Shown: positions 1-64,000 of the stretch, piece after piece
Layout of the letters: every line of letters starts with the position of its first letter
How positions within the stretch are numbered: the stretch's first letter is position 1
DNA from: an uncultured Pelagibacteraceae bacterium
GTDB taxonomy: Bacteria; Pseudomonadota; Alphaproteobacteria; Pelagibacterales; AG-422-B15
Direction: 5' to 3'
DNA length: 64,000 bases
Assembly (NCBI GenBank): GCA_902521655.1
Contig: CABYSM010000003.1
Coordinates: forward strand, 15,297-79,296
Made by a program: the position numbers and the translations under genes
Notes under the pieces: generated by a model
Seen by the model: the letters and a program-made list of their open reading frames with translations, nothing else
What the model was told of the DNA's origin: nothing
The model's database searches: none

Positions 1-157
1 GTTTGATATTCCCAGCTATTATGTTGAATAATGTTGTTTTTCCTGCTCCATTAGGACCGATGAGACCTGTGATTTTTCCGGTCTCAATCTTCATACTGGC
101 TTTGTTGACAGCTTTGATGCCTCCGAAATTTACTGAAACATCTTTTATATTTAACAT
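1..157 (-). CDS. ABC transporter ATP-binding protein, LivG-like, N-terminal fragment (continues past window start)
   Basis: Hand translation of the minus strand from the ATG at 157-155 gives [52 protein letters not shown]. Walker A is GPNGAGKTT. It is truncated, so it is absent from the ORF track. The + ORF 3..200 is its antisense shadow. Confidence 0.8.
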
Positions 158-161
158 TTTC

Positions 162-1061
162 TTACCTGTTAGAAATATGATTGAGATACAAAGCCAATAG
201 TATCATAGACAGGGAAACTAGTACATTCACTCTTATGATTTCTCCTAGAAATATAACTCCAGAAAAATAAGCTATTAAAGGCACTAAAAAATTAATTAGT
301 GATAAAAAAACAGGCCCTCTTGTTTCAATGATTTTAAAAAAAAGTAAACTGGCTATCGCTGTAGCAAATATACCCTGTATCAATAATGACACAACTGTTG
401 GCGAACTGTAACTTTCTAACCAAAAAGGCTGATAGAAAATAGAAAAGGGCAACATTAATAATGTCGCTGCTATTGTCACACCAGTTGCAAGTGAAATAAA
501 ATTTATTTTTGGTACAAGTTTAGATATAACTGCATTTAATGCATAAGAACACGCCCCAACCAAAGCTGCAATCTGACTATAAAATTCAATTTTGTTTTCA
601 CCTCCAAGTTGATTTAAATTTTCAAAACCAAAGAGAATAAGTAAGCCAAGAAAAGCTATAATAAAACTCATTGACTTAAAAATATTAATTTTCTCATCTC
701 TCAAAATAATTGCCGAAAGCGCTAAGGTTATTAAAGGCATAGGAGACATCAGAACGCCTGCTATACCTGCATCAATGTTGATTTCTGCTGTTGAAATTAA
801 AAAAAATGGAATTGCATTACCTAATGCTCCAATAACGAAATAAAAAAAGAGATAATGAATACTTAATTGAAGTCTATTTCCTGTAAATCTCATATAGAAA
901 TAAAGTATTGTTGATGCCAAAATTAATCTTAGAAAAACATTATTAACAGGACTTATTTCTAATACTGCAATTTTAATAAACAGGAAGTTTACTCCCCAGA
1001 TTAATGCTAATAAAAAAATGAATATATAACTAATGACAATAGGTTGATTTATTTGTTTCAT
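162..1061 (-). CDS. EamA/DMT-family permease
   Basis: 299 aa and almost wholly hydrophobic, with about 10 TM segments in two similar halves. Its stop lies 4 nt upstream of the livG-like start. Confidence 0.7.
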
Positions 1062-1114
1062 TTGATGTTGGAGAAAGGTATTATTTAAAACTTTTAAAGT
1101 AAATGAGTAAATAA

Positions 1115-1717
1115 ATGAGAGTATTCATACTAATACTAATTAGTTTTTTTTTATTATTCAGTTGTGCAAGTAAGCCGCCTGCAAAACAAGAGAATATTTG
1201 CTCTATCTTTGAACAAAAATCCTCATGGTATAGATTGGCAAATAAATCATACGAAAAATGGGGTGCCCCCATTCATGTTCAAATGTCAATTTTAAGACAA
1301 GAATCTGCATTTCAAAATAGAGTTAAACCGGAGAGAACCAAGATTTTAGGTGTTATACCCTGGAAAAGAAAATCTAGTGCATTTGGTTATACCCAAGCAA
1401 TTGATGCAACTTGGGATTGGTATAGAACTGAGAATAAGAAACCTTTAGCATCGCGAGTTAATTTTGCAGATGCCATAGACTTTACGGGTTGGTATATAAA
1501 TAAGTCTAATAAAATTAATGGGATAAGCAAAAGTGATGCTTATAGCCAATATTTAGCATACCATGAAGGACACGGTGGGTACAAAAAGAAATCCTATAAA
1601 AATCAAAACTGGTTGATTGATGTTGCCAATAAAGTCAAACTTCGATCTGAAAAGTATAGAAGCCAGCTCAATGAGTGTGAGCACAAATTTAAGAAAAAGT
1701 TTCTAGGAATTTTTTAA
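1115..1717 (+). CDS. Lipoprotein with lysozyme-like (SLT transglycosylase-type) domain
   Basis: Signal peptide with lipobox-like LFSC. Motifs QESAF, GYTQA and AYHEGHGG resemble the ES / GLMQ / AYNxG triad of SLT-fold enzymes. Confidence 0.55.
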   Translation: MRVFILILISFFLLFSCASKPPAKQENICSIFEQKSSWYRLANKSYEKWGAPIHVQMSILRQESAFQNRVKPERTKILGVIPWKRKSSAFGYTQAIDATWDWYRTENKKPLASRVNFADAIDFTGWYINKSNKINGISKSDAYSQYLAYHEGHGGYKKKSYKNQNWLIDVANKVKLRSEKYRSQLNECEHKFKKKFLGIF

Positions 1718-2715
1718 TGAGTAAAAATAAAAATTTAATTGCGGTCACCATGGGAGACCCATCAGGCATAGGTACAGAAATAACTATCAAAGCTTGGATA
1801 AAGAAAAATACAAACCTAAAATTTTTTTTAATTCACGACCCAGTCTATGTAAGTAGAGTTATAAAAAAAATGAAAGTAGGTTTAAAAGTTCAAATAATTA
1901 ATAATCCATCAGAGGCTTTAAGTGTAAATAAAAAATATTTACCAGTTATTCCTATAAAGATTGATGCAAAGACCCAGCTTGGTAAAAGAAATTATAGTAA
2001 TGCTGGTGCAATATTGCAGTCAATTGACATGGCCATTGATTTTGCAAAACAAAAAGTAATCTCTGGAATTGTTACAAACCCAATCAATAAAGAAGTTATT
2101 GCCAAAAAACTTAGGAGATTTAAAGGGCATACAGAATACCTTGCAAAAAAAGATAAAAAATCAAATGAACTGATGTTTTTGCTAAATAAGAAAATGAAAG
2201 TTATTCCAGTTACAACACATATTGCGTTAAAAGATGTTGCAAAAAAAATAAATAAAAAAAATATTACTAAATCGATTCTCAATGTTGACCAAACATTAAA
2301 AAAAGATTTTGGAGTTCGTAAACCCAAAATTGCTGTTAGTGGTCTCAATCCTCATTCGGGTGATGGGGGTATTTTAGGAAAAGAAGAGATCTTAAAAATA
2401 ATTCCTGCTATTAATGAATGTAAGAAAAAAGGTATAAATGTTTCTGGGCCTTATCCTGCGGACTCATTGTTTAGAAATTCAAATATTAAGAAATTTGATT
2501 CATTTATCTGCATGTATCATGACCAGGCTTTAATACCGATAAAGGTTGTTGACTTTGATAATACCGTTAATTACACAGCTGGACTGTCCTTTGTAAGAAC
2601 CAGTCCTGATCATGGAACAGGATTGGATATAGCAAAAAAGTTCGTTGCTTCATGTGATAGTTTGTTAACAGCTATTGGAATGGCCTTAAACATTGCTAAA
2701 AACAGAGGGTTATGA
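1717..2715 (+). CDS. pdxA: 4-hydroxythreonine-4-phosphate dehydrogenase
   Basis: 332 aa with motifs TMGDPSGIG, GHTEYLA, NPHSGDGG, MYHDQALIP and TSPDHGT. Confidence 0.9.
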   Translation: MSKNKNLIAVTMGDPSGIGTEITIKAWIKKNTNLKFFLIHDPVYVSRVIKKMKVGLKVQIINNPSEALSVNKKYLPVIPIKIDAKTQLGKRNYSNAGAILQSIDMAIDFAKQKVISGIVTNPINKEVIAKKLRRFKGHTEYLAKKDKKSNELMFLLNKKMKVIPVTTHIALKDVAKKINKKNITKSILNVDQTLKKDFGVRKPKIAVSGLNPHSGDGGILGKEEILKIIPAINECKKKGINVSGPYPADSLFRNSNIKKFDSFICMYHDQALIPIKVVDFDNTVNYTAGLSFVRTSPDHGTGLDIAKKFVASCDSLLTAIGMALNIAKNRGL

Positions 2716-3335
2716 CTCTCTCACTTTATCCAGCTTTCTTTATTTTTGCATTAATAATGGTTACAACGCCTGGACCTGCCAATCTGCTATTAATGAGTTC
2801 TGGAGCCCAGCACGGATTATATAAATCATTACCTTTTGTTGCGGGCGTTACTTTCGGAAAACTTTTTTTAACCATTGGGCTTGGATTTGGATTTTTGTCT
2901 TTATTAAATTCTAACCCATTTATAATTAATTTAATTAAAATTGCTGGAACGGGTTACATTTGCTGGTTGTCATATAAGATTATGTTCCTAAACCTAAAGC
3001 CAACTTCTAAGACAGAATTAGAAAGTATACCCAACTTTTTTAATGGTCTTTTAGTGCATCCCCTCAATCCTAAAGGGTGGGCTATGGTGATCGCCGCCTA
3101 TACTCAATTCACTTCTTTTGGAAGTGCAAGCCTAACTTCAAACTGGGCACTTGAAGTTTTAATTATAGCTTCAACATTCTTTTTAATACAATCAGTTTCC
3201 CACTCAGTATGGTGCTGGGCAGGAAGTCTCATTTTTAATTTTTTGAATCAAAAAAATCTTTTGCGTCAATCTATAGTTATTATTTTAGCAGTGCTAACAG
3301 TAGGTACTGTTATTTATAGTAACTTTTTTATCTAA
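2712..3335 (+). CDS. LysE/RhtB-family amino-acid exporter
   Basis: 207 aa with 5-6 TM segments and N-terminal TPGPANLL, typical of the LysE family. It overlaps the pdxA stop by 4 nt. Confidence 0.7.
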   Translation: MTLSLYPAFFIFALIMVTTPGPANLLLMSSGAQHGLYKSLPFVAGVTFGKLFLTIGLGFGFLSLLNSNPFIINLIKIAGTGYICWLSYKIMFLNLKPTSKTELESIPNFFNGLLVHPLNPKGWAMVIAAYTQFTSFGSASLTSNWALEVLIIASTFFLIQSVSHSVWCWAGSLIFNFLNQKNLLRQSIVIILAVLTVGTVIYSNFFI

Positions 3336-4092
3336 TTTTTTTTAAACTATTTTTTTCCACTGACTCACTAAAGCTTGCAAATAACTTTTTGGAAAAATCA
3401 TCAGTAGTCGCAGAATATTCAGGATGCCACTGTACGCCAAAAAAATATCCACTATAACCAGACAAACTGATTGCCTCTACTGTCTCATCTTTAGCAACTC
3501 CTTCAGCAACTAATTCGTTTGCTAATTCGTCAATTCCTTGTGTATGTAATGAATTTACCTCGATCGTCGGAGTGCCTGCTAATTTTTCAAATTTACCATT
3601 TTCTTTAAAATACACTTCATGCTGTTTAGAAAATTGTATATCAGGATCATCAGACTCTGGGCATCGGTGATCCATTCTGCCTGGTACCTCATGAATATCT
3701 GCAAACAGTGAACCTCCCATGGCAACATTAACTTCTTGAAAACCTCTGCATATTGCAAGCATAGGTATCTCATTTTGAAATATAAAATCAATCATTGGCA
3801 GTACTGTCTTATCTCTGTCAATATCTAATGGTTCAACAATTTTATCTTTATTATAAAATTCTGGATAAACATTTGAAAGGCTTCCAGTTAACAAAACTCC
3901 ATCAAATTTACGAAGTGTGTCTCTATAATCTACACTTGATCCAAATGCAGGAAGTATAACCGGTATACAGCTGGTAGCTTCAGAAACAGCTTTAATATAA
4001 TTGGTTCCAGATGCGTGATAAGTTCGGTGCAACTCCTCTTTCTTAATTACATCTGCAAAAACTGCAATAAGTGGCTTATTTTGGGTGTCCAT
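3328..4092 (-). CDS. Class-I glutamine amidotransferase-like / peptidase C26 hydrolase (PuuD-like gamma-glutamyl-amide hydrolase)
   Basis: 254 aa with nucleophile elbow LAICRGFQ and GVQWHPE (Cys-His pair of C26/GATase-1). Confidence 0.75.
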   Translation of the reverse strand: MDTQNKPLIAVFADVIKKEELHRTYHASGTNYIKAVSEATSCIPVILPAFGSSVDYRDTLRKFDGVLLTGSLSNVYPEFYNKDKIVEPLDIDRDKTVLPMIDFIFQNEIPMLAICRGFQEVNVAMGGSLFADIHEVPGRMDHRCPESDDPDIQFSKQHEVYFKENGKFEKLAGTPTIEVNSLHTQGIDELANELVAEGVAKDETVEAISLSGYSGYFFGVQWHPEYSATTDDFSKKLFASFSESVEKNSLKKIR

Positions 4093-4141
4093 AAAAGAAA
4101 TTAGTTTACTAGTATTACTATAATATCATATAACAATTTTA

Positions 4142-5347
4142 ATGGTTATTAATATTCAAAATAAAGAAACAGAAATAAAATCTCTTTCTGCTTGGGATGA
4201 TGTTCTTAATTTAGATGATCAGCTTTCAGCTGAAGAAAAAATATTGCAATCAACTGTGCGAGCATACTGTAAAGAAAAATTGCTCCCAAGAATAATTGAT
4301 GACAATAGAAATGAGAATTTTAGCAGGGAAATCTTTACTGAAATGGGAGAACTAGGACTTCTAGGATCGTACTTAGACGGCTATGGATGTGCGGGAAGTA
4401 ATTATGTCTCTTACGGACTAATTACTCGTGAGATAGAAAAAATCGACAGCGCATACCGATCTATAATGTCAGTGCAAACAAGCCTGGTAATGTACCCTAT
4501 ACATAAATTTGGAAGCAATGAACAAAAAGAACATTATCTACCGAAACTAGCAAAAGGAGAATTTATAGGTAGTTTTGGATTAACCGAACCTGATGCTGGT
4601 AGTGATCCAGGCGCCATGAAAACGAAAGCAGTAAAAGTAAAAGGTGGATATGAACTAAATGGAACAAAAACATGGATCAGTAATGCGCCTCATGCTGATG
4701 TGATAATTATTTGGGCTAAGGATGAAGAAAATGTAATTAGAGGTTTCATTGTTGATAGAGAGTCAAAAGGTCTCTCCACTCCGAAGATTGAAGGAAAATT
4801 GTCGCTAAGGGCATCGGCAACAGGACAAGTAATTATGGAAAATGTATTTTGCCCTGAAGATAAAATTTTACCTAAAACAACAGGTTTAAGTGGACCTTTT
4901 CAATGTTTAAATAGTGCCCGTTATGGAATTTCGTGGGGTGCAATTGGAGCAGCTGAATTTTGTCTGGCGACTGCAAGGCAATATGCTCTAGATAGAAAAA
5001 TGTTTGGGAAGCCAATTGCCGGGACACAGTTGGTTCAGTCTAAATTAGTAGATATGCAAACAGAAATTGCATTAGGGTTAGAGGCTGCATTAAGAGTCGG
5101 ACGCCTTATGGATAAAGGGCAATCTGATAGCAATATGGTAAGCTTAATTAAAAGAAATAATGTTTCTAAAAGTTTGGATATATGTCGTAACGCCAGAGAT
5201 ATTTTAGGTGGCAACGGTATTTCAGATGAGTATCATGTCATGAGACATATGGTTAACTTAGAAACTGTAAAAACCTATGAAGGAACTCACGATGTTCACA
5301 CATTAATAATGGGACGGAATTTAACAGGTATTCAGGCATTTAAATAA
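4142..5347 (+). CDS. gcdH: Glutaryl-CoA dehydrogenase (acyl-CoA dehydrogenase family)
   Basis: 401 aa with [16 protein letters not shown] and a C-terminal [14 protein letters not shown] typical of GCDH-type ACADs. Confidence 0.8.
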
Positions 5348-5351
5348 AATT

Positions 5352-6719
5352 ATGGCATATCTAAATAGAACTACTAAACAATGGCAGGAGATTGATACCA
5401 AACATCACCTCCATCCTTTTACTGACTATAAGTCTCTTGCTGAAGAAGGTAGTATCATTGTAACAAAAGCAGACGGCGTTCATCTGACCACATCTGATGA
5501 TAAGCAGCTATTGGATGCAATGTCTGGGCTTTGGTGTGTTAATGTGGGCTATGGCCGAAAAAATCTTGCTGAAGTTGCCTACAAGCAAATGCAAGAGCTT
5601 CCATATTATAATTCTTTTTTTAAAACTGCTACGCCTCCATCAATCGAGCTAGCAAGAGAATTAGCAGAGTTAAGTCCCCATGATCTAAATCATGCATTCT
5701 TTTCATCAAGCGGTTCAGAAGCCAACGACACAGTTGTGAGAATGGTGAGGAGATATTGGGATCTTAAAGGTAAGCCAAACAAGAAAACTTTTATAAGTAG
5801 AGAGTTTGCATACCATGGCAGTACAATGACAGGTATGAGCCTTGGTGGGATGACTGCAATGCATTCACAAGGTGATATGATGCCAGGTTTTGAGCATGTT
5901 TTACCACCATATTGGTACAAATACGGAAACGAAATGTCCCAAGATGATTTTGGAATTTTTGCAGCAAACAAAATTGAAGAGAAGATTAATGAAATAGGCG
6001 CTGATAATGTGGCGGCATTTATTGGTGAGCCAATCCAAGGTGCAGGTGGTGTAATCATTCCTCCTGATTCATATTGGCCTAGGGTCCAAGAAATCTGCAA
6101 TCAGTATGATATCCTTCTTGTAGTTGATGAGGTTATCTGTGGCTTTGGAAGAACAGGAAACTGGTTTGGATCTGATACATATAATATCAAGCCCGATATA
6201 ATCACAATGGCTAAGGGTATAACATCAGGCTACATACCGCTATCAGGCATCATGATTGGTGATCGCGTTAGTGATACAATTATTAATGAAGGTGGTGAGT
6301 TTTATCATGGTTATACGTATTCAGGTCATCCAGTAGCTTGTGCAGTAAGTCTTGAGAATTTAAAAGTTATAAAAGAAGAAAATCTTATCGAGCAGTCAAG
6401 TCAGGTGTCTGTCTATTTAGAGCAGCAAATGCGTGAGATTGAAAAGCACCCGCTAGTTGGAGAAGTCAGAATGAAAAGTTTTATAGGAGCTGTAGAATTG
6501 GTTAAAGATAAAGAGAAGATGGAAATGTTTGAGGACACGGGTGTTGTTGGAACAATTTGCAGAGATTACTGTATTGAAAATGGTTTAGTGATGAGAGCTG
6601 TGAGGGATGGAATGATTTTTTGCCCACCGCTAATTTTTAATAATTCCCATGTAGACGAATTATGTGAAAAGCTTAAAAAATCTTTAGATCAAACACATAA
6701 TCATATTTCTAAATCGTAA
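5352..6719 (+). CDS. Class-III PLP aminotransferase (omega-amine:pyruvate / SpuC-like)
   Basis: 455 aa with AYHGSTMTGMSLGG, DEVICGFGRTGNWFG and PLP-lysine context ITMAKGITSGY. Confidence 0.8.
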   Translation: MAYLNRTTKQWQEIDTKHHLHPFTDYKSLAEEGSIIVTKADGVHLTTSDDKQLLDAMSGLWCVNVGYGRKNLAEVAYKQMQELPYYNSFFKTATPPSIELARELAELSPHDLNHAFFSSSGSEANDTVVRMVRRYWDLKGKPNKKTFISREFAYHGSTMTGMSLGGMTAMHSQGDMMPGFEHVLPPYWYKYGNEMSQDDFGIFAANKIEEKINEIGADNVAAFIGEPIQGAGGVIIPPDSYWPRVQEICNQYDILLVVDEVICGFGRTGNWFGSDTYNIKPDIITMAKGITSGYIPLSGIMIGDRVSDTIINEGGEFYHGYTYSGHPVACAVSLENLKVIKEENLIEQSSQVSVYLEQQMREIEKHPLVGEVRMKSFIGAVELVKDKEKMEMFEDTGVVGTICRDYCIENGLVMRAVRDGMIFCPPLIFNNSHVDELCEKLKKSLDQTHNHISKS

Positions 6720-7147
6720 CTGTAGAACTCATTATCTCTAATGTATCCAAGTGACTCGTAAAGTGTTTGACCAGGCGTGTTTGATTTATTTGTGGAAAGT
6801 TCGATTGAGCCAAATTTATTTTCAGTAGCATAATTTTTAGCAGCATCCATTAACAACTTAGCAATACCTTTTCTTCTATACTCTTCTCTTACAAATAAGT
6901 CATATAGAACAATTTTTTTTCTTACATTCACCGAGTCAAAAGTAGGGTATAATTGGGTGAAACCTGCACAAGTACCCTCTTCTTCATGAAAAAAGATTAT
7001 TGATTCATCATTCTCAAGTCTTTGCTTGATATATTTTTGTGCAATTTCAAGATTTGATTCTTGATTATAGAAGATTCTATACAAATTAAAAACTTCTCCA
7101 ATGATATCGGAGTTTTCTTTAGTAGCTCTTTTAATACTTTCTTTCAT
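6701..7147 (-). CDS. GNAT-family N-acetyltransferase
   Basis: The ORF track gives 6701..7285, but the first 46 codons overlap the upstream MFS gene. The internal ATG at 7147 (MKESIKRATKE...) lies 2 nt after the MFS stop. The acetyl-CoA site is RRKGIAKLLM. Confidence 0.7.
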   Translation of the reverse strand: MKESIKRATKENSDIIGEVFNLYRIFYNQESNLEIAQKYIKQRLENDESIIFFHEEEGTCAGFTQLYPTFDSVNVRKKIVLYDLFVREEYRRKGIAKLLMDAAKNYATENKFGSIELSTNKSNTPGQTLYESLGYIRDNEFYSYDLEI

Positions 7148-7149
7148 TT

Positions 7150-8307
7150 CTAGTTTCTTATAGTTCGATAAATTGAAATCATTAAGAAAATAAAAGTAAA
7201 AAATACAATTGTATATATAAAACCAATAGGACCAAAAATATCCATAACTCTTCCCCCAATCAAAGGACCAATTAATGAACCGCACTCAAAAACCATCACC
7301 AATATTGCCGTTGCGCCCGCAACCTGTGAAGCAGTATATCTTTCTCCCAACATTGTAAGTGATATCGAGAATATTCCACTTGCTGCTCCTCCCCAAATAA
7401 AACAGCTCAATGCCACTAAATAGAAGTTTCCAAGAAAAACACCTATAATTATTGGACAAATAAAAGTACAGAAGACAGCAATATTCATAAGTAGTCTCTT
7501 ATTCATCCTATCAAGTAAAATACCAATTAGCGGCTGGCATATGACACCGCCAACTAACGTAATAGTGACAAACTGAAGAGCAATGTCTTGTGAAAACTGA
7601 TTCTTAATCATAAAGATTGGAAAAAATGACACGAACATAACATCGTCTAATCCACAGAGAATTGCAGCTCCAAAAATAGTTGGGGCAGCTATTATCGTCG
7701 CTAAAATCGGAAGAGACTTTTTCTCAGGCAATTCTTGATCTGCTATATTGAATGTTATGAGAGGAATAATTGCTATAAATGACATTGCTGCAATTACAAT
7801 AAATGGAAGCCATCCCTCAATCCCCGTTAAAGATATAACAAGAGGACCAATTGCAAAGCCAATAATAAATACGGTATTGTATATTGTTACAATTTTCCCC
7901 CTATTTGTATCATCTGCCATTGATAACATCCATGTATCAAAGGCATTCCATGCAAGTGCTCCTGCAAAACCGATAAGAAATCGTATAATAAACCATGCAG
8001 TTAAACTCTCAAATACGGGAAAGGTGAAATATAAAATAATTGTGACAATCTGAGCAATCACAATGGACCTAGACAATCCAATTGTGTGAATGATAATAGG
8101 AGTAATTCTAACAAATAAAATTACCGCCAACGGTTGGGCTACAACATTCAAACCGATCTGTGTATTGCTATAGCCTCTTGATTCAAGTATTAGAGATAAT
8201 AAGGGAATAAGTGTTCCTAGTTTTATGCCAATAATGAGTGCACATAAAAATAAAACAATATAAGTTTTATAGTTACTTCCAAGTATTGATTGAAAAGATG
8301 AAATCAC
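7150..8307 (-). CDS. MFS transporter
   Basis: 385 aa with about 12 TM segments. It overlaps the upstream TetR gene by 4 nt. Confidence 0.75.
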   Translation of the reverse strand: MISSFQSILGSNYKTYIVLFLCALIIGIKLGTLIPLLSLILESRGYSNTQIGLNVVAQPLAVILFVRITPIIIHTIGLSRSIVIAQIVTIILYFTFPVFESLTAWFIIRFLIGFAGALAWNAFDTWMLSMADDTNRGKIVTIYNTVFIIGFAIGPLVISLTGIEGWLPFIVIAAMSFIAIIPLITFNIADQELPEKKSLPILATIIAAPTIFGAAILCGLDDVMFVSFFPIFMIKNQFSQDIALQFVTITLVGGVICQPLIGILLDRMNKRLLMNIAVFCTFICPIIIGVFLGNFYLVALSCFIWGGAASGIFSISLTMLGERYTASQVAGATAILVMVFECGSLIGPLIGGRVMDIFGPIGFIYTIVFFTFIFLMISIYRTIRN

Positions 8308-8948
8308 ACAAACCGTTTTTCATCTGTATAAATATTTTTAAAGTATTTTTTTACTAGTCCTTTACAAAATACGTGTGAGTACATTTTAGGATCAAATAAA
8401 ATTCTTTGCCATAACCCATCTACCATTGAGAGATAAGTCTCACTTATTTCTTTTGGGGTAAGAAAAGATTGATTATTTAAAATATTTACTTCTTTAATTA
8501 ACTTTTCCATCTGAGATGAATATATTTCATCTTGTTTTTGACAGATTGATAAATAAGAAGGACGGAACTTTACTTCACTATAGAAAGATACCCAGACTGC
8601 AATTTTATTTCTATTTGCAATTTTACTACTGAAATCATTTTCGATTATCTTAATCACTCTACCAACAGGATCTAAGTTATTATCTTCAAATATTCGTTGC
8701 CAAGAATTTTTATATTCGTCTGACAGAAATTTTAGTGAACTTAGTAAAAGATTTTCTTTAGATTTAAATCTAAAATTTGCATAGCCTTGTGATACCATTG
8801 CTTTTTTAGCAACTTGTGCAATCGTAGTATCTCCAAGACCTCTTTTAGCTATAGTTTCAATTGTTGCATCAATCAGTTTTTGATGATTGATTGAGAATTC
8901 TTGATCTTCAAGTTGATGATCACTAATTTTTTTGGGACTTATATTCAT
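8304..8948 (-). CDS. TetR-family transcriptional regulator
   Basis: N-terminal HTH is IETIAKRGLGDTTIAQVAKKAMVSQGYANFRFKSKENLL. I prefer the ATG at 8948 (MNISPKK) over the GTG at 8963 used by the ORF track. It is the first gene of a TetR-MFS-GNAT string and is divergent from the 9044 operon. Confidence 0.8.
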   Translation of the reverse strand: MNISPKKISDHQLEDQEFSINHQKLIDATIETIAKRGLGDTTIAQVAKKAMVSQGYANFRFKSKENLLLSSLKFLSDEYKNSWQRIFEDNNLDPVGRVIKIIENDFSSKIANRNKIAVWVSFYSEVKFRPSYLSICQKQDEIYSSQMEKLIKEVNILNNQSFLTPKEISETYLSMVDGLWQRILFDPKMYSHVFCKGLVKKYFKNIYTDEKRFV

Positions 8949-8990
8949 AAAAGAACCATACACAAAGTTTAATCATATGGGTAGTTTTGT

Positions 8991-9008
8991 ATTGAATAAT
9001 CATTCAAT
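8991..9008. promoter_or_regulatory. Candidate operator: 7-N4-7 inverted repeat ATTGAAT-aatc-ATTCAAT
   Basis: Perfect 7-bp arms read directly from the sequence. It sits in the 95-nt divergent gap between the TetR gene and the 9044 operon. The half-site is shared with the palindrome at 13422-13439. Confidence 0.55.
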
Positions 9009-9043
9009 ATGAGTATCATAATAATTCAATATTCGTACATTTT

Positions 9044-10672
9044 ATGCCAAAAAATACTCATGATGTAATTGTTGTTGGAGCGGGCCATAACGGGCTTACT
9101 GCAGCTAGTTATATGGCTAAAGCAGGATTAGATGTCGTTGTCCTAGAAAAAAATGATTGGATTGGCGGCGCGGCAGTAAGTCGAGAGCTTTACCCAGGAT
9201 GGAAATATTCAAATTGTTCTTATGTATGTAGTTTATTAAGGCCAGAGATCATGCGGGACTTAGAGCTTTATAAGTATGGGCTACAAATTATCCCATACGA
9301 AGGCAGTGCCACGATGATGAAAAATGGAGATTATTACACTCATTACCATGATCATGACATGACTATAAATTCTATAAGGCGTCATTCTCATAAAGACGCA
9401 GAAGCATATGAAAGATACAGCCGAGACGTTCTTAGACAATGTAAAATTATTAAGCCTCTACTAAAAATGACACCGCCTGACTTAACATCATTTAAACCAA
9501 AAGATTTATTTGGTGCCCTCGAGTTTGCGAAACATTTTGCTGCAAAAGATGAACTAGATGGTCTTGGAGAAAAAGAGATTTATGAAACTATTCGTTTCTA
9601 TACGATGAGTATTAGAGATTACTTAGAGGAATATTTTGAAAGTGAAATAACTAAAGCCCATCTTGCTGGCAGTGCAATCATAGGCACAGCTTTGGGTCCA
9701 TGTTCGCCAGGATCAGCTTATGTGTTGCTGCACCATTATATGGGTGAAGTTGATGGATCAGTTGGCTCATGGGGCTATGCAAGAGGTGGCATGGGATCTA
9801 TTACTCAAGCAATGATGGGTTGTTTAAAAGACCATGGTGGTGAAGTAAAGCCTAGCAGCGAAGTAACTAACGTTATTACAAAAAATGGAAAAGCAATTGG
9901 GGTCGCAACACAAAATGGTGATGAATATTACGCAAAGAAAATTGTATCCAATCTTGATGTCAAACGAACATTTCTAAAGATTACTGAGGAGAAGGATCTT
10001 CCTGATGATTTTGTGAGAAGCGTGAAAAATTTCAAGATAAGGGGGTCATCTGGTAAATTAAATATTGCATTAGATGCATTACCAGATTTTCCATGCATAC
10101 CTGAAGGCGATCCAGGGGGTGGTGGAGACATGCACTTCACAGAAACAATTGAAGAGATGGAAGGCGCTTATGACGATTGGAAAAGGGGAGAATGGTCACG
10201 AAATCCTTATGTAGATATGTGTATTCCATCCAAAAGTGATCCGACAATGGCTGAGCCTGGTAAGCATTATATGTCTGTATTTATTCAGTATGTACCATTC
10301 AACCTCGCAAATGGCGGATGGAATGAAGAGAGAAAGCAAGAGTTTGGAAGACATATTGTTGATTGTATTTCAGAGTTTTCACCTAACTTTAAAGACTTAA
10401 TTAATCATTATGAGGTTCGTACACCACTAGAATTGGAAAACGAGGTTGGTCTGACAGAGGGTAATATTTTTCAAGGAGAGTTGACCATGGACCAATTAAT
10501 GTTCAATAGGCCAGTCCCAGGATATGCACAGTATCGGACTCCATTAAAAAATATGTATATATGCAGTTCTTCAACACATCCAGGCGGAGGTGTAATGGGT
10601 GCCCCAGGAGCTAACGCTGCTCGTGAAGTTTTACTAGACATGAACGTTCCACAAAAAGGAAATTATTATTAA
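9044..10672 (+). CDS. NAD(P)/FAD-dependent oxidoreductase, amine-oxidase / CrtI (phytoene desaturase) fold
   Basis: 542 aa with N-terminal dinucleotide fold VIVVGAGHNGLTAASYMAKAGLDVVVLEK and C-terminal HPGGGVMGAPG. Confidence 0.7.
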   Translation: MPKNTHDVIVVGAGHNGLTAASYMAKAGLDVVVLEKNDWIGGAAVSRELYPGWKYSNCSYVCSLLRPEIMRDLELYKYGLQIIPYEGSATMMKNGDYYTHYHDHDMTINSIRRHSHKDAEAYERYSRDVLRQCKIIKPLLKMTPPDLTSFKPKDLFGALEFAKHFAAKDELDGLGEKEIYETIRFYTMSIRDYLEEYFESEITKAHLAGSAIIGTALGPCSPGSAYVLLHHYMGEVDGSVGSWGYARGGMGSITQAMMGCLKDHGGEVKPSSEVTNVITKNGKAIGVATQNGDEYYAKKIVSNLDVKRTFLKITEEKDLPDDFVRSVKNFKIRGSSGKLNIALDALPDFPCIPEGDPGGGGDMHFTETIEEMEGAYDDWKRGEWSRNPYVDMCIPSKSDPTMAEPGKHYMSVFIQYVPFNLANGGWNEERKQEFGRHIVDCISEFSPNFKDLINHYEVRTPLELENEVGLTEGNIFQGELTMDQLMFNRPVPGYAQYRTPLKNMYICSSSTHPGGGVMGAPGANAAREVLLDMNVPQKGNYY

Positions 10673-12189
10673 TGTCTGACAATTCGAATTTTGATGCCAT
10701 CATAATCGGTGGAGGTCATAATGGATTGGTATGCGCAAATATCCTTGCTAGAAAAAATAAAAGAGTACTAATTTGTGAAGCACGAAAAGAGTGTGGTGGC
10801 ATGGTCAACAATGAAATCACAAACTATGTTCCTCCAGTAACAACAGCTGTTTCAAGTTCGTTAGGAGGTATGCAAGTAAATTATTTGCCAAAGACTACAA
10901 TCGCTTTATCTGAAACTGGGCAGCACATCCGACTAGTTGGCAATCAACACATTGACCATAAATCTATCTCAACATTTTCATCGCACGATGCTGACCGTTT
11001 TAATGATTTTCATGAGAAAATGTCAAAATTCTCAAAAACTCTGGGCTCCTTCATGATGGCATCACCTCCACGTATTATGAACAACAGCTTTTCTGACTAT
11101 TTTAAGCTCTTCAAGCTTGGATTAAATGTTAGGCTACTAGGAAAGAAAAATTTCAATGAGTTTGCCAGGATGATTGGTCTAAATATAGCTGATGAACTCG
11201 AAGATAATTTTGAAAATACATTACTTCAAGGGTTGATTGCACATGACTCAGTCATAGGGTCAAATTTAGGCCCACGTTCACCAGGCTCTCTCATAAACTT
11301 ATTATATAGAATGGCTATCCACAATAATTCATTATTTGGTGGCATATTTCAGATAGAGGGAGGCAACGATCAATTCACTAAACATCTAATTGAAAAATGT
11401 AAAAGCAATAATGTAGAAATAAAGACCTCAGCGTCTGTTAAAAATTGTATTGTTGAAGATGACTGTGCTGTAGGCGTTGAACTAATTAATGGTGAAAAGG
11501 TGTATGCTAAGAAAATTATTTCTAATGTAGATCCACGTTCAACATACTTTTCATTACTTGGCTCTCAAAACCTTGATACTGACGTAAAAAGGAAAATTAA
11601 GCATCATCGCTCCAAAGGACGAGTTGCTAAACTTATTTTAGATTTAAACAAGTTACCTAGTTTTAACAATTGTGATGATATTGATCTTGATAGCAGAATG
11701 GTTGTTGCTCCATCTATTGATTACATTGAAGAAACATTTAACCCTAGTAAGTTTGACAAGCTTTCACTAGAGCCAACACTTGAAATTTGTGTAAAGAAAG
11801 ACTCTGATCAAAATCCAAAATTAGACATTCAAGTTCAATATGCACCATATAAAACTGATCAAGGGTGGGAAAATGTAAAAGAAAATTATATTGAATCTAT
11901 AATCAAAATCATTAGTAAATATGCTCCCAATATTAATGAATGCATCGAGCATAAGAAATTAATAACCCCTGACGATATTGAATTAGAATATAATGTATCA
12001 GGTGGACACTGGCATCACGGCGAGATCCAAATTGATCAGCTTTTTATGATGCGCCCAATTCCAGGAGCCTCACAGTATAAAACGCATTTGGATGGTCTTT
12101 TTATGTGTGGCGCAGGAACACATCCAGGTGGTGGCTTAACCGGTATTTCAGGCAAAAATGCAGCCAAAGCAGTTTTGGACGATTTTTAA
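10672..12189 (+). CDS. NAD(P)/FAD-dependent oxidoreductase, amine-oxidase / CrtI fold (paralogue of 9044)
   Basis: 505 aa with IIIGGGHNGLVCANILA and C-terminal HPGGGLTGISG. Its start overlaps the upstream stop (TAATG at 10670-10674). Confidence 0.7.
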   Translation: MSDNSNFDAIIIGGGHNGLVCANILARKNKRVLICEARKECGGMVNNEITNYVPPVTTAVSSSLGGMQVNYLPKTTIALSETGQHIRLVGNQHIDHKSISTFSSHDADRFNDFHEKMSKFSKTLGSFMMASPPRIMNNSFSDYFKLFKLGLNVRLLGKKNFNEFARMIGLNIADELEDNFENTLLQGLIAHDSVIGSNLGPRSPGSLINLLYRMAIHNNSLFGGIFQIEGGNDQFTKHLIEKCKSNNVEIKTSASVKNCIVEDDCAVGVELINGEKVYAKKIISNVDPRSTYFSLLGSQNLDTDVKRKIKHHRSKGRVAKLILDLNKLPSFNNCDDIDLDSRMVVAPSIDYIEETFNPSKFDKLSLEPTLEICVKKDSDQNPKLDIQVQYAPYKTDQGWENVKENYIESIIKIISKYAPNINECIEHKKLITPDDIELEYNVSGGHWHHGEIQIDQLFMMRPIPGASQYKTHLDGLFMCGAGTHPGGGLTGISGKNAAKAVLDDF

Positions 12190-13389
12190 ATGACACAAGA
12201 TCTTAGATATTCAGCCTTAAAGAAGACACCTTTTCATTCCAGAACCAGTATGGCTTCTCGAACTAACAAATATTATAATTGGAATGGCTACACTGTACCC
12301 ACTGAATATTCAACAACCGAGCTAGAATATACAGCAGCAAGAAATGGTACATCAGTTATGGATCTTACCCCTATGGGCAAATATGAAATTACGGGTGATC
12401 ATGCGCATAGATTTGTTGATTACTTAGTTACCCGAGACCTATCAGAAATGAAGGACAATACAGTAGCTTACATCATCTGGTGCAATGAAGATGGAAAAGT
12501 GATTGACGATGGTACTATTTTTAAATTTTCTTCAACAAAATTTATGCTGTGCTGTGCTGTTAAAATATATAACTGGCTTAACGACTCAGCTTATGGCTTT
12601 GATGTTTCAATAAGCGATGTAACAGACACTATTGCAGCATTAGCAATTCAAGGGCCAACATCGTGCTCGACTTTAAAAAAATTTGGAGCAACTGATCTTG
12701 AAAAACTAAAACCTTTTGAAATGAGAGAATATAAAATTGATGGCTTTAATATTTTAATTTCACGCACAGGATTCACTGGTGATTTGGGTTACGAATTGTG
12801 GACTGATCCAAAAAATGCAGAAACTACATGGGACAATATTGAGATTGCTGGCAAGGAGCTAAAATTAAGACCTTTTGGAATGCATGCTCTCGAAATGACA
12901 AGAATTGAAGCTGGGTTTATTCAAACCAATACAGACTTTATGGCCGCAGAAGACTCATTAAGACCAACCAGAATGAGGTCACCTTATGAAATTGGAATGG
13001 GATGGCTCGTGCACTTAAACAAGAACTCATACTTCGTTGGAAAGAAAGCTCTTAAAAAAGAAAAAGAAGAAAACACTACTGAGAGATGTTTAGTAGGTTT
13101 GGATATAGATGGAGATAAGCCAGCACATGGTTCTGTGATCTATAACAGCAAAAAAGAAGACATTGGCATTGTAACTGCAGCTCTATGGTCTCCTATTATG
13201 AAAAAAAACATTGCACTGGCTTCACTCAAGAGACCTTACGGAATAAAAATAAAAGAAAATATATTTGCAGAAATTTATCACCCTGAAGAACTTGAGTACC
13301 GTAAGATATGGGCAAGATGCAAGGTAGTGAAAAGGCAATTTTTTAACCCTGAAAGAAGAAATAAAGTTCCTGCAGATCTATATGAATAG
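12190..13389 (+). CDS. GcvT-family aminomethyltransferase-like (folate-binding T-protein fold)
   Basis: 399 aa with typical T-protein stretches: TPFHSRT, AARNGTSVMDLTPMGKYEITG, ALAIQGP, ISRTGFTGDLGYELW and LRPFGMHALEMTRIEAG. Its ATG follows the upstream TAA directly. Confidence 0.75.
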   Translation: MTQDLRYSALKKTPFHSRTSMASRTNKYYNWNGYTVPTEYSTTELEYTAARNGTSVMDLTPMGKYEITGDHAHRFVDYLVTRDLSEMKDNTVAYIIWCNEDGKVIDDGTIFKFSSTKFMLCCAVKIYNWLNDSAYGFDVSISDVTDTIAALAIQGPTSCSTLKKFGATDLEKLKPFEMREYKIDGFNILISRTGFTGDLGYELWTDPKNAETTWDNIEIAGKELKLRPFGMHALEMTRIEAGFIQTNTDFMAAEDSLRPTRMRSPYEIGMGWLVHLNKNSYFVGKKALKKEKEENTTERCLVGLDIDGDKPAHGSVIYNSKKEDIGIVTAALWSPIMKKNIALASLKRPYGIKIKENIFAEIYHPEELEYRKIWARCKVVKRQFFNPERRNKVPADLYE

Positions 13390-13413
13390 CCAAAAAATAA
13401 GGATTATATAGTA

Positions 13414-13451
13414 ATTCAATTATTGAACAGCTGTTCAATTTAAGCTATAAT
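13414..13451 (+). promoter_or_regulatory. Candidate operator plus promoter: ATTCAAT-t-ATTGAACAGCTGTTCAAT overlapping TTGAAC-N17-TATAAT
   Basis: There is an 18-bp perfect palindrome at 13422-13439 and an extra half-site at 13414-13420. The -35-like TTGAAC is at 13423-13428 and the -10 TATAAT at 13446-13451. The ATG of the next gene is at 13457. Confidence 0.5.
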
Positions 13452-13456
13452 GATTC

Positions 13457-14860
13457 ATGCCTAAATCCACATCCCAGCCTCCTATAAAAGATTTAAAGAA
13501 TACCCTAGATGATCGAATTCTTCATCCATGGCAATACTTAGAATACAGAGGTGAAGATGATCGGACATTTATTGATAAGTCTGAGGGGATTTACCTTTAT
13601 GACAAAACAGGAAAAAAACTAATTGATGGACCTGGAGGCATGTGGAATGTCAATGTTGGTCATGGTGTTAAAGAAATTGCGGATGCAGTTTACAATCAAA
13701 TTACTAAAATGCCTTACGCAAGTCCGTTTACTGAATCAACAGAAATAGCTCACAATTATGCATCAAGACTTGTTCAATATGCACCTGGTGATTTAAAAAG
13801 GATTTTTTTTACTTCTGGTGGATCGTCTGCTGTGGACTCAGCATTACGATTTGTAATGTTCTATAATAATATTCTAGGCCGAAAAGAAAAAAAACAAATC
13901 ATATCAAGAAATGATGCTTACCACGGTAGCACATTTTTAGGAGCTTCTTGCTCAGGCAAAGAAAGAGATAAAAATAATTTTGATTTCGCAAGTAATATTG
14001 TTCACCATATTTCATCTCCTAATCCTTTTCGTAAACCTGATGATCTTACTGATGAAGAATTCTGTGATCTAAAGGTTCAAGAATTAGAAAACAAAATAAT
14101 TGAAATTGGCGCTGACAAGGTTGCTGCTTTTATAGCTGAGCCTATTTTAGCTTCAGGTGGTGTGATTGTCCCACCAAAAGGTTATCATAAGAAGACACAC
14201 GAAATTTGTAAGAGACATGATGTACTGTACATTTCAGACGAAATCGTTACTGGTTTTGGAAGACTTGGCCACATTTTTGCTTCAGAAAATTATTTTGATT
14301 TCACACCGGATATTATACTTCTCGCTAAGGGGATCACATCTGGATATGTGCCTTGCGGAGCTGTTGTTATATCAGAGCGATTGATGTCCAAATTAGATAA
14401 TAAAGAGAAAGTAATTTTTTCAAACGGTTTCACAGACTCAGGGCATCCTGTTAGCATGGCCGCCGCAACTGCAACTCTGGACTACATTGAAAAAACTCAC
14501 TTACTTGATCACGTAAAAGATGTTGGCCCTTATTTTCAAGCAAAATTGAGAGAGCTCACTGATTTACCAATTGTTGGTGAAGTTAGAGGTGAAGGTCTTA
14601 TGGCCGCAGTAGAATGTGTGGGTAATAAGGATAAAAAAGATCCACTGAATTTATCTTACGAGATTGGTTCTAGGATTAATGAGCATTGCCAGCAATTAGG
14701 TTTAATCGTACGACCATTATTTAGTACATGCGTCATGTCACCGTCATTAATTATCACGAAGGAACAAGTTGATGACCTTGTTTCTATTTTGCGTAAAGGC
14801 ATAGAGTTAGCAACAGATGATATCAAAAAAGAAGGTCTCTGGTCAGCAACTTCAAATTAA
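13457..14860 (+). CDS. Class-III PLP aminotransferase
   Basis: 467 aa with DAYHGSTFLGASCSG, DEIVTGFGRLGHIFAS and ILLAKGITSGYVPCG. Confidence 0.8.
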   Translation: MPKSTSQPPIKDLKNTLDDRILHPWQYLEYRGEDDRTFIDKSEGIYLYDKTGKKLIDGPGGMWNVNVGHGVKEIADAVYNQITKMPYASPFTESTEIAHNYASRLVQYAPGDLKRIFFTSGGSSAVDSALRFVMFYNNILGRKEKKQIISRNDAYHGSTFLGASCSGKERDKNNFDFASNIVHHISSPNPFRKPDDLTDEEFCDLKVQELENKIIEIGADKVAAFIAEPILASGGVIVPPKGYHKKTHEICKRHDVLYISDEIVTGFGRLGHIFASENYFDFTPDIILLAKGITSGYVPCGAVVISERLMSKLDNKEKVIFSNGFTDSGHPVSMAAATATLDYIEKTHLLDHVKDVGPYFQAKLRELTDLPIVGEVRGEGLMAAVECVGNKDKKDPLNLSYEIGSRINEHCQQLGLIVRPLFSTCVMSPSLIITKEQVDDLVSILRKGIELATDDIKKEGLWSATSN

Positions 14861-16098
14861 TGACCTTTTTTAATCAACTTAAAGAAAGATATGAAGAAGG
14901 AAAGACTCTTCCGCAAGAGTTTTATACTGACGAAGAAATATTTTCTGATGAAATGAAAAAAATTTATTTCAAGCAGTGGCTGATGGTTGATCATGTTAGC
15001 CGTATTCCAAATCCTGGAGATTATTTTTTATTTAATGCAGAAAAAGAGTCAATAATCCTAATACGTGGAAGGGATAGTCAAGTTAGAGCTTTTTACAACG
15101 TTTGTTCTCATCGTGGTTCAAGAATATGTTTGGAAGAAGAAGGAACAAAAAAACTGTTAGTTTGTCCATATCATGCTTGGAGTTTCTCCGCAGAAGGCGA
15201 GTTAAAGTCAGCACGCTACATGCCAGATGATTTTAAAATGGAAGATTGGGGTTTAAAGCCTTGTCATATGAATATCTATCAAGGCTTGATATTCATAAAT
15301 CTCTCAATGGATGAACCAATGGATTTCAATGAGTTTATTGCCCCATTGACTGAGCTTGTAAATTTTCATAATCCTGAAAAGGCAAAGATTGCTGCTAGAC
15401 GAAAATATCCTACGAAAGCTAATTTCAAACTTGTCCTAGAAAATTTCCAAGAATGCTATCACTGTGGTCCAGCACATCCAGAGCTATGCTCAGTACATGA
15501 AAAAGACTGGGTATACACAATGGGTGCCGGTGTTGGAACGGCCCCAGAAAAAGAAACACAAGAATATTTAAAAAAGATTCAACCATGGATTGAGGATTGC
15601 AAAACAAAAGGAATCCCCTCAAAAACATATTTAGAAACTGAAGAAGGATTAAGTAAGGGATTAAATCGATACGTAGACCGTACACCCATCGGTAATGGAA
15701 ATTTATCACAAACTAAAGATGGCAAACCAGCCTCTAAACTAATGGGTCAGTTTAAAGAATTTGATGGTGGTTTATCCCAAGTAAGTTTTAATCCTTTTAG
15801 CTGTTGTTACTTTACAAATGATTTTGGAGTTATGTTTATATTTAAACCATTATCAATTTTTCAGTCTGAAGTTGAATTGATTTGGTTAGTCAATGAGGAA
15901 GCTGAAGAAGGCAAAGATTTTAATGAAGAAAACCTTACTCACATATGGGACGTAACCACTGCACATGACACAACCATTATTGAAAATAATCAAAATGGTT
16001 TGTTGTCTCATTCATTTAGTCCTGGAGTACTCTCACAGAACGAGTCTGCCGTTACGTATTTTTATGATTGGTATTTTACCAATATGAGACTACCATGA
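14860..16098 (+). CDS. Rieske [2Fe-2S] non-haem-iron oxygenase, alpha-type subunit (GbcA/Stc2/CntA-like class)
   Basis: 412 aa. Rieske ligands are C82-S-H84 ... C102-P-Y-H105 (CSHRGSRIC...CPYHAWSF). The mononuclear-Fe motif is ENFQECYHCGPAH (H201-x4-H206). Its start overlaps the upstream stop (TAATG). Confidence 0.8.
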   Translation: MTFFNQLKERYEEGKTLPQEFYTDEEIFSDEMKKIYFKQWLMVDHVSRIPNPGDYFLFNAEKESIILIRGRDSQVRAFYNVCSHRGSRICLEEEGTKKLLVCPYHAWSFSAEGELKSARYMPDDFKMEDWGLKPCHMNIYQGLIFINLSMDEPMDFNEFIAPLTELVNFHNPEKAKIAARRKYPTKANFKLVLENFQECYHCGPAHPELCSVHEKDWVYTMGAGVGTAPEKETQEYLKKIQPWIEDCKTKGIPSKTYLETEEGLSKGLNRYVDRTPIGNGNLSQTKDGKPASKLMGQFKEFDGGLSQVSFNPFSCCYFTNDFGVMFIFKPLSIFQSEVELIWLVNEEAEEGKDFNEENLTHIWDVTTAHDTTIIENNQNGLLSHSFSPGVLSQNESAVTYFYDWYFTNMRLP

Positions 16099-16115
16099 TG
16101 TAGGACAAATTTCTT

Positions 16116-17471
16116 ATGAAACAGCTGTACAACAAGGATATTTACGACGTTAATAAACCAGTAGAAAGTTATTGGGAAGAGGTCAGCAGCATTGACCAAA
16201 ATAAGTATCCAGAATTAGTTGGAGATCAATCATGTGATGTATGTGTCATTGGAGGCGGTTTTACAGGCATTAGTACGGCTTATCATATTGCAAAAAATTA
16301 TGGTGGAGATGTAAGAGTGTTAGAATCTGGGCACTATGGTTTTGCAAGTAGTGCAAGGAATGCGGGTTTTTGCTGTCTACCAGCTACAAAGTTATCTACC
16401 ACACAATTAATAAAAAAGTTCGGTATGGAAGAGACTAAGAAATTTTTTTCATCTCAAATTGAAGGCGTTGATCTTCTTGCATCTATTATTTCAGAAAATA
16501 ATATTGATTGTGAAAAAGTAGGTGATGGCAACCTTGATGTAGCTCACCATCCAGGAAGCAGTGAAGAATTAAAAGAATGGGGAAATGAATTGAAAGAGTA
16601 TTTTGGTATTAATACAAAATGGATACCTAAAGAAGAATTTGATGAAGTTGGACATCAATCAACTGAACAATTTGGGGCAGTATTTACAGAGGCTGGATTT
16701 GCAATGAATCCCATGGCGTTTATGCGAGGCTTTGCATCAGCAACTGTAGATGCAGGTGCAAAATTACATAGTTTTTCAAGAGTAAAAAAATGGGAGAGAA
16801 ATGGGTCACATAAGCTAATAACAGATGGTGGATCAATTACTGCAAATAAAGTTGTAGTAGCAACAAATGGTTACACTGATGAGTCGCTCCATCCAAGTTT
16901 TGCTAATCGAATGATGCCAGTCCTATCAAATATTATTGTTACCAGAGAAATGAGTGATGATGAATTTAAGTTGCAAAACTACAAAACTTTAAATCCCATA
17001 TGTAATTCTAGAGAAATTTTATATTATTACAGAAGAATGCCTTCTAACAGAATGTTGTTTGGCACAAGAGGTGATACTTATGGTGATGATGCAAGTGCAC
17101 TAAAAATGAGAGAATTTATGACTCAAAAATTTAGAGGCGTTTTTCCTCATTGGAATAATATTGATATTGATCACTACTGGAGAGGTACAGTTGTTATGAC
17201 CAGAGATTTTGTACCTGCATTTGGCGCATTGGATGACGACAAGTCAGTCTTATTTTCATATGGCTATCAGGCAAATGGTAACAATACTACAGTTTATTGT
17301 GGAAAGAAGCTGGCTGAAATGATTTACGAGTCAAATAGTGGAGAAACGAATATATCAAAAGTCTATCAAGGACTCTCTCCAAAAATACCATTAGGTTTTT
17401 TAAGATTATGGTATTTAAGACTATATCTATGGTATTCAAACTTTACAGATAAAAGTAAAAAAGAAATATAA
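16116..17471 (+). CDS. FAD-dependent oxidoreductase, DAO family (PuuB-like gamma-glutamyl-amine oxidase type)
   Basis: 451 aa with the dinucleotide fold DVCVIGGGFTGISTAYHIAK. Length and layout fit PuuB/DadA-type flavoproteins. Confidence 0.65.
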   Translation: MKQLYNKDIYDVNKPVESYWEEVSSIDQNKYPELVGDQSCDVCVIGGGFTGISTAYHIAKNYGGDVRVLESGHYGFASSARNAGFCCLPATKLSTTQLIKKFGMEETKKFFSSQIEGVDLLASIISENNIDCEKVGDGNLDVAHHPGSSEELKEWGNELKEYFGINTKWIPKEEFDEVGHQSTEQFGAVFTEAGFAMNPMAFMRGFASATVDAGAKLHSFSRVKKWERNGSHKLITDGGSITANKVVVATNGYTDESLHPSFANRMMPVLSNIIVTREMSDDEFKLQNYKTLNPICNSREILYYYRRMPSNRMLFGTRGDTYGDDASALKMREFMTQKFRGVFPHWNNIDIDHYWRGTVVMTRDFVPAFGALDDDKSVLFSYGYQANGNNTTVYCGKKLAEMIYESNSGETNISKVYQGLSPKIPLGFLRLWYLRLYLWYSNFTDKSKKEI

Positions 17472-17507
17472 ATTGCATCTATTATTTATATAAATTAAAA
17501 TTTTCTA

Positions 17508-18392
17508 ATGTTACAAGTTTGGAAGTCTTTTTATGCAAGGAGTGATCCTGCAAAAGCTTATTCACTTCTTTCTCCTGCATTGATTCTAGTTACTTTAGCT
17601 ATGCTTATACCTTTAGGGCTAATGTTGAGTTTTAGCTTTTTCACTCAAGTTAGCTTTACTGAAATTGACTACTCTTTCACCATTCAAAGATATATTGATT
17701 TTTTTCAAAAGAACTTGCTTGTCTCTTTACTTATAAAATCAGTGAAGATTTCGTTTATCGTAACTTTCGTAACTCTCCTTACTGCATATCCTGTCTGTTA
17801 TTACATAGCTTTTTATGTAAAGAAAAATAAAATGTTATGGCTTGTTTTACTGACATTACCTTTCTGGACATCTTATCTTTTAAGGGTTTTTTCCTGGAAA
17901 ATTATACTTGGAACTAAGGGAGTTATTAATTCTTCTTTAATTAATGCAGGACTGCTTAGCGAACCTCTCACTTTTCTAATGTATTCTGAGACTGCAGTTA
18001 TCATAACGCTTACCCATGCATGGGCAGCATTTGCTTTATTACCTTTGTACGTATCATTGGATAAAATAGATTTTTCTCTAATTGAAGCCGCCAGAGACTT
18101 AGGATTGTCAAGATTAGAAACTTTTTGGAAAATTACACTTCCTTTATCTCTTCCTGGAATCATTGGTGCCATACTAATTATCTTTATTCCAACAGTAGGA
18201 GATTATGTTACTCCTGCTTTACTTGGAGGAACTGATGGGAGAATGCTATCAAATATGATCCAAGCTTACTTTGGAAAAGTAAACAATCTTCCTCTTGGTG
18301 CTGCGTCTGCAACCATTATGCTCATTACTGTTGCGATAGTGACAATGATCGTTTCATATACAACAAAAAAACTTACTCAAAGGATTTCTTAA
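17508..18392 (+). CDS. ABC transporter permease, PotB-like
   Basis: 294 aa with 6 TM segments and the EAA-loop region IEAARDLGLSRLETFWKITLP. Confidence 0.8.
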   Translation: MLQVWKSFYARSDPAKAYSLLSPALILVTLAMLIPLGLMLSFSFFTQVSFTEIDYSFTIQRYIDFFQKNLLVSLLIKSVKISFIVTFVTLLTAYPVCYYIAFYVKKNKMLWLVLLTLPFWTSYLLRVFSWKIILGTKGVINSSLINAGLLSEPLTFLMYSETAVIITLTHAWAAFALLPLYVSLDKIDFSLIEAARDLGLSRLETFWKITLPLSLPGIIGAILIIFIPTVGDYVTPALLGGTDGRMLSNMIQAYFGKVNNLPLGAASATIMLITVAIVTMIVSYTTKKLTQRIS

Positions 18393-19208
18393 GTGGAACA
18401 AAAGAACAATACATTGTTAATCTACACATTATTGTATTTTGCATTTTTATATATCCCTGTTTTATTCTTGCCAATATTTAGCTTTAATGATGCAAATTAT
18501 ATGTCATTTCCACTTTCAGGATTTACAACAGAGCATTATGAAGAAATGTGGGCAAAAACAAATTTACATAAAGCTCTTTGGGCTAGTATCAAAGTAGGTA
18601 TAGTTGCAAGTGTTGTCAGTACAACAATTGCACTTTTCGCAGCCAAAGCATTTGCACGTTATAAATTCAGAGGGCAAAATATTTCTTACGGGGCCATTAT
18701 GATTCCTTTTTTAATTCCAGAAATTATTTTAGCGGTTGCAATACTTGTTATTTGGTTAAGCCTTGGTTTTAAATTAGGACTTGTACCGGTAACTTTAGGA
18801 CATATTCTTTTTTGTACTCCATTTGCAATGCTTATTTTAATTGCTCGTATAGAAGGCTTTGATTTCTCACTAGAGGAAGCATCAAGAGACCTTGGGGAAA
18901 ATGCCTGGGGGACATTTTATCGAGTATCTCTTCCATTATATCTACCAGGTATAATTGCCTCACTTTTATTGAGTTTTATAATTTCATTTGATGAATTTGT
19001 TCTTGCGTTCTTCTTAACTGGAAGCGATGCAACATTGCCCATGTATATGTGGGCTCAAATGAGATTTATTCAGAAACTACCGCATGTGTTGGCTTTAGGT
19101 GCGGTTATAATTGTGTTTACTACTTTTATAGTTTTGTTAGCATTCTGGTTGAGAAACCTTGGTCAAGGAAAAGAGAAAGCTGAATTTGGAATAAAAATAC
19201 ATGAATAA
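18393..19208 (+). CDS. ABC transporter permease, PotC-like
   Basis: 271 aa with a GTG start directly after the upstream TAA. The EAA loop is EEASRDLGENAWGTFYRVSLP. Confidence 0.8.
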   Translation: MEQKNNTLLIYTLLYFAFLYIPVLFLPIFSFNDANYMSFPLSGFTTEHYEEMWAKTNLHKALWASIKVGIVASVVSTTIALFAAKAFARYKFRGQNISYGAIMIPFLIPEIILAVAILVIWLSLGFKLGLVPVTLGHILFCTPFAMLILIARIEGFDFSLEEASRDLGENAWGTFYRVSLPLYLPGIIASLLLSFIISFDEFVLAFFLTGSDATLPMYMWAQMRFIQKLPHVLALGAVIIVFTTFIVLLAFWLRNLGQGKEKAEFGIKIHE

Positions 19209-20283
19209 TTCTTTCATACAGATAAACGGAATTTCAAAGCATTTTGGAAATGTTAAAGCGGTAGATGATGTCTCTTTTCAAATCAAAGAGGGAGAGTTTT
19301 TCTCTCTACTCGGCCCATCGGGTTGTGGTAAAACAACTTTACTGAGATTGCTTGCCGGCTTTGAGTACCCAACTAGTGGCAACCTATTACTTGATGGCAG
19401 TGATATTACAGCATTACCTCCTGATAAAAGACCTACAAATATGGTTTTTCAGAATTATGCAATTTTCCCACATATCAATGTTGAAAAAAATGTTCAGTTT
19501 GGTTTGAGAAAACTTGGCTTAACAAACGATGAAATTATCAAAAGAGTTAAGGATGTTTTGTCGTTGGTTAAATTAGAAGGTTATGAGGAACGCTATAGCA
19601 GCCAACTATCCGGGGGTCAAAGACAAAGAGTGGCATTAGCGAGAGCTTTAGTAAGGCAGCCTAAAGTATTATTGCTGGATGAGCCACTTGGAGCATTAGA
19701 TAAAAAGTTACGTGATGAAATGCAACTCGAACTAAGAACTCTTCAAAAAGAGATTGGAATAACTTTTGTATTCGTTACACATGATCAGCAAGAAGCCATC
19801 AGTATGTCTGATCGAGTTGCGGTGATGAGTGAAGGCAAAATTCAGCAGATGTCATCTCCAAATGAGTTATATAAAAACCCTCAAAATATTTTCGTGAGTG
19901 ACTTTATTGGTGAAACTAATTTTTTAAAAGCTAATACAGGGTCAAAGGATGGAGAATATATTAATGTTAACATTGAAGATCTTGGTTCGTTCAAAATAAA
20001 GAATAATCTCAATATAAGTGAAAATGCCTCAGAAGTTATTTGCAGTGTTCGTCCAGAGACTATGATGATAGACACAGAAAAATCAGACTGGGATATTTGC
20101 TTAGAAGGTAAAATTAAGCAAACATCATATTTGGGTGAAATGACAAAATTTTATGTTGAAACAAAAGAAATAGAAAAAATTATAACTGTATCATCACAAT
20201 ATTTTGATAATCAGTCTTTCCAAGATAGCAAATGCTTTATCAGCATAAACTTAGCTGATATTTCCTTACTAAATAAAAAATAG
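19201..20283 (+). CDS. ABC transporter ATP-binding protein, PotA-like
   Basis: 360 aa with Walker A GPSGCGKTT, signature LSGGQRQRVALARAL and Walker B LLLDEPLGALD, plus a C-terminal regulatory/TOBE-like extension. Confidence 0.85.
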   Translation: MNNSFIQINGISKHFGNVKAVDDVSFQIKEGEFFSLLGPSGCGKTTLLRLLAGFEYPTSGNLLLDGSDITALPPDKRPTNMVFQNYAIFPHINVEKNVQFGLRKLGLTNDEIIKRVKDVLSLVKLEGYEERYSSQLSGGQRQRVALARALVRQPKVLLLDEPLGALDKKLRDEMQLELRTLQKEIGITFVFVTHDQQEAISMSDRVAVMSEGKIQQMSSPNELYKNPQNIFVSDFIGETNFLKANTGSKDGEYINVNIEDLGSFKIKNNLNISENASEVICSVRPETMMIDTEKSDWDICLEGKIKQTSYLGEMTKFYVETKEIEKIITVSSQYFDNQSFQDSKCFISINLADISLLNKK

Positions 20284-20334
20284 CCTGTCCTCAAGAGAGA
20301 ACAAGCTATTTTAAATTAGTTAACTAGTAGTGTA

Positions 20335-21423
20335 TTAGCCGCCAGCTACCATTTCAGCCCACTGAGCTTCCATGTAGTCAGTCACTTCGTCAGACGGCAT
20401 CACAGAGAACATTCCATTATTTAAATGTTCGATAGGATTTGATGCAACTCCACGTTCAGCTAATTCGTCAGCTGTAAGTGTGCTAAATCCAGCTTTATTA
20501 CTGTGTCCATAACCCCACTCACTTAATAAGTAAGCAGATGTTTCAGCACTAGTAGCACCATTGATCATCGCGTATGCTTTATCAAGGTCTGCACCTTTAA
20601 CAATCGCAAGACCACATGCCCAAGTCATTGTGCCATTGGAAGGCTGCATCATTTTTGCACCTGCACTCCATGCTATTTCGTTCCATCCAAGAGCTACGTC
20701 TATTTCTTCGTTACCTAGCGCTTCGATCATTGAAGAAGTATCTCCAAAGAATGCACGAATTTGACCATTGTCTCTCATTTCACGAAACTTATCGATACCT
20801 TGATCAATTGCAGCTTTTGTTAATTGATCTTGCTCTCTTATGTCAATTCCAAGATGGTGCATCATTAAAAATAATGAGTCTGCAGCAGAGTCTAAAATAC
20901 CTACTTTACCTTTTACTCTTGGGTCTTCCATTAGAGCAAAGCTTTCATTTGAGGCGTCCATCCAATCAATCCTGTCTGCCATGTAAAACAATGTAGTATC
21001 TCCCCAGTCGACTGGCGCAAAATAATGCTTACCATCAACCATGCCACTTGGCAGGTCTCTAACTTCAGGGAACATGTCATTCCAGTTTTCAATTCTTGAT
21101 GGATCAAGCGGCTCTAATACGCCTGCTCTTACCCATCTTTTTATTTCACCTTGACATGGCCATGCTAAGTCAACTTCAAAGCCTGCTTTTAGTTTTTGCA
21201 ATCCTTCTTCAGCATCACCAAATATTGAGTATTCAGGGGAACCGTGCTCTTCAGCGTATGTTCCAAATAGACCATCATCATCGTAGCCACCCCACAGGAA
21301 TACAGATCCTGGCTCATCTGCAAAAGCTTTAGTTGTTGACGTTACACCAGCGATAAAAACAAACGATAGTGATACAATCAAAGCTTTTACAAAAGAATTT
21401 TTCATTTCTTTGTATTTTGGCAT
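20335..21423 (-). CDS. Periplasmic substrate-binding protein of a PotD/PotF-type ABC importer
   Basis: 362 aa with a signal peptide ending TKAFA|DEPGS. It is an acidic, Trp-rich mature protein, convergent with the potBCA-like genes. A GAGGAAG Shine-Dalgarno lies 7 nt before the ATG. Confidence 0.7.
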   Translation of the reverse strand: MPKYKEMKNSFVKALIVSLSFVFIAGVTSTTKAFADEPGSVFLWGGYDDDGLFGTYAEEHGSPEYSIFGDAEEGLQKLKAGFEVDLAWPCQGEIKRWVRAGVLEPLDPSRIENWNDMFPEVRDLPSGMVDGKHYFAPVDWGDTTLFYMADRIDWMDASNESFALMEDPRVKGKVGILDSAADSLFLMMHHLGIDIREQDQLTKAAIDQGIDKFREMRDNGQIRAFFGDTSSMIEALGNEEIDVALGWNEIAWSAGAKMMQPSNGTMTWACGLAIVKGADLDKAYAMINGATSAETSAYLLSEWGYGHSNKAGFSTLTADELAERGVASNPIEHLNNGMFSVMPSDEVTDYMEAQWAEMVAGG

Positions 21424-21458
21424 AATTAATCTTCCTCTTTTTTTTATTTATACCAAAA

Positions 21459-21486
21459 ATTGTACACCTATAAGGTCGTTGGTCAA
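21459..21486 (-). promoter_or_regulatory. Candidate sigma70-type promoter for the binding-protein gene (TTGACC-N16-TACAAT on minus strand)
   Basis: The reverse complement of 21481-21486 is TTGACC and of 21459-21464 is TACAAT. It lies in the 67-nt gap between the amidase stop and the SBP start. Confidence 0.45.
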
Positions 21487-21490
21487 TATA

Positions 21491-22987
21491 TTAAAGGGGA
21501 ATCAAGGGACGATTTTTGTTTGAATTAAGCCATGGATCTAACATTTCGTAGTTGTACCCACCCTGGAATACTAATTCATCGCTGTAAGATCGAGCAATAA
21601 TTTGGATTCCTGTTGGAATATTGCTAGAACTTAATCCTGAAGGGACTGATAGGACCGGTAATTTACCTAACATATTAAATGGATGTGACATGACCCAAGA
21701 AAAATCTGCACACTTCTGCTCTTTATTATTGATAATGATATTTTCATTAACAATATCAATATCAGCCTTAATTGAAGGTAAGGAGTTTGTAGGACATATA
21801 AATAAATCGTAACTGTCTAATATTGGTCCAATTTCTGAATACATTCGGCCTGTGATCTCTGAGCTTTCAATAACATCATATCCAACATAAGCCCCTATTT
21901 GATCATGATAGTACTTCTCATTATTTTGTATCGCTCTGATATGTAATTCAGGGACTTCAGCAAACATTTTTGCATAATCAGTTAATAGTTTTTTTTCATC
22001 GTTTGAAAATTTTGCTATTAGGCCATAAAATGAATTAGCGTAATGACTAAAGCAAACTGAATTTACTTCATCTCGATTCCAATTTAATTTTACTTCTGTA
22101 ATTGTTGCACCAAGAGCCTCAAATTTTTTTAGAGCCTCCAATGTATTTTTTTCAACTTCTTCATCCACCTCAAAAAATCCAAGATCAAGTGAATAAGCAA
22201 TTTTCCAGTTCTTAATATTCTCAAACTTATTAGGAATAATTTTTTTGGGTCTGAGTGAAGCAATATCATTTTTATTTGGACCACTCATAACATTTTGCAT
22301 AAGGGCACAATCACTAACTGTTCTCGCAAGGGGACCAACAACACAATACGGATCGTGATTAAAAGGATAACCCATTGGATTTCTTCCATAGGGAGGTTTG
22401 TAACCAACGACTCCGCAGGCCCCAGCAGGGATACGAATTGATCCACCTATATCACTACCAGTTGCAAGTGATGCACAACCCGACGCTAGTGCAGCAGCAC
22501 TCCCCCCACTTGAACCTCCCGGTGTCATATCTAAGTTCCAGGGATTTCTTGTGACGCCATTAACTTTGGAATGGCAGAATGATGTAAGTGAAAATTCTGG
22601 GTTAGTTGTGCGTGCATGAATTATTGCACCAGAGCTTACAAGGGACTCTACATCTACATCAGTTCCTTCTGCTATTACGTCTTTATAGATTAAGCTTCCA
22701 TTCTTATTAGGTTGTCCCTTTATATTAACTTCATCTTTAATTGCTAAAGGTAAACCTTCCAAAGGCAAAGTAGATTTATCTTCTGTATATTTTAATTCTG
22801 AATGTTTCGCTTCTTTCAATGCTTCTTCAAAGCGAAAAAAATTAAAAGCATTAATTTTTGGGTTTACATTTTCAATTCTTTTTATTGTCTCATTTAATAG
22901 CTCAACTGGAGACAAAGATTTATTTTTAAATTTTTCCAGGGCTTCAGAAGCTGATAAATAACAAATATCGAGGTCTAAACTACTCAT
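21491..22987 (-). CDS. Amidase-signature (AS) family amidase
   Basis: 498 aa with the AS motif GGSSGGSAAALASG, GSDIGGSIRIPA and the upstream catalytic Lys context LAIKDEV. Confidence 0.85.
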   Translation of the reverse strand: MSSLDLDICYLSASEALEKFKNKSLSPVELLNETIKRIENVNPKINAFNFFRFEEALKEAKHSELKYTEDKSTLPLEGLPLAIKDEVNIKGQPNKNGSLIYKDVIAEGTDVDVESLVSSGAIIHARTTNPEFSLTSFCHSKVNGVTRNPWNLDMTPGGSSGGSAAALASGCASLATGSDIGGSIRIPAGACGVVGYKPPYGRNPMGYPFNHDPYCVVGPLARTVSDCALMQNVMSGPNKNDIASLRPKKIIPNKFENIKNWKIAYSLDLGFFEVDEEVEKNTLEALKKFEALGATITEVKLNWNRDEVNSVCFSHYANSFYGLIAKFSNDEKKLLTDYAKMFAEVPELHIRAIQNNEKYYHDQIGAYVGYDVIESSEITGRMYSEIGPILDSYDLFICPTNSLPSIKADIDIVNENIIINNKEQKCADFSWVMSHPFNMLGKLPVLSVPSGLSSSNIPTGIQIIARSYSDELVFQGGYNYEMLDPWLNSNKNRPLIPL

Positions 22988-23039
22988 AAGATTATTTTAT
23001 TTTAATTTATTAATTAATAAAATATATTGAATTCACACC

Positions 23040-24134
23040 ATGATTGATCAAAACATTAGAGACATTATTAAAAACCAAGACCCTTATACAGGAATGGATC
23101 AGCTTTTTTTCACTAACAAAGCATTGTTTGATCTAAGTTATGAGGCTGTTTTCAAGAAACAGTGGGTATTTCTTACTCATCTATCTTATTTTAATGAAAA
23201 CAATACATTCATTTATCAAATTAATGGCGGATTTGTTGAAATAAAAAAGTCTAAAGATAATAATTTAACTATCTCATCATCTTTACCTGATTTCAAATTT
23301 CATTTAAAAGTTTATGAAAGCTTAATTTTTGTCAACTTTTCTGAAGTACCATATTCATTTGAAGAATTCATAAAACCACTAGAACCATATATTAAAATTC
23401 ATGGCCTGAATGACGGCAAGATCGCATTTCAAAAAGACTTTATATTTAATGCTTCTCATCTCGCAACCATTCACAACTTCAAAGAATGTGCACATTGTTG
23501 GGGAGGCGAGTTTACTCACAAAGATTATTTAAGTGTTCATGGAGAGGCGTATTGTAATTCTTATGGAGCTGGGGTTGGCTCAGGAATTGAATCTCCTGAA
23601 TTCAATCAACGTATAAAAGATTGGACATTTGAAAGTCAAAATAAAGGTTTGTTTGTTGGCGAGTACAGTGAAGACACCAATAAATATTTTAGAATTGCAG
23701 AGCGCACTCCTTTACCTGAAGGCATACTGTCTGAGACAATGGATGGTAGCTATTCATGCTCTTCATTAATGGGTGACTTTAAAACTATAGGACCAGATAA
23801 TGGTTATACCGCTATTGGTTTTAGCCCATTCAATAGCTTTGTTGCCAATAATGAATTTGTAATTCTTTTTTTATTTACTCCTGTTAGTCAAAATAAAACA
23901 ATCGTTACTCAATATTGGGTTACTCACAAAGATGCTGAAGTTGACATTGATAAAATGATTTTTCTTTGGGACCAAACATCAACAGAAGACTCCCAATTGT
24001 GTGAAATGAATCAAAAGGGCATTGAAAGTCGAGCTTATCAGCCTGGAAAGTATGGCGAACTTGAGACAAGTTTGGTTCAATATCAAAAGTTCTATCTAAG
24101 TCATTTACAAAATCACGTTAATGGACTGACTTAA
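23040..24134 (+). CDS. Rieske-oxygenase alpha-subunit paralogue lacking the Rieske cluster ligands (catalytic SRPBCC-type domain only)
   Basis: 364 aa and collinear with the 14860 protein (FKKQW, LIFVNF, NFKECAHC, ERTPLPEG..L..T.DG, WDQTSTED..NQ). It has no Cys in residues 1-149 and carries a deletion of about 40 aa where CxH...CxxH should be. The Fe motif is altered to H152-x7-H160. Confidence 0.65.
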   Translation: MIDQNIRDIIKNQDPYTGMDQLFFTNKALFDLSYEAVFKKQWVFLTHLSYFNENNTFIYQINGGFVEIKKSKDNNLTISSSLPDFKFHLKVYESLIFVNFSEVPYSFEEFIKPLEPYIKIHGLNDGKIAFQKDFIFNASHLATIHNFKECAHCWGGEFTHKDYLSVHGEAYCNSYGAGVGSGIESPEFNQRIKDWTFESQNKGLFVGEYSEDTNKYFRIAERTPLPEGILSETMDGSYSCSSLMGDFKTIGPDNGYTAIGFSPFNSFVANNEFVILFLFTPVSQNKTIVTQYWVTHKDAEVDIDKMIFLWDQTSTEDSQLCEMNQKGIESRAYQPGKYGELETSLVQYQKFYLSHLQNHVNGLT

Positions 24135-24148
24135 GTCAGAGATATAAA

Positions 24149-25519
24149 ATGAAAGTTGCTACACAAGCTGAATTTGATGAAGTATTAAGTCAGCACAATA
24201 ATATTCAATATGTCGATGCAATCTTCACAGATTTATGTGGTTATGTAAGAGGAAAACGTTTCCCCGTCCTTGAAGCAAATAAAATTTTTTCAGATGGCGT
24301 TCTTCTCCCATTCTCCGCATTTTATCTAGATGTTCTAGGAGGAGTAACAAACACCCTAAATCTAGGTTGGACAGATGGTGATCCTGATGGTGTTCTGGTT
24401 CCTGTTAAAGGAAGTATTAAGCCAGTCCCGTGGGATGAACGCTTCTTACAGGTATTAATCACAATGAGAAAAGAGCAAGAAAATTGGGGAGTGATACAAG
24501 ACCCATCTGAGGTTGACCCTAGAAATATTCTAAAAAAAGTTATGAAGAATTTTAAGAACACTGGATTGAAGCCTGTGGTTGCTTTTGAATTAGAATTTTA
24601 TCTTTTAGACAAAAATAGGGATGAGTTTGGGAAACCAATACCTGCTGAAGGTGCTAATAAAACTCATGTTTATGGCATACCAGACCTTGATCTCTTCGGT
24701 AAGTTATTTGATGATATTAACAAGAATTGCGAAATGCAAAATATACCAGCGACTACTGCTTCAAGTGAATTTGCTGCGGGACAGTATGAAATTAATCTAA
24801 AGCACACTGGAGATCTTCTAAAAGCCGCAGATGATGCTGCTTTATTAAGACGTATTATTAAAGAGACAAGTGAACGACATGGCTATGAAGCAACATTTAT
24901 GGCAAAACCCTTTCTAGATCAAACTGGTAATGGAATGCATCTTCATCTCTCCGTTTATGATGAAAATGAAAAAAATATATTTGCTACTTCCAATCGTTAC
25001 GGAAATAAAAAATTAAAAAGTGCTATAGCTGGTTTTCAATCAATGTTTTATGATAGTTTTCCAATCTTTATTCCAAATCGAAATGGTTACAGAAGAATAG
25101 AAACAAGAAATTTCGTTCCTGTTAATACAAGTTGGTCCTGGAATCGAAGAGATGTTTCATTAAGAATACCAGCTGGATCAAATGACACAAAAAGAATTGA
25201 ACATCGCGTAGCTTCATCAGATGCTAATCCTTATCTAGTCCTAGCATGCTTATTAGCAGGGTTGCATAATGGCCTTACTAATGAATTGACCCCATCGAAC
25301 CAAGTTGATTTCGATAATAATGAAGGAGCGGATAAAGAAGCTGATATTGATATGCCAAAAAATATGGACCAAGCGTTAGCGCGTTTCCAATCTTCCAAAC
25401 TATTAAAAAAATATCTTGGGAAAGAATATCTTGATCTTTACACTGCTGCAAAACAAGGTGAAATTGATCATGTCGAGTCAAGTTTTGTTCCTCGAGAGGA
25501 ATATGATCTCTATTTATAA
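24149..25519 (+). CDS. Glutamine synthetase-family ligase (PuuA/GmaS-like gamma-glutamyl-amine synthetase type)
   Basis: 456 aa with GS catalytic-domain stretches: EFAAGQYEINL, KPF..QTGNGMHLHLS, RIPAGS...RIEHRV.SSDANPYL. It has no GlnA-type adenylylation loop that I can recognise. Confidence 0.75.
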   Translation: MKVATQAEFDEVLSQHNNIQYVDAIFTDLCGYVRGKRFPVLEANKIFSDGVLLPFSAFYLDVLGGVTNTLNLGWTDGDPDGVLVPVKGSIKPVPWDERFLQVLITMRKEQENWGVIQDPSEVDPRNILKKVMKNFKNTGLKPVVAFELEFYLLDKNRDEFGKPIPAEGANKTHVYGIPDLDLFGKLFDDINKNCEMQNIPATTASSEFAAGQYEINLKHTGDLLKAADDAALLRRIIKETSERHGYEATFMAKPFLDQTGNGMHLHLSVYDENEKNIFATSNRYGNKKLKSAIAGFQSMFYDSFPIFIPNRNGYRRIETRNFVPVNTSWSWNRRDVSLRIPAGSNDTKRIEHRVASSDANPYLVLACLLAGLHNGLTNELTPSNQVDFDNNEGADKEADIDMPKNMDQALARFQSSKLLKKYLGKEYLDLYTAAKQGEIDHVESSFVPREEYDLYL

Positions 25520-25521
25520 TC

Positions 25522-26235
25522 ATGACTGAATTACTTTTTAACAATGACGCTTACCTCACTCAGTCTGAAGCAGTTGTTACAAACGTCGATCAAAACTCTA
25601 TTCAATTAAATCGAACAATTTTTTACGCTGAGTCAGGCGGACAGCCGGGTGATCAAGGAGAGATCATCCTAGGAGATCAAATTTATAAAGTTACTGACAC
25701 CCAGAAAGGTAATTCTCCAAATGAAATTATTCATTTAGTCGACGGTGATATTGATCAGAGCATTGTTGGTAAAGAATGTGAGATTAAAATTGATTGGGAA
25801 TTGAGACAAAGTCATATGAGAATGCATACCTCATGTCATATTCTGTGTAGTTTGATTGATGCTTTAATTACAGGTGCTTCAGTTGGAGCACAAAAAAGTA
25901 GAGTTGATTTTGATGTTGACCCGAGTTTGCTTGATAAAGAGGCAATGAATCAACAGATTGATGAAATTATTAAAAATAATTTTCCTGTATTCACAAAACA
26001 AATTTCTGGAGATGAATTTAGAGATAACCCTCATTTAGCAAAAGGCGCTGCTGTTAGCCCTCCTATAATTGATAACAAAGTACAAATTGTTCAAATCGGT
26101 GATGATAAAATTTTAGATATACAGGCGTGTGGAGGCACTCATGTGAAATCAACGGGTGAGATTGAAGGATTAGAGATTGGAAAAATTGAAAATAAAGGTA
26201 AAAGAAACCGAAGAGTAAACATAAGATTTAAATAA
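25522..26235 (+). CDS. AlaX-like protein (threonyl/alanyl-tRNA synthetase editing / SAD domain)
   Basis: 237 aa with zinc motifs H-x3-H (HTSCH) and C-x3-H (CGGTH). It starts 2 nt after the GS-like stop, and its own stop overlaps the next start (TAATG). Confidence 0.7.
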   Translation: MTELLFNNDAYLTQSEAVVTNVDQNSIQLNRTIFYAESGGQPGDQGEIILGDQIYKVTDTQKGNSPNEIIHLVDGDIDQSIVGKECEIKIDWELRQSHMRMHTSCHILCSLIDALITGASVGAQKSRVDFDVDPSLLDKEAMNQQIDEIIKNNFPVFTKQISGDEFRDNPHLAKGAAVSPPIIDNKVQIVQIGDDKILDIQACGGTHVKSTGEIEGLEIGKIENKGKRNRRVNIRFK

Positions 26236-27020
26236 TGACGAATATTCTCATCAGAAGTGATAAAAATTCAGTTGCTATACTAAGTTTGAATGACCTTCCA
26301 GCAAATAGTCTAAGTATGCCTATGATGGAAGAAATTCAAAATCAACTAACAACTATTGATCATGATGACTCAATTCGAGTTATAATCATAAAATCTGAAA
26401 GTGATAAAATATTTTCCTCAGGTCATAATTTAAAAGAGGTAAAAGGCTTTCTTGATAATAATGATACTAAATCTCAAGTTGATTTATTTTCAACGTGTTC
26501 CTCAATGATGAAACAAATTCAGGCTTTAAGTAAACCAGTCATTGCGCAGGTCAGAGGCATAGCAACTGCAGCTGGTGCCCAACTCGTTGCCTCATGTGAT
26601 TTAGCTTATGGATCATTAGATTCAAAATACGCAACTCCAGGAGTAAACATTGGATTATTTTGTCATACACCTCAAGTTGCTGTATCAAGGACAATTGGCA
26701 GAAAACCAATGATGGAAATGCTGTTAAGTGGAGAACCTATTTCGTCTGAAAGGGCTGTACAAATTGGATTGATCAATGCTGCGGTTGATAGTGCAGATTT
26801 AGAAAAAACAGTTCAGAAGTCATGCAATGATATTTGCAATAAATCAGCAGCTGTTATTGCCATGGGGAAAAAAAGTTTCTACCGTCAAAGTGAAATGCCT
26901 TTAACTGACGCATATGACTTTACAAGTGCAGAGATGGTAAGGAATTTAACACTTAATGATGGTAATGAGGGAATATCTTCTTTCCTTGAAAAAAGAGACC
27001 CGAACTGGTCTAACGATTAA
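26235..27020 (+). CDS. Enoyl-CoA hydratase/isomerase (crotonase) family protein
   Basis: 261 aa. Crotonase-fold stretches: IIIKSESDKIFSSGHNLKE and AQVRGIATAAGAQLVASCDLAY. Confidence 0.8.
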   Translation: MTNILIRSDKNSVAILSLNDLPANSLSMPMMEEIQNQLTTIDHDDSIRVIIIKSESDKIFSSGHNLKEVKGFLDNNDTKSQVDLFSTCSSMMKQIQALSKPVIAQVRGIATAAGAQLVASCDLAYGSLDSKYATPGVNIGLFCHTPQVAVSRTIGRKPMMEMLLSGEPISSERAVQIGLINAAVDSADLEKTVQKSCNDICNKSAAVIAMGKKSFYRQSEMPLTDAYDFTSAEMVRNLTLNDGNEGISSFLEKRDPNWSND

Positions 27021-27919
27021 CGTCTAATTACATATTTATCAGGCACAATTTCTTTTTTTAGTATTTTTTCTCGTCTTAGGATGGTTAATGACGAAACAAT
27101 TATAAAAAATGCACCTATATATGTATTCCAAGCAGGAATTTCATTCCAAATAAAATAGCCAAAGATTATTCCATAAATCAAACTTAAATATTTTAAAGGT
27201 GTTACAATTGATACTTCAGCATTTTTATACGCTTGAGTTAAAGCGAGGTTTCCAATGCCGCCACTGATCCCAACTAACGCCAGCATGCTAAAATCAAATA
27301 AAGATACTGGCCACCAATACCAGCCACCAAAAGGGATTGTAAACAGAGAAGCAATTATTCCGAAAATTGTAAAGTATAAGGCTATTAAGTATGTAGGCTC
27401 TGTTTCACTTAATTTGCGAATCGAAATAGCTACTATAGAAAAAAATATACAAAAAAATATTGGCAAGATCATATAAAAATTGAATCCAGATGATGTTGGA
27501 TTAACTATTACTAAAACTCCAACGAATCCAATTGCTATCGCAGTCCATCTTCTGCTACCAACTATTTCTCCAAGAATAAAAATTGATAATAATGTACTAA
27601 AAATAGGAGACGCGAACGTAAGTGACACTGTTGTAGCTAGAGGTAAGAAATGTAAGCTTGCGTAAACACAAAATAAGGCAATTGTACCAGCTAAACTTCT
27701 AATAAAATGAAGTCCAGGCTTTGATGTTGTTAAAAGGTGGGCCCACCGATCACGAGGTATTGTAAATACAAGTGGTATCAAACCTCCTATCATTCGCCAA
27801 AATACAACATAGCCAATACTGTAATCCTCAGTGGTCCATTTTACCGCTAAATCCATTAATGCAAATCCAGTCACACTGATAAGCATAAAAAAAGCACCAA
27901 CTTTTATATTATTTTCCAT
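27017..27919 (-). CDS. EamA/DMT-family permease
   Basis: 300 aa with about 10 TM segments. It has a 4-nt convergent overlap with the crotonase gene. Confidence 0.7.
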   Translation of the reverse strand: MENNIKVGAFFMLISVTGFALMDLAVKWTTEDYSIGYVVFWRMIGGLIPLVFTIPRDRWAHLLTTSKPGLHFIRSLAGTIALFCVYASLHFLPLATTVSLTFASPIFSTLLSIFILGEIVGSRRWTAIAIGFVGVLVIVNPTSSGFNFYMILPIFFCIFFSIVAISIRKLSETEPTYLIALYFTIFGIIASLFTIPFGGWYWWPVSLFDFSMLALVGISGGIGNLALTQAYKNAEVSIVTPLKYLSLIYGIIFGYFIWNEIPAWNTYIGAFFIIVSSLTILRREKILKKEIVPDKYVIRR

Positions 27920-27978
27920 ATATAAAATGATCTAAGATTGCGATTACAAATATTAAGAATTAGACTAGCATAAAAAGT

Positions 27979-28713
27979 ATGAACGTTTGGAAATATTTAC
28001 TCGCAGCTTCTCTTGGCAATATGATTGCAGGTCCTTTAGGTGCATTAGCTTTTACAGCTGGCGCCTTTTTTCTTGGGAAGAAAAGTAATTTTAGAAATCC
28101 TGGTGCAAATTTTAATACGCAGCAAGGTGTTTACGCTCTCGGTTTAGTTGTACTGTGTGCAAAGTTAGCTAAAGCGGATGGTAGAGTCACAGATGACGAA
28201 ATTAGAAAATTTAAAAAGATTTTTAAAATTCCTCAAGAAAATATGAAACAAGTTGGCGCTATCTGGAAAGAAGCTTCACAAACAAGTGCTGGATTTGAAC
28301 CGTATGCTCAGCAATTAAGGGATACTTTTAGCCGATCACCTCAAATCTTAGAGCAAGTAATCATAGGTCTCTTTGAAATTGGTTATGCAGACCATGATTT
28401 ATCTAATCCCGAACTAAAATATATAAAAAAAGTGAGTCAAATATTTGGAATTGATCAGGCAACGTTTAACAGACTGAGAAATTCAAGACCTGAGTTTGTA
28501 AAGGAAGACCCCTACAAAGTATTGGGAGTTAATAAATCACAATCAACATCAGAGATTAAGAAGATCTATCGAAACTTGGCTAGAAAAAATCACCCTGATA
28601 TTGTTAGGGCTAAGGGTATTACTGATAAGAGTTTAATAACTAAAGCTAAAGAAAATTTTCAACGCATTAATGATGCTTATGAACAAGTTCTAAAAATAAG
28701 AGGTGAAAAATAG
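27979..28713 (+). CDS. djlA: DjlA-like membrane co-chaperone (TerB-like domain + C-terminal J domain)
   Basis: 244 aa with an N-terminal TM segment, a TerB-like LAKADGRVTDDEI, and the J domain DPYKVLGVNKSQSTSEIKKIYRNLARKNHPD. Confidence 0.75.
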   Translation: MNVWKYLLAASLGNMIAGPLGALAFTAGAFFLGKKSNFRNPGANFNTQQGVYALGLVVLCAKLAKADGRVTDDEIRKFKKIFKIPQENMKQVGAIWKEASQTSAGFEPYAQQLRDTFSRSPQILEQVIIGLFEIGYADHDLSNPELKYIKKVSQIFGIDQATFNRLRNSRPEFVKEDPYKVLGVNKSQSTSEIKKIYRNLARKNHPDIVRAKGITDKSLITKAKENFQRINDAYEQVLKIRGEK

Positions 28714-28770
28714 GCATAATTTAAATTTTTTTATCAGTTTAAATTAAATGATCACGGGATATACTTAGTT

Positions 28771-28920
28771 ATGGAATTTTTGACATTTATTGCGGTTTGT
28801 ATCTTAATCTATCTTGTATATTTAATCCGTCAGGATTTTAAGGACCATTCAGTGCGTATTGAAAGTCAAATGCAGAGAGTTACTGAAGTGGTCATCAAAA
28901 GCCAAGACAAAGACGAATAA
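28771..28920 (+). CDS. Small single-pass membrane protein (49 aa), unannotated
   Basis: Hand translation gives MEFLTFIAVCILIYLVYLIRQDFKDHSVRIESQMQRVTEVVIKSQDKDE*. It is below the ORF-track size cut-off and has a hydrophobic N-terminal helix followed by a charged tail. Confidence 0.4.
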   Translation: MEFLTFIAVCILIYLVYLIRQDFKDHSVRIESQMQRVTEVVIKSQDKDE

Positions 28921-28923
28921 TAT

Positions 28924-29049
28924 TTATTTTTTCTTACCCCAACTATTTCTTTTTCTATTCCTTATTAATGGCGGATAAGTACCAGTTGATAAGAAGATCT
29001 TGATAAATCTCCACTGTAAGAACCATATTTTTTTTAAAACCTGAAACAT
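28924..29049 (-). CDS. Possible small basic protein (41 aa)
   Basis: Hand translation of the minus strand gives MFQVLKKIWFLQWRFIKIFLSTGTYPPLIRNRKRNSWGKKK*. It is convergent with the 49-aa ORF, 3 nt apart. There is no other support. Confidence 0.2.
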   Translation of the reverse strand: MFQVLKKIWFLQWRFIKIFLSTGTYPPLIRNRKRNSWGKKK

Positions 29050-29117
29050 TTTAGGACTCTTGTTTTAATTAATTATTTTAATTCAATATTTTGGCAAATT
29101 CATTATAAATAATCTTT

Positions 29118-29723
29118 ATGAATACCGACATATCATCTTTTAATCAATGGATAGAGGCTTGGAATCATTTTTATGACAAAGAGAAAGAGTTGGTTGACTT
29201 AGACCCCAACGCTGCACTGGTGTCATCCGTGAGTAGTGATGGTAAGCCTAATGCTAGAGTTATACTTATTAAAGATGTCAGCCAAGAAGGTTTCACTTTT
29301 TATACAAATTATGAATCACAAAAAGGAAAAGAACTTTTTCATAATTCAGAGGGACATTTAACATGGTACAGCCGTGCTCAAGGAGCTTCAATTAGGGTTC
29401 AAGGAAAAGTCGAAAAAATAAACTCAAACTTGTCTGATGAGTATTTTTCTTCACGTGATCGTAATGCACAAATATCAGCAAGTATTTCAAAACAATCTTA
29501 TGATGTTGATAGTCGTGAAGTACTGGATAAAGAATTTCAAGAGTTCGCAGACGCACATGAAGGAAAAGAAATAAAAAGACCCGATCATTGGGGAGGAATA
29601 ATCATTATGCCTTCAAGAGTAGAAGTATGGAAAAGCAGAGATGATTATAAAACTCGACTGCATGACAGAATTGTTTTCACACAATCAAATGATGCATGGA
29701 TAAAGACCAGACTTTACCCATAG
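29118..29723 (+). CDS. pdxH: Pyridoxamine 5'-phosphate oxidase
   Basis: 201 aa with ARVILIKDVSQEGFTFYTNYESQKGKEL, RPDHWGG, RLHDR and a C-terminal RLYP. Confidence 0.9.
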   Translation: MNTDISSFNQWIEAWNHFYDKEKELVDLDPNAALVSSVSSDGKPNARVILIKDVSQEGFTFYTNYESQKGKELFHNSEGHLTWYSRAQGASIRVQGKVEKINSNLSDEYFSSRDRNAQISASISKQSYDVDSREVLDKEFQEFADAHEGKEIKRPDHWGGIIIMPSRVEVWKSRDDYKTRLHDRIVFTQSNDAWIKTRLYP

Positions 29724-29735
29724 AGACTTTGTGAA

Positions 29736-30242
29736 ATGATAAAAATATTTTTAATATTTTCTCTCTCTATTCTGTGGTTACCCAATGTATCAGCAAATGA
29801 TTTGCCAACACCTCGATGGGTAACTTCAAAAAATACAATTAATTGTCGGGCATCATATATTACGGATGAAGAAGGAAAAGCTATGGGTTCTATAAAATAT
29901 CAATATGTAAAAAAATATTTTCCATGGGAAGTCGTCAGGAATATTGATGATCTCTGGGTTCAGGCTAGAGATCCTCTAACTGATGACTTATGTTTTCTTT
30001 TCAGGCCGATTCTATCACCTAAGAGAGCAGCAATTACAAAAGAAGCTGTATTGGGTTACAATAATCCCACAGAAAAGAAGGTCGTGGCTAAAGTTGAAAA
30101 AAATGTACATGGCATGATACTCAAAGCTGATTCAGCTTTTATCTTGTTTGAGGTTTATTTAGAGGAAGAGGGTAAAAAAAGTAAATTCTATATTCCAAAA
30201 AATAAAGTTTTTGGCATTTATCCTAATGAAATCATCAATTGA
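29736..30242 (+). CDS. Exported SH3-like domain protein (COG3807-type, alphaproteobacterial)
   Basis: 168 aa with a signal peptide. The pattern LPTPRWVTSKNTINCRA ... PWEVV...DDLWVQARDP ... SPKRAAIT matches the conserved LPLPRFVSLK..N.R.GP ... W..IRD ... RTA layout. Confidence 0.55.
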   Translation: MIKIFLIFSLSILWLPNVSANDLPTPRWVTSKNTINCRASYITDEEGKAMGSIKYQYVKKYFPWEVVRNIDDLWVQARDPLTDDLCFLFRPILSPKRAAITKEAVLGYNNPTEKKVVAKVEKNVHGMILKADSAFILFEVYLEEEGKKSKFYIPKNKVFGIYPNEIIN

Positions 30243-30247
30243 GTGGT

Positions 30248-30276
30248 TTGAAAAAACGCTTAATTTCTGATATAAT
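30248..30276 (+). promoter_or_regulatory. Near-consensus sigma70-type promoter TTGAAA-N17-TATAAT
   Basis: The -35 element is at 30248-30253 and the -10 at 30271-30276, with an exact 17-nt spacer. It lies about 85 nt upstream of the 30363 start and is followed by a relatively GC-rich leader and an AAAGGGGAAG ribosome-binding region. Confidence 0.55.
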
Positions 30277-30362
30277 CCTAATCTGAAGCGATACATAACT
30301 CACCATTAAAGGAAGCGGGATCGGTCGACTTTTTATTGTTAATTTAATAAAAGGGGAAGCTA

Positions 30363-31538
30363 ATGATTTTTTCTAAATTCCTAAACGCTACAAACTGGCA
30401 TAAGCGTCCATATACTGAAATTCTTGATGAAGTCAGGGAGATTACAGATTATTTAGATCAAAATAGTAATTTTAGACAAGTATGGTTGAGTGAACATCAC
30501 CTACAAACTACAAATAATTGGACAATGGAGTGCATACCCAATCCAATTCTACTGGGCTCAGATCTTGCAGCCCGCACAAAAAATATTCGTATCGGATTAG
30601 CCGCAGCTATCGCAACCTTTTGGAATCCTCTTAGATTAGCTGAGGATGTTGCGCTTTTAGATAACTTGTCATCAGGCAGGTTGGATGTTGGTCTTGGTCG
30701 AGGCGTATTTGGAAAAGAAGCTATTCACATGAACATTGAGGCCGATTTGAAAGATCAGCCAAAAAACTTTCGATTGTTTGTTGAAACACTAGACATATTA
30801 AAGAAGGCTTGGACGCAAGAATACTTTTCACATAAAGGTGAATTCTATGAGTACCCAGCTCCAGAATTTAAATATTCTAATCCACTGTTGAATGAAACAT
30901 CAGATGTTGTTGATCCGGAAACAAATGTCTTAAAGAAAATTAGTATAGTTCCTAAACCGTTTCAAAAAAATCTTCCTTTATGGCAAGTAGTTGATAGCCC
31001 TAGTTCAATTGAGTTTGCTGCAAAGAATGGTCTTAATTGCTTGATGTGGCTACCAACAATTGCTTCCTTGAAGTCACGCTTTGAGATTTATGCAAATACT
31101 AAATCTGAGGTTGAAAAGAGAGATGTTCCTATGGGCGAGGGAATTGCATTGGTTCGTGATTGCTTTATTGCCGATACAATGGAAGAAGCTAAAGAATTAG
31201 CGGGTGAGCATTTTTTAAGATATTTAGTATCTGTTTGTGGCGGAGGCAGAGGAGTAGGCATCTTTGCAAACCCTGGTGAGGAATTACCAAAAACAGATAA
31301 TCCAATTGATCTTTTAACATACGATTGGATCCATCCGAGAAACCAATTAGTAGGTACAGCTGAATTTGTAATCGATAAAATTCACGAATTAAAGTCAGAA
31401 TTAAATCTCCAGCAGTTGGCAATATGGTCAAATCCTCCTGGAATGCCTCACAATGCAGCGATGAAATCATTAAAATTATTTAATGAAAAAGTGGCTCCTC
31501 AATTTAGTGATGATAATTTAATTAAGAAAGTTTCTTAG
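30363..31538 (+). CDS. Luciferase-like (LLM class) flavin-dependent monooxygenase
   Basis: 391 aa. TIM-barrel LLM stretches: VWLSEHH, LAEDVALLDNLSSGRLDVGLGRG. The size is typical of SsuD/LadA-like group C monooxygenases. Confidence 0.7.
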   Translation: MIFSKFLNATNWHKRPYTEILDEVREITDYLDQNSNFRQVWLSEHHLQTTNNWTMECIPNPILLGSDLAARTKNIRIGLAAAIATFWNPLRLAEDVALLDNLSSGRLDVGLGRGVFGKEAIHMNIEADLKDQPKNFRLFVETLDILKKAWTQEYFSHKGEFYEYPAPEFKYSNPLLNETSDVVDPETNVLKKISIVPKPFQKNLPLWQVVDSPSSIEFAAKNGLNCLMWLPTIASLKSRFEIYANTKSEVEKRDVPMGEGIALVRDCFIADTMEEAKELAGEHFLRYLVSVCGGGRGVGIFANPGEELPKTDNPIDLLTYDWIHPRNQLVGTAEFVIDKIHELKSELNLQQLAIWSNPPGMPHNAAMKSLKLFNEKVAPQFSDDNLIKKVS

Positions 31539-33235
31539 TGTCTTCAAAAAAAATGACTGGCGGCGAAGCCGTTGTTGAAACTTTATTGGTAAATGAAGTT
31601 GAGGTGGTTACGGGGCTGATTGGCTCATCGACACTTGAGATCTTGGATGGCCTTTACAATAACGCTGAAAAAATCAGATATATAGGATGCAGACATGAGA
31701 GCAATGGGATGATCATGATGGATGCCTATGCCAGGTATACTGGGAAAAATGGGGTATTTCTGAGTGGCCAAGCAGGTCCGGGAGTAAGCAACACAGTGAC
31801 TGCGATGGCTCAGGCAAAGGCTGCTTTTTCACCAGTTGTTAACCTAGCTGGCGCAATTGCATCAGATCACAAAGGTAAGGATGCTTTTCAGGAAATAGAT
31901 CAAGTCAGTTTGATGCAAGCGGTTTCAAAAAAAGTTTTTGAAGTAAAAGAGGTTGAGTCAATACCAGAAGTTTTAAATGAAGCGATGCAAACAGCACTGA
32001 CACCACGGTGCGGCCCTGTTCATGTAGATATGCCTAGAGATGTTTTAGGTAAATCAGCTGAATTTAATCAGCCTACGAAATTTAAATCTATATCAACTTT
32101 AGCTGCTGATGAGGAAAGTTTAAAAAAAGCTGTAAAGCTTTTAAGTGAAGCACATAAACCTGTAATTCTAGTTGGAGCAGGAGTTAAGAATTACGGAACA
32201 AGTGCAGCAGATAGTGTTTTAAAGTTAGCTGAACTTCTCAATGCCCCATGTACCACTTCTCCAGGACACGGTGATGCAATTCCATATAGTCATCCGTTAA
32301 ATGCGGGATCAGCCGGCCCTCGTGGATCAGGGTTAGGAACAAAACTTTTAAGAGAGGCGGATGTGATTCTAGTTTTAGGAAGTCGATTAGGTTTTAATAC
32401 AACGTTCTATTCTTACGAGAACCTAAATGAAAAAGCTTCAATTATACAATGTGAAATAGATCTGAATTCGATAGGCCGATATTTTCCTGTTGAAGTAGGC
32501 ATACATGCTGATGCTAAAACTGTAACTGATGAGCTTTCTAAAATGCTTGAAGCACACAAGTCAAAAAAAGAAGTACAAGATTGGTCAGATCAATTCAAAG
32601 ACAATAGAAAAAATTATTTTGATAAAAGAGATGCTGACGCGGATACTAAAAGTGTACCAATTTTACCTTCAGGATTATTTAAAGAATTAAGGGGAGCCTT
32701 GCCGGAGGATTGTGTCGTAACTTTGGATGCAGGCACAATGTGCCTCCAGTTAACTGATGCACTTCAATATCATCAACCAAAGAGTTTATTTTCACCACTC
32801 GATTTTGGGCTGGTTGGATTTTCTTATCCTGCTGGACTAGGAATAAAACTTGCAGCCCCTGAAAGACCCGTAGTTTCTTTTCATGGAGATGGTGGCATGT
32901 CCATGGTTATCCCAGAGCTTTCAACTGCAATCGAAAATAATATTAATACTGTTATATGTGTCATGAATAACGGCACGTGGGGCGCTGAAGCGGCCTACCA
33001 AAAAGATTTTTTTGAGGGACGTTTTATTGGCGCTCATATCACAACTCCTGAGTTTGATAAAGTTGCTGAATTGTATGGATGTAAGGGCATAAAGGTTGAA
33101 AAAGCAGGAGAAATTGGAGATGCGATTAAAGCCGGAATTGAGGCTGACTGCCCAACAGTAATCGATGTTCAATGTTCCCCTGATGCACTATATTCATTCA
33201 GGCAGGACTCATTTAAACATAAAGTAAAACAGTAG
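31538..33235 (+). CDS. Thiamine-diphosphate-dependent enzyme (acetolactate-synthase-large-subunit-like)
   Basis: 565 aa with a GTG start sharing 1 nt with the upstream TAG. The N-terminal Pyr domain has GGEAVVETLL..VE.V.G and GPGVSN. The ThDP motif is GDGGMSMVIPELSTAIENNINTVICVMNNG. Confidence 0.8.
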   Translation: MSSKKMTGGEAVVETLLVNEVEVVTGLIGSSTLEILDGLYNNAEKIRYIGCRHESNGMIMMDAYARYTGKNGVFLSGQAGPGVSNTVTAMAQAKAAFSPVVNLAGAIASDHKGKDAFQEIDQVSLMQAVSKKVFEVKEVESIPEVLNEAMQTALTPRCGPVHVDMPRDVLGKSAEFNQPTKFKSISTLAADEESLKKAVKLLSEAHKPVILVGAGVKNYGTSAADSVLKLAELLNAPCTTSPGHGDAIPYSHPLNAGSAGPRGSGLGTKLLREADVILVLGSRLGFNTTFYSYENLNEKASIIQCEIDLNSIGRYFPVEVGIHADAKTVTDELSKMLEAHKSKKEVQDWSDQFKDNRKNYFDKRDADADTKSVPILPSGLFKELRGALPEDCVVTLDAGTMCLQLTDALQYHQPKSLFSPLDFGLVGFSYPAGLGIKLAAPERPVVSFHGDGGMSMVIPELSTAIENNINTVICVMNNGTWGAEAAYQKDFFEGRFIGAHITTPEFDKVAELYGCKGIKVEKAGEIGDAIKAGIEADCPTVIDVQCSPDALYSFRQDSFKHKVKQ

Positions 33236-33244
33236 GATCATATT

Positions 33245-33826
33245 ATGACACTTGAAATCAGGAAGATGTGTAAGTTTGTTGATACAACATATGTTGAAGA
33301 TTTTAAAAAATGTGATGAACCTGTAGTTTTAGTATCTGTCGCAGCAGTAATTACAAACCCATGGGTTGACCAAGGGTATGTAGAAGACCTGAAGCCTACA
33401 ATTTTAGAGATAGCCCCAAAGCTTGGTGATTTTTTAGTTGGTGAGCTATTAGATGAAATTGGTTCTCCAGAAAAAGTCTTAGCCTACGGTAAGGCGAGTA
33501 TGACAGGGATGCGTGGAAGCATACAACATGCAAGCGCACTGATTCATACGTTACATTTTGGCAATAAATTTCGAGATGCTGTTGGAGGAACATCCTATCT
33601 TTCATTTACCAATGTACGTGGACTTGCAGCTTCAAAAATATCAATCCCTATGATGCACAAAACAGATCCTGGTTTGAGACAATTTTATTTAACTCATGAG
33701 TTTACAATTCATGATGCTCCTGGTCCTGCTGAATTAGTTATAGCAATTGGCGCAAGTACTACTCCTCAAGCTCATCATCGTATCGGAAACCGTTATGAAG
33801 ATGAAAAGGAAATGGGACTGAAATAA
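33245..33826 (+). CDS. 'Amino acid synthesis' family protein (DUF1185/PF06684-like), function unknown
   Basis: 193 aa. The stretches AAVITNPW, YVEDLKP, HASALIHTLHFGN.FRDAVGG.SYL.FTN and IPMMHK match my recollection of this family. No profile search was run. Confidence 0.55.
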   Translation: MTLEIRKMCKFVDTTYVEDFKKCDEPVVLVSVAAVITNPWVDQGYVEDLKPTILEIAPKLGDFLVGELLDEIGSPEKVLAYGKASMTGMRGSIQHASALIHTLHFGNKFRDAVGGTSYLSFTNVRGLAASKISIPMMHKTDPGLRQFYLTHEFTIHDAPGPAELVIAIGASTTPQAHHRIGNRYEDEKEMGLK

Positions 33827-33831
33827 TATTC

Positions 33832-34617
33832 ATGTCATTTCGTGAAGGACTTGACGATCAAGGTACATATTATCAATTTAATGAAGTTGCTGGCACTACT
33901 CCCGTAGTATTTATTCACGGGGTTGGTTTAAGTTTAGAAATTTGGAACCCCCAAAGAGATTTTTTTAAAAATCATTCAACAATTGTATACGACTTATATA
34001 GTCATGGAAGAACCACGAGCGCTGATGACATTACCTTCGATAACTTTTCCAATCAAATTGATGGCCTCATGCAATACTTAAAATACCCTTCATGCCATTT
34101 AATAGGTTTTTCCTTAGGCGGGTTAATCGCTGCTCACTATGCTTCAACGAGATCAAATAAGATTAATAAATTAATTTTATTTGGGACCATCTATGGTCGA
34201 AGTGCCGAACAACAGCAAGAAGCCATTAAAAGGTATGAAAATGTTTCTAAAGACTATTTTGATATTCCTAAACAATTGAGCAGATGGTTTAATGAGGATT
34301 ATTTAAAAAAAAATCCTAATGAGAGCCAATTGATCGCAGCAATCTTAGAAAAAAATGATCATCAAGAGTTCTTAAAATCATACAAATTGTTCTCTTATTT
34401 CCAAGATAATATGATTTTGTTTAATCAAATTTCAGCTCCTACATTAATTGTAACCGGAGAGAATGAGGTGGGGTCAACTCCTGAAATGTCGAAAAAGATT
34501 GGGGAAATAGTTAAAAATAGTAAAGTAGAGATCATTCCTGATGGCAAACATATGTGTGGTATGGAATGTGCAGACAAGGTTAATCAAGTATTTGGAAACT
34601 TTTTAAATGACAGCTAA
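33832..34617 (+). CDS. Alpha/beta-fold hydrolase
   Basis: 261 aa with an oxyanion region VVFIHGVG, nucleophile elbow GFSLGG and a C-terminal His context DGKHMCGME. Confidence 0.75.
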   Translation: MSFREGLDDQGTYYQFNEVAGTTPVVFIHGVGLSLEIWNPQRDFFKNHSTIVYDLYSHGRTTSADDITFDNFSNQIDGLMQYLKYPSCHLIGFSLGGLIAAHYASTRSNKINKLILFGTIYGRSAEQQQEAIKRYENVSKDYFDIPKQLSRWFNEDYLKKNPNESQLIAAILEKNDHQEFLKSYKLFSYFQDNMILFNQISAPTLIVTGENEVGSTPEMSKKIGEIVKNSKVEIIPDGKHMCGMECADKVNQVFGNFLNDS

Positions 34618-36079
34618 CAATATCCAGAATTATCAAATGTTCATAGATGGTCAATGGACTGAAGCAGAAAACAATCAAAGATTCGAAAGTACTAATCCTG
34701 AGAATAATAAACCTTGGTCTTCATTTCCAAATGCAACAGTCAATGATGTTAACAATGCTGTTGCAGCCGCTAAAAATGCATTTAAGTCGTGGTCATCAAG
34801 TGATGTAAAAATAAGAGCTCAATATCTTCGGGCAATAGGGGATCAGCTTAAGAATAACGCTGAGCATATTGGAAAAATAGAAACTATAGATAGTGGTAAA
34901 CTATGGAAGGAAACAAAATTTCAAGCTGAATATATGAAAGATTATTTTTACTATTATGCAGAGTTAGCTGAGAAAATGGAAAATACAAAAATTATTTCTG
35001 ATATAGATAAGCCTGATATGGAAGTTACTGAAGTAAGTGAACCAATAGGTGTTATCGCATGTATCATTCCGTGGAATTCACAGATGTTTTTAACAGCGAC
35101 TAAAGTTGCACCTGCACTGGCTGCAGGGAATACAGTGGTGATAAAATCATCAGAACTTGCTCCAGCTCCTTTAGCTGAATTTGCAAAATTAACAGAACAA
35201 GTAGAATTACCAAAAGGTGTAATAAATCTAGTGAGCGGTGGTGCAGAAGTTGGGAAAAATTTAACATCCCATAAAGATATAGGCAAAGTACTCTTTACTG
35301 GCGGGACCGAAACAGGATCTCATGTAATAAGAAATACAGCTAAAAATTTTGCACAGTTAACCCTTGAACTTGGAGGGAAATCGCCGGTTATAGTATTTGA
35401 GGACGCAGATATAGAGAATGCATTAAATAATATTACGACTGCTATCTTTTCTGGAAATGGCTGCAGTTGCATAGCTGGATCAGTATTGCTTCTGCATGAT
35501 AAAATTTATGATGAATTTCTTCATCAATTAAAAAATAGAGCTGAGAGTATTAAATTGGGTTCACCGCTTGATGCAGAAACTCAAATGGGACCATTAAATA
35601 ATCTCAAACAAGTAGAGTTCATCGAAAAAAACATTGAGTTATCTATTAAACAAGGAGCTAAAATATTATGTGGTGGCAAGCGGCAAAATAATTGTTATTT
35701 CCCACCAACAATTATTGAGTGTCCAGACAAATCAATCAATACAGCTAACACAGAACTTTTTGGACCAGTTCTCTCTGTGATCAGATTTAGTTCTGAAGCA
35801 GAGGCCGTAAATTTAGCAAATGATAATCGCTATGGCCTTTCATCAGGTGTGTTTAGTGAAAATAAAGAAATATGTGAGAGAGTGAGCAAAAAGATTGAAG
35901 CTGGTATTTGTTTTACAAATTGTTATAGGTTTATTTCATACGCTGCAAGTTTTGGCGGTAGAAAAAATAGTGGCTATGGACGAGAGAGCGGAGCTGAAGC
36001 AATAAGAGATATGCAATTAAGAAAAACTATCTGGACCTCAACTGCAAGAGTAACAGAGGACCCATTTAAGATCAGATAA
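34607..36079 (+). CDS. NAD(P)+-dependent aldehyde dehydrogenase
   Basis: 490 aa with FTGGTETG, the catalytic-Glu context LELGGKSP, the Cys region GNGCSCIAGS and EEIFGP-like TELFGPV. Confidence 0.85.
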   Translation: MTANNIQNYQMFIDGQWTEAENNQRFESTNPENNKPWSSFPNATVNDVNNAVAAAKNAFKSWSSSDVKIRAQYLRAIGDQLKNNAEHIGKIETIDSGKLWKETKFQAEYMKDYFYYYAELAEKMENTKIISDIDKPDMEVTEVSEPIGVIACIIPWNSQMFLTATKVAPALAAGNTVVIKSSELAPAPLAEFAKLTEQVELPKGVINLVSGGAEVGKNLTSHKDIGKVLFTGGTETGSHVIRNTAKNFAQLTLELGGKSPVIVFEDADIENALNNITTAIFSGNGCSCIAGSVLLLHDKIYDEFLHQLKNRAESIKLGSPLDAETQMGPLNNLKQVEFIEKNIELSIKQGAKILCGGKRQNNCYFPPTIIECPDKSINTANTELFGPVLSVIRFSSEAEAVNLANDNRYGLSSGVFSENKEICERVSKKIEAGICFTNCYRFISYAASFGGRKNSGYGRESGAEAIRDMQLRKTIWTSTARVTEDPFKIR

Positions 36080-36090
36080 ATACTTTTATT

Positions 36091-36360
36091 ATGTCTAGTA
36101 AACTTGAACAAGATATCTCAAAACTTGATTATTTATTGAATCAAATAAAAGAACCAATTGTTTGTGTTAAATGCTCAGATGAATTAACTCAAGGCCTAAC
36201 AGATGCAAAATCTATTCAGGATTATTCTAGAATCGATGTGGGTTTTACGAATCGAGGCCTTCAAATTTGGTGTCAAAGACATCAACTAAACATATGCCAC
36301 ATTAATTTTGATGGAAGTGAGCCAGAAGCAGACTTCAGGTGCCTTGAAAAAATAAAATAA
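36091..36360 (+). CDS. Small Cys/His-containing protein, unknown function
   Basis: 89 aa with C25-x2-C28, then C61, H64, C69-H70 and C84. It is the last gene of the 30363 operon, 11 nt after the ALDH stop. Confidence 0.45.
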   Translation: MSSKLEQDISKLDYLLNQIKEPIVCVKCSDELTQGLTDAKSIQDYSRIDVGFTNRGLQIWCQRHQLNICHINFDGSEPEADFRCLEKIK

Positions 36361-36464
36361 AATTTCAGTCTTGTTTTTTTTAATTTGATGATAATATAAG
36401 AATCAAAGAATGGGGCAAACCCCCTGATTTCTTGAAATGCAATGTTTTAAGAGGGAGAAAAAAC

Positions 36465-37892
36465 ATGACAAAAATAGTAATTTACGACTTAGAAACTTCA
36501 GGCATCGACTCAGCTTTTTCATCAATTTTACAGGCCGCGGCAGTATGTGTTGATGAAAATTTTAACGAAATAGATAGATTTAATTTAAGAGGAAAAATGA
36601 AGAAAGAGTACCCAATTCCTCACCCTAAAGCTTTATTAGTTAATGATGTTAGTGTTGACCAACTGCAAAATCATGAAAATTCAAATTTTTCTCTCATCAG
36701 TGAGATTCAGAAAAAGTTTCTCTCTTGGGGAGAGTGTATTTTTATTGGTTATAATTCTATAGGATTTGACGAGCATCATTTAAGACAAAGTTTTTATCAA
36801 TCAGCACTACCACCTTATTTAACAAATACGAATGGAAATAAAAGAGGTGACGCTTTAAAGTTGCTCCACACAGCATCAGCTTCACACCCCAATGCCTTTG
36901 TACGACCTATAAACAATGATACAGGAAAGCCAACTTTCCAACTATCTGAATTTGCTCGAGTTAATAACATTTCACAAGAGAAAGCTCATGACGCATTATA
37001 TGACGTTGAAGCAACTTTAGAGGTTTGCAGATTAATAAAAGAAAGATGTCCTGATGTATGGGTATCCGCAATGCAAACTGCTTCTAAATCTGATGTTTAT
37101 GCAAAAATAGATCAGGATAAAGTTTTTTGTGCAAGTCGTTTCTTTAGGGGAAAAGAATATACACATGGTATCACTTACTTAACAAAAAACCCAAGTTACG
37201 AGAATCATATTTATTGTTTTGACTTAAAGCATGATCCAGAAACTATATTTGATTTAGATAGAGCTGATTTAAAGAAGTTGTTTAAAGGAAAAAATAAATG
37301 CTTTCATATTATTAAAGCTAACGAACAGCCCATATTACTCGATGAGCAGTATTTATACCAAAGCGAAGAGTATAAAAATGAAAACCCAGATACAATTGCT
37401 AAACGAATGAAAATGATTAGATCAAACAAATCATTTATTGAGAAATTTCAAAATTTATTGATCGATATGCAGGATGATAAAAATTTAAGTCAAGATCAGT
37501 CTGATAAACCACTCGAGAGGCAAATATATGATGGATTTCCAGACTCAAAAGATAATTATTTAATGTCAGATTTTCATGCTGCGATTCCTGAAAAAAAATT
37601 TGAAATTGCAGAGAAGATTAAGGATATGCGCTACAAAGAATTTGCGAAGAGGGTTATGTATAATGAATATTCAGACTATTTGCCCGAAAAAGAGCTAATA
37701 AAAAGAGATCAGCTAGTAGCAAGAAATCACCTCACCTTAGATGAGAAATCTTGGTGTACAATTCCACAAGCGCTTAATGCAATTGATGACTTAAGAGAGT
37801 CTGAAGAAGAAGTTAATCTGTCACGCCTTGATGAAATAGATGAATATATACAACGTTTAGGTAATGCGTTTGAGGAAAGGTTAAAGGGTTAA
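36465..37892 (+). CDS. sbcB: Exodeoxyribonuclease I
   Basis: DEDDh motifs: IVIYDLETSG, GYNSIGFDEHHLR and HDALYDV. Starting at the ATG at 36465 gives 475 aa and places GAGGGAG upstream. The track's TTG at 36432 is unlikely. Confidence 0.85.
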   Translation: MTKIVIYDLETSGIDSAFSSILQAAAVCVDENFNEIDRFNLRGKMKKEYPIPHPKALLVNDVSVDQLQNHENSNFSLISEIQKKFLSWGECIFIGYNSIGFDEHHLRQSFYQSALPPYLTNTNGNKRGDALKLLHTASASHPNAFVRPINNDTGKPTFQLSEFARVNNISQEKAHDALYDVEATLEVCRLIKERCPDVWVSAMQTASKSDVYAKIDQDKVFCASRFFRGKEYTHGITYLTKNPSYENHIYCFDLKHDPETIFDLDRADLKKLFKGKNKCFHIIKANEQPILLDEQYLYQSEEYKNENPDTIAKRMKMIRSNKSFIEKFQNLLIDMQDDKNLSQDQSDKPLERQIYDGFPDSKDNYLMSDFHAAIPEKKFEIAEKIKDMRYKEFAKRVMYNEYSDYLPEKELIKRDQLVARNHLTLDEKSWCTIPQALNAIDDLRESEEEVNLSRLDEIDEYIQRLGNAFEERLKG

Positions 37893-37895
37893 GTC

Positions 37896-38822
37896 ATGGA
37901 GAATTATTTATTATCAATTTTTATAATCATTATTATTGCGGTTATCAGTTTCTTAATTGGTCTCTACATGAGATCATCAAAATCACTTTCAGGAGTTGAC
38001 GAAATTTTTAAAAAATTAGACGAAGAAAGTGCTAAATGGGATGACCGATATCAGCCTGTAAGAGAATTATCTGATGCGCTTAAAGGCGGAACGAGGAGAG
38101 GTAAGCTTGGTGAAGTTGCCCTTGAAATACTTTTGGAAAGAGCACGCCTTCCTAAAATGATAGTTTTTGACCGAAATAAAAGATTTCAAGATAGTGAAAA
38201 TAAAATAAAAGAACCGGATTTTATAATCCATCTGCCTGATGAGAGACAACTGGTAATTGATTGCAAGTTTTCTTTTGATGACTGGGAAAAATATAATAAG
38301 GCTATAGAACAAGGGGAGTCAAAGAAACAAATTGAATTGTATCATAAAGAGTATATTCGTTCAGTAAAGAAGATGATAGATGATACACATGAACGTGATT
38401 ACTCAAAACTACCTGATATTAAATCTATAGACGCAACAATAATATATTTCCCTTTAGCAAACGTATTTGAATCATTTGAAGATCAATTTCAAGATCTTAT
38501 TGAATATGCTCAAGATAAAAATATTCTTTTATCAAATCCAACAATAATTATTTACATAATCAGCATAGTGAGAAAACTTTGGTCGCAGGAACAAAGAAAT
38601 AAAAACAATGATTTGGTAAAAACTTATGTTGAGCGTATCTATGACCAAATTGAGGGATTAGACTCTACTTTGAAAAAAAATATTAAAAGTCTAGAAGGTG
38701 TGACAGAGGATACTAGAAAGTTAAGAAAGAAACTGAGAGAAGGCAATAATAGCTTGGTCGAATTAGCTAAGAAAGTAATTGATTTGATAATTGGTACACC
38801 AAAAAAGAAAATGGATGATTAA
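37896..38822 (+). CDS. rmuC: DNA recombination protein RmuC (short form)
   Basis: 308 aa with an N-terminal TM segment, RGKLGEVALEILLE and PDFIIHLPDERQLVIDCKF (restriction-endonuclease-like core). Confidence 0.75.
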   Translation: MENYLLSIFIIIIIAVISFLIGLYMRSSKSLSGVDEIFKKLDEESAKWDDRYQPVRELSDALKGGTRRGKLGEVALEILLERARLPKMIVFDRNKRFQDSENKIKEPDFIIHLPDERQLVIDCKFSFDDWEKYNKAIEQGESKKQIELYHKEYIRSVKKMIDDTHERDYSKLPDIKSIDATIIYFPLANVFESFEDQFQDLIEYAQDKNILLSNPTIIIYIISIVRKLWSQEQRNKNNDLVKTYVERIYDQIEGLDSTLKKNIKSLEGVTEDTRKLRKKLREGNNSLVELAKKVIDLIIGTPKKKMDD

Positions 38823-38873
38823 AAAAATATAATAAAATCAATATTTTAATAACATTTTTAGTGGCCTTTAACC

Positions 38874-38902
38874 TTGACTTTAGGCCTCTCCGTACTTACA
38901 TT
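38874..38902 (+). promoter_or_regulatory. Candidate sigma70-type promoter TTGACT-N17-TACATT upstream of trxA
   Basis: The -35 element is at 38874-38879 and the -10 at 38897-38902. An AAAGGAA ribosome-binding region precedes the ATG at 38929. Confidence 0.45.
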
Positions 38903-38928
38903 ACAACCAACTCAATAAAGGAATCACT

Positions 38929-39252
38929 ATGGCTACGAAAAATATTACAGACGCAACTTTTGAGGAAGAAGTTTTAAAATCTGATAAACCTGTCGTACTC
39001 GATTTTTGGGCGCCTTGGTGCGGTCCTTGTAAAATGATTGGTCCATCTTTAGAAGAAATCTCAGACGAAATGGCTGATAAGATTACTGTTGCTAAAGTCA
39101 ACATTGATGAGAATCCAGAAACGCCTACTAAATATGGTGTAAGAGGAATCCCAACAATGCTTGTATTTAAAAATGGTGAAGCTGCAGCAACTAAAGTTGG
39201 AGCTGTATCAAAGACAGCTATCGTGGAGTGGATTGAAGACTCAATCGCCTAA
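38929..39252 (+). CDS. trxA: Thioredoxin
   Basis: 107 aa with the active site WAPWCGPCK. Confidence 0.95.
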   Translation: MATKNITDATFEEEVLKSDKPVVLDFWAPWCGPCKMIGPSLEEISDEMADKITVAKVNIDENPETPTKYGVRGIPTMLVFKNGEAAATKVGAVSKTAIVEWIEDSIA

Positions 39253-40535
39253 TTAACTTCTAAAACTTTTCCAGCTAGATATAGAGAGCCGCAAATTAAT
39301 ATGCGTGTATTCTCATTTGCTTCATTAACACTTTTTACTGCTTCAGAAATTGAACTTGAAATTGTAACTTTGGAACATTGATCTTTAAGTTTATTTTTGA
39401 GTTCATCTGCTGGGATTGCATTGTCCTCACTCGGAATCGTTATTGTTGTAATCGAGAAGCAATTGCTAAATTGTCTGATATAGGCTTCAGGATCTTTTGT
39501 ATTAATCATTCCAATAATGATGCATAACTTTTTTTCTGGCAAATTCTTGAGTGTCTTATTCAAATTAAATGCAGCATCAACATTATGTGATCCATCTAAG
39601 TAAAGTTCATTTGATGGTTTCATTTTTGAATATAACTTACCATCCTCTATTTTTTGCATTCGGCCAGGGAAATAAATAGATTTATGTTTTTGGTCTTTTA
39701 AGAATTCTCTTACCTCTATGTTTGGTAATTGAGATATTGCAGCAATTGCAAGCCCAATATTTTTCTTTTGAAATTCATTTTGATCATCGAAATTAGAAAA
39801 TTCTAATGTACTTGTATCGTCTTCATAAATGAGGGCGCCATTTTGTTCCGTCATGTTCCAGTGTATTCCATGAGCAAAAACAGGAGCTTCATTGTGCTCT
39901 GCTTGATTTATCAACATCTCTTTTGCTTCAGGATAGGGTTGATACCCAATAATTGCCGGAGTCTTAGGTTTAATAATACCAGATTTTTCGAATGCAATTT
40001 TCTCAATGCTATTCCCCAGGAAATCCTGGTGATCGAAAGATATTGATGAAATTATTGAGATTAATGGGTCTATTACATTACTGCTATCAAGTCTTCCGCC
40101 AAGCCCTACCTCTAGCAGAGTATAATCAGTACGTGAGTTTGATGCCGCCTCAAAAAATGCTCCAGAAGTACTTTCAAAAAATGTTATTTCTGAACCTTCA
40201 TTTATGTTCTTAATTTTGTTTAAAAGATCAAATAAGTCTTCATTTGTTATTTGTTTATCATTTAACTCAAAACGTTCATTAAATCTGACCAGATGAGGAG
40301 ATATGTAGGCATTGGTAGACTTATTATTGTATCTGAGTATTTCTTGAATAAATCTTAGTGTAGAATATTTTCCATTAGTACCTGCTATATGCAATATATT
40401 GTTAATTTTGTTTTGTGGATTTCCTAACTTATTTAAAAGTATTTTAATTCGATCTAAAGAAAGATCGATTTTCTTAGGGTGTAGTTTTAATAATTCTTCT
40501 AAAAGATTATCGATTTGAACATTAGAGATACTCAA
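39249..40535 (-). CDS. folC: Bifunctional folylpolyglutamate synthase / dihydrofolate synthase
   Basis: 428 aa with the P-loop HIAGTNGKYST and Mur-ligase layout. It has a 4-nt convergent overlap with trxA. Confidence 0.85.
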   Translation of the reverse strand: MSISNVQIDNLLEELLKLHPKKIDLSLDRIKILLNKLGNPQNKINNILHIAGTNGKYSTLRFIQEILRYNNKSTNAYISPHLVRFNERFELNDKQITNEDLFDLLNKIKNINEGSEITFFESTSGAFFEAASNSRTDYTLLEVGLGGRLDSSNVIDPLISIISSISFDHQDFLGNSIEKIAFEKSGIIKPKTPAIIGYQPYPEAKEMLINQAEHNEAPVFAHGIHWNMTEQNGALIYEDDTSTLEFSNFDDQNEFQKKNIGLAIAAISQLPNIEVREFLKDQKHKSIYFPGRMQKIEDGKLYSKMKPSNELYLDGSHNVDAAFNLNKTLKNLPEKKLCIIIGMINTKDPEAYIRQFSNCFSITTITIPSEDNAIPADELKNKLKDQCSKVTISSSISEAVKSVNEANENTRILICGSLYLAGKVLEVN

Positions 40536-41390
40536 TTAAGCAACTCGTTTTAATAACAGTGAAATAATTTGAGATAATTTATTTTTTAAATCTTTTCTAT
40601 GTACTACTTGATCTATAAATCCATGATCAAGCAAATATTCAGATCGCTGGAAACCATCAGGAAGAGTTTCGCCAACAGTATTAGATATAACTCTAGGTCC
40701 AGCAAAACAAATTAGTGCATTCGGTTCAGCCAATGTAACAGATCCAAGGGATCCAAATGAAGCAGTTACCCCGCCACTTGTTGGATTAGTATTTACTACG
40801 ATGTAAGGTAATTTAGCGTCCTTAACCATTTGACAAGCAATGGTTGTTTTTGGAAGTGACTGAAGTGAGTGCTGATTTTCATCCATTCTTGCTCCGCCTG
40901 AGCAGGTAAAAACAATTAATGGTGTATGATTTGTCACTGAGTGCTCTGCAGCTTTTATCATGGCTTCTGCTGCGGAAGCCCCAACGGAGCCCCCCATGAA
41001 ATGAAAATTCTGGGCAGCAATTGTTACATTCATATTATCTATCTTGCCAAAACCGATCAAAAAGCAATCGTCCATATCTGTTTTAGAGCGAGCCTCACTG
41101 AACCTTTCTTTGTAAGTCTTTAGGGCCTTGAAATTTAATGGGTCACTAAAACCTGAGGGATATTTTATTTCTTCAAAAACTCCTCCATCAAAGAGACCTT
41201 TAAACCTAGCACGGGGATGGATTTGCAAATGCTCGTCGCAATTGGGACATACAAATAATGTTGATTCTAGATCACTTGAATAGAGCATAGTTTGGCACTG
41301 AGGACATTTAATCCAGGAATTCTCGGCGATATCTAAACTTTTTTTCTTACGTGGGAAAACTTTTGATATTGTTCTTGTAAGCCAATTCAT
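40536..41390 (-). CDS. accD: Acetyl-CoA carboxylase carboxyltransferase beta subunit
   Basis: 284 aa with the N-terminal zinc ribbon CPQC...CPNC and GGSVGASAAE. Confidence 0.9.
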   Translation of the reverse strand: MNWLTRTISKVFPRKKKSLDIAENSWIKCPQCQTMLYSSDLESTLFVCPNCDEHLQIHPRARFKGLFDGGVFEEIKYPSGFSDPLNFKALKTYKERFSEARSKTDMDDCFLIGFGKIDNMNVTIAAQNFHFMGGSVGASAAEAMIKAAEHSVTNHTPLIVFTCSGGARMDENQHSLQSLPKTTIACQMVKDAKLPYIVVNTNPTSGGVTASFGSLGSVTLAEPNALICFAGPRVISNTVGETLPDGFQRSEYLLDHGFIDQVVHRKDLKNKLSQIISLLLKRVA

Positions 41391-42181
41391 GATTTTAATT
41401 TATTTGTAAGTTTTTTAACCATTGCACCAATATTGGTGGCTGGATTCTGTCCCTCACTCACTGACTTAGATATTTCCCTGCAAAGAGCGGATCCTACTAC
41501 ACAAGCGTCAGTGTCTTTAAACTCTCCAATTGTTTCTTCAGTAATCCCAAATCCAATAATACATTTCTTCTCAGGTGCTATTGTCTTAATTAAATTAAAC
41601 CTGTCCTTGATTTCACGTGGACTCACTTTTAATTTTTGTCCAGTGGTTGATAACATAGAAATATAATAAACAATATCATGAGCATCGTTCAAAATTAATT
41701 TTAACCTCTTCTCATTTGTTGTGGGACAAAGTAGTTGAATGAAATCTATATTACTGTTTTTACATTTAGCTGCAAAATTAAGGTTAAGAGGCCATGGCCA
41801 ATCCACACAAATAATTCCTGCCACCTTGCTCTCTACACACTTGCTTAAAAAACTATCTTCACCGTATGACATTATTTTATTTTGATAGGTCATTATGATT
41901 ACATTCGTATCAAATTCATTTCTTAATGTTTTAATTATATCAAATACATCGTCTGTTTTTATACCGTTAGAAAGTGCTCTGTATGTGCCATCTTGAATTG
42001 CACCTCCATCACCAATGTTTGCACCATGGCCCAGTCCACATTCAATAACATCAGCTCCTGATCGGGCTATTTCCCTGAAAATTTCAAGGGAAGTTTCTTT
42101 GTTTGGATCTCCGCCAACTGTATAGGTCAAGAAAGCTACATTATTTTGATTAAAAGCATCTAATAACGGTGAGTTGGTCAT
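41387..42181 (-). CDS. trpA: Tryptophan synthase alpha chain
   Basis: 264 aa. It sits in a trpF-trpB-trpA string and has TIM-barrel stretches: ADVIECG and GFGI. Confidence 0.85.
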   Translation of the reverse strand: MTNSPLLDAFNQNNVAFLTYTVGGDPNKETSLEIFREIARSGADVIECGLGHGANIGDGGAIQDGTYRALSNGIKTDDVFDIIKTLRNEFDTNVIIMTYQNKIMSYGEDSFLSKCVESKVAGIICVDWPWPLNLNFAAKCKNSNIDFIQLLCPTTNEKRLKLILNDAHDIVYYISMLSTTGQKLKVSPREIKDRFNLIKTIAPEKKCIIGFGITEETIGEFKDTDACVVGSALCREISKSVSEGQNPATNIGAMVKKLTNKLKS

Positions 42182-43410
42182 ATCTTATATCCTAAACGTT
42201 CAGCTATTATTCTAGAATCTTTTGCGGAGTCTCCGCACGAGTCGACTACAATGACTGTGTCCTTACTTAAAGATGGAGCAATTTTTATTGCTTCAGCAAA
42301 GGCATGAGAAGGTTCTAGAGAAGGACTTACAAAACCTTCCATTCTACTTACCAATTGAAAAGCACTAATCGCTTCCTCATCAGTTGCAGAAGTATATCTT
42401 GCTCTACCAGACTCTTTAAGAAAACAGTGCAGCGGTGAAACACCTGGATAGTCTAATCCTGCGCTAATAGACGCTGTTTCTTCAATCTCTCCTTGATTAT
42501 CTTGAATTACATATTGTGTTGCTCCGTGAAGAACGCCTAAAGGAGAATTATTAGTAAGAGGGGCTGCATGCATTGAGGACCCTTCAGGCCCACCAGCTTC
42601 TACTCCAATTAATTCAACATTATCATGATCTATCCATTCATTCCAAAACCCAGCTGCAGAGGATCCTCCTCCAACACAGTTAATCAGTTTCATGTCTTTA
42701 GGGATCTCACCAAATTCATCAATCACTTGTTTTTTCATTTCCCGAGAAATTTGCGCAGTAGACCATGCACATATTTTTACAAATATTGTTGGTCCAACCG
42801 TACTGCCAACACACATGTGTGCCTGCTCGTTTTCACTAGTCCACCATCTCATACATTCTGAAACAGCATCCACAAGTGTTTGAGATCCTGAATCAACAGG
42901 AATAACTTCTGCACCATAACTTCTCATTGAAAATACATTAATCGATTGTCGCTCAATGTCTTTAGAACCCATAAATATTTTACATTTCAAATTGAATTTT
43001 GCAGCAGCCATACTCAACATCTTTCCTGCATAACCTGCGCCTGTATCTCCACCAATATAAGTTTTTCCTAATCTCTTACAGATGAGACTATGAACTACGG
43101 CGTTATATGCTTTATGTGCTCCACCAGTAGCTTTTGAAACGAGCTTGCAATAAATTTGTGCTCCACCAAGGTGTTTAGTAAGGTTTTCTAGTTTTATGAA
43201 AGGAGTTGGAGCTCCTATAAAGTTTTCAAAATAAAAATCTCTCTCAGCAATGAACGTTTCGTCATTTCTCAGTTTCTCAAACTCTTTAGTTAATTCTTCA
43301 ATGGGGTGATTTAAACTTTCCGCAATCTGATTTCCACCAAACTTTCCTCCCCAGTAACCGTTTTCATCATGCTGATCAATAAGTGGAGTGCCCTTTTGTA
43401 ATTCGATCAT
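42178..43410 (-). CDS. trpB: Tryptophan synthase beta chain
   Basis: 410 aa with GYWGGKFGGNQI, PLP-Lys context GGAHKAYN, DTGAGYAG, RQSINVFSMRSYGAEV and GGGSSAAG. Confidence 0.85.
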   Translation of the reverse strand: MIELQKGTPLIDQHDENGYWGGKFGGNQIAESLNHPIEELTKEFEKLRNDETFIAERDFYFENFIGAPTPFIKLENLTKHLGGAQIYCKLVSKATGGAHKAYNAVVHSLICKRLGKTYIGGDTGAGYAGKMLSMAAAKFNLKCKIFMGSKDIERQSINVFSMRSYGAEVIPVDSGSQTLVDAVSECMRWWTSENEQAHMCVGSTVGPTIFVKICAWSTAQISREMKKQVIDEFGEIPKDMKLINCVGGGSSAAGFWNEWIDHDNVELIGVEAGGPEGSSMHAAPLTNNSPLGVLHGATQYVIQDNQGEIEETASISAGLDYPGVSPLHCFLKESGRARYTSATDEEAISAFQLVSRMEGFVSPSLEPSHAFAEAIKIAPSLSKDTVIVVDSCGDSAKDSRIIAERLGYKI

Positions 43411-44045
43411 ATAATATTTTTTGCTTTATCAATAAATTCAGTAATTAATTGTTTATCTTTTATACCCTCTGAATCCTCAACACCAGAACTAACATCAAAA
43501 TAACTAGTCTTTTTAAGGTTTATAGCTGAGATTATATTGTCTTTGTTAAGTCCTCCTGAAAGAAAAAAGTTCTTAGTTATCGATAAATTCTTAATTATCT
43601 TCCAATCAAATCTATGGCCAGTCCCGCCTTGAGTATTAGCTTGAGGAGGTGAATCAAGTAAGAAATATTCTACAAATGGTTCATATTTAACTAATTCATC
43701 TAAGTCATGAGAAGAAGAAATTCCAAAGGCTTTAATAATCTTAAAACCAAACTTTAATTTTATTCTTTCGACCATTTCAAGAGTTTCGTGACCATGTAGT
43801 TGAATATATTGAAAACCAATTCTCAATAAATCATCTAATAAATTATCATCTGGATTAACTGTAACGGCAACAGGTATGGTTTGATCTTTTATCTTAGATA
43901 AAATTTCCTCGCAATTTTCAACAGTAATGTTTCTGTGGGATTTTTCATAAAAAATAAACCCTATAAAGCTTGCACCAGCATCAATTGCATGCTGTGCCAT
44001 TTCTTGGTTTTTTACGCCACAAATTTTAATTTGGATATCACTCAC
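43407..44045 (-). CDS. trpF: Phosphoribosylanthranilate isomerase
   Basis: 212 aa with IKICGV, IQLHG, and the expected position upstream of trpBA. Confidence 0.85.
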   Translation of the reverse strand: MSDIQIKICGVKNQEMAQHAIDAGASFIGFIFYEKSHRNITVENCEEILSKIKDQTIPVAVTVNPDDNLLDDLLRIGFQYIQLHGHETLEMVERIKLKFGFKIIKAFGISSSHDLDELVKYEPFVEYFLLDSPPQANTQGGTGHRFDWKIIKNLSITKNFFLSGGLNKDNIISAINLKKTSYFDVSSGVEDSEGIKDKQLITEFIDKAKNII

Positions 44046-44734
44046 GATATTTCTGAATAAATATCTTCAGCAGCTTTAGCAGGATCTTTAGCATCTGTTA
44101 TTGGCCTGCCTATAACTAAAATATCAGCACCAGCCTCAATAGCTTCCTTCGCTGAAAGTGTTCTTTTTTGATCATTTGATGCATTTTCATTACCTCTAAT
44201 TCCTGGAGAAATTATCTGTAGATTGCTTCCATGAGTATTTTTTACTTCAGAAATTTCCAGAGGACTACAAACAATGCCATCCATACCACAATTGACCGCA
44301 AGTTGAGTTAGCTGTTTTACATTCTCATTGATTGACTTTTCAATACCAATTTCTGAAATAAGTTTATCATTGAAGCTGGTCAGCATGGTTACACCGATCA
44401 ATTTAGTTTTACTATTAAGTTTGTTTTTAATGTTTACACTCTCTATAAGCATTTCTGAACCCCCTGAAAGATGCAAAGTAGTATATTTTGGTTCAAATTG
44501 TAAAATATTACTTAGCGCTTGTTTTACTGTATTTGGAATATCATATAATTTTAGATCTATAAAAATCGGAATTTCCAATTTTTTTATTTTTTCCAGTCCT
44601 AAAAGACCACATGAGGTAAAAAATTCTAAGCCTACTTTAATACCGCCTATATGAGGAGAAATTTGATCAACTAATGCAACTGCGTTATCAATATCACTTG
44701 TATCGATAGCGCAAAAAATAGGATTATTAGTCAA
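44042..44734 (-). CDS. pyrF: Orotidine 5'-phosphate decarboxylase
   Basis: 230 aa with IFIDLKLYDIPNTV and VIGRPIT. Confidence 0.9.
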   Translation of the reverse strand: MTNNPIFCAIDTSDIDNAVALVDQISPHIGGIKVGLEFFTSCGLLGLEKIKKLEIPIFIDLKLYDIPNTVKQALSNILQFEPKYTTLHLSGGSEMLIESVNIKNKLNSKTKLIGVTMLTSFNDKLISEIGIEKSINENVKQLTQLAVNCGMDGIVCSPLEISEVKNTHGSNLQIISPGIRGNENASNDQKRTLSAKEAIEAGADILVIGRPITDAKDPAKAAEDIYSEIS

Positions 44735-44748
44735 AACAAAATTATAGG

Positions 44749-45069
44749 TTAATCACCTTCTTCTTGTGAAACAGAGGTATTGTTTTTAGAGTTTAATTTT
44801 AGTCTTAATTCTTTACCAGTTTTAAATCTTGGAATAAACTTTTCATCTACTTGAACAGCTTCCCCAGTTCTTGGATTTCTTCCCGTTCTTTCTTTTCTGT
44901 GTTGAACTGAAAATGCTCCAAAACCTCTTAATTCTACTCTTTTCCCCTCAGCTAAGGAATGTGTGATTTCATTAAATATCGTATTAACTATTCTTTCTAC
45001 GTCTCTGACAAATAAATGAGGGTTAGCTTCAGTAATATTTTGTATAAGTTTAGATTTAATTAAGCTCAT
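44749..45069 (-). CDS. ihfB: Integration host factor beta subunit
   Basis: 106 aa with [23 protein letters not shown]. It lies downstream of cmk-rpsA, as in many proteobacteria. Confidence 0.9.
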
Positions 45070-45123
45070 ACAATAATTATATTATATTAAGACTTATTGT
45101 AAATAATTGAATGTAAAGAATAT

Positions 45124-46821
45124 TTAGTCTTCTTTTTTGTCCCTACCAAGTGCTTTACCTAAGATAGCTCCTAGGCTGGCTCCACTATCCTTTGAACCAT
45201 ACTTTTCCATAGCTTCGCGTTCTATAGTTTCTTCCATTATACGTACAGATAAACTAATTTTATAACTTGATTGATCTATATTAGTGATTGCTGCGTCTAA
45301 CTTATCATTTTTTGCCCATCTTTCAGGACGTGCATCAGGTTTTCGTAGTGCTAACTCATTTCTTTTAATAATAGATACAGGTCCTTTTTCTCCAACACGT
45401 ACTTTTAATCCGAAATCGCCTGTCTCTATTACATTACAGGTGACTATATCACCCTTTACTTTACCCTCTAATTCATCAAATGGATTGCCGTCAATTTCTC
45501 TTACAGAAAGAGATACTTTATCATTATCATTGGTAATGATTTTTGCTTTGATTTTATCACCTACGTTATATTTTTTAATCTCTTCTTTAGGGTCCATATC
45601 CCATGAGAGATCTTTACTGAATATTGCCCCATCGATTTCCCCTTCGAGATTACAGAATATGATATTGTCTTTAATATTTGTAATATTCGTTTCAATTACA
45701 GTTCCGACAGGATTGGACTCATTAAATTTCTGCCAAGGATTTGGTGATAATTGTTTAATTCCAAGGCTTAATCTTCTTTTTTCGTGGTCAATTTCTAAGA
45801 TCTGACAATCAACGGCTTGTGATCTAGCATAAAGATTTCCTGGCTTTGAATTTTGCCTCTGACTCCAGGTAAGCATATCTTTATGGCATAGTCCCTCTAC
45901 TCCATTTTCAATTTCAATAAAAATTCCATAATCTGTGACATTAGTTACGACACCTTTTACTCTATCATCAACATTAAATTTTGCCTTAACTTGGAGCCAT
46001 GGATCATCTTCAAGTTGCTTCATTCCAACAGAAACTCTATTTTTTTCTGGATCAACTTTTATAATCTTTACTTTTACCTGCTGGTCTATTTTAAGCACTT
46101 CTGATGGATGACCTATTCTTTTATATGTAATATCACTACTATGAAGTAATGAGTCATATCCTCCCAAGTCAACGAAAGCTCCGTAGTCTGTTATCGCTTT
46201 TATTTTGCCCTCAACTACATCTTCTAGTTTAAGCTGCAAGAAACGCTCTTCTCGGACCTCTTTGTGCATTTCCTCTAAAACAGCTCTGCGACTTACAACA
46301 ATATTATTTCTCTTTAAATCCATCTTAAGTATTTTAAACTTTTGTGGAACATCTAGTAAGTGACTTACATCTCTTACGGGCCTTGTATCTATTTGACTAC
46401 CAGGCAAAAAAGCTGTGACACCAATTTCACAGGATAATCCGCCTTTCACTTTTCCGGTAATAACTCCTTCAACTAACTCACCTGCTTCAAAGGACTTCTC
46501 TATCTCAGCCCAGATTTCTTTTGATTTTGCCTTAGAGCGCGAAAGAATACACTCACCATTATGGTTCTCAATTTTGTCTAAATAAACATCAATTTCATCG
46601 CCAACAGAGAGTTCTTTCTGGTCCTTTCTAAATGCAAATTCACGTTTCGAAATTCTACCTTCAACTTTTGCCCCTATATCAACTATTACAGCATCATCTT
46701 CAATTTCAGAAATAGTTCCTTTAATTATAGTACCTTCTTTTAATTTTGAATTGCTGATTGACTCTGCGAGAATTGAATCAAACTCTGTCATTTGATTATT
46801 ATCTATGGACTCTTGATTCAT
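45124..46821 (-). CDS. rpsA: 30S ribosomal protein S1
   Basis: 565 aa with six S1-domain repeats (recurrent G.V..ITDYGAFV/GIFIE-type cores). Confidence 0.95.
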   Translation of the reverse strand: MNQESIDNNQMTEFDSILAESISNSKLKEGTIIKGTISEIEDDAVIVDIGAKVEGRISKREFAFRKDQKELSVGDEIDVYLDKIENHNGECILSRSKAKSKEIWAEIEKSFEAGELVEGVITGKVKGGLSCEIGVTAFLPGSQIDTRPVRDVSHLLDVPQKFKILKMDLKRNNIVVSRRAVLEEMHKEVREERFLQLKLEDVVEGKIKAITDYGAFVDLGGYDSLLHSSDITYKRIGHPSEVLKIDQQVKVKIIKVDPEKNRVSVGMKQLEDDPWLQVKAKFNVDDRVKGVVTNVTDYGIFIEIENGVEGLCHKDMLTWSQRQNSKPGNLYARSQAVDCQILEIDHEKRRLSLGIKQLSPNPWQKFNESNPVGTVIETNITNIKDNIIFCNLEGEIDGAIFSKDLSWDMDPKEEIKKYNVGDKIKAKIITNDNDKVSLSVREIDGNPFDELEGKVKGDIVTCNVIETGDFGLKVRVGEKGPVSIIKRNELALRKPDARPERWAKNDKLDAAITNIDQSSYKISLSVRIMEETIEREAMEKYGSKDSGASLGAILGKALGRDKKED

Positions 46822-47462
46822 ATGGTTTTAGTTTTTAATATTATCCGTTTTATTGCCTTAAAAGCCTGTTCTATATCAATATAACTGGTATCTAGCAATA
46901 CCGAATTTGCGGCTGGCATTAGAGGGGCAATTTCTCTTGTCATATCCTTTTGATCGCGAACGTTAATTTCCCTAAAAATCTTACTATAGCTTGCATTTTT
47001 ACCATTTTTTCTTAGCTGATCGTATCTTCTTTTGGCCCTCACCTCCGACACCGCCCAAAGAAAAATCTTATAGTTTGCTTTTGGAAAGATAATTGTACCA
47101 ATATCTCTACCCTCAATAATCGCAAATTTAATGTTGTTGCCGTACTTTTTTGGGAAACTCCTTTGGAAAGTAATTAGTTTATTTCTTACTTGTTTCTTCG
47201 CTGATATTATTGAGGATACGCTATCTACTTGACTAGAGTAAAGCTCTGCAGAGCTTAAATTACCTGGATCGATAGAGGTGATGGATCTTAAAATTTCTTC
47301 GGTATTATTTAAATTGATTTTTCTTTTTATGATTTCTAGTGCCAATGCTCGGTATAGCTTGCCACTAAATAATACAGGTGCTTTGAATTTCTTCGCGATT
47401 TTCTTAGCCAATGTTGACTTTCCAACAGAGGCGGGTCCATCAATTGCAATTATTTTTGTCAT
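46818..47462 (-). CDS. cmk: Cytidylate kinase
   Basis: 214 aa with the P-loop IAIDGPASVGKST and EGRDIGT. Confidence 0.9.
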   Translation of the reverse strand: MTKIIAIDGPASVGKSTLAKKIAKKFKAPVLFSGKLYRALALEIIKRKINLNNTEEILRSITSIDPGNLSSAELYSSQVDSVSSIISAKKQVRNKLITFQRSFPKKYGNNIKFAIIEGRDIGTIIFPKANYKIFLWAVSEVRAKRRYDQLRKNGKNASYSKIFREINVRDQKDMTREIAPLMPAANSVLLDTSYIDIEQAFKAIKRIILKTKTI

Positions 47463-48751
47463 TAATTAGTAGATAACTTTTTTAAATGTTTCTTAAAATC
47501 AGGATAACTTATTGAAATGCAGGACTCATCATCAATAATTAATTTATTTTTATAGAGTAGACTTAAGATTGCAAACGACATAGCAATTCTATGGTCACCG
47601 TATGTTTTTATTTTTTTTCGATTAATAACCTGTAATTCGTTTGATCCTTTAATAGATATATCGTCATTCTTAGAAATAACTTTAAAGCCTATTTTAGATA
47701 AATTCGTTGTTATACTTTTTATTCGATCACTTTCTTTATGTCTAAGTTCTGACAATCCCTTCATAACTGTAACACCTTTTGCTTGTGATGCGGCAATAGA
47801 GAGTATTGGATACTCGTCTATTAAATAAGGAGATGAGGATGCTTTTACTTCAATTGCATTTAGTAAGCTATATGATACTTGAACGTTGCCAACATCTTCG
47901 CCAGATATTGTTTTAGTTTTTTTTACTTTTATCTTACCTCCCATCTTCTTAAGGACATCGATGAAAGCAATTCTAGATTTGTTAAGTGCTATATTTTTTA
48001 GAGTAATCATAGATTTTGGAATTATAAGGGCTCCCACAATAAAAAAAGCCGCACTTGATGGATCACCTGCAACTATAATATCTCTTGGCTTAATTTCATA
48101 AGGACCATTAAGTTCAATTGAAGTTGAACTTTTGCTTAATATTTTCTTTTTGAAGTTTATTTTGAGATAACGCATTAGTCTTTCAGTATGATCGCGTGTA
48201 TTTCTTTTTTCGATTATTCTTGTCTTCCCTTTCAAGTTGAGAGCTGCCAGTATTATAGCAGATTTAACCTGGGCTGATGCTTTTTGCATAACATGCTCCA
48301 TAGGAATTAGATTTATGTCACCATCTATATGGAGTGGTAAAAAATCTTTTTTAGTAAGTTTTATTCCCGCGCCCATTTTTTCAAGAAATATTGATAGTCT
48401 TGACATTGAACGTTTACTTAGCGAATTGTCACCTATGAATGTACAGTTTATAGGATTTGATGAAACTGCTCCCATCATCAAACGTGAGGTTGTACCACTA
48501 TTGCCACAATCAAGTACTTGCGACGGTTGAATATAGCCCCCAGTTCCATTGCCGTATACAGTCCATTGCGTTTTTTTCTTAACAATCTTTATACCCAACT
48601 CTTTTAGAATATTTAGAGTTCGCATAACATCATCTGACTCTAGTAAATTTGAAATTTTTACTCTTCCCGTAGAAAGTGAGGCAAAAATTAGTGCTCTATG
48701 TGAAATAGACTTATCGCCAGATATTTTGATTGAACCTTTTAATTTCAGCAC
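47462..48751 (-). CDS. aroA: 3-phosphoshikimate 1-carboxyvinyltransferase (EPSP synthase)
   Basis: 429 aa with a GTG start. Motifs are SGDKSISHRALIFASL, DCGNSGTTSRLMMG and DHRIAMSFA. Confidence 0.9.
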   Translation of the reverse strand: MLKLKGSIKISGDKSISHRALIFASLSTGRVKISNLLESDDVMRTLNILKELGIKIVKKKTQWTVYGNGTGGYIQPSQVLDCGNSGTTSRLMMGAVSSNPINCTFIGDNSLSKRSMSRLSIFLEKMGAGIKLTKKDFLPLHIDGDINLIPMEHVMQKASAQVKSAIILAALNLKGKTRIIEKRNTRDHTERLMRYLKINFKKKILSKSSTSIELNGPYEIKPRDIIVAGDPSSAAFFIVGALIIPKSMITLKNIALNKSRIAFIDVLKKMGGKIKVKKTKTISGEDVGNVQVSYSLLNAIEVKASSSPYLIDEYPILSIAASQAKGVTVMKGLSELRHKESDRIKSITTNLSKIGFKVISKNDDISIKGSNELQVINRKKIKTYGDHRIAMSFAILSLLYKNKLIIDDESCISISYPDFKKHLKKLSTN

Positions 48752-48852
48752 TTTTGTATTGTCAATTTAATAAGTTAGGATATTCTTTAATAATACTGTA
48801 TATTTTTTTAAATTGTCAAAATTTTAACCAATAAATTATTAAGAGATAAAAT

Positions 48853-49221
48853 ATGCCAAAACCAGAGTTTGGAAAAAAAGTAATTTGTAACAATTGTGAA
48901 GCTAAATTTTATGATCTTAATCGAAAACCTGCTATTTGCCCGCATTGTGGCACTGAATATGTGGACCCTTTAAATGAGACAATATCAACTACAGCTAAAC
49001 AAGTATTTATCGATGATGTTGATACAGTTGCTGATAATAACTTAGTAGGAAGCGATGCAACGGAGTCGATGGCTGATGTAGTTGAAATAGATATAGAAGA
49101 TGAAATAGACGAGGATACAATTAGCCTTGAAGATACTGAAGATGACAATGAAGTTATTACTAGTGATGTTGATATCGATTTGGATAATGGCGAAACTGAT
49201 GGAGGAATTGATCACAACTAA
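48853..49221 (+). CDS. TIGR02300 (FYDLN_acid) family zinc-ribbon protein with acidic tail
   Basis: 122 aa with CNNCEAKFYDLNRKPAICPHCG followed by a long D/E-rich C-terminus. Confidence 0.75.
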   Translation: MPKPEFGKKVICNNCEAKFYDLNRKPAICPHCGTEYVDPLNETISTTAKQVFIDDVDTVADNNLVGSDATESMADVVEIDIEDEIDEDTISLEDTEDDNEVITSDVDIDLDNGETDGGIDHN

Positions 49222-49225
49222 ATAT

Positions 49226-49301
49226 GGGGCTGTAGCTCAGCTGGGAGAGCATCAGCATGGCATGTTGAGGGTCACCGGTTCGATCCCGGTCAGCTCCACC
49301 A
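49226..49301 (+). tRNA. tRNA-Ala (anticodon GGC), CCA encoded
   Basis: Hand-folded cloverleaf. Acceptor is GGGGCTG/CAGCTCC with the G3:U70 alanine identity pair. D stem is GCTC/GAGC. Anticodon stem is TCAGC/GTTGA with loop AT-GGC-AT. T arm is ACCGG-TTCGATC-CCGGT, with terminal ACCA. Confidence 0.95.
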
Positions 49302-50054
49302 TTAGAACTTGAATGTGTCACCCAAATAAAATTTTCTTGCTTCTTTGCTACCGAGAATTTTTTCACTCGTTCCATGTGCGATAATCTCTCCACTGAAGAG
49401 TAGGTAGCTGTAATCGCTAATATCTAATACTTCTCTTACTTGGTGGTCCGTGATTATAACAGATATACCTTTCGTTTTGAGCCTATTGATTTCAGACTTG
49501 ATATCATTTATCGAAATAGGGTCTAATGCAGAAAATGGCTCATCAAATAGCACATAAGAAGGATTAGTTCCAAGCAATCTTGCACATTCACATTTTCGCC
49601 TTTCACCGCCTGATAATTGATGAGGCATCGCATTTCGTAAATGAGTTAAATTAAATTCAGCTAATAACTCCTCAAGTCTATTTATTCTTTGATCTAAGTT
49701 GAGATTAGTTGTTTCTAATATTGCCATTATGTTGTTTTCAACACTTAAACCCCTAAATATACTTGGTTGTTGTGGAAGATAACCAAGTCCTGCTTTAGCT
49801 CTTTTCCACATTGGAAGAGTTGTAATATTATTATTGTTTAATTTTATTTCACCACTATCGCAACTAATAAGACCCATAATACAATATAAAGCTGTACTTT
49901 TTCCTGCCCCATTTGGACCAAGTAAACCTATTACTTTTCCTTTTTCAACTTTCATTGAAATATTTCTTACGATTTGTTTCCCTGAAAGTGATTTTCTTAA
50001 GTTATTAACTTCAAGTCCAGGATTTGAGGAAACTAATTTGGGTTTTTTAGTCAT
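49302..50054 (-). CDS. lptB: LPS export ABC transporter ATP-binding protein
   Basis: 250 aa with Walker A GPNGAGKST, signature LSGGERRKCECARLL and Walker B VLFDEPFSALD. It lies downstream of lptC-lptA. Confidence 0.9.
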   Translation of the reverse strand: MTKKPKLVSSNPGLEVNNLRKSLSGKQIVRNISMKVEKGKVIGLLGPNGAGKSTALYCIMGLISCDSGEIKLNNNNITTLPMWKRAKAGLGYLPQQPSIFRGLSVENNIMAILETTNLNLDQRINRLEELLAEFNLTHLRNAMPHQLSGGERRKCECARLLGTNPSYVLFDEPFSALDPISINDIKSEINRLKTKGISVIITDHQVREVLDISDYSYLLFSGEIIAHGTSEKILGSKEARKFYLGDTFKF

Positions 50055-50061
50055 TATATTT

Positions 50062-50511
50062 TTAATTTTCGTTGATTATTAATGCTTCCACTCTTTTACT
50101 TGACTCACTGCTCATAATACTTGAAGAATTTTCTAGATCTACAATTATTTTATCACAAAAGATGGTACTCTGATTTTGCAACACTTCAACTTTACCAAAG
50201 ACAGATAATTTATTCTGAACGGGATCATACCTCGCCTTATCGCCATTAATGGATAATTCTTCTCTTACTATTTTTACATTACCGTTAGCATTGATTTCCT
50301 TAATTTCATTTTCATCTTTGCTTGAAGTAACAATTAATTCTTTAGACCAAATTTCTAAATTATCTTCTACTGCATATACGTTTCCAGAAAAAATTGAAAC
50401 ATGCTCTGCTCTTATGATTTCTAATTTATCAGATGTTATTTTTATTTGTTTAGCGCTAGCTGAATTTACAAATAAAATGAATAAGAAAGTAATAAAAAAA
50501 TTTTTAAACAT
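50062..50511 (-). CDS. lptA: LPS transport periplasmic protein LptA (OstA-like)
   Basis: 149 aa with a signal peptide and beta-jellyroll-type repeats (ITSDKLEI ... GNVKIV ... GKVEVLQ). Its position is between lptC and lptB. Confidence 0.75.
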   Translation of the reverse strand: MFKNFFITFLFILFVNSASAKQIKITSDKLEIIRAEHVSIFSGNVYAVEDNLEIWSKELIVTSSKDENEIKEINANGNVKIVREELSINGDKARYDPVQNKLSVFGKVEVLQNQSTIFCDKIIVDLENSSSIMSSESSKRVEALIINEN

Positions 50512-50514
50512 AAA

Positions 50515-51036
50515 TTAATCTACACTATAGAAAGTACTCACATTACCCTTGTAGATAATATGATTAAAATTACTTTTTATTTTTGACTCATCGGCAGTTA
50601 TAATACTGCTGCCTCTAAAATGTTTTACATTTTTATTGAACTCGACTAAATCATCATTGATATAAAACAGTGCACTATCAGACTGGAACCTATCTTCTTC
50701 GTCAGTATAGAAGTTAATGTCGCCTTTAAGTTCTATTAAATTTTCTATTTGATCAAAGTTACCCTTTTTAGCATTTAAATAGATCCAGATACCAGAATCA
50801 GTTCTTAGTTTGCCCTCGACAATAAATAATTCCAAATGACCTTCTTTTTGAATACCTTTCTCAGCCTTGATTTCATAAAGTCTATTATCAAGCCCTTTTT
50901 CAGAAAATTTTGGTTTGTCTATTTCAATTTCAAGGTTCTCATCGGAAAAAATCTTAGACTGAAATAAAAATAATATAAATAAAAAGAAAATAGATAATTT
51001 AAAAATATTCTTAATTAACATATCGAATGCAGTCAT
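50515..51036 (-). CDS. lptC: LPS export system protein LptC
   Basis: 173 aa with an N-terminal membrane anchor and synteny kpsF-lptC-lptA-lptB. The start is uncertain (ATG at 51036 or 51021), and both overlap the kpsF stop. Confidence 0.65.
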   Translation of the reverse strand: MTAFDMLIKNIFKLSIFFLFILFLFQSKIFSDENLEIEIDKPKFSEKGLDNRLYEIKAEKGIQKEGHLELFIVEGKLRTDSGIWIYLNAKKGNFDQIENLIELKGDINFYTDEEDRFQSDSALFYINDDLVEFNKNVKHFRGSSIITADESKIKSNFNHIIYKGNVSTFYSVD

Positions 51037-51976
51037 GGATATGGATAATACCTATTGGTTTTTTTTCTTTTAAATTGTTTACTACAAATAAACATGTAAT
51101 TTTATTTGCATTCATTTTTTGTAGCACATTAATAACTAGTTCTTCTTTGCATATTAGCATTGGTTTTGAGGACATAATTTCTTTTACATTTACATCTAAT
51201 AAGGCTTTTCTAATATGTCTCCTTAAATCTCCGTCAGTAATTATTCCTATCAGTCTGTTTTCTTTGCTTTTTATTGCTACGTGGCCAAATGATTTTTTTG
51301 TCATTTCAACAATGACAGATTTCATTGAAGAATTTTCACGAACTATTGGTATTTTCCCCCCTGTATGCATTATGTCTTCAACCTGAAGCATATTGGCGCC
51401 CAAAGCGCCTCCAGGATGTATCATCTTGTAGTCTTTAAGTTTGAAATTCTTAACCTTCATTAAAGATACACAGATTGCGTCACCTAAAATTAATGACATA
51501 GTGGTTGAAGTTGTGGGAGCCAAGCCTATTGAACATGCTTCTTTTGAATTTGGAATTAATAATGGAATATCACATAATTTGTATAGAGTACTTTTTGCAT
51601 TTGATGTGATCCCTATAACAAAAACCTTATTTTTTTGTGCAAAATCTAATAAAGATATGAATTCCTCACTCTTGCCAGAATTAGATATAATTATTATGGC
51701 ATCATTTTTTGATATTATTCCTAAATCACCATGGCTCATATCTGTTGGGGAGCAATATTGAGAAAGTGTACCAGTTGAGCTCATTGTACTTGAAATTTTA
51801 CTGGCAATATGTCCTGATTTTCCTACGCCAGTGATTATTACCTTACCTTTAATTTTTGATAGCTTTTCAATTACTTTTGCAAAATCTAAATTTATTGTTT
51901 TATAAAGTTTTTTAGCTCCAGATATTTCTGTTTCTATGACAGCTTTTCCGTAACTTTTAATTTTATTTTTGCTCAT
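51011..51976 (-). CDS. kpsF: Arabinose-5-phosphate isomerase (KpsF/GutQ family)
   Basis: 321 aa with a SIS domain (ITGVGKSGHIA) plus a C-terminal CBS pair. Confidence 0.9.
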   Translation of the reverse strand: MSKNKIKSYGKAVIETEISGAKKLYKTINLDFAKVIEKLSKIKGKVIITGVGKSGHIASKISSTMSSTGTLSQYCSPTDMSHGDLGIISKNDAIIIISNSGKSEEFISLLDFAQKNKVFVIGITSNAKSTLYKLCDIPLLIPNSKEACSIGLAPTTSTTMSLILGDAICVSLMKVKNFKLKDYKMIHPGGALGANMLQVEDIMHTGGKIPIVRENSSMKSVIVEMTKKSFGHVAIKSKENRLIGIITDGDLRRHIRKALLDVNVKEIMSSKPMLICKEELVINVLQKMNANKITCLFVVNNLKEKKPIGIIHIHDCIRYVN

Positions 51977-51984
51977 GTATAATA

Positions 51985-52596
51985 TTAATTGGAATGAGAA
52001 AAAATATCATTTTCCCATCCCCTTAAATCGAGTTCAACTCTAATTGGTAGAAACTTGATACACGACTCGACAAGTAGTTCTCTATTTTGCCTCTTAAGAA
52101 TTTCATCTAGTTTTATCTTTATAGCATGCAAGTGAATTACATCAGTTGCAGCATAGTTGATTTGTTCTTTGGTTAAATCAGGATTTGACCAGTCGCTTGA
52201 TTGCTGTTTTTTTGAAATATCAATGTTTAGAAGTTCTTTACATAAATCTTTATATCCATGACCTTGTGAGTACGTTCGGGCAATTTTTGAACTTAGTTTT
52301 GTGCAGTAAACACTTTTAATCATTATATCTAAGTCATGCTTTATCGCAGCTAAATCATGCCTTGCATAATGAAAAATGAATGTCTTATTGCTACTCAGTA
52401 GTTTTTTAAGATTGGGAGCGTCAAATTTTTTATCAATAAATTGAACTAAATGACAATCGCCTTGGCCGTCATATAGTTGTATTAGACATAAAGGATCTCT
52501 ATCAGGTTGCAAACCCATCATTTCACAATCGGCAGCTATAAGATCTGAAAATTCAACACCATCTGCCAAATCGTTTTTATGTAAAATTGTTTGCAT
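51985..52596 (-). CDS. rnd: Short RNase D-like 3'-5' exonuclease (DEDDy domain only)
   Basis: 203 aa with IAADCEMMGL, IFHYARHDL and YAATDVIHL. Confidence 0.75.
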   Translation of the reverse strand: MQTILHKNDLADGVEFSDLIAADCEMMGLQPDRDPLCLIQLYDGQGDCHLVQFIDKKFDAPNLKKLLSSNKTFIFHYARHDLAAIKHDLDIMIKSVYCTKLSSKIARTYSQGHGYKDLCKELLNIDISKKQQSSDWSNPDLTKEQINYAATDVIHLHAIKIKLDEILKRQNRELLVESCIKFLPIRVELDLRGWENDIFSHSN

Positions 52597-52648
52597 TGTA
52601 TGAAAATTAACTTATTTCAGAGAAGTACATAAGGTATATTTGTCAAAT

Positions 52649-53554
52649 ATGAAGCAAAAAAGAATTACTATAGTTGGAGGTTCTGGTTTTTTAGCCAAAT
52701 ATTGCATTTCAGAATTACTAAAACTCGGGCATAAATTAAAAATTATATGCAGAAATACCCATCTTGCTGGGCATATAAGAATGATGGGTCCCATTGATCA
52801 ACTAGATATAATTAAGGGAAATATTAACTTAAAACACACTATTGAACCTCATATAATTGGATCTGATATTGTCATTAATTTAGTAGGTATACTTAATGAA
52901 TCTTCAGGTGATCAGACTTTTAATAATTGCCATGCAGTTGGACCAAAAAACATTGCAGAAATTTGTTCTGAACACAAAATCGAGCGTTTAATTCACTTTT
53001 CATCTATAGGCGCTGATGTTGATAGCGATGCAAAATACCAAGTATCTAAAGGAATAGGTGAAAAGAATATTTTAGATAATTTTTCGCATGCAACAATAAT
53101 TAGGCCATCGATTGTTTTTGGGCCTGGCGATGGATTTTTCAGCTTACAGTCAAAATTGGTAAAGCTTCTTCCAATCGTTCCCTTGTTTAGCAATAACAAG
53201 TTCCAATGCGTGTATGTAAAGGATATAGCTGAGGGGCTAATCAAGCTTTTAGAGGATAAAGAAGCAGCAGGAAAGATCTATGAATTTGGAGGACCCGAAG
53301 TCATGACGCTTAAAGAAATTTATCAATTAATTTTAAACACGTTAAAAATTAAAAGAATCATCCTTCCTCTGCCTCTATCTTTTGCAAATGTTACTGCATT
53401 ATTAATGAAATTATCACCATCTCCTATGATTACATTTGATCAAGTTAAGATGTTAAAGAAAGACAACATAGTATCTGATACTCCATACAATCTCAGTTCG
53501 CTAGGAATAACTGCAAAATCATCAAGAGATATCATAAGTAATTATATTTTTTAA
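52649..53554 (+). CDS. NDUFA9-like NAD(P)-binding epimerase/dehydratase-fold protein (complex I 39-kDa subunit family)
   Basis: ITIVGGSGFLAKY, VINLVGIL, YQVSKGIGE and RPSIVFGPGDGFF. I prefer the ATG at 52649; the track starts at the TTG at 52640. Confidence 0.75.
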   Translation: MKQKRITIVGGSGFLAKYCISELLKLGHKLKIICRNTHLAGHIRMMGPIDQLDIIKGNINLKHTIEPHIIGSDIVINLVGILNESSGDQTFNNCHAVGPKNIAEICSEHKIERLIHFSSIGADVDSDAKYQVSKGIGEKNILDNFSHATIIRPSIVFGPGDGFFSLQSKLVKLLPIVPLFSNNKFQCVYVKDIAEGLIKLLEDKEAAGKIYEFGGPEVMTLKEIYQLILNTLKIKRIILPLPLSFANVTALLMKLSPSPMITFDQVKMLKKDNIVSDTPYNLSSLGITAKSSRDIISNYIF

Positions 53555-53557
53555 TTT

Positions 53558-54352
53558 CTAAAGATAAATTAATATAAGCGTTCCTATAACAATTCGGTAG
53601 ATAACAAATGGTTTCATAGTATTTTTTTTCAACCACTTAAGTAAATAGTCGATTGAAAGATAAGCTACAAAAAAAGAGATAAAAAATCCAAAACAGCTAG
53701 AAGAAATATTAGTACTTGTTGGTGACTCTATGAGTTTAAGAATTGGTATAGCAGAAGAAATTAAAATTACTGGAATTGATAGTAAAATGGAAAGCTTTGC
53801 AGCTTCAATTCTATTTAAACCAATTATTCTTGAACCTGAATACACAACTCCCGCTCTACTTGCCCCAGGTATAATCGCTAGTATTTGAAAAAGACCAATG
53901 ATGAGAGCACTTTTTATTGATAATCTCTCAATGCCTTTAGTGTTGGCATTAGTGTAACTATCAGAATAATAGAGAAGAAGTCCAAAAATTATTGTTGCTA
54001 GTCCAACAATTTTTATATTCCTTAAAATATCAGCATAACCTGTAAGAAAAAGTAAGCCTCCAACAATCACAACAGGCAATGTTCCAACAATGAGACAGAA
54101 AGCTAAATTTTTCTCATCCTTACTTAATTTGATGCTGAATGGTAAAAGCAGAAAAACTAATACTTTAATATCATTTCTAAAATAGATGATGACAGCCAAA
54201 AGAGAGCCCAAATGCAGACTTACATCCAACATCAGACTTTCGGGAATACTCATTATTTCAGCGGCAATTAATAAATGTCCGGAACTTGAAATAGGCAAAA
54301 ACTCTGAAATACCCTGAATAATTCCTAATAGTAGTATTGGTAAAAAAGCCAT
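53558..54352 (-). CDS. uppP: Undecaprenyl-diphosphate phosphatase
   Basis: 264 aa with 8 TM segments, an N-terminal GISEFLPISSSGHL and PGASRAG. Confidence 0.9.
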   Translation of the reverse strand: MAFLPILLLGIIQGISEFLPISSSGHLLIAAEIMSIPESLMLDVSLHLGSLLAVIIYFRNDIKVLVFLLLPFSIKLSKDEKNLAFCLIVGTLPVVIVGGLLFLTGYADILRNIKIVGLATIIFGLLLYYSDSYTNANTKGIERLSIKSALIIGLFQILAIIPGASRAGVVYSGSRIIGLNRIEAAKLSILLSIPVILISSAIPILKLIESPTSTNISSSCFGFFISFFVAYLSIDYLLKWLKKNTMKPFVIYRIVIGTLILIYL

Positions 54353-54406
54353 AAGAATTAAAAAAATACTGTTTTACGCCATTTAGGCAAGAAAAACTTA
54401 AACTGT

Positions 54407-54421
54407 GTCATACTATATGAC
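54407..54421. promoter_or_regulatory. Palindrome GTCAT-actat-ATGAC (site 1) upstream of gltD
   Basis: Read directly from the sequence. It can also be written as 6-bp arms GTCATA/TATGAC with a 3-nt spacer. Its core and spacing match site 2. Confidence 0.4.
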
Positions 54422-54476
54422 TATTATTATATATTTTAAATGTTATAAAAAGTTTAACTAGACGAGAGGAATCCAA

Positions 54477-54499
54477 ATATGTCATGAATTATGACATAT
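54477..54499. promoter_or_regulatory. Palindrome ATATGTCAT-gaatt-ATGACATAT (site 2), 10 nt upstream of the gltD ATG
   Basis: Perfect 9-bp arms with a 5-nt spacer. The core is GTCAT-N5-ATGAC, as in site 1, and the site centres are 74 bp apart. Confidence 0.45.
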
Positions 54500-54509
54500 A
54501 GAAGACGTT

Positions 54510-55949
54510 ATGCTTAAATTTACTAATTTAAATCAAGAATACCCTGAAAAAAGGTCCTCAGAAAATAGAAAAAAAGATTTTGGGGAGATTTATGAGAACT
54601 TTATAAAGAACAGCGCCAAAGAGCAGTCAAGTCGTTGTTCTCAATGCGGGGTTCCTTACTGCACCGTCCATTGTCCCTTGCATAATCATATTCCTGATTG
54701 GCTTAAGCTTGCGGCGGAGGACCGACTTGAAGAGGCTTACCAAATATCTTCGAGCACAAATAATATGCCAGAGATATGCGGAAGAATTTGCCCGCAAGAT
54801 CGATTATGTGAAGGAAACTGTGTTATTGAGCAATCAGGGCATGGTTCGGTCACTATTGGATCAGTAGAAAAATATCTAACTGACAATGCGTTCGAAAAGG
54901 GATGGATTAAACCGATCAAAGTTCCTGAGTACTTAGAAAAAGAAAATAGCATTGGTATCATTGGTGCGGGTCCCGCAGGTCTCGCTGCCGCTGAGGAATT
55001 AAGAAAAAGGGGTTACAAAATTGATGTATATGATCGTTATGACCGCGCTGGAGGTTTACTGATTTATGGAATCCCAAATTTTAAACTGGAAAAAGATATT
55101 GTTCAAAGAAGAATGAAATACCTTGAGGACTCAAATATTAAGATTCATCTAAATACTGAAATTGGAAAAGATATTCATTTTTTGGATCTTCAAAAAAAAC
55201 ATGACGCTGTATTAATTGCAACGGGAGTCTATAAAGCGAGAGAAATTTCCCTAGAAGGCGATGCATCCGAAGTAGTTCCTGCTTTGGATTTTCTAACTGC
55301 ATCAAACCGAAAAGGCTTGGGAGATAGCTTAGAGGCTTTTGATAATGGATTGCTCAACGCCAAAGGTAAGAATGTAGTTGTAATTGGTGGAGGGGATACA
55401 GCTATGGACTGCGTAAGAACAGCTATTAGACAGGAGGCAAAATCCGTTAAGTGTCTTTACCGAAGAGATAAAGAGAATATGCCTGGCTCGGCCAGAGAAG
55501 TTAACAATGCTGAGGAAGAGGGAGTAGAATTTTTATGGCAATCTCTCCCAAAAAAAATTGAAAGAAATAATAATAGTAGCCTCTTAAATTGTATAAAAAT
55601 GAAGTTAAGTGAACCAGAGTCCGATGGCAGAAGAATACCTCAAGAGATAGCAGGTTCTGATTTTGAATTAGAGACCGATTTAGTAATTGCTGCTCTGGGT
55701 TTTTCTCCTGAAAATTTGCCAAAAATGTTTGAAGTCGAAGAACTTCCAGTCACAAAATGGGGTACGGTTCGTGTAGGATTTAATACCATGATGACCAGTC
55801 TTGAGGGTGTATTTGCTGCAGGAGATATTGTCAGAGGAGCTTCCCTGGTAGTTTGGGGAATCAGAGATGGGCGAGATGTAGCAAATTCTATTCATGATTA
55901 TATTGAAGAAAAAAATAATGCAAAAAATCTAAATATTAAAGCATCATGA
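54510..55949 (+). CDS. gltD: Glutamate synthase (NADPH) small subunit
   Basis: 479 aa with Fe-S Cys clusters CSQCGVPYC and CPQDRLCEGNC, plus the dinucleotide folds GAGPAGLAAA and VIGGGDTAMDC. Confidence 0.95.
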   Translation: MLKFTNLNQEYPEKRSSENRKKDFGEIYENFIKNSAKEQSSRCSQCGVPYCTVHCPLHNHIPDWLKLAAEDRLEEAYQISSSTNNMPEICGRICPQDRLCEGNCVIEQSGHGSVTIGSVEKYLTDNAFEKGWIKPIKVPEYLEKENSIGIIGAGPAGLAAAEELRKRGYKIDVYDRYDRAGGLLIYGIPNFKLEKDIVQRRMKYLEDSNIKIHLNTEIGKDIHFLDLQKKHDAVLIATGVYKAREISLEGDASEVVPALDFLTASNRKGLGDSLEAFDNGLLNAKGKNVVVIGGGDTAMDCVRTAIRQEAKSVKCLYRRDKENMPGSAREVNNAEEEGVEFLWQSLPKKIERNNNSSLLNCIKMKLSEPESDGRRIPQEIAGSDFELETDLVIAALGFSPENLPKMFEVEELPVTKWGTVRVGFNTMMTSLEGVFAAGDIVRGASLVVWGIRDGRDVANSIHDYIEEKNNAKNLNIKAS

Positions 55950-58900
55950 CAAATGAATTAAAAAGATATTTAAAAAATAAAAAAAATTTAGAGGATGCAT
56001 TTTTATATAATCCGGGACATGAACATGACTCTTGCGGCGTAGGTTTTGTAGCATCTACAGATGGCAAACAAAGACGTGAAGTTGTCCAAGGTGGTATTGA
56101 CGCCCTCAAGGCTGTATGGCATCGAGGTGCAGTTGATGCTGACGGAAAGACTGGTGATGGAGCAGGCATACTTACTCAGATACCTTATAATTTTTTTGAC
56201 GATGAGATAGCTAAGACAGGCCATGAAAAAAGAGATGAACCTCTCGGTATTGGCATGATGTTCCTTCCAAGGAATGATTATGCCGCACTTGAAAAATGTA
56301 GAACAATTATTGAGTCCGAACTGCTTGATCATGGTTATTACATCTATGGTTGGAGACAGGTTCCAATAAATAACGGTGTAATTGGGGAAAAAGCAAACTC
56401 TACTCGCCCTGAGATCGAGCAAGTTATGTTCGTAAATACTATAGAAAGAGATAAAGAATTTGATTTTGCAAAAGAGTTATACCTTGTTAGAAGAAGGCTA
56501 GAAAAAAGAATAGCAAAACAGCAAATCAATGGTTTCTATGTTTGTTCATTGAGTTTCGAGTCAATTATCTACAAAGGACTTTTCTTAGCCGAACAACTAT
56601 CAATTTTTTATCCTGACTTAGCGAATGAAGAATTTATTTCATCTTTTGCCGTATTTCATCAAAGGTACTCAACAAATACTTTTCCGTCCTGGGGTTTAGC
56701 ACAACCTTTTAGAATGTTAGCTCATAACGGTGAAATTAATACAATATCAGGAAATACTAACTGGATGAGAAACCACCAAACACGAATTACTACTGAAATT
56801 TTTGGAGATGACAGTGAGCAAGTTAAGCCAATTATTGAAAAGAATGTTTCAGACTCATCAGCCTTAGACGCAGCTTTTGAGCTATATGTAAGGGCAGGAA
56901 GATCAGTTCCTCTTGTAAAAACTCTTTTAATACCAGAAGCCTGGTCAAAAAGAAGTGAGCTTATGCCGATTGAGCATAGAAATATGTATGAATTTTCAAA
57001 TGCTATTGTTGAACCTTGGGATGGTCCTGCTGCAATAGCAGCAGTTGATGGCAATTGGATCGTCGGAGGTATGGACAGAAATGGGTTGCGGCCTATGAGA
57101 TACTCAATTTCTCGAGATAATCTCATATATGTAGGTTCTGAGACAGGGATGGTGACAGTTGATGAATCTAAAATAATAGAAAAAGGTAAACTAGGACCAG
57201 GTGAAATTATTGGTATCAATCTTAAAGAAGGTAAAATATTTAGAGATCATGAAATGAAGGAACGATTGGCATCTGAAGCACCATATGAAGAGTATGTCAA
57301 AAAAATAATACGATTAGACAAACGAGTTAAAATTTCTAAAGAATCAACGGTTACTGATCAAGCCAAGTTAAGAAAGAAAATGATTGCTGCTGGGTATACG
57401 ATGGAGGAACTTGAACTCATCCTGCACCCAATGGTTTCGGATGCGAAAGAATCTACTGGCAGCATGGGTGATGATACGCCAATAGCGGTATTGTCGGATA
57501 AGTACAGACCATTGTCACACTTTTTTAGACAAAAATTTAGCCAAGTTACAAATCCTCCCATCGACAGCCTAAGAGAGCAAAGTAGAATGAGTTTAAAAAC
57601 GAGATTTGGAAATCTTCAGGATATTTTGAATCCAAATCCATATGAAGAAAATGTTTTTGTAATAGATAGTCCTTTTATTACTAATGGCTTCTTCAAAAAA
57701 ATTTCTATACGTGGTCAACAGACAACAACAAATATTGATTGTACTGTAGAAAAAAAGTCATTTGATTTAAAAAAAGAAATTAAGCGTATTCAATTAGAAG
57801 CTGAAACTGCGGTTCTAAGTGGAAAGTCTCACATAGTCTTATCAGATATTAATGCCGATGAAGAAAAGATTGCATTACCATTAATTCTCATTACTGCTGC
57901 AGTTCATACAGATCTTACTCGAAAAGGAATAAGATCATTTGTCTCGTTACATGTGAGATCTTCAGAATGCATTGATACTCATTACTTCGCTGTATTAATT
58001 GGTGTTGGGGCAACAACTGTGAATCCTTATTTAGCGCAAGACTGTATCTATGAGAGGCACCAGAAAGGGTTATTTGGAAATATATCCTATGAAGAATGTG
58101 TTGATCGATACAAAAAAGCAATTGATCAAGGACTCCTCAAAGTAATGTCTAAGCTTGGTATATCTGTAATTAGTGCATATAGAGGAGGTTTTAATTTTGA
58201 AGCAGTAGGTCTAAGTCGATCTACAGTAAATGAATATTTTCTTGGTGTTCAAAGTCGAATGTCAGGAATAGGTCTTACTGGAATTGAAAAAAAACTTACT
58301 GAACTTCATGATTACGCTTATTCAGATACTGTTCAAACACTGCCTATAGGTGGAATATACCGATATCGAAGTGGAGGAGAGACACACGCTTATGAAGGAA
58401 AATTAATACACCTTCTTCAAACAGCGGTCGCTGAGGACTCTTATGATATGTATAAAAAATACTCTAGCTCAATGGGGAATTTTGCACCAATCAACATAAG
58501 AGATCTTCTTGAATTCAAAGAGGCAGAGACTGATCTAGATCTTTCTGAAGTTGAATCTATAACGTCAATTAGAAAAAGATTTGGAACAGGAAGTATGTCC
58601 CATGGTGCTTTATCAAAAGAAGCCCATGAAACTCTTGCAATTGCAATGAATAGAATTGGAGGAGCATCTTGTTCGGGTGAAGGCGGTGAATCGATTGAAC
58701 GATCATATCCACTTGAGAACGGAGATAGCGCAAATTCAAGAGTTAAACAAGTAGCTTCTGCAAGATTTGGGGTCACTACAGAATATCTTAACAATTGTGA
58801 AGAAATTGAAATTAAGATTGCACAAGGGGCAAAGCCTGGAGAGGGAGGCCAATTACCAGGTTTTAAAGTCACAGCAGAAATTGCTAAATTAAGACATTCA

Positions 58901-60466
58901 ACTCAAGGAGTAACATTAATCAGTCCTCCTCCACACCACGACATCTATTCTATCGAAGATCTTGCTCAGCTTATTTATGATTTGAAGCAGGTAAACTCAA
59001 ATGCGAGAGTATGTGTTAAATTAGTTGCTTCTTCTGGAATAGGAACAATTGCTGCTGGAGTTGCTAAGGCAAAAGCTGATGTAATCCTAATTTCTGGTCA
59101 CAATGGTGGCACTGGGGCGAGCCCACAAACAAGTATTAAATATGCAGGTATCCCCTGGGAAATGGGCTTGACTGAAGTAAATCAAGTCCTGACATTAAAT
59201 GGCTTGCGTCAGAATGTAGTTCTCCGAACAGACGGTGGGATAAAGACGGGTCGAGACGTAGTCATCGCTGCGATGATGGGAGCTGAAGAGTTTGGAGTTG
59301 GCACGACATCTTTAGTGGCTATGGGATGTATTATGGTTAGGCAATGCCATTCAAATACATGTCCAGTAGGTGTTTGTACGCAAGATGATGATTTGAGAGC
59401 AAGGTTTTCAGGCAGTCCAGAAAAAGTAGTTAATCTGTTTAGCTTTATAGCAGAAGAGGTTAGGGAAATTTTAGCAGACTTAGGTGTGAAAAGTTTAAAT
59501 GATGTTATTGGAAGAACAGATTTATTGTATCAAATATCAAGGGGATCAATGCATTTAGATGATTTAGATTTGAATTCACTTTTAATTCAAGCTGAGAAGG
59601 ATCCAGATGTTGAGTACTTTAATCACTCTGTAATTAATGATGTAGGCTCTACGCTTGATGAAAAAATTATTCAAGATGCCTCAAAATTTTTACAGACCGG
59701 ACAGAAAACTGAATTAAATTATCCAATTAAAAATACTGATAGAGCGGTAGGTACTAGATTATCATCAACTATTTACCGAACATTCAAAAATACTGAAGTT
59801 AATAAGGAGCACTTGACTATCAATCTCACAGGATCAGCTGGACAATCACTTGGCGCTTTTGGGATTAAAGGTTTAAAAATAAGCCTTTTTGGCGATTCAA
59901 ATGACTATGTTGGAAAAGGGCTATCAGGTGCTACAATTTCAATTAGGCCTCACAAAAATAGTTCTTTGATTAGTAATGAAAATACAATCATTGGAAACAC
60001 TGTACTTTACGGGGCAACGTCTGGTGAATTGTATGCTGCTGGTGAAGCGGGTGAAAGATTTGCTGTTAGAAACTCGGGTGCAACAACGGTAGTGGAAGGA
60101 TGTGGTTCAAATGGATGTGAATACATGACTGGCGGTACTGTTGTAATATTAGGAAAAACAGGAGATAATTTTGGGGCCGGAATGACTGGTGGTATGGCAT
60201 TTATATATGATGAGGATCAAAATTTTAATTTAAGAGTAAATCCAGAGACTTTAATCTTTGATACAATTTCCTCGGATTATTGGACAAATGAGCTTTACCA
60301 AATTATTCTTTGTCATCATCAAAATACTTTAAGTTTGCATGCCAAAAATATATTAGATAATTGGGAAACAGAAAAATTAAAATTCATTCACGTATGTCCG
60401 AAAGAGATAGCCAACATATTAGTTCAACCTCTGGGTTTCGAAAAAAAATTGAAGCAGGTCAATTAA
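55946..60466 (+). CDS. gltB: Glutamate synthase large subunit
   Basis: 1506 aa with an Ntn amidotransferase Cys after a propeptide (EHDSCGVGFVA), FMN/3Fe-4S region and a C-terminal GXGXG beta-helix. It overlaps the gltD stop by 4 nt. Confidence 0.97.
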   Translation: MTNELKRYLKNKKNLEDAFLYNPGHEHDSCGVGFVASTDGKQRREVVQGGIDALKAVWHRGAVDADGKTGDGAGILTQIPYNFFDDEIAKTGHEKRDEPLGIGMMFLPRNDYAALEKCRTIIESELLDHGYYIYGWRQVPINNGVIGEKANSTRPEIEQVMFVNTIERDKEFDFAKELYLVRRRLEKRIAKQQINGFYVCSLSFESIIYKGLFLAEQLSIFYPDLANEEFISSFAVFHQRYSTNTFPSWGLAQPFRMLAHNGEINTISGNTNWMRNHQTRITTEIFGDDSEQVKPIIEKNVSDSSALDAAFELYVRAGRSVPLVKTLLIPEAWSKRSELMPIEHRNMYEFSNAIVEPWDGPAAIAAVDGNWIVGGMDRNGLRPMRYSISRDNLIYVGSETGMVTVDESKIIEKGKLGPGEIIGINLKEGKIFRDHEMKERLASEAPYEEYVKKIIRLDKRVKISKESTVTDQAKLRKKMIAAGYTMEELELILHPMVSDAKESTGSMGDDTPIAVLSDKYRPLSHFFRQKFSQVTNPPIDSLREQSRMSLKTRFGNLQDILNPNPYEENVFVIDSPFITNGFFKKISIRGQQTTTNIDCTVEKKSFDLKKEIKRIQLEAETAVLSGKSHIVLSDINADEEKIALPLILITAAVHTDLTRKGIRSFVSLHVRSSECIDTHYFAVLIGVGATTVNPYLAQDCIYERHQKGLFGNISYEECVDRYKKAIDQGLLKVMSKLGISVISAYRGGFNFEAVGLSRSTVNEYFLGVQSRMSGIGLTGIEKKLTELHDYAYSDTVQTLPIGGIYRYRSGGETHAYEGKLIHLLQTAVAEDSYDMYKKYSSSMGNFAPINIRDLLEFKEAETDLDLSEVESITSIRKRFGTGSMSHGALSKEAHETLAIAMNRIGGASCSGEGGESIERSYPLENGDSANSRVKQVASARFGVTTEYLNNCEEIEIKIAQGAKPGEGGQLPGFKVTAEIAKLRHSTQGVTLISPPPHHDIYSIEDLAQLIYDLKQVNSNARVCVKLVASSGIGTIAAGVAKAKADVILISGHNGGTGASPQTSIKYAGIPWEMGLTEVNQVLTLNGLRQNVVLRTDGGIKTGRDVVIAAMMGAEEFGVGTTSLVAMGCIMVRQCHSNTCPVGVCTQDDDLRARFSGSPEKVVNLFSFIAEEVREILADLGVKSLNDVIGRTDLLYQISRGSMHLDDLDLNSLLIQAEKDPDVEYFNHSVINDVGSTLDEKIIQDASKFLQTGQKTELNYPIKNTDRAVGTRLSSTIYRTFKNTEVNKEHLTINLTGSAGQSLGAFGIKGLKISLFGDSNDYVGKGLSGATISIRPHKNSSLISNENTIIGNTVLYGATSGELYAAGEAGERFAVRNSGATTVVEGCGSNGCEYMTGGTVVILGKTGDNFGAGMTGGMAFIYDEDQNFNLRVNPETLIFDTISSDYWTNELYQIILCHHQNTLSLHAKNILDNWETEKLKFIHVCPKEIANILVQPLGFEKKLKQVN

Positions 60467-61578
60467 TTACAGAGAGCGATTATCAAAAACTTGATCAATT
60501 AATCAGAGAAAATGGTTTTGATGTTTTTGGAGTTGTGCCAGCAAGCTCTAAATTAGATTTTAAAAAACATCTTAATGAATTTTTAGATAACAACCATCAT
60601 GGTGATATGAAATGGATGTATGAAAGATCACATCTGAGATCTAATCCAAAATCACTATGGGCTCAAACAAAATCAATAATAGTACTTGGAGTAAATTATA
60701 ATTTTAATTGTAATTCACTTGAGCTTTTATCAAATAAGGAAAAAGGAATTGTATCAGTATACTCAAGAAATAATGACTATCATAAAATTATCAAAAAAAA
60801 CTTGAAACATTTATCAGTACAAATTTCAGATTTGTATGATTGTGATTATAAATATTTCATTGATACAGCACCAGTAATGGAAAAACCTATAGGTATGTTA
60901 GGAGGAATTGGTTGGCAAGGAAAACACACAAATCTTGTTTCAAAAGACTTTGGATCCTGGCTGTTCCTTTCAACAATATTTGTCGATAAAGAAATTGTAT
61001 CTTCAGAACCTGAAATAAATCATTGTGGCTCCTGTTCGGATTGTATAGACACATGTCCTACTGGTGCAATAATTGAACCTTATAAGTTAGATGCAAGAAA
61101 ATGTATTTCCTATCTCACCATAGAACATAAAGGTAAAATAGATAAAAATTTAAGATCTTTAATAGGAAATAGAATTTATGGATGTGATGACTGTTTAGCT
61201 GTGTGCCCGTGGAATAAATTTGCAAAATTATCCAATGAAACAAATTTTCATCCCAAAGCAGAACTAATAGAACCTGATCTCAAATCCTTTATTAAACTTG
61301 ATGATGCACAATTTAGAGATAAATTTAGTGGATCAAGTATAAAAAGAATTGGAAGAGATCGATTTATAAGAAATGTATTGATTGCAGCGGGTAATAGTAA
61401 AAATAAGGTTTTTATTGAGGATGTAAAAGACCTTCTTCATGATGAGTCAAGTTTAGTTAGGTCAATGGCTGTGTGGGCTCTTAAACAAATAGTTGATACT
61501 CATGATTTCAATAATTTCAAAAAAGATCATATGTCTTACGAGGTAGATAAAGATGTAAAAGCAGAATGGTTAGATTAG
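60394..61578 (+). CDS. queG: tRNA epoxyqueuosine(34) reductase
   Basis: Ferredoxin motifs are CGSCSDCIDTCPTGAI and CDDCLAVCPWNKF. HHGDMKWM is present, with a HEAT-like C-terminus. The start is uncertain: ATG at 60394 or TTG at 60361 both overlap gltB, and homology to known QueG N-termini begins only near 60460. Confidence 0.8.
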   Translation: MSERDSQHISSTSGFRKKIEAGQLITESDYQKLDQLIRENGFDVFGVVPASSKLDFKKHLNEFLDNNHHGDMKWMYERSHLRSNPKSLWAQTKSIIVLGVNYNFNCNSLELLSNKEKGIVSVYSRNNDYHKIIKKNLKHLSVQISDLYDCDYKYFIDTAPVMEKPIGMLGGIGWQGKHTNLVSKDFGSWLFLSTIFVDKEIVSSEPEINHCGSCSDCIDTCPTGAIIEPYKLDARKCISYLTIEHKGKIDKNLRSLIGNRIYGCDDCLAVCPWNKFAKLSNETNFHPKAELIEPDLKSFIKLDDAQFRDKFSGSSIKRIGRDRFIRNVLIAAGNSKNKVFIEDVKDLLHDESSLVRSMAVWALKQIVDTHDFNNFKKDHMSYEVDKDVKAEWLD

Positions 61579-61582
61579 CATC

Positions 61583-62425
61583 ATGATTTTTATTTATGGA
61601 TATGGTTATACTTCTCAACATTTGTGTAGGCTATTAATTAGTAACAAGATAATTGCAACTTCTCGGAATTTTGAGGAGAAAAAATCAATCAATGATAATG
61701 TTGAACTAATTGCTCCGAGTGAATCAAGTTTAATAATAAAGGAATACGGTGATAAAATAACCCATCTATTGATTTCAGTCCCACCCAGTGAAGATGGGGA
61801 TCTTTTTTTAAATAATTTCAATAAAGATTTACAATCTCTTAAAAATTTAAAGTGGATAGGATATTTATCAGCTACAAGTGTATATGGAGATCATAAAGGT
61901 GAATTTGTAAATGAGAACTCTGAACTTCTTACAAAGTCCACTAGAGGTATCAATAGAAAACTTGCAGAAGATCAATGGATTGATATTTCAAATAAATATA
62001 ATCTTCCTCTTCATATATTTAGGATTGCAGGCATATATGGACCACAAAGAAGTATTATAGATAGAATGAGTTCAGGGAATTTTATTAATGTAATTAAAGA
62101 TAATCATTTTTTTTCGAGAATTTATATTGATGACTTAGTAAATATAATTCATGCTTCAATGAATAAACCAAATCCCATAAGTATTTACAATGTTGCTGAT
62201 GATCTACCATCATCTTTAAATGATGTTGTTAGATATATATCTGATCAAACAGGAATAATAATTGATCGAGAAATGCAATACTCAGAATTAAGTAAAGATG
62301 AAAAAAGAGAAAGTTTCTTCACTGAAAATAAAAAAATTAACAATAAAACAATAAAGAACGAATTAGGTATAATATTAGAGTACCCAACATATATTGAGGG
62401 TTATAATAAACTTATTAATTGTTAA
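61583..62425 (+). CDS. NAD(P)-binding Rossmann-fold (SDR/epimerase-like) protein
   Basis: 280 aa with an N-terminal IFIYGYGYTSQHL in place of a canonical GxxGxxG, then STSVYGD and RIAGIYGPQR, typical of atypical SDRs. Confidence 0.5.
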   Translation: MIFIYGYGYTSQHLCRLLISNKIIATSRNFEEKKSINDNVELIAPSESSLIIKEYGDKITHLLISVPPSEDGDLFLNNFNKDLQSLKNLKWIGYLSATSVYGDHKGEFVNENSELLTKSTRGINRKLAEDQWIDISNKYNLPLHIFRIAGIYGPQRSIIDRMSSGNFINVIKDNHFFSRIYIDDLVNIIHASMNKPNPISIYNVADDLPSSLNDVVRYISDQTGIIIDREMQYSELSKDEKRESFFTENKKINNKTIKNELGIILEYPTYIEGYNKLINC

Positions 62426-62429
62426 TTTC

Positions 62430-63320
62430 TTAAATTCCAGAACTTGACTCAACTTGTAAACGGCTTATTGCAATACCAATCACAACTAAAATAACCCCAA
62501 TTAAAAGTGAAAATTTCAACGGCTCATTCATCAACGCCCATCCATAAAATATCCCAAAAACAGGTATTAAATATGCAACTTGCATCATGAATGTAGTCCC
62601 TGCAGAGCGTATTAAAACTTGCCTTAAGCTAAAAGCTAAACCCGTTGGTATAATTCCTAAATAAATAACAGCAGTTATTGCTGCTGTATTTAACTCATAA
62701 CTCATTGGTTGCGCATAAAAGAACATAAACGGAATAAGCCAAATGCTTCCCCATGCTAGCGTATTCATTGTTACCATGTCAGAAGGCAAGTCTGAGACTT
62801 TTCTGATGATTAAATTTGATACCACATATGAACAACCTGCCAGATATATAGCAAGGGCACCAATAAAACTCGACATGTCTGTAACAAAAACCTGCACGCC
62901 TACAGCAAAAACGACTCCTGAAAAGCCTATAATTGTACCAATTGTTTTCCTTAAATTAAGTTTTTCATCTTCAGTAAAATAGTGTGCGAGCACAAGAGCT
63001 AAGAAAGGATTAGCAGACATAATAATAACTCCAATATTACTTGGCAGCGACATAAGCCCATACGGAATTAATGTAAAAGGTATTGCTGCATTAAATAATC
63101 CTATGATTGCGTAAGTAAATGAATTTTTCTGAAAAAGTTCTAAATTTCCTGAACGAAAAAGGACAGCTAATAATAATATTAAAGCACCAATAAAGGTTCT
63201 AAAAAAACCAACTTCAATTGGGTTAAACATTAAATTACAAAATTTTATTGCAACAAATGATGCACCCCATACAGCACCTAAAAAGATTAGTAGAAAATAA
63301 TTATTTAATGTGGAATTCAC
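62430..63320 (-). CDS. EamA/DMT-family permease
   Basis: 296 aa with about 10 TM segments. This is the third EamA-type gene in the window. Confidence 0.7.
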   Translation of the reverse strand: MNSTLNNYFLLIFLGAVWGASFVAIKFCNLMFNPIEVGFFRTFIGALILLLAVLFRSGNLELFQKNSFTYAIIGLFNAAIPFTLIPYGLMSLPSNIGVIIMSANPFLALVLAHYFTEDEKLNLRKTIGTIIGFSGVVFAVGVQVFVTDMSSFIGALAIYLAGCSYVVSNLIIRKVSDLPSDMVTMNTLAWGSIWLIPFMFFYAQPMSYELNTAAITAVIYLGIIPTGLAFSLRQVLIRSAGTTFMMQVAYLIPVFGIFYGWALMNEPLKFSLLIGVILVVIGIAISRLQVESSSGI

Positions 63321-64000
63321 AAAACTAATTCCGTAATTACTTGAAATAATATTTTTAGATCTTGATCTCTAGACAAACTATGATCACCATCTTCAATTAT
63401 ATTCAATTGTTTATTTTTGCTTTCAATCTTATTAATAATTTTTTCTGATGTCTCAAAACTTACAACTTGGTCTAGTCGCCCATGAAGCAATCTTATAGGG
63501 CAGTTTATTTTAATTGGCTCGTGCAGTATCTTATTCTTCTTGCCGTCTTCTAAGAATTTATAAGTTATCGTGTAATCTTCTGAATATTTATCCCAATTGA
63601 TAATTATTTTTCCTTCTTTTTTAATTTTATTTTTTTGTTCTTCACTTAACCTATTCCACTCTCCAACTACAAAGTCAGGAGCCGATGCGATGCCTACTAA
63701 TCCATTGATCGTTAAAGGGTTTCTCCTTGCTACTATTAAGGAAATCCAACCTCCCATACTTGACCCAATAATTATATTAATCTTTGATTTACACAAATTG
63801 AATATTTCGTGAGCTTCTTCTGACCACTTGCTAATACCTCCATCTTCAAACTCCCCCTCCGATGATCCATGGCCCGAATAATCGAATCTTATGAAATTTA
63901 AATTATTTGTTTTACACCATGAACTTAAAGCAGTTGCTTTTGTTCCAGTCATACTGGAGCTGTAGCCTCCGAAAAAAAATATTGAAATCTCAGAATTATG
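63317..64000 (-). CDS. Alpha/beta-fold hydrolase, N-terminus beyond window end
   Basis: The nucleophile elbow is GSSMGG, with a C-terminal DGDHSL. The reading frame stays open upstream of the listed Met to base 64000 (…HNSEISIFFFGGYSSSMTGTKA), so the true start is outside the window. Confidence 0.7.
   Translation of the reverse strand, partial: HNSEISIFFFGGYSSSMTGTKATALSSWCKTNNLNFIRFDYSGHGSSEGEFEDGGISKWSEEAHEIFNLCKSKINIIIGSSMGGWISLIVARRNPLTINGLVGIASAPDFVVGEWNRLSEEQKNKIKKEGKIIINWDKYSEDYTITYKFLEDGKKNKILHEPIKINCPIRLLHGRLDQVVSFETSEKIINKIESKNKQLNIIEDGDHSLSRDQDLKILFQVITELVL

Follow-up and report, generated by a model that had tools for sequence, protein, structure and literature searches.

A Probable Second Operator of a BetI-like TetR-Family Regulator on a Predicted Internal, Near-Leaderless Promoter in a SAR11 Catabolic Gene Cluster

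An 18-bp palindrome directly upstream of a class-III aminotransferase gene is probably the second operator (O2) of the TetR-family regulator encoded at 8304–8948 of the window (the whole 64-kb stretch of DNA that was analyzed, from a member of the Pelagibacteraceae, SAR11), positioned on an internal σ70 promoter whose transcript would be nearly leaderless. Control of this second unit by the same repressor as the unit that begins at 9044 is strongly supported by comparative evidence from related loci. SAR11 bacteria are among the ocean's most abundant organisms and are noted for very few transcriptional regulators. The elements and genes discussed below are as follows (positions are those of the window).

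8304–8948, minus strand: BetI-like TetR-family regulator of 214 aa (ATG start at 8948), proposed to act as repressor at both O1 and O2
8991–9008, no strand: putative operator O1, ATTGAAT-AATC-ATTCAAT, in the divergent region between the TetR and FAD-oxidase genes
8992–9019, plus strand: predicted promoter of the 9044 unit (TTGAAT, 16 nt, TATCAT), its −35 hexamer being the left operator arm
9044–13389, plus strand: upstream unit, two CrtI-like FAD oxidoreductases and a GcvT-like aminomethyltransferase
13414–13420, no strand: extra half-site ATTCAAT, everted relative to the left arm of O2
13422–13439, no strand: putative operator O2, ATTGAAC-AGCT-GTTCAAT, conserved core ATTGAA-N6-TTCAAT; about −35 to −18 relative to the ATG
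13423–13428, plus strand: predicted −35 hexamer TTGAAC, equal to the left arm of O2; 10/12 match with a 17-nt spacer, TTGAA invariant
13446–13451, plus strand: predicted −10 hexamer TATAAT, TATACT or TATATT in other lineages; T-A-T-A-x-T invariant and at a fixed distance from the operator
13452–13459, plus strand: discriminator GATTC and ATG; predicted transcription start at A13457 or within ~2 nt
13457–14860, plus strand: class-III aminotransferase (NF005447, 651 bits, above the cut-off), first gene of the proposed O2-controlled unit
14860–16098, plus strand: Rieske oxygenase alpha subunit, GbcA-like (below the equivalog cut-off)
16116–17471, plus strand: FAD-dependent oxidoreductase (DAO family)
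17508–20283, plus strand: PotB-, PotC-, and PotA-like ABC transporter genes, the end of the unit

The O2 sequence, ATTGAACAGCTGTTCAAT, is a perfect 18-bp palindrome, and a coordinate check on the window bore out every position that an earlier note on this DNA had given for the palindrome (13422–13439), ATTCAAT (13414–13420), TTGAAC (13423–13428), TATAAT (13446–13451), and the aminotransferase ATG (13457). The ATG follows the −10 hexamer by 5 nt, and the aminotransferase reading frame cannot be longer because an in-frame TGA lies at 13451–13453. The same note had read the half-site as ATTGAAC in a 7-N4-7 arrangement; the palindrome stands, but the seventh arm base is not conserved, being C or T in each arm independently, and the site is better described as a 6-N6-6 core. 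The additional ATTCAAT is specific to certain lineages; it occurs in most Pelagibacteraceae loci and is absent from three of them (L033, L034, and L036) and from HIMB59-type relatives.

The regulator carries an N-terminal TetR helix-turn-helix (TetR_N, PF00440, E = 1.5e-9) and a BetI-type C-terminal domain (TetR_C_6, PF13977, E = 2.3e-8), both past their gathering scores. Its longest open reading frame begins at a GTG at 8963, and database homologues are annotated at 214 aa. Against the BetI models it scores 95.1 bits (TIGR03384, cut-off 201.3) and 94.4 bits (NF001978, cut-off 118), and it is 23% identical to E. coli BetI; by sequence, it is thus classed as BetI-like and not as choline-responsive BetI proper. 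O1, which reads ATTGAATAATCATTCAAT at 8991–9008, lies in the divergent promoter region of the TetR gene itself in every lineage, and no promoter for the TetR gene could be defined with confidence from the alignments. Both O1 and O2 overlap a predicted −35 hexamer and spacer.

In this AT-rich window, palindromy alone was dropped as an argument because such palindromes occur at chance frequency: there are two perfect 18-bp palindromes against 0.62 expected from shuffles, 12 repeats of the 7-N4-7 form against 8.3 expected, and nine matches to the 7-N4-7 pattern with up to three mismatches against 8.95 expected. Only the exact 6-N6-6 core is informative. ATTGAA-N6-TTCAAT occurs twice in the 64 kb, at 8991 and 13422, against an expectation of 0.06; in both copies TTGAAY can be read as a −35 hexamer, followed after 16–17 nt by a −10 hexamer, and the two gaps that hold them are the sole intergenic stretches of 60 nt or more between the TetR gene and potA (8304–20283). 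Promoter-like hexamers carry no comparable signal, as σ70-like pairs are not enriched (39 found, 51 expected). Likewise, a window-wide search for leaderless-type promoters among the 25 genes preceded by a gap of 40 nt or more placed a strong −10 hexamer 5–8 nt before the start in four of them, where about two are expected, a difference that is not significant.

The order of the cluster is kept in ~40 loci, and the region around O2 could be aligned for 41 syntenic sequences, 29 of them distinct. Conservation of the palindrome in relatives had been put forward as a check: all 12 arm bases of O2, TATA.T, and the ATG are invariant across the alignment, while the center of O2, the upstream spacer and flanks, and the 5–7 nt between the −10 hexamer and the ATG vary freely. 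T-A-T-A-x-T is found exactly 17 nt from TTGAA in 29/29 distinct sequences. O1 does not vary among the 31 Pelagibacteraceae loci of the O2-bearing type that cover it. Three lineages (L037, L047, and L062) are without O2; they keep the TetR gene and a close variant of O1, O2 and the −10 hexamer are missing together, and the aminotransferase gene stands close behind GcvT, with a GGAGG in the gap between the two genes in L037 and inside the coding end of GcvT in L047 and L062.

HIMB59-type relatives show the same combination of a TetR gene and two sites; their aminotransferase is 55–57% identical and their TetR protein 36–41% identical to those of the window. There, gTTGAATGCTCATTCAAa sits between the TetR gene and the oxidase gene, and ATTGAATGCWTATTCAG precedes the aminotransferase ATG, with TANNNT 17 nt from its TTGAAT and a further 9 nt to the start codon; both sites have changed in parallel to TTGAATGC..ATTCA, and the −35/17 nt/TANNNT geometry is the same although the upstream neighbor of the aminotransferase gene is a different gene. 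A further HIMB59-type motif match at ~4160 was dismissed, as it falls inside a 685-aa CoA-ligase reading frame. In a GC-rich homologous cluster from the Kiloniellaceae, TTTGAATAGTTGTTCAAT lies ~45 nt upstream of the gene with the BetI-type TetR domain. This gene is a TetR-Rieske fusion, and among the fusions compared it alone carries the same motif; the three fused homologues on long contigs have other palindromes, of the TAAAT/ATTTA type, and the operator is therefore not predictable from family membership alone. Regulators that adjoin TTGAA-N6-TTCAA sites have [VL]S[QGT]G in common within the helix-turn-helix part of the alignment, where the fused homologues with other palindromes read TAAS. 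No relevant account of a TetR-Rieske fusion came up in a literature search.

A simple mechanism can be proposed from these arrangements. The left arm of O2 would serve as the −35 hexamer and the right arm would fill the spacer, and therefore a bound repressor dimer would block RNA polymerase; a ligand, probably a methylated amine or a similar compound on which the cluster acts, would take the repressor off the DNA and free both the O2 promoter and the O1 promoter at 9044. No terminator was found between the GcvT and aminotransferase genes, and a terminator-like hairpin lies at the end of the cluster, at 20277–20312; read-through from the 9044 promoter probably also reaches the aminotransferase unit. 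The earlier proposal of a separately repressible unit under the regulator of the 9044 unit thus divides in two: the shared regulator is favored by the invariant core, the location of O1 beside the TetR gene, the HIMB59-type pairing, and the match to the BetI operator, but the insulated unit is not, since no terminator separates it from the upstream genes, and the O2 promoter would be internal and additional. For this locus, we infer promoter activity, repressor binding, start position, and ligand from sequence.

With 5 nt between the −10 hexamer and the ATG, RNA made from the O2 promoter is predicted to have its 5′ end on the start codon or a few bases away and to be translated in leaderless form. 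Most lineages share this 5-nt gap; it is 6 nt long in L034 and L036, 7 nt in L023, and 9 nt in the HIMB59 type. Leaderless genes are expected to have a −10 hexamer ending ~6–7 nt before the start, and this is what is found here, with the usual 5-nt gap 1 nt under the canonical distance; a canonical start would fall 1 base beyond A13457, and initiation at T13458 or G13459 would leave the mRNA without an intact AUG. All 41 sequences have the ATG and lack a GGAG-like Shine-Dalgarno core, but this absence says little because only 10 of the 59 genes of the window have a core of this type. A leaderless or nearly leaderless transcript would fit the conserved geometry, and this part of the earlier proposal agrees with the conserved 5–7 nt gap; the accompanying remark that such a transcript would be unusual for Proteobacteria was overstated, given Caulobacter, Sinorhizobium meliloti, and acuR (see below). 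A full-text literature search found no transcription-start map or report of leaderless mRNA for SAR11. A bolder reading, in which operator, promoter, and start codon are packed into ~36 bp and one BetI-like repressor governs two units, the second truly leaderless, in both SAR11 and HIMB59-type bacteria, is tentative, with the odds somewhat against it. If it is true, a compact leaderless arrangement has been kept across order-level divergence and may be one visible case of wider leaderless transcription in streamlined marine Alphaproteobacteria.

The main competitor to this promoter assignment, although unlikely, is that O2 binds the TetR protein but has no working promoter, acting instead as a roadblock or anchoring site for transcription started at 9044, with TATAAT kept for some other reason, such as an AU-rich landing site for ribosomes. 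Read-through is indeed likely because there is no terminator between the GcvT and aminotransferase genes, promoter-like hexamers are common by chance in this DNA, and most genes here begin translation without a Shine-Dalgarno site. The invariance of T-A-T-A-x-T at its 17-nt distance from TTGAA (29/29) and its loss together with the operator in L037, L047, and L062 argue for a promoter, as does the recurrence of the −35/17 nt/TANNNT geometry in HIMB59-type loci behind a different upstream gene. A functional promoter under the adjacent TetR protein also has to be weighed against recognition of both palindromes by a different, unlinked regulator. The adjacent TetR protein has only remote similarity to E. 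coli BetI and the three TetR-Rieske fusion homologues have other palindromes upstream, but this alternative is improbable in view of the position of O1 in the divergent TetR promoter region in every lineage, the presence of sites beside a TetR gene in three groups (Pelagibacteraceae, the HIMB59 type, and the Kiloniellaceae cluster), the parallel change of both HIMB59-type sites, and the covariation with operator type of the stretch at the predicted DNA-reading helix.

Two specific regulators were also set aside. A LexA-type site, GAAC-N4-GTTC (the Cheo-box), fails because O1 and several O2 variants carry T at arm position 7 and read GAAT/ATTC. A paper on DmdR is not relevant, DmdR being a GntR/FadR-type regulator, which SAR11 lacks. 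That the palindrome acts instead as an RNA hairpin on read-through transcripts, whether terminator, attenuator, or processing site, is very improbable: a 7-bp stem with a 4-nt loop could form, but no U-tract follows the stem, a terminator scan was negative there, the folding energy is unremarkable (z = −1.77), and there is no Rfam match. Changes at arm position 7 are one-sided and uncompensated in five lineages (L009, L010, L013, L033, and L036), and a terminator would serve no purpose in the divergent promoter region that holds O1.

The proposed O2 switch is of a well-conserved but ordinary bacterial type, and since the arrangement is standard for TetR-type regulators its value lies in annotation and ecology and not in a new mechanism. 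A deeply conserved TetR regulon with two operators, spanning an 11-kb cluster for amine-type catabolism and uptake, would be a concrete and testable example of substrate-responsive control in SAR11, ATTGAA-N6-TTCAAT is a defined DNA motif that can be used for regulon searches, and the conserved geometry of −10 hexamer and ATG marks a specific spot at which to seek leaderless transcription in SAR11 metatranscriptomes.

The closest known system is E. coli BetI, which likewise combines a TetR_N helix-turn-helix with a BetI-type C-terminal domain and is encoded divergently from a gene that it regulates. Its operator, ATTGAT-N6-TTCAAT, agrees with ATTGAA-N6-TTCAAT at 11 of 12 arm bases and has the same spacing; ATTGATTGGACGTTCAAT is present in the E. 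coli betI-betT region and lies within a promoter-region mutagenesis primer of an engineered BetI gate (PMC7058928). The gene content differs, as the genes under BetI are the choline-to-betaine genes betA, betB, and betT, and genes for choline dehydrogenase, betaine-aldehyde dehydrogenase, and a BCCT transporter were not found within 7150–22987 of the window, where the cluster instead encodes the oxidoreductases, GcvT, aminotransferase, Rieske, DAO, and Pot-like proteins; an exact look-up of the aminotransferase protein returned no matching record. The SAR11 cluster further differs from the E. coli system in its two putative operators, of which O2 lies on a predicted internal promoter.

Precedent for the leaderless arrangement comes from the acuR-acuI-dddL operon of Rhodobacter sphaeroides, a TetR-controlled catabolic operon whose transcript starts exactly at the AUG, without a Shine-Dalgarno sequence, and whose AcuR operator, TAATAGAC-N6-GTCTATTA, is an inverted repeat that overlaps the promoter (PMC3017554). 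The two cases share an alphaproteobacterial catabolic operon, a TetR-family repressor, and an inverted repeat with a 6-nt center over the promoter. They differ in that the operator sequences are unrelated, the leaderless first gene of the acu operon is the regulator and its start was mapped by 5′-RACE, whereas here an enzyme gene comes first, the promoter is internal to a longer array of genes, and the start is predicted from sequence. More broadly, 375 leaderless mRNAs with 24.6% Shine-Dalgarno use have been described in Caulobacter crescentus and 171 leaderless mRNAs in S. meliloti (PMC4117421). In these bacteria, as in the cluster described here, a −10 element immediately precedes the start codon and overall Shine-Dalgarno use is low, and the transcript predicted here would likewise carry its AUG at the 5′ end; those cases rest on global 5′ mapping and ribosome profiling, whereas the SAR11 case rests on conserved geometry.

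A predicted operator (O2) occupies the 67-nt gap between the end of the GcvT-like aminomethyltransferase gene (13389) and the ATG of the aminotransferase gene, and the earlier note's description of positions 13390–13457 matches the sequence base for base. A first site (O1) precedes the unit of FAD oxidoreductase and GcvT-like genes that begins at 9044. The elements are:

8991–9008: ATTGAATAATCATTCAAT, O1, between the minus-strand TetR-family gene and the FAD oxidoreductase gene at 9044
13414–13420: ATTCAAT, an extra half-site
13422–13439: ATTGAACAGCTGTTCAAT, O2, a perfect 18-bp palindrome
13423–13428: TTGAAC, predicted −35 element, 17 nt from TATAAT
13446–13451: TATAAT, predicted −10 element
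13457: ATG of the class-III aminotransferase (467 aa)

The aminotransferase start codon is secure because an in-frame TGA lies at 13451–13453 and no alternative ATG, GTG or TTG occurs ahead of the conserved HPW region. Directly 3′ of the GcvT stop, GCCAAAAA (13390–13397) is kept in nearly all homologous Pelagibacteraceae loci (not in locus L033), and the next bases vary.

Palindromy by itself is not beyond chance in the window (G+C about 34%), which has 2 perfect 18-bp palindromes vs. 0.62 in shuffles, 12 7-N4-7 repeats vs. 8.3, and no excess of σ70-like hexamer pairs (39 vs. 51). The above-chance signal is the core common to O1 and O2, ATTGAA-N6-TTCAAT (two 6-nt arms), found in exactly two copies in 64 kb vs. 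0.06 expected. In the TetR-to-potA cluster (8304–20283) only two intergenic gaps reach 60 nt, and these are the ones that hold O1 and O2. Both sites have TTGAAY as the predicted −35 element, with a −10-like hexamer 16–17 nt downstream. The window's only other perfect 18-bp palindrome, TTTAGATTTAAATCTAAA (8757–8774), lies within the TetR coding sequence and is consistent with chance; ATTGATTGACTTTTCAAT (44327–44344), one mismatch from the operator core with an ATTGAT arm as in E. coli, lies inside coding region 44042–44734 (minus strand) and is probably also a chance match.

Scanning one genome per species yielded 66 homologous loci, the closest (98–99% protein identity) from single-cell genomes labelled Pelagibacteraceae. 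Gene order is kept in about 40 of the 66:

One strand: MFS transporter, TetR
Other strand: FAD oxidase 1, FAD oxidase 2, GcvT-like, aminotransferase, Rieske oxygenase, DAO-type oxidase, PotBCA-like

In some SAR11 genomes (L003, L008, L010, L011, L027 and L031), 260–780 nt of additional sequence separate the Rieske oxygenase gene from the DAO gene; in L010 (8643–9417) this stretch contains two small ORFs (74 and 153 aa).

The earlier note had proposed checking whether the palindrome is conserved in related genomes, and in an alignment of the gap preceding the aminotransferase gene (41 sequences, 29 distinct) the 12 arm bases of O2 are invariant, as are T-A-T-A-x-T and the ATG. The six central bases, including position 7 of each arm, vary, with one-sided changes that are not compensated, as do about 16 nt upstream of O2. 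Between the −10 element and the ATG the sequence is free (GATTC, CAATT, TGAGA, TCAAT, AGGGT and others) and the length is 5 nt, apart from 6 nt in L034 and L036 and 7 nt in L023. This pattern is that of a putative protein-binding site and promoter at a fixed distance from the start codon, not of an RNA stem. Reading O2 as an RNA stem or terminator was rejected, the terminator scan being negative at the site and the arm changes uncompensated; the fold is unremarkable (z = −1.77) and an Rfam search of the site gave no relevant match. A LexA-type reading (GAAC-N4-GTTC) was rejected on the grounds that arm position 7 varies.

In three more distant Pelagibacteraceae (L037, L047 and L062) the TetR gene and a close O1 variant are present, but O2 and TATAAT are both missing before the aminotransferase gene; operator and −10 element were therefore gained or lost together, as would be expected of a promoter module. 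Here the aminotransferase gene follows GcvT closely, with GGAGG just upstream of its ATG, in the intergenic gap in L037 and within the GcvT coding end in L047 and L062. At least in L037, a predicted ordinary ribosome-binding site replaces operator and −10 element.

The TetR gene itself probably starts at ATG 8948 (214 aa) rather than GTG 8963, in line with the 214 aa called for its database homologues. On the minus strand, a −10-like TATGGT (8960–8955) lies 6 nt ahead of this ATG and may form a leaderless-type promoter too; the spacing is not conserved (9 or 15 nt in other lineages). A third ATTCAAT (9025–9031), downstream of the −10 element of the 9044 promoter, is confined to the closest relatives (L001–L006, L035, L039, L058 and L059) and absent from other Pelagibacteraceae.

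The regulator combines TetR_N with a BetI-type C-terminal domain. Its scores on two BetI models (about 95 bits) fall far short of the cut-offs and it shares 23% identity with E. coli BetI; we therefore call it BetI-like rather than BetI. In E. coli, the region between betI and betT contains ATTGATTGGACGTTCAAT (ATTGAT-N6-TTCAAT), which also lies within a promoter-region mutagenesis primer of an engineered BetI gate (PMC7058928), and in Kiloniellaceae a GC-rich cluster of homologous genes carries TTTGAATAGTTGTTCAAT some 45 nt ahead of a gene with a BetI-type TetR domain. In the far more distant HIMB59-type relatives the aminotransferase (55–57% identical to the window's) is encoded downstream of acyl-CoA dehydrogenase, CoA-ligase and enoyl-CoA hydratase genes, and despite these different neighbours is preceded by an invariant ATTGAATGCWTATTCAG; 17 nt separate the TTGAAT in this sequence from a TANNNT hexamer, and 9 nt separate that hexamer from the ATG. 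HIMB59-type metagenome contigs have a TetR gene (36–41% identical) divergent from an oxidase gene (73% identical), with gTTGAATGCTCATTCAAa between them; both HIMB59-type sites have the lineage-specific centre GC, which points to parallel change alongside a diverged regulator.

Elsewhere, a BetI-type TetR repressor (TetR_N + TetR_C_6) and a Rieske oxygenase alpha subunit form one polypeptide:

L041, 6303–8147, minus strand: TetR-Rieske fusion
L086, 6001–7872; L087, 6001–7851; L088, 6001–7839: TetR-Rieske fusions

The four-domain architecture recurs in all of the at least 120 database matches listed (588–656 aa; 49–60% identical, the query's own record aside; those named are Alpha- and Gammaproteobacteria), and was confirmed by gene calls on contigs of 336–709 kb. 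GcvT-like and CoA-ligase genes lie near the fusion in two of three contigs examined (L086 and L087), an aminotransferase gene in L086, and enoyl-CoA hydratase and glutamine-synthetase-like genes in L087 and L088. Since TetR and Rieske are separate genes in the window and fused elsewhere, a functional link between the regulator and the O2 unit is indicated; a full-text literature search turned up no account of a fusion like this. In L086, L087 and L088 (genomes of 63–68% G+C) the palindromes about 40–110 nt upstream of 6001 are AT-rich and of another type: TAAATGATCATTTA inside a TTGACA-17-TAGAGT promoter in L086, and GAGTATTTA-N6-TAAATACTC in L088. In a small-sample alignment, regulators adjoining TTGAA-N6-TTCAA sites have [VL]S[QGT]G in the helix-turn-helix region, and these three fusions have TAAS, not S-x-G, at the same stretch, a difference that fits a regulator-motif link in direction, the sample being small.

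O1 and O2 are thus conserved predicted operators of a single type, and both overlap a predicted −35 element and spacer. The proposal that one regulator governs the aminotransferase and 9044 units is well supported at the sequence level by these sites, their likeness to the BetI operator and the HIMB59-type recurrence; a TetR dimer would keep RNA polymerase off both promoters until released by a ligand. The encoded GbcA-like Rieske oxygenase, GcvT-like folate-dependent enzyme, class-III aminotransferase, FAD oxidases and Pot-like transporter suggest that the substrate is a methylated or polyamine-like nitrogen compound; binding-protein and amidase genes lie nearby. Of the separate transcription unit also envisaged, the predicted internal promoter stands and the insulation does not: no terminator occurs between 13389 and 13457, and the O2 promoter would therefore let co-regulated transcription enter the gene series at a second point. 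A hairpin (20277–20312, 16-bp stem) between the convergent potA-like and binding-protein genes appears to mark the end of the unit; it was called on the minus strand, its stem starts inside the last bases of potA, and it may serve both genes as a terminator.

That transcripts from this promoter are leaderless or nearly so, as the earlier note held, is plausible, and we lean slightly toward a main product with a leader of at most 3 nt. The −10-to-ATG gap is conserved in length and free in sequence, the ATG is invariant, the base preceding its A is usually a pyrimidine, and one of the three promoter-less lineages (L037) has a Shine-Dalgarno site; however, the 5-nt gap puts A13457 one base nearer the −10 element than a canonical start, and transcription starting at 13458 or 13459 would be unproductive. 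The missing Shine-Dalgarno site is hardly informative, because only 10 of the window's 59 predicted genes carry a GGAG/GAGG/AGGA core at −20 to −4 (vs. 9% of random 17-mers). Nor does the window show a significant excess of strong −10 hexamers located 5–8 nt ahead of start codons. Two minus-strand genes, 44749–45069 and 21491–22987, have the same geometry as at 13457, with strong −10-like hexamers (TATAAT and TAAAAT, respectively) ending 6 nt before the ATG. The remark that a leaderless operon would be unusual for proteobacteria holds for E. coli-like bacteria but not for Alphaproteobacteria, where leaderless mRNAs are common (375 in Caulobacter, 171 in S. meliloti; PMC4117421); full-text literature searches found no transcription start-site map for SAR11.

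The O1/O2 design is standard among TetR-family switches. The core and spacing are those of the E. coli BetI operator, and acuR-acuI-dddL of R. sphaeroides likewise pairs a TetR repressor with an operator (8-N6-8) over the promoter, its transcript mapped to the AUG (PMC3017554). New are the SAR11 host, the layout of two operators of which one sits on an internal promoter, and the retention of this layout across Pelagibacteraceae and HIMB59-type lineages.

Follow-up and report, generated by a model that had tools for sequence, protein, structure and literature searches.

A glutamine synthetase (GS)-like ligase is encoded together with an oxidising enzyme and a hydrolase in several described bacterial systems. 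The Variovorax reference cluster encodes a GS-like protein, a GATase and the alpha and beta subunits of an RHO, and in pTC1 ipuC is accompanied by a P450 system and a GATase; the point that the locus described here shares with both is this ligase/oxidation/hydrolase logic. There is also a precedent for an oxygenase without its own electron-transfer domain, namely the Rieske-less N-demethylase NdmC, which takes the Rieske cluster in trans from NdmD (PMC4408171). CntA-type enzymes are head-to-tail trimers, and in CntA the bridging glutamate at position -3 from the first iron-ligand histidine is essential for inter-subunit electron transfer (PMC7948474).

The locus analysed here lies in a window of 64,000 nucleotides from an uncultured oceanic bacterium of the Pelagibacteraceae (SAR11) (Table 1). 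For its amidase, oxygenase-like and GS-like genes, the original prediction proposed that an amine is gamma-glutamylated, oxidised and then released from the glutamyl tag, with a C26 hydrolase as another candidate for the last step; the positions that it gave for these four genes are all correct. The amidase, oxygenase-like and GS-like genes are the distal end of a Puu-like amine catabolic island of about 24 kb with a Pot-type transporter, and not a self-contained unit.

Table 1. Positions of the features discussed in the text and the basis of their assignment
Feature	Coordinates	Strand	Basis
Peptidase C26, PuuD-like gamma-glutamyl hydrolase	3328-4092	minus	PF07722, 194 bits; 33% identical to E. 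coli PuuD
TetR/BetI-type regulator, head of the island	8304-8963	minus	PF00440, PF13977
Two CrtI/amine-oxidase-fold flavoproteins and a stand-alone GCV_T (THF aminomethyltransferase-like) protein	9044-13389	plus	Pfam, NCBIfam
Class III (omega) aminotransferase	13457-14860	plus	PF00202; NF005447 cut-off passed
Full-length group V Rieske oxygenase alpha subunit (GbcA-like)	14860-16098	plus	PF00355 and PF00848; CSHRG...CPYHAW
DAO-family flavoprotein, PuuB-like	16116-17471	plus	PF01266; 31% identical to E. coli PuuB
PotB/PotC/PotA-like ABC importer (two permeases and ATPase)	17508-20283	plus	NCBIfam PotB, PotC, PotA are best matches
PotD/PotF-like solute-binding protein	20335-21423	minus	PF13416, PF13343; weak PotF match
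Amidase-signature (AS) family amidase, 498 aa	21491-22987	minus	PF01425, 294 bits
Divergent intergenic region, 52 nt, putative shared promoter/operator	22988-23039		Conserved core and inverted repeat
Rieske-less paralogue of group V (Stc2/GbcA-type) Rieske oxygenase alpha subunit, 364 aa	23040-24134	plus	PF00848 only
PuuA-clade GS-like gamma-glutamyl-amine ligase (predicted), 456 aa	24149-25519	plus	PF00120, 299 bits
AlaXM-like tRNA-editing-domain protein, variable operon member	25522-26235	plus	NF040865, 201.6 bits, below the cut-off of 300
Enoyl-CoA hydratase family protein, last of the co-directional run	26235-27020	plus	PF00378; NF006008, 316.8, cut-off of 313 reached
Aldehyde dehydrogenase, possible PuuC equivalent	34607-36079	plus	PF00171; 36% identical to E. 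coli PuuC

The GS-like ligase and its genomic context

The GS-like protein is predicted to be a catalytically intact, ATP-dependent ligase of the PuuA clade in which the ammonium site of true GS is lost. In the tree it branches together with E. coli PuuA (100% bootstrap, 39% identity), and it is 24-29% identical to IpuC, a TdnQ-type protein, GmaS/GlnT, GlnA2 and GlnA, with 27% identity to E. coli GlnA. The residues E129, E131, E212, E220, H269, H271, R321, R339, R344, E357 and R359 are all retained. In GlnA, ammonium is handled by D50 and E327; these positions are occupied by P and F, respectively, in the GS-like protein and by P and Y in PuuA. The score with the NCBIfam GlnA model is 195.5 bits vs the cut-off of 429, and the GSIII and GGputSyn models also remain below their cut-offs. 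The original prediction named placement within bona fide GlnA as the outcome that would speak against it; the protein falls outside that group, and therefore this objection does not apply.

The gaps in the co-directional run (14 nt between the stop codon of the oxygenase-like gene and the start of the ligase gene, then 2 nt, then an overlap) suggest that the PuuA-type ligase gene is co-transcribed with the oxygenase-like gene. The AlaXM-like protein encoded after the 2-nt gap has intact HxxxH and CxxxH zinc motifs, and its gene is missing where the GS is a 449/450-aa variant; the enoyl-CoA hydratase gene is kept downstream in related loci.

The linkage expected by the original prediction is found in related genomes: in 44/44 species-level genomes of Pelagibacteraceae, the oxygenase-like gene is directly followed by the GS gene, and the divergent amidase is present in all 40 Pelagibacteraceae loci for which the upstream sequence is available. 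Every locus with upstream coverage also has the full-length Rieske gene. Alleles within the island are shuffled by recombination and the oxygenase-like/GS adjacency is nevertheless strict. The arrangement of the trio is more than chance; since SAR11 genomes are highly syntenic, however, linkage seen inside this family speaks only weakly for functional coupling. The amidase is dispensable, being absent from one deeper SAR11 lineage (L001-L003) that keeps the oxygenase-like/GS pair.

The amidase/GS pairing also extends beyond SAR11, to locus L024 from a different marine alphaproteobacterial lineage, where the amidase (57% identical) is divergent from the GS gene (45%), followed by a solute-binding protein and PotABC, with no oxygenase-like gene in between; this pairing existed before the oxygenase-like gene was inserted. 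In other lineages, the closest Rieske-containing homologues of the oxygenase-like protein (36-40% identical) adjoin a GS-like gene and two DAO (PuuB-like) genes. Because the GS-like genes next to these full-length homologues belong to a different subfamily (32-33% identical), the oxygenase/ligase association holds at the family level and is not orthologous. Thus, the originally proposed grouping of a GS-like ligase with an oxygenase stands insofar as Stc2/GbcA-type Rieske oxygenases recur beside GS-like genes elsewhere, but the "oxygenase" of this locus is devoid of the [2Fe-2S] cluster.

Other components of the island have comparable neighborhoods. The gene order in L023, a gammaproteobacterial MAG, is AO1-AO2-GCV_T-DAO-GS, with the two flavoproteins and GCV_T beside DAO and a PuuA-like GS; these three genes are present in L024 as well. 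The DAO protein is 45-47% identical to its counterparts from L012, L023 and L024, whose genes adjoin GS-like genes, and the full-length Rieske protein is 49% identical to the product of an L024 gene that adjoins a GS-like gene. Further similarity to L024 is seen in the TetR/BetI-type regulator (39%), the ABC importer proteins (56-69%) and the solute-binding protein (49% to the one adjoining the amidase). The last of these matches PotF weakly (46 bits), with alleles that range from 41% to 99% identity between loci, and the importer reaches the potA subfamily cut-off (375 vs 356). In L022, a PuuA-like GS gene is found amid genes of the agmatine-deiminase family (PAD_porph) and CN_hydrolase genes, and within a few kb the same contig encodes a Pot-like ABC importer with its binding protein. 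The best NCBIfam match of the C26 hydrolase is NF008471, below the cut-off, and the PuuC assignment of the aldehyde dehydrogenase is not specific given that several aldehyde dehydrogenase models score higher.

The Rieske-less oxygenase-like protein

A clean deletion of 49 residues removes CxHRG...CPYHxW, that is, both [2Fe-2S]-binding loops, from the oxygenase-like protein; the absence of these ligands was overlooked in the original prediction. Because the [2Fe-2S] cluster is missing, this protein cannot be a self-sufficient Rieske oxygenase. The window as a whole encodes neither a reductase nor a stand-alone Rieske protein; its only [2Fe-2S] Rieske domain is that of the full-length paralogue at 14860-16098.

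The ligands of the mononuclear iron, H152, H160 and D317 (2-His-1-Asp), and the bridging E149 are all kept, and do not vary among homologues as distant as 60% identity or in the Rieske-containing relatives, although an insertion of 3-4 residues between the two histidines alters their spacing. The AF2 model (pLDDT 88.9) is least confident in the region of the iron site (residues 150-190, pLDDT 56-78). Foldseek ranks 3n0q and Stc2 first (TM 0.81-0.85) and CntA next. With dN/dS of 0.05-0.18, in the same range as the neighbor genes, the oxygenase-like gene is under strong purifying selection. This Rieske-less family is restricted to Pelagibacterales; other Rieske-less GbcA-like proteins exist in unrelated contexts.

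The amidase and the divergent spacer

The amidase is predicted to be an intact AS-family hydrolase, with the GGSSGGS motif and K84 (in LAIKDE) in place. It scores below every NCBIfam equivalog cut-off, and the nearest solved structures are aryl acylamidase 4yj6 and GatA. GatA is a glutamine gamma-amidase and is among the closest characterised relatives of the amidase (206 bits), so that a gamma-glutamyl amide is a chemically plausible substrate. However, the glutamine-anchoring Y309 and D425 of GatA have no match in the amidase; the glutamine-binding residues are not clearly kept. Relatives with 49% identity are encoded next to an ABC importer and beta-lactamase-fold hydrolases, with no GS. 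The PuuD-like hydrolase already in the island is an alternative candidate for the untagging step.

The spacer between the amidase and the oxygenase-like gene is exactly 52 nt long. Its core of about 40 nt hardly varies from locus to locus, even where the flanking proteins share just 66-82% identity, and contains the inverted repeat TATTTTATT-N14-AATAAAATA (22993-23024), which is unique in the window (chance expectation of 0.06 matches per window with up to 2 mismatches). The repeat is also found in L007 and L008 and is not present in the spacer of the amidase-less L001. A sigma-70 consensus scan yields no matches within the spacer and a total of 22, not above the 24.2 expected from shuffles. 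Thus, of the divergent promoter originally proposed, the length, the geometry and the conserved core are upheld, but the promoter itself we infer from geometry and conservation because the scan does not identify one; the spacer is best described as a putative shared promoter/operator.

A possible pathway and its alternatives

The best explanation of these observations, to which we assign close to an even chance, is that the operon gamma-glutamylates an aliphatic, polyamine-type amine and includes an oxygenase step for which a Rieske cluster in trans would provide the electrons. The Pot-like ABC system would import the amine, and the ligase would gamma-glutamylate its primary amino group. Stc2-type oxygenases position substrates on the iron through an amino-acid carboxylate, and the gamma-glutamyl tag might also supply such a handle. 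The Rieske-less subunit might then hydroxylate or N-dealkylate the gamma-glutamyl amine, with a Rieske cluster in trans as its electron source. The most plausible donor would be the full-length paralogue in a mixed head-to-tail trimer, a heterotrimer that is suggested purely by analogy to NdmC/NdmD. The PuuB-like DAO, the aldehyde dehydrogenase and omega-aminotransferases could handle the carbon chain, and the PuuD-like C26 hydrolase and/or the amidase might remove the glutamyl tag or hydrolyse another amide intermediate.

The place of the amidase in this scheme is open to a different interpretation, which we regard as possible if somewhat doubtful: the amidase would act upstream of the ligase, hydrolysing an imported amide (for example a lactam, an amino-acid amide or an N-acyl or carbamoyl polyamine) to an amine or ammonia, with the PuuA-like ligase capturing the product and the PuuD-like C26 enzyme removing the tag. 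In SAR11 as well as in L024, the amidase gene directly adjoins those of the solute-binding protein and the ABC importer. The structures most similar to the amidase are those of an aryl acylamidase and further amide hydrolases, with no equivalog assignment, and the island already has a PuuD-like hydrolase; the GS-free contexts of its 49%-identical relatives and the unmatched GatA residues point in the same direction. The relationship to GatA, the apparent co-regulation of the amidase and the ligase operon from a putative common divergent promoter, and the location of the C26 gene 17 kb away in the window argue against this interpretation. As for the oxygenase-like protein, another interpretation, which seems unlikely, takes the island to be an ordinary Puu/Pau-type system for polyamine gamma-glutamylation. 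The protein would then be no oxygenase for gamma-glutamyl compounds. It could assist the full-length Rieske oxygenase as a non-catalytic or structural partner, or it could be an SRPBCC-fold protein that serves outside redox chemistry, for example in ligand binding or as a metal-dependent hydrolase or lyase; its place ahead of the ligase gene would result from operon compaction in a streamlined genome. Such an interpretation would accommodate the presence of every Puu homologue, with no need for an oxygenase, as well as the orthologous L024 unit without the intervening gene, the lack of an electron donor encoded nearby, the Rieske-less GbcA-like proteins in unrelated contexts and the changed His-His spacing. 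The invariance of H152, H160, D317 and E149 is hard to explain for a non-redox or purely structural protein. The strong purifying selection, the adjacency to GS despite allele shuffling and the linkage of relatives of this oxygenase clade with GS-like genes in other lineages also argue against it.

Two further possibilities are far less probable. An aromatic-amine (aniline-dioxygenase-like) or isopropylamine/methylamine-type system is very improbable, its sole support being the logic common to the Variovorax and pTC1 clusters. Assignment of the ligase to the TdnQ, IpuC or GmaS type is rejected because the tree places it with PuuA, apart from these references; a match of just 37 residues, which is no meaningful similarity, links the oxygenase-like protein to the aniline dioxygenase alpha subunit; the transporter is of the Pot type; beta subunit, P450 and mgs/mgd genes are all lacking; and no class I GATase adjoins the trio. 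The originally proposed analogy to the aniline dioxygenase (TdnQ/AtdA1), ipu and GmaS systems is therefore reduced to the logic alone. Most improbable is a bona fide glutamine synthetase that captures ammonium released by the amidase: the Gln-synt_C domain and the full set of catalytic residues would fit, but the substitutions at D50 and E327, the grouping with PuuA, the low identity to GlnA and the score far below the GlnA cut-off lead us to reject it.

Thus, the preferred reading, gamma-glutamylation followed by an oxygenase step with an external Rieske cluster, resembles NdmC, which borrows the cluster of NdmD, in that a Rieske-less subunit is proposed to be supplied in trans. The window also encodes homologues of PuuB, PuuC and PuuD of the E. 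coli Puu pathway, and the locus seems to be an undescribed variation on the route by which bacteria are known to degrade polyamine-like nitrogen compounds.

Gene organization of the locus and its island

The window has a G+C content of ~34%, and all its closest relatives are uncultured Pelagibacteraceae/Pelagibacterales (SAR11) represented by single-cell and metagenome genomes. The locus is centered on three genes, which encode an amidase, an oxygenase-like protein without a Rieske domain and a glutamine synthetase (GS)-like ligase. The positions and arrangement of these genes are solid, and the reading frames, the strands, the 52-nt spacer and the 14-nt gap are all exactly as given in the original prediction, as is the location of the C26 hydrolase. 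An AlaXM-like gene and an enoyl-CoA hydratase gene that overlaps it extend the plus-strand run, so that the unit facing the amidase is a four-gene operon. The AlaX-like gene accompanies only the 456-aa variant of the GS-like protein and is missing along with the 449/450-aa variant. The AlaXM-like protein retains the HxxxH and CxxxH zinc motifs of its tRNA-editing domain, within an operon for amine catabolism.

Features of the catabolic island, including the amidase and the four-gene operon, and of its surroundings (positions in the window)
Feature	Position	Strand	Remark
PuuD-like C26 hydrolase	3328-4092		33% identical to E. coli PuuD
Acyl-CoA dehydrogenase (ACAD)			island
Two omega-aminotransferases			island
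TetR/BetI-type regulator	8304-8963		island
Two CrtI/amine-oxidase-fold flavoproteins (AO1, AO2) and stand-alone GCV_T	9044-13389		island
Full-length GbcA-like Rieske oxygenase	14860-16098	+	island
PuuB-like DAO			island; 31% identical to PuuB
PotBCA-like importer			island; divergent SBP
Amidase	21491-22987	-	island
Spacer, amidase to oxygenase-like gene			52 nt
Oxygenase-like gene (Rieske-less)	23040-24134	+	island
GS-like gene	24149-25519	+	island; start 14 nt past oxygenase-like stop codon
AlaXM-like tRNA-editing-domain gene	25522-26235	+	island; 2-nt gap after GS stop codon
Enoyl-CoA hydratase gene		+	island; overlaps AlaXM-like gene; ends plus-strand run
PuuC-like aldehyde dehydrogenase	34.6 kb		36% identical to PuuC

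The core of the divergent spacer (~40 nt) is nearly invariant among loci in which the flanking proteins are only 66-82% identical. It contains a perfect 9-bp inverted repeat, TATTTTATT-N14-AATAAAATA (22993-23024), which encloses the palindrome TTAATTAA and is unique in the window. The inverted repeat is conserved in the amidase-containing loci, and the element is absent from the lineage that lacks the amidase. The conserved core together with the inverted repeat suggests that the two transcription units share an operator or promoter, and the repeat is a candidate operator for the TetR/BetI-type regulator of the island. The 52-nt spacer contains no match to the sigma-70 consensus, and the counts of sigma-70 and terminator signals do not exceed those in shuffled sequences, the scan being uninformative for this AT-rich genome.

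The island extends from about 3.3 to 27 kb of the window. The PuuB-, PuuC- and PuuD-like genes and the Pot-like ABC importer accompany the ligase as dispersed genes, not as one operon. The best model match of the GCV_T protein is the C-terminal half of trimethylamine N-oxide (TMAO) demethylase, and the flavoproteins encoded next to it are CrtI/CrtO-like. This AO1-AO2-GCV_T trio is conserved beside DAO and PuuA-like GS genes in alphaproteobacteria and gammaproteobacteria (2929-7434 in L023, a locus from a gammaproteobacterial metagenome-assembled genome, and 16380-19476 in L024, a locus from another marine alphaproteobacterium, where AO1 is 73% identical to its counterpart in the window), and looks like an uncharacterized THF-dependent N-demethylase or amine oxidase module. 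The gene block SLT-PdxA-LysE-C26-ACAD-aminotransferase is located 17 kb upstream of the amidase in the window (1115-6719), and directly downstream of the PNPOx gene, ~8 kb from the GS-like gene, in genomes of the type represented by the compared locus L004 (15246-19688), indicating that the position of the PuuD-like gene with respect to the operon was altered by a rearrangement. A further conserved run (30363-36079), consisting of genes for a luciferase-like monooxygenase, a TPP enzyme, AA_synth (PF06684), an alpha/beta hydrolase and aldehyde dehydrogenase, is found downstream in L001, a locus from a deeper SAR11 lineage, and is replaced by ExoI/RmuC in another compared locus, L007; this run possibly represents a catabolic module of its own.

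The Rieske-less oxygenase-like protein

A Pfam search with the oxygenase-like protein identifies the catalytic domain PF00848 but not the Rieske domain PF00355. Its best solved relatives are 3n0q and Stc2 (E values of 1e-27 to 6e-32), and in the alignments with these chains, query residues 74 to 87 span chain residues 75 to 137. Alignment of the family with Rieske-containing relatives reveals a clean 49-residue deletion that takes out both cluster-binding loops, CxHRG...CPYHxW. The residues of the 2-His-1-carboxylate site (H152, H160 and D317), as well as E149, which is located three residues ahead of the first Fe-ligand histidine, are invariant in 15 of the 15 aligned sequences, and the spacing between the two histidines of the predicted iron site is lengthened by an insertion of 3-4 residues. 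The AlphaFold model (pLDDT 88.9) is confident except around this insertion; a Foldseek search started with the model identifies 3n0q and Stc2 (TM score 0.81-0.85), followed by CntA. The identity is 22-23% to the solved structures in the Foldseek alignments and 40-41% to the nearest Rieske-containing metagenomic relatives. Judging by these alignments, the protein is one that keeps the predicted iron-site residues and has no cluster ligands of its own. The alpha subunits of the CntA group form head-to-tail trimers, in which the Rieske cluster feeds the iron site of the neighboring subunit via a bridging glutamate, and mutation of this glutamate (E205) abolishes CntA activity (PMC7948474).

The open reading frame stays intact, at 364-366 aa, in relatives ranging from 98% to 60% identity, which fall into clusters with hundreds of members. 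The dN/dS values of ~0.05-0.18 are similar to those of the neighboring genes; with dS saturated (>1) for every pair, these values support strong purifying selection in qualitative terms only. In an exhaustive search with HMMER, which covered 1.84 billion representatives, the Rieske-less family forms a single 50%-identity cluster, and the next match beyond it is a full-length Rieske protein with 41% identity. Three other Rieske-less GbcA/Stc2-like proteins, P0182 (L019, 8001-9098), P0227 (L021, 8001-9005) and P0201, come from GC-rich organisms; all three keep ECYHC...H and lack CxH...CxxH. The contexts of P0182 and P0227 are unrelated (a methyltransferase in one case, a PhyH protein with a large FAD protein in the other) and include no GS. 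These independent cases indicate that the cluster has been lost more than once in the GbcA/Stc2-like clade.

A scan of the 64-kb window, in which reading frames of at least 100 aa, except a 1506-aa one at 55946-60466, were compared with Pfam, detected no GbcB/FNR-type reductase and no stand-alone Rieske or ferredoxin partner. Given that the full-length Rieske relatives in L024 and in two further compared loci, L009 and L012, likewise have no adjacent reductase, this absence says little.

The ligase, the amidase and gene linkage across genomes

The GS-like protein does not reach the cut-off of any of the relevant models: it scores 195.5 bits against the GlnA equivalog TIGR00653 (cut-off 429.15), 195.1 bits against the type III/GlnT model TIGR03105 (cut-off 470) and 187.6 bits against the gamma-glutamylputrescine synthetase model NF045547 (cut-off 650). 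A bootstrapped neighbor-joining tree was built with a small reference set of one sequence per clade, namely, E. coli PuuA and GlnA, IpuC of pTC1 (from a P450/GATase cluster), haloarchaeal GlnA2, a Variovorax TdnQ-type protein (from a cluster of GS-like, GATase and oxygenase alpha/beta genes) and Aminobacter GlnT/GmaS, which is encoded beside genes of the N-methylglutamate pathway. In this tree, the GS-like protein and its marine relatives form one clade with E. coli PuuA, with bootstrap support of 100/100. The identity of the ligase to PuuA is 39%, compared with 24-29% to all other references, including 24% to the TdnQ-type protein and 27% to the GlnT/GmaS reference, which belong to other clades. 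Hence the ligase is related to PuuA and not to TdnQ, IpuC or GmaS, the systems with which the original prediction drew an analogy, and no mgs or mgd genes (for N-methylglutamate synthase and dehydrogenase), the expected neighbors of a GmaS, are present in the window.

The alignment shows that the ligase keeps E129, E131, E212, E220, H269, H271, R321, R339, R344, E357 and R359; these metal-, ATP- and glutamate-binding residues of GlnA are common to all GS-like ligases. At D50 and in the E327 flap (E. coli/Salmonella numbering), which handle ammonium in GS, the ligase and its orthologs have proline and phenylalanine, respectively, and PuuA has proline and tyrosine. Thus, the model scores, the tree and the replaced residues all place the protein outside bona fide GlnA/GSIII, in agreement with the original prediction, and the sequence identifies it as a predicted PuuA-type ligase with intact catalytic residues. 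A ligase of this type suggests that the substrates are aliphatic or polyamine-type amines.

The amidase matches PF01425 (294 bits) and contains the GGSSGGS motif and the catalytic lysine in LAIKDE. It does not reach any equivalog model (206 bits for GatA compared with a cut-off of 481), and among proteins of solved structure it is closest to an aryl acylamidase and GatA. Of the residues Y309, R358 and D425 of S. aureus GatA, which anchor glutamine, only R358 is matched, by an aligned arginine, in a region where the alignment is of low confidence. More distant homologs of the amidase adjoin ABC importers and beta-lactamase-fold hydrolases, without GS. Because GatA hydrolyzes the gamma-amide of glutamine, removal of a gamma-glutamyl tag by the amidase is chemically plausible; the candidate roles of this enzyme are untagging, which seems plausible on this analogy, and pre-processing of an imported amide.

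The linkage of the three genes, which the original prediction proposed to look for in other genomes, is indeed found among the Pelagibacteraceae: the GS-like gene lies directly downstream of the oxygenase-like gene in 44 of the 44 species-level genomes, and the divergent amidase is present in all loci that have upstream sequence (40/40). The full-length Rieske gene, the DAO, the Pot-like ABC system and the SBP are found upstream in every locus with coverage. In L001-L003, from the deeper SAR11 lineage (60% identical), the pair of oxygenase-like and GS-like genes is kept, and the amidase and AlaX genes are missing. Relative to the window, the identities of the Rieske-less protein, the GS-like protein and the amidase are 82%, 61% and 66% in L007, and 66%, 75% and 80% in L004; the SBP alleles are 41%, 67-69% or 82-99% identical (window 20335-25519 compared with L004, L007 and L026-L069). 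These mosaic identities suggest recombination and allele swapping within the island.

SAR11 genomes being highly syntenic, the data from other lineages matter more. The nearest Rieske-containing homologs (36-40% identical), in L009 and L012, are encoded beside a GS-like gene of a different subfamily (32-33% identical to the GS-like protein of the window), between two DAO genes. In L024, the amidase (57%) is divergently paired with the orthologous GS-like gene (45%), with no oxygenase-like gene in between; this pair is followed by SBP, PotABC, ACAD, TetR and two amine-oxidase-like genes, and ~5 kb away lies a DAO/GS2-Rieske/DAO module, the Rieske gene of which is 49% identical to the full-length Rieske gene of the window and 35% identical to the Rieske-less one. 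In L023, the PuuA-like GS comes after AO1-AO2-GCV_T-DAO, and in the MarineAlpha5-type contig L022 it is found among agmatine-deiminase-family and CN-hydrolase genes, with a Pot-like importer, a Rieske oxygenase, an aminotransferase and a second GS on the same contig. Taken together, these loci indicate that the association of amidase, GS-like ligase and transporter is ancient, with the oxygenase-like gene inserted later in the SAR11 lineage, and that linkage to GS-like and PuuB-like enzymes is a recurrent feature of group V Rieske oxygenases.

In L022 (5941-15451) and L024 (5441-7566), the PuuA-like GS has one to three agmatine-deiminase-family (PAD_porph) genes, CN_hydrolase and DUF6356 as neighbors, which hints that guanidino amines (agmatine or its relatives) feed the same pathway in these islands; PAD_porph, CN_hydrolase and DUF6356 genes are absent from the SAR11 window.

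Predicted pathway and comparison with known systems

The joint action of the Rieske-less subunit and the ligase can be outlined as a plausible mechanism. An amine would be imported via the Pot-like system, and the PuuA-type ligase would gamma-glutamylate a primary amino group. The Rieske-less subunit would then oxidize the conjugate by hydroxylation or N-dealkylation, with electrons supplied in trans by a Rieske cluster, most economically within a mixed trimer with the full-length paralog that is always co-resident. Further steps would be carried out by the PuuB-like DAO, an aldehyde dehydrogenase and the aminotransferases, and the tag would be removed by the C26 hydrolase and/or the amidase. 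In Stc2, a carboxylate serves to position the substrate on the iron (PMC7948474). Gamma-glutamylation would give the amine a handle of this kind, and this would explain the recurring linkage of ligase and oxygenase.

The main rival is the ordinary Puu route, with the Rieske-less protein being non-redox or purely structural. The PuuA clade of the ligase and the presence of the PuuB-, PuuC- and PuuD-like genes fit this route; the invariance of the iron-site residues and of the preceding glutamate is what would be expected of a redox role. Three other candidates are rejected: a decaying pseudogene by the persistent full-length reading frames, invariant catalytic residues and purifying selection on the oxygenase-like gene; a true glutamine synthetase by the sub-cut-off GlnA score, the lost D50 and E327 and the grouping with PuuA; and an aromatic-amine system of the aniline dioxygenase type by the ligase clade and the unrelated alpha subunits. 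The reading with a redox role can be extended to a general scheme, in which SAR11 bacteria and their marine relatives perform gamma-glutamyl-dependent oxidation of aliphatic amines, with a PuuA-type ligase followed by a Stc2/GbcA-type oxygenase, and in which the cluster-less subunit of Pelagibacteraceae would be 'parasitic', drawing on the Rieske cluster of a full-length paralog with which it forms a mixed trimer; we consider this full scheme rather unlikely.

If true, the mixed trimer would mean that Rieske oxygenases can be wired in a new manner, and the loss of the cluster, on the borrowed-cluster reading, would save iron, as an adaptation to an ocean poor in this metal. Among the heterotrophs of the surface ocean, SAR11 is the most abundant. 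A published reconstruction assumed that two cultured SAR11 strains have no complete gamma-glutamylation route (PMC8437039), and some SAR11 genomes are on record as containing puuBCD (PMC12636525). In many uncultured Pelagibacteraceae, a PuuA-type ligase is accompanied by PuuB-, PuuC- and PuuD-like partners and extra oxidative enzymes. The full-text literature searched contained no earlier description of the gene cluster and, phrase searches included, no Rieske-less oxygenase other than NdmC; apart from the SAR11 puuBCD genes and the CntA study, it covered the Puu, GmaS and aniline systems in general terms. Both a conserved Rieske-less group V subunit that keeps its iron-site residues intact, is co-transcribed with a PuuA-type ligase and occurs in an abundant ocean lineage, and the wider linkage of group V oxygenases with GS-like and PuuB-like enzymes, appear to be undescribed in that literature. 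The recurrence of the linkage between group V Rieske oxygenases and GS-like ligases suggests a wider, uncharacterized class of amine catabolic pathways.

The tag-modify-untag logic itself has precedents in the Puu/Pau, aniline, ipu and GmaS systems. With the E. coli Puu (PuuA, PuuB, PuuC, PuuD and the PuuP importer) and Pseudomonas Pau pathways, the island shares a ligase of the PuuA clade, PuuB-, PuuC- and PuuD-like genes (31%, 36% and 33% identical), a polyamine-type importer and omega-aminotransferases. Unlike in Puu/Pau, the genes are dispersed over ~30 kb, and the ligase is co-transcribed with a Rieske-less oxygenase paralog and faces an amidase signature (AS)-family amidase, neither of which is part of Puu/Pau; the island further contains a full Rieske oxygenase, two CrtI-like flavoproteins and a GCV_T protein. 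The analogy with the aniline (TdnQ/AtdA1) and ipu systems drawn in the original prediction holds in part. The shared logic, i.e., gamma-glutamylation of the amine, oxidation of the conjugate and hydrolysis of the tag, stands, whereas the ligase belongs to a different clade, the oxygenase is of an unrelated type, the transporter context is aliphatic/polyamine-like, and neither a beta subunit, nor a P450, nor a GATase adjacent to the ligase was found in the window. The amidase shares the AS fold and Ser-cisSer-Lys signature with GatA and other AS enzymes, but it scores under the GatA cut-off and has no GatB or GatC partners.

The Rieske-less protein resembles the stachydrine demethylase Stc2 and the glycine betaine monooxygenase GbcA, group Vb Rieske monooxygenases (3vca, 4qup and 3n0q) that catalyze N-demethylation of amino-acid-like amines, in its fold, 2-His-1-Asp site and bridging glutamate, and differs from them in the absence of CxH...CxxH, with ~49 residues deleted, and in the 3-4-residue insertion between the Fe-ligand histidines. 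NdmC of the NdmCDE caffeine N7-demethylase from Pseudomonas putida CBB5 is a non-heme-iron monooxygenase subunit that belongs to the Rieske oxygenase family but has no Rieske cluster of its own, the cluster being supplied in trans by NdmD (PMC4408171). The catalytic subunit of the window likewise has no Rieske cluster; unlike in NdmCDE, however, the scanned reading frames of the window include neither an NdmD-like reductase with an extra Rieske cluster nor a GST-like NdmE, and the only nearby Rieske domain is that of the paralogous full-length alpha subunit. A mixed trimer with a borrowed cluster, if it exists, would solve the NdmC problem a second time, by a different mechanism, and the loss of the Rieske domain in the window protein appears to be independent of that in NdmC.

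Follow-up and report, generated by a model that had tools for sequence, protein, structure and literature searches.

Within the 64-kb window (the whole stretch of DNA analysed here), the gene at 23040..24134 encodes a protein that, judging from alignments, descends from a Rieske oxygenase through loss of its [2Fe-2S] cluster site. The protein is homologous to Rieske-bearing oxygenases, the deletion is clean, the catalytic residues are conserved, the gene is under purifying selection and its synteny is fixed. The reading that we favour, tentatively and short of calling it probable, is that of an oxygenase that remains active at a mononuclear iron, receives its electrons in trans and serves an amine catabolic island of the gamma-glutamylation type.

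A Group V oxygenase homologue lacking the Rieske cluster ligands

The gene, the remnant of its Rieske domain and the Rieske-bearing paralogue in the same window are located as follows.

23040..24134, + strand: Rieske-less Group V oxygenase homologue, 364 aa; intact ORF with ATG start, matching PF00848 only
23040..23297, + strand: Rieske-domain remnant, residues 1–86, from single-gap alignments and predicted strands
14860..16098, + strand: Rieske-bearing Group V paralogue, 412 aa (Pfam Rieske + Ring_hydroxyl_A)

The 364-aa product, labelled 'SRPBCC family protein' in annotations elsewhere, was collinear with the 412-aa product of 14860..16098 (the 14860 paralogue) in BLASTP (27% identity, E 4e-46). 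Profile–profile alignment of the Rieske-less family with its Rieske-bearing relatives (hhalign) extended over residues 1–363 (probability 100%, E 2.1e-85). A preliminary description of this DNA had proposed the collinearity by eye; both methods agree with it, and all five motif matches quoted there were found. MAFFT and hhalign each placed a single 49-residue gap between residues 81 and 82 of the Rieske-less protein (deletion junction at codons 81/82, ~nt 23280–23285). The gap corresponds to approximately residues 81–129 of the 14860 paralogue and takes in both cluster-ligand loops, C82-x-H84 and C102-x-x-H105. The formal alignments (BLASTP, MAFFT and hhalign), proposed earlier as a check, thereby confirmed the deletion and the ligand loss; the deletion lies at the paralogue's CSH...CPYH segment as first described, but its size is ~49 residues rather than ~40. 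Cysteines are present only at positions 150, 153, 172, 240 and 321, and residues 1–149 are Cys-free, as had been noted.

The Rieske-less protein matched Pfam PF00848 (46.4 bits against a cutoff of 24.9) and did not match PF00355 even at E ≤ 1, whereas the 14860 paralogue matched both. The Rieske oxygenase family is recognised by the ligands of its two metal centres (PMC10952381). Of the features of a Group V alpha subunit, the C-terminal (SRPBCC) catalytic fold of Rieske oxygenase alpha subunits is present (PF00848, Foldseek) and the N-terminal [2Fe-2S] ligand set, C-x-H...C-x-x-H, is absent. The AF2 monomer model (pLDDT 90.5) had its top Foldseek matches in the uncharacterised 3n0q, Stc2 and CntA (TM 0.82–0.85), which were also the best PDB matches by sequence. 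hhalign showed homology between the first 80 residues and the first half of the Rieske domain, and the alternative that the N-terminus is unrelated to a Rieske domain, raised in the preliminary description as a ground for abandoning its reading, was rejected. Strands were predicted at residues 43–47, 56–61, 64–70, 76–80 and 88–92, in a part of the model (residues 1–90) where mean pLDDT over 10-residue blocks was 87–97. Alignment and model together indicate that the remnant retains the N-terminal helices and basal beta-strands and that the cluster-binding subdomain has been excised.

The predicted iron site is conserved and remodelled

Two segments of the catalytic domain carry the residues that align with the mononuclear iron site.

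23475..23540, + strand: iron-site segment N146-F147-K148-E149-C150-A151-H152-C153-WGGEFT-H160-KDY...H167, from alignment columns; by alignment, the bridging Glu, both Cys of the Group V pair and the two His ligands (x7 apart) lie here
23988..24002, + strand: D317 (aligned with the iron-triad carboxylate, invariant in all sequences) through C321

H152, H160 and D317 align with the 2-His-1-Asp triad and are invariant, with the two His separated by x7/8 instead of x4 in a region of local pLDDT 66 (residues 151–160, the lowest-confidence part of the AF2 model). The preliminary description had read the pair as H152-x7-H160 against H-x4-H in the 14860 paralogue, and alignment bears this out; of 48 distinct members of the Rieske-less family, 43 have x7 and the other 5 have x8. 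Across this family and its Rieske-bearing relatives N146, E149, C150, H152, C153, H160, H167, W310 and D317 are all invariant, and position 147 (E-2; F147 here) is always aromatic. E149, the bridging carboxylate three residues ahead of the first His (22/22 aligned sequences), is the equivalent of CntA E205, a bridging Glu needed for intersubunit electron transfer; CntA Y203 makes a pi-cation contact (PMC7948474). The Group V Cys-x-x-Cys pair around the first His is present as C150/C153, equivalent to CntA C206/C209 and Stc2 C202/C205. In CntA the Cys206/Cys209 pair holds the catalytic iron as Fe(II) and has been proposed to re-reduce it, and Stc2 Trp353, the equivalent of W310, touches the product (PMC10952381).

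The changes around the first His ligand are specific to the Rieske-less clade. It has a 3–4 residue insertion between the His ligands, S-H-L-A in place of the otherwise invariant N-W-K-L beside the first of them, and K and D in place of P161 and E162. A literature search for a role of the NWK motif found nothing. Three Cys, C172, C240 and C321, are invariant in this clade specifically and hint, at the level of sequence, at altered chemistry. The last of these, C321, is Ile or Thr in relatives; at D317+4 it would sit one helical turn from D317 in the modelled helix 303–329.

The gene is intact, under purifying selection and widespread

Orthologues of the Rieske-less gene were found in 44 Pelagibacteraceae species genomes, and every full-length orthologue was intact (43/43, 362–366 aa). 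Its dN/dS was 0.058 for the whole gene; the catalytic domain gave 0.041 and residues 148–175 gave 0. Comparator values were 0.038 for the 14860 paralogue (0.041 for its catalytic domain), 0.04 for the glutamine-synthetase-like (GS-like) gene and 0.024 for the DAO gene (both described below). For the remnant, dN/dS was 0.12 over residues 1–86 and 0.21 over residues 41–86, versus 0.02 for the paralogue's intact Rieske domain. In metagenomes the Rieske-less family has thousands of member sequences, and the two paralogue families resemble each other in abundance and identity ladders. In lineages L020–L022 and L027 the Rieske-less protein is 81% conserved, compared with 58–66% for flanking genes. 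A long stem branch leads to the Rieske-less clade in the tree. Some representatives consist of the catalytic domain only (~280 aa, e.g. P0117); these are on ~1-kb contigs and may be truncated gene calls.

Loss of the defining cofactor site could in principle reflect a decaying pseudogene or an assembly artefact. However, the intact copies come from different species, dN/dS is low, metagenomic members number in the thousands and the protein is better conserved than its flanks in L020–L022 and L027; decay was rejected on the intact ORFs in 43 genomes together with dN/dS, and we consider its probability practically nil. The preliminary description had argued against a pseudogene from the scarcity of non-coding DNA, and ~95% of the window is indeed coding. 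Frameshifts, which it had named as one sign of decay, were not seen in the 43 full-length copies.

A fixed neighbourhood in a putative amine island

The genes surrounding the Rieske-less gene and its paralogue are listed below.

3328..4092, − strand: peptidase C26 / GATase, a PuuD-like gamma-glutamyl hydrolase (Pfam PF07722)
8304..8963, − strand: TetR/BetI-type repressor at the head of the cluster (Pfam TetR_N + TetR_C_6, BetI-type)
12190..14860, + strand: GcvT-like aminomethyltransferase and class-III aminotransferase, upstream of the 14860 paralogue (Pfam, NCBIfam)
16116..17471, + strand: DAO-family FAD amine oxidoreductase in a PuuB-like position (Pfam DAO)
17508..21423, mixed strands: ABC importer (Pfam, NCBIfam); both permease genes and the ATPase gene are on +, the gene for the PotF-like binding protein is on −
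21491..22987, − strand: amidase-signature amidase (Pfam Amidase), divergent from the Rieske-less gene across a 52-nt intergenic region
24149..25519, + strand: GS-like ligase, a PuuA/GmaS-type gamma-glutamyl-amine synthetase homologue (Pfam Gln-synt_C)

The GS-like ligase starts 14 nt downstream of the Rieske-less gene; its matches to NCBIfam GlnA, type III GS and gamma-glutamylputrescine synthetase were all below cutoff. It lies directly downstream in 44/44 genome loci and in all six metagenome loci L001–L006. The amidase is beside the Rieske-less gene in 40/40 genome loci having the upstream flank and is missing from the most divergent lineage (L001–L003), where the Rieske-less gene and the ligase remain paired. 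The 14860 paralogue, which carries the sole Rieske motif of the window in a motif scan, lies ~8.2 kb upstream wherever the flank is long enough (33/33 genome loci). The co-occurrence survey suggested in the preliminary description therefore found a Rieske-bearing copy alongside the Rieske-less gene at each of these loci, and gene order was likewise kept in metagenome contigs. The DAO gene adjoins Rieske-bearing relatives in other lineages too. The island also holds an aldehyde dehydrogenase and aminotransferases and resembles the Puu putrescine pathway in having PuuB-, PuuC- and PuuD-like genes (gene names, PMC8437039).

Search for an electron donor

Motif scans for ferredoxins and Rieske centres took in the full 64 kb together with ±10 kb around 50 related loci; of the window's 59 non-nested ORFs of ≥120 aa, 50 were scanned with Pfam for partner domains. 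These scans found neither a reductase nor a plant-type ferredoxin near the Rieske-less gene, and no second Rieske protein and nothing GST-like. For a cognate NAD(P)H reductase of the CntB/GbcB type, there was no plant-type ferredoxin motif in the window or the 50 related loci and no FNR-type domain among the 50/59 scanned ORFs. An NdmD-like reductase with an extra N-terminal Rieske domain was also not found, each locus having one Rieske motif, which belongs to the oxygenase paralogue; nor was a GST domain (NdmE-like) among the same 50/59 ORFs. Nearby NdmCDE-type partners (Rieske-reductase, GST) were rejected on the basis of these motif and Pfam scans.

Comparison with known systems

The preliminary description had recognised nothing of this kind as described, and in this it was mistaken: NdmC, a non-heme-iron monooxygenase of Pseudomonas putida CBB5, has been characterised and has no Rieske cluster; it relies on the one borne by its reductase NdmD and performs N-dealkylation (PMC4408171, PMC10380055). 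Like NdmC of the NdmCDE N7-demethylase in the caffeine pathway, the Rieske-less protein is a cluster-free oxygenase subunit of apparent Rieske-oxygenase ancestry. NdmC is accompanied by the Rieske-bearing paralogues NdmA and NdmB in one catabolic cluster, much as the Rieske-less gene is by 14860. Unlike for NdmCDE, no Rieske-reductase or GST was found among the scanned ORFs of the window, and no Rieske-reductase motif within ±10 kb in the 50 related loci. NdmC did not appear among the PDB matches to the Rieske-less protein. The ~85-residue Rieske-domain remnant, H-x7/8-H and the Group V amine lineage also set the protein apart from NdmC as the latter is described. NdmC is the one known precedent for a Rieske-less oxygenase, from which the SAR11 protein differs in partners, remnant and iron helix; a literature search for others, or for the SAR11 protein itself, found no relevant description.

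The best sequence and structure matches were Group V monooxygenases: Stc2 (stachydrine demethylase, 3vca/4qup), CntA (carnitine monooxygenase, 6y8j), GbcA and 3n0q. The Rieske-less protein shares with them the E-C-x-H-C signature, the aromatic at E-2, the Stc2-W353-like Trp, an Asp at the position of their iron ligand and an amine-catabolic gene context. It differs from them in the loss of the cluster ligands and cluster-binding subdomain, the x7/8 His spacing, SHLA for NWKL and the three extra invariant Cys. Membership in GbcA (glycine betaine monooxygenase, NF058607 equivalog) was rejected at 135.7 bits against a cutoff of 670; the 14860 paralogue, at 307.4 bits, was also below this cutoff.

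Gamma-glutamylation pathways for aniline and 1-naphthylamine combine a Rieske dioxygenase with a GS-like ligase and a protein resembling amidohydrolases; the genetic coupling of a GS-like ligase to an oxygenase-type protein and an amide hydrolase is common to them and the island described here (PMC11335346). The oxygenases of those systems are aromatic dioxygenases of two subunits (alpha/beta), which have intact Rieske centres and their own reductase, whereas the Rieske-less protein is of the alpha-only Group V type and has no cluster.

Other Rieske-less relatives exist. P0072 (annotated Pirellulales), P0130, P0060 and P0074 are full-length Group V-like proteins without CxH...CxxH, some of which lost the ligands through a similar internal deletion. 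They have independent origins on the tree and retain NWK and H-x4-H. P0060, P0072 and P0130 are rare (1–4 member sequences each), and some of the four may be recent losses or decaying copies; the Pelagibacteraceae clade, by comparison, is both old and abundant and has been remodelled further. For the nearest Rieske-bearing 'sister' (P0024 type), a shared GS-like partner was rejected, its ligase being only 32% identical. The oxygenase of this type is 49% identical to the 14860 paralogue and 36% to the Rieske-less protein; given these identities, its neighbour-joining sister placement may be a long-branch or composition effect.

Proposed function and electron route

We infer the iron binding, O2 chemistry, substrate class and electron route of the Rieske-less protein as follows. 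A duplication within low-GC marine Alphaproteobacteria would have been followed by excision of the cluster-binding subdomain, the remaining N-terminal domain and the whole SRPBCC catalytic domain then being held under strong selection. The protein would bind one Fe(II) through H152, H160 and D317 and activate O2. It would probably hydroxylate or N-dealkylate its substrate, either an amine or the gamma-glutamyl-amine that the neighbouring ligase would produce. It would form one step of an island comprising the ligase, DAO oxidase, aminotransferases, aldehyde dehydrogenase, PuuD-like hydrolase, amidase, GcvT-like C1 acceptor and ABC importer. Since the protein itself lacks a [2Fe-2S] centre, the second electron would have to arrive in trans, through the retained bridging Glu149, from a Rieske centre or ferredoxin on a separate polypeptide; the NdmCDE precedent supports such a supply by analogy.

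The only local donor candidate is the 14860 paralogue, which would need a mixed trimer. Such a mixed oligomer, already suggested in the preliminary description, would fit the strict co-location of the two genes and the presence of the bridging Glu. Going by the general architecture of Rieske oxygenases, the neighbour's cluster would dock at the region by the first His ligand. The segment remodelled here (insertion, NWKL to SHLA) would thus face that cluster, which weakens the mixed-trimer idea; canonical Rieske docking, and with it the mixed trimer, may no longer apply. The 27% identity between the paralogues is also low for mixed trimers. At least as likely would be a ferredoxin or reductase from elsewhere in the genome that docks where the cluster subdomain used to be.

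A Rieske-independent route to Rieske-oxygenase-type chemistry, in which the remodelled helix and three new Cys would go with an iron reduced by a soluble ferredoxin, a thiol network or the substrate, seems to us rather doubtful. We know of no Rieske-oxygenase catalytic domain that runs self-sufficiently. The protein might nevertheless be an iron oxidase or dioxygenase drawing all electrons from its substrate (four-electron oxidation or dioxygenation) or from active-site thiols, and several observations would fit: the lack of an electron-transfer partner in the window and 50 related loci, the remodelled iron helix with C172, C240 and C321 on top of the Group V Cys pair, the predicted placement of C321 one turn from D317, the re-reduction proposed for the CntA pair (PMC10952381), and the long stem branch, which is consistent with neofunctionalisation. 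Against it, E149 is invariant and its sole documented role is intersubunit electron transfer (PMC7948474), although the whole block around it is conserved. On balance we regard full self-sufficiency as unlikely.

Departure from redox chemistry altogether, also proposed in the preliminary description, would make the protein an SRPBCC-fold binding protein or a Lewis-acid metal hydrolase, lyase or isomerase acting on a gamma-glutamyl or amide intermediate. The tight coupling to the GS-like ligase and the adjoining amidase fit such a role, and the lost relay and changed His spacing could suit another metal or geometry. However, what has been retained is redox-specific, namely the bridging Glu and the Fe(II)-keeping Cys pair (PMC7948474, PMC10952381); the island already has an amidase and a PuuD-like hydrolase; and one lineage does without the amidase yet keeps the Rieske-less gene and the ligase together. 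We accord this role a small probability. A non-catalytic structural or regulatory subunit of the Rieske-bearing paralogue, the third of the earlier proposals, would account for the strict co-location and similar family abundance. It is hard to reconcile with invariant iron ligands, Cys pair and pocket residues, with a catalytic domain whose dN/dS is the same as in the active paralogue, and with an operon-like pairing to the ligase instead of the paralogue 8 kb away, and we judge it very improbable.

Implications for Rieske oxygenases and SAR11

In Rieske oxygenases, by definition, electrons must be relayed between subunits, from a [2Fe-2S] cluster to a mononuclear iron. The Rieske-less protein, strongly conserved and abundant in the environment, is a natural experiment on how far that relay is dispensable, the cluster having been discarded and the iron site, bridging Glu and Cys pair kept. 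If the chemistry is in fact Rieske-independent, the iron cost per subunit would fall from 3 Fe to 1 in an iron-starved, genome-streamlined ocean bacterium. SAR11 is among the most abundant bacterial groups in the ocean, and both iron economy and the use of dissolved organic nitrogen are ecologically relevant for it. The Rieske-less protein and its GS-like ligase form a concrete target for expression and assay, and the gene marks an uncharacterised, apparently important step in SAR11 amine/polyamine-type nitrogen catabolism.

Loss of the Rieske ligand loops

The window is AT-rich (GC ~0.34) and ~95% coding, and positions 23040-24134 (+) hold an uninterrupted ORF for a 364-aa protein. In BLASTP this product aligned collinearly with its 412-aa Rieske-bearing paralogue (14860-16098, +; hereafter the 14860 paralogue) at 27% identity (E 4e-46), and the alignment contained all motif pairs quoted in the preliminary description, whose homology claim thus held. 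The 14860 paralogue matched PF00355 and PF00848; for the 364-aa protein the PF00848 catalytic domain was the sole Pfam match, with no Pfam Rieske domain detected when the threshold was relaxed to E <= 1. When 15 members of the Rieske-less family were aligned by profile to 13 Rieske-bearing relatives (probability 100%, E 2e-85), residues 1-363 aligned with a single gap of 49 residues, between residues 81 and 82. The sequence absent there corresponds to C82-x-H84 ... C102-x-x-H105 of the paralogue and the strands after them, and the first of the protein's cysteines (150, 153, 172, 240 and 321, the complete set) is C150. Pairwise and profile alignment therefore confirmed ligand loss and a deletion at the CSH...CPYH position, although its size is ~49 residues and not about 40 as first estimated. 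The cluster subdomain has been cleanly excised. Because the profile alignment is collinear around this one gap, the first ~80 residues are a homologous Rieske-domain remnant and not unrelated sequence.

The AF2 model had a pLDDT of 90.5, dipping only at residues 151-160, an inserted loop (pLDDT 66). Its closest PDB structures were 3n0q, Stc2 (TM 0.82-0.85 for these two) and CntA, the same top proteins as in a PDB sequence search. Membership of the Rieske oxygenase family is defined by conservation of the ligands at both metal centres (PMC10952381); lacking the Rieske ligands, the protein falls outside that family and, judged by sequence, represents a Group V derivative without the Rieske site.

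The putative mononuclear iron site

Residues N146, E149, C150, H152, C153, H160, H167, W310 and D317 were invariant with the Rieske-bearing relatives. Position 147 was aromatic throughout (of 47 distinct sequences in a motif scan, 46 had F and 1 had W; F also in P0010, a 48th homologue beyond the scan matches). The equivalent of E149 is CntA E205, the bridging Glu required for Rieske-to-iron electron transfer, and that of F147 is CntA Y203, which makes a pi-cation contact with the quaternary ammonium (PMC7948474). C150 and C153 correspond to CntA C206/C209 and Stc2 C202/C205, the Group V Cys pair proposed to hold the catalytic iron as Fe(II), and W310 to Stc2 W353, a product contact (PMC10952381). 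From the conservation of these equivalents, all mononuclear-iron surroundings typical of Group V quaternary-amine monooxygenases appear to be kept.

Other changes are specific to the clade. The His pair is re-spaced, as had been noticed for the single protein: of 48 family sequences, 43 had a spacing of x7 and 5 a spacing of x8, against x4 in the relatives. Residues 139-142 read S-H-L-A in place of N-W-K-L, which was invariant in the Rieske-bearing relatives compared, bar one with Phe for Trp. Further swaps are P161 -> K, E162 -> D and D272 -> E. All five cysteines are invariant family-wide, three of them (C172, C240 and C321) new in this clade; C321, at D317+4, would sit one helical turn from D317 in the modelled helix 303-329.

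Conservation and selection

Orthologues at 67-99% identity were found in 44 Pelagibacteraceae/Pelagibacterales genomes (one genome per species scanned), and close matches to the window in species-representative genomes came exclusively from single-cell or metagenome-assembled genomes of this group. The family's entries in the protein database number about two thousand, at 59-98% identity, and carry the annotation 'SRPBCC family protein' in one case. Each of the 43 full-length copies inspected (the window copy, 40 genome-scan copies and 2 on metagenome contigs) was an open reading frame of 362-366 aa; with a dN/dS of 0.058, this upholds the earlier argument against a pseudogene, a reading that can practically be dismissed.

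Table. dN/dS by gene and region (Nei-Gojobori, pairs with 0.1 < dS < 1.5)
Rieske-less gene, whole: 0.058
Rieske-less gene, catalytic domain: 0.041
Rieske-less gene, residues 148-175: 0
Rieske-less gene, N-terminal remnant 1-86: 0.12
Rieske-less gene, residues 41-86: 0.21
14860 Rieske-bearing paralogue, whole: 0.038
14860 paralogue, Rieske domain: 0.02
14860 paralogue, catalytic domain: 0.041
GS-like gene: 0.04
DAO gene: 0.024

The iron-site signature is kept under strong selection. Both catalytic domains gave 0.041 and are therefore under equal constraint, with or without the cluster; the remnant domain is ~ten-fold more relaxed than the intact Rieske domain, yet still under selection. In one lineage (L020-L022, L027), compared with window positions 21491-27919, the Rieske-less protein shares 81% identity with its window counterpart and the flanks are far more diverged, at 65-66% (amidase), 58-62% (GS-like ligase) and 65-68% (ECH and EamA); either the flanks were shuffled by recombination or constraint on the Rieske-less gene is exceptionally strong.

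Genomic neighbourhood

A glutamine-synthetase-like (GS-like) ligase gene starts 14 nt downstream of the Rieske-less gene; it scored below cutoff for the GlnA, type III GS and gamma-glutamylputrescine synthetase models. The two genes were paired in 44/44 genome loci and in 6/6 additional loci from metagenome assemblies (L001-L006): the partnership is fixed. A divergent amidase gene was present in 40/40 genome loci having the flank and absent from the most divergent lineage (L001-L003). Wherever the flank was long enough (33/33 loci), the block of the 14860 paralogue lay ~8.2 kb upstream, so that a Rieske-bearing copy always accompanies the Rieske-less gene, a co-occurrence raised in the preliminary description, and their co-location is fixed. 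With the paralogue are a DAO-type FAD oxidase, a class-III aminotransferase, a GcvT-like protein and an ABC importer; farther out lie a second aminotransferase, an aldehyde dehydrogenase and some of the following:

3328-4092 (-), PuuD-like peptidase C26 / GATase gene
8304-8963 (-), BetI-type TetR repressor, divergent from the cluster-head genes
9044-13389 (+), cluster head: two tandem CrtO/phytoene-desaturase-like (amine-oxidase fold) FAD proteins and a GcvT-like aminomethyltransferase
25522-26235 (+), free-standing AlaX-type alanyl-tRNA editing domain protein (AlaXM model 201.6 bits, cutoff 300)

Taken together, ligase, amidase, paralogue block and outer genes make the region look like a gamma-glutamylation-type amine catabolic island holding two Group V oxygenase-type proteins. 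Two cultured SAR11 strains lack the final gamma-glutamylation enzyme in a published reconstruction (PMC8437039); since a PuuD-like gene is present here, the window lineage may have a more complete route.

The AlaX-type gene directly follows the ligase in the same orientation and is kept in most orthologous loci (missing in L020-L022, L027 and L001-L003). It is odd in an amine-catabolic operon; the substrate of its product could be an intermediate of aminoacyl or gamma-glutamyl type instead of tRNA. The top NCBIfam match of the GcvT-like protein was the C-terminal half of TMAO demethylase, and the five-gene block (TetR, two FAD proteins, GcvT-like etc.) recurred in related contigs L092-L095. 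Between the oxygenase paralogues, the ABC transporter cassette (equivalents of 17508-21423) varies independently of its flanks: its binding protein is only 40% identical in L035 and L048, and in L032, L043 and L052 the permeases are 95-98% identical with oxygenase genes at just 76-80%, which suggests exchange by recombination.

Origin and other Rieske-less proteins

In a neighbour-joining tree the Pelagibacteraceae Rieske-less sequences formed one long-stemmed clade within Rieske-bearing Group V-like proteins. The nearest Rieske-bearing sequences (P0024/27/33, from marine contigs of 27-29% GC) shared 36% identity with the Rieske-less protein and 49% with the 14860 paralogue; our interpretation is that this lineage was duplicated, with deletion and accelerated change afterwards. 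Homologue clusters of the 14860 paralogue showed an abundance and identity ladder similar to the Rieske-less family's, which fits co-inheritance.

A full-library profile search returned other Rieske-less proteins, P0072 ("SRPBCC family protein", Pirellulales) with P0130, P0060 and P0074, which retain NWK and H-x4-H. Because they fall elsewhere on the tree, the cluster was lost several times independently. Those looked up (P0060, P0072, P0130) are rare clusters; the SAR11 clade alone is both old and abundant and has been remodelled further. These proteins (P0060 in L089, P0072 in L087) and P0149 are independent Rieske-less Group V-like cases in other phyla; in P0074 the ligands went by substitution, not deletion, and a gene for a LigXa-type Rieske oxygenase lies 2 kb downstream of that for P0060. 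P0095 joins a Group V catalytic domain to a C-terminal FNR-like reductase module; this fragment lacks its N-terminus and may represent an oxygenase fused to its own reductase in a self-contained enzyme. P0264 (L096/L097), annotated as a Pelagibacteraceae '(2Fe-2S)-binding protein', represents a third type of Group V Rieske oxygenase, neighboured by three agmatine-deiminase-like genes, two GS-like ligases, an aminotransferase, a DAO oxidase and a CN-hydrolase. Group V oxygenases paired with a GS-like ligase and a DAO oxidase are a recurring, uncharacterised theme in Pelagibacteraceae.

Possible mechanism

Our tentative reading, quite possibly correct, is that the Rieske-less protein would activate O2 at its mononuclear iron and act on a cationic amine, or a gamma-glutamyl-amine produced by the neighbouring GS-like ligase, with the second electron supplied in trans through E149. 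Trans supply has a known example in NdmCDE, where NdmC lacks a Rieske cluster and uses that of the reductase NdmD, with NdmE as a GST-like scaffold (PMC4408171, PMC10380055). The preliminary description had recognised none of its three readings as described; NdmC is a precedent for cluster loss, and our literature search found no paper describing the SAR11 protein. By its description, NdmC would be closest in working mode, but the SAR11 protein keeps a Rieske-domain remnant and has a re-spaced iron motif. Neither an NdmD-like Rieske-reductase nor an NdmE-like GST was found in the window, which argued against NdmCDE-type membership: motif scans of the 64 kb gave a single Rieske motif and no plant-type ferredoxin motif, and no FNR-type reductase or GST was found among the window ORFs scanned with Pfam. 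Within 10 kb either side, 50 related loci had no ferredoxin motif and no Rieske motif beyond one per locus.

Locally, the candidate donor would be the 14860 paralogue, in a mixed trimer. This arrangement is unlikely and makes up the smaller part of trans supply; against it, the paralogues are just 27% identical, and the insertion and NWKL-to-SHLA change adjoin the first His ligand. In the general Rieske oxygenase architecture, the neighbour's Rieske cluster contacts the face beside that ligand, and by analogy the remodelled segment would be this face. No less likely as donor is a ferredoxin or reductase whose gene lies elsewhere. Departing from trans supply, the protein might be a self-sufficient oxidase/dioxygenase or a thiol-assisted enzyme, which we consider improbable, or, with similarly little probability, a non-redox SRPBCC enzyme; a non-catalytic subunit is more doubtful still.

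Loss of the cluster has precedent; the surprise is an abundant SAR11 enzyme with all redox features of the iron site and no visible electron relay. The case is directly testable, and may bear on ocean iron economy and organic-nitrogen use.
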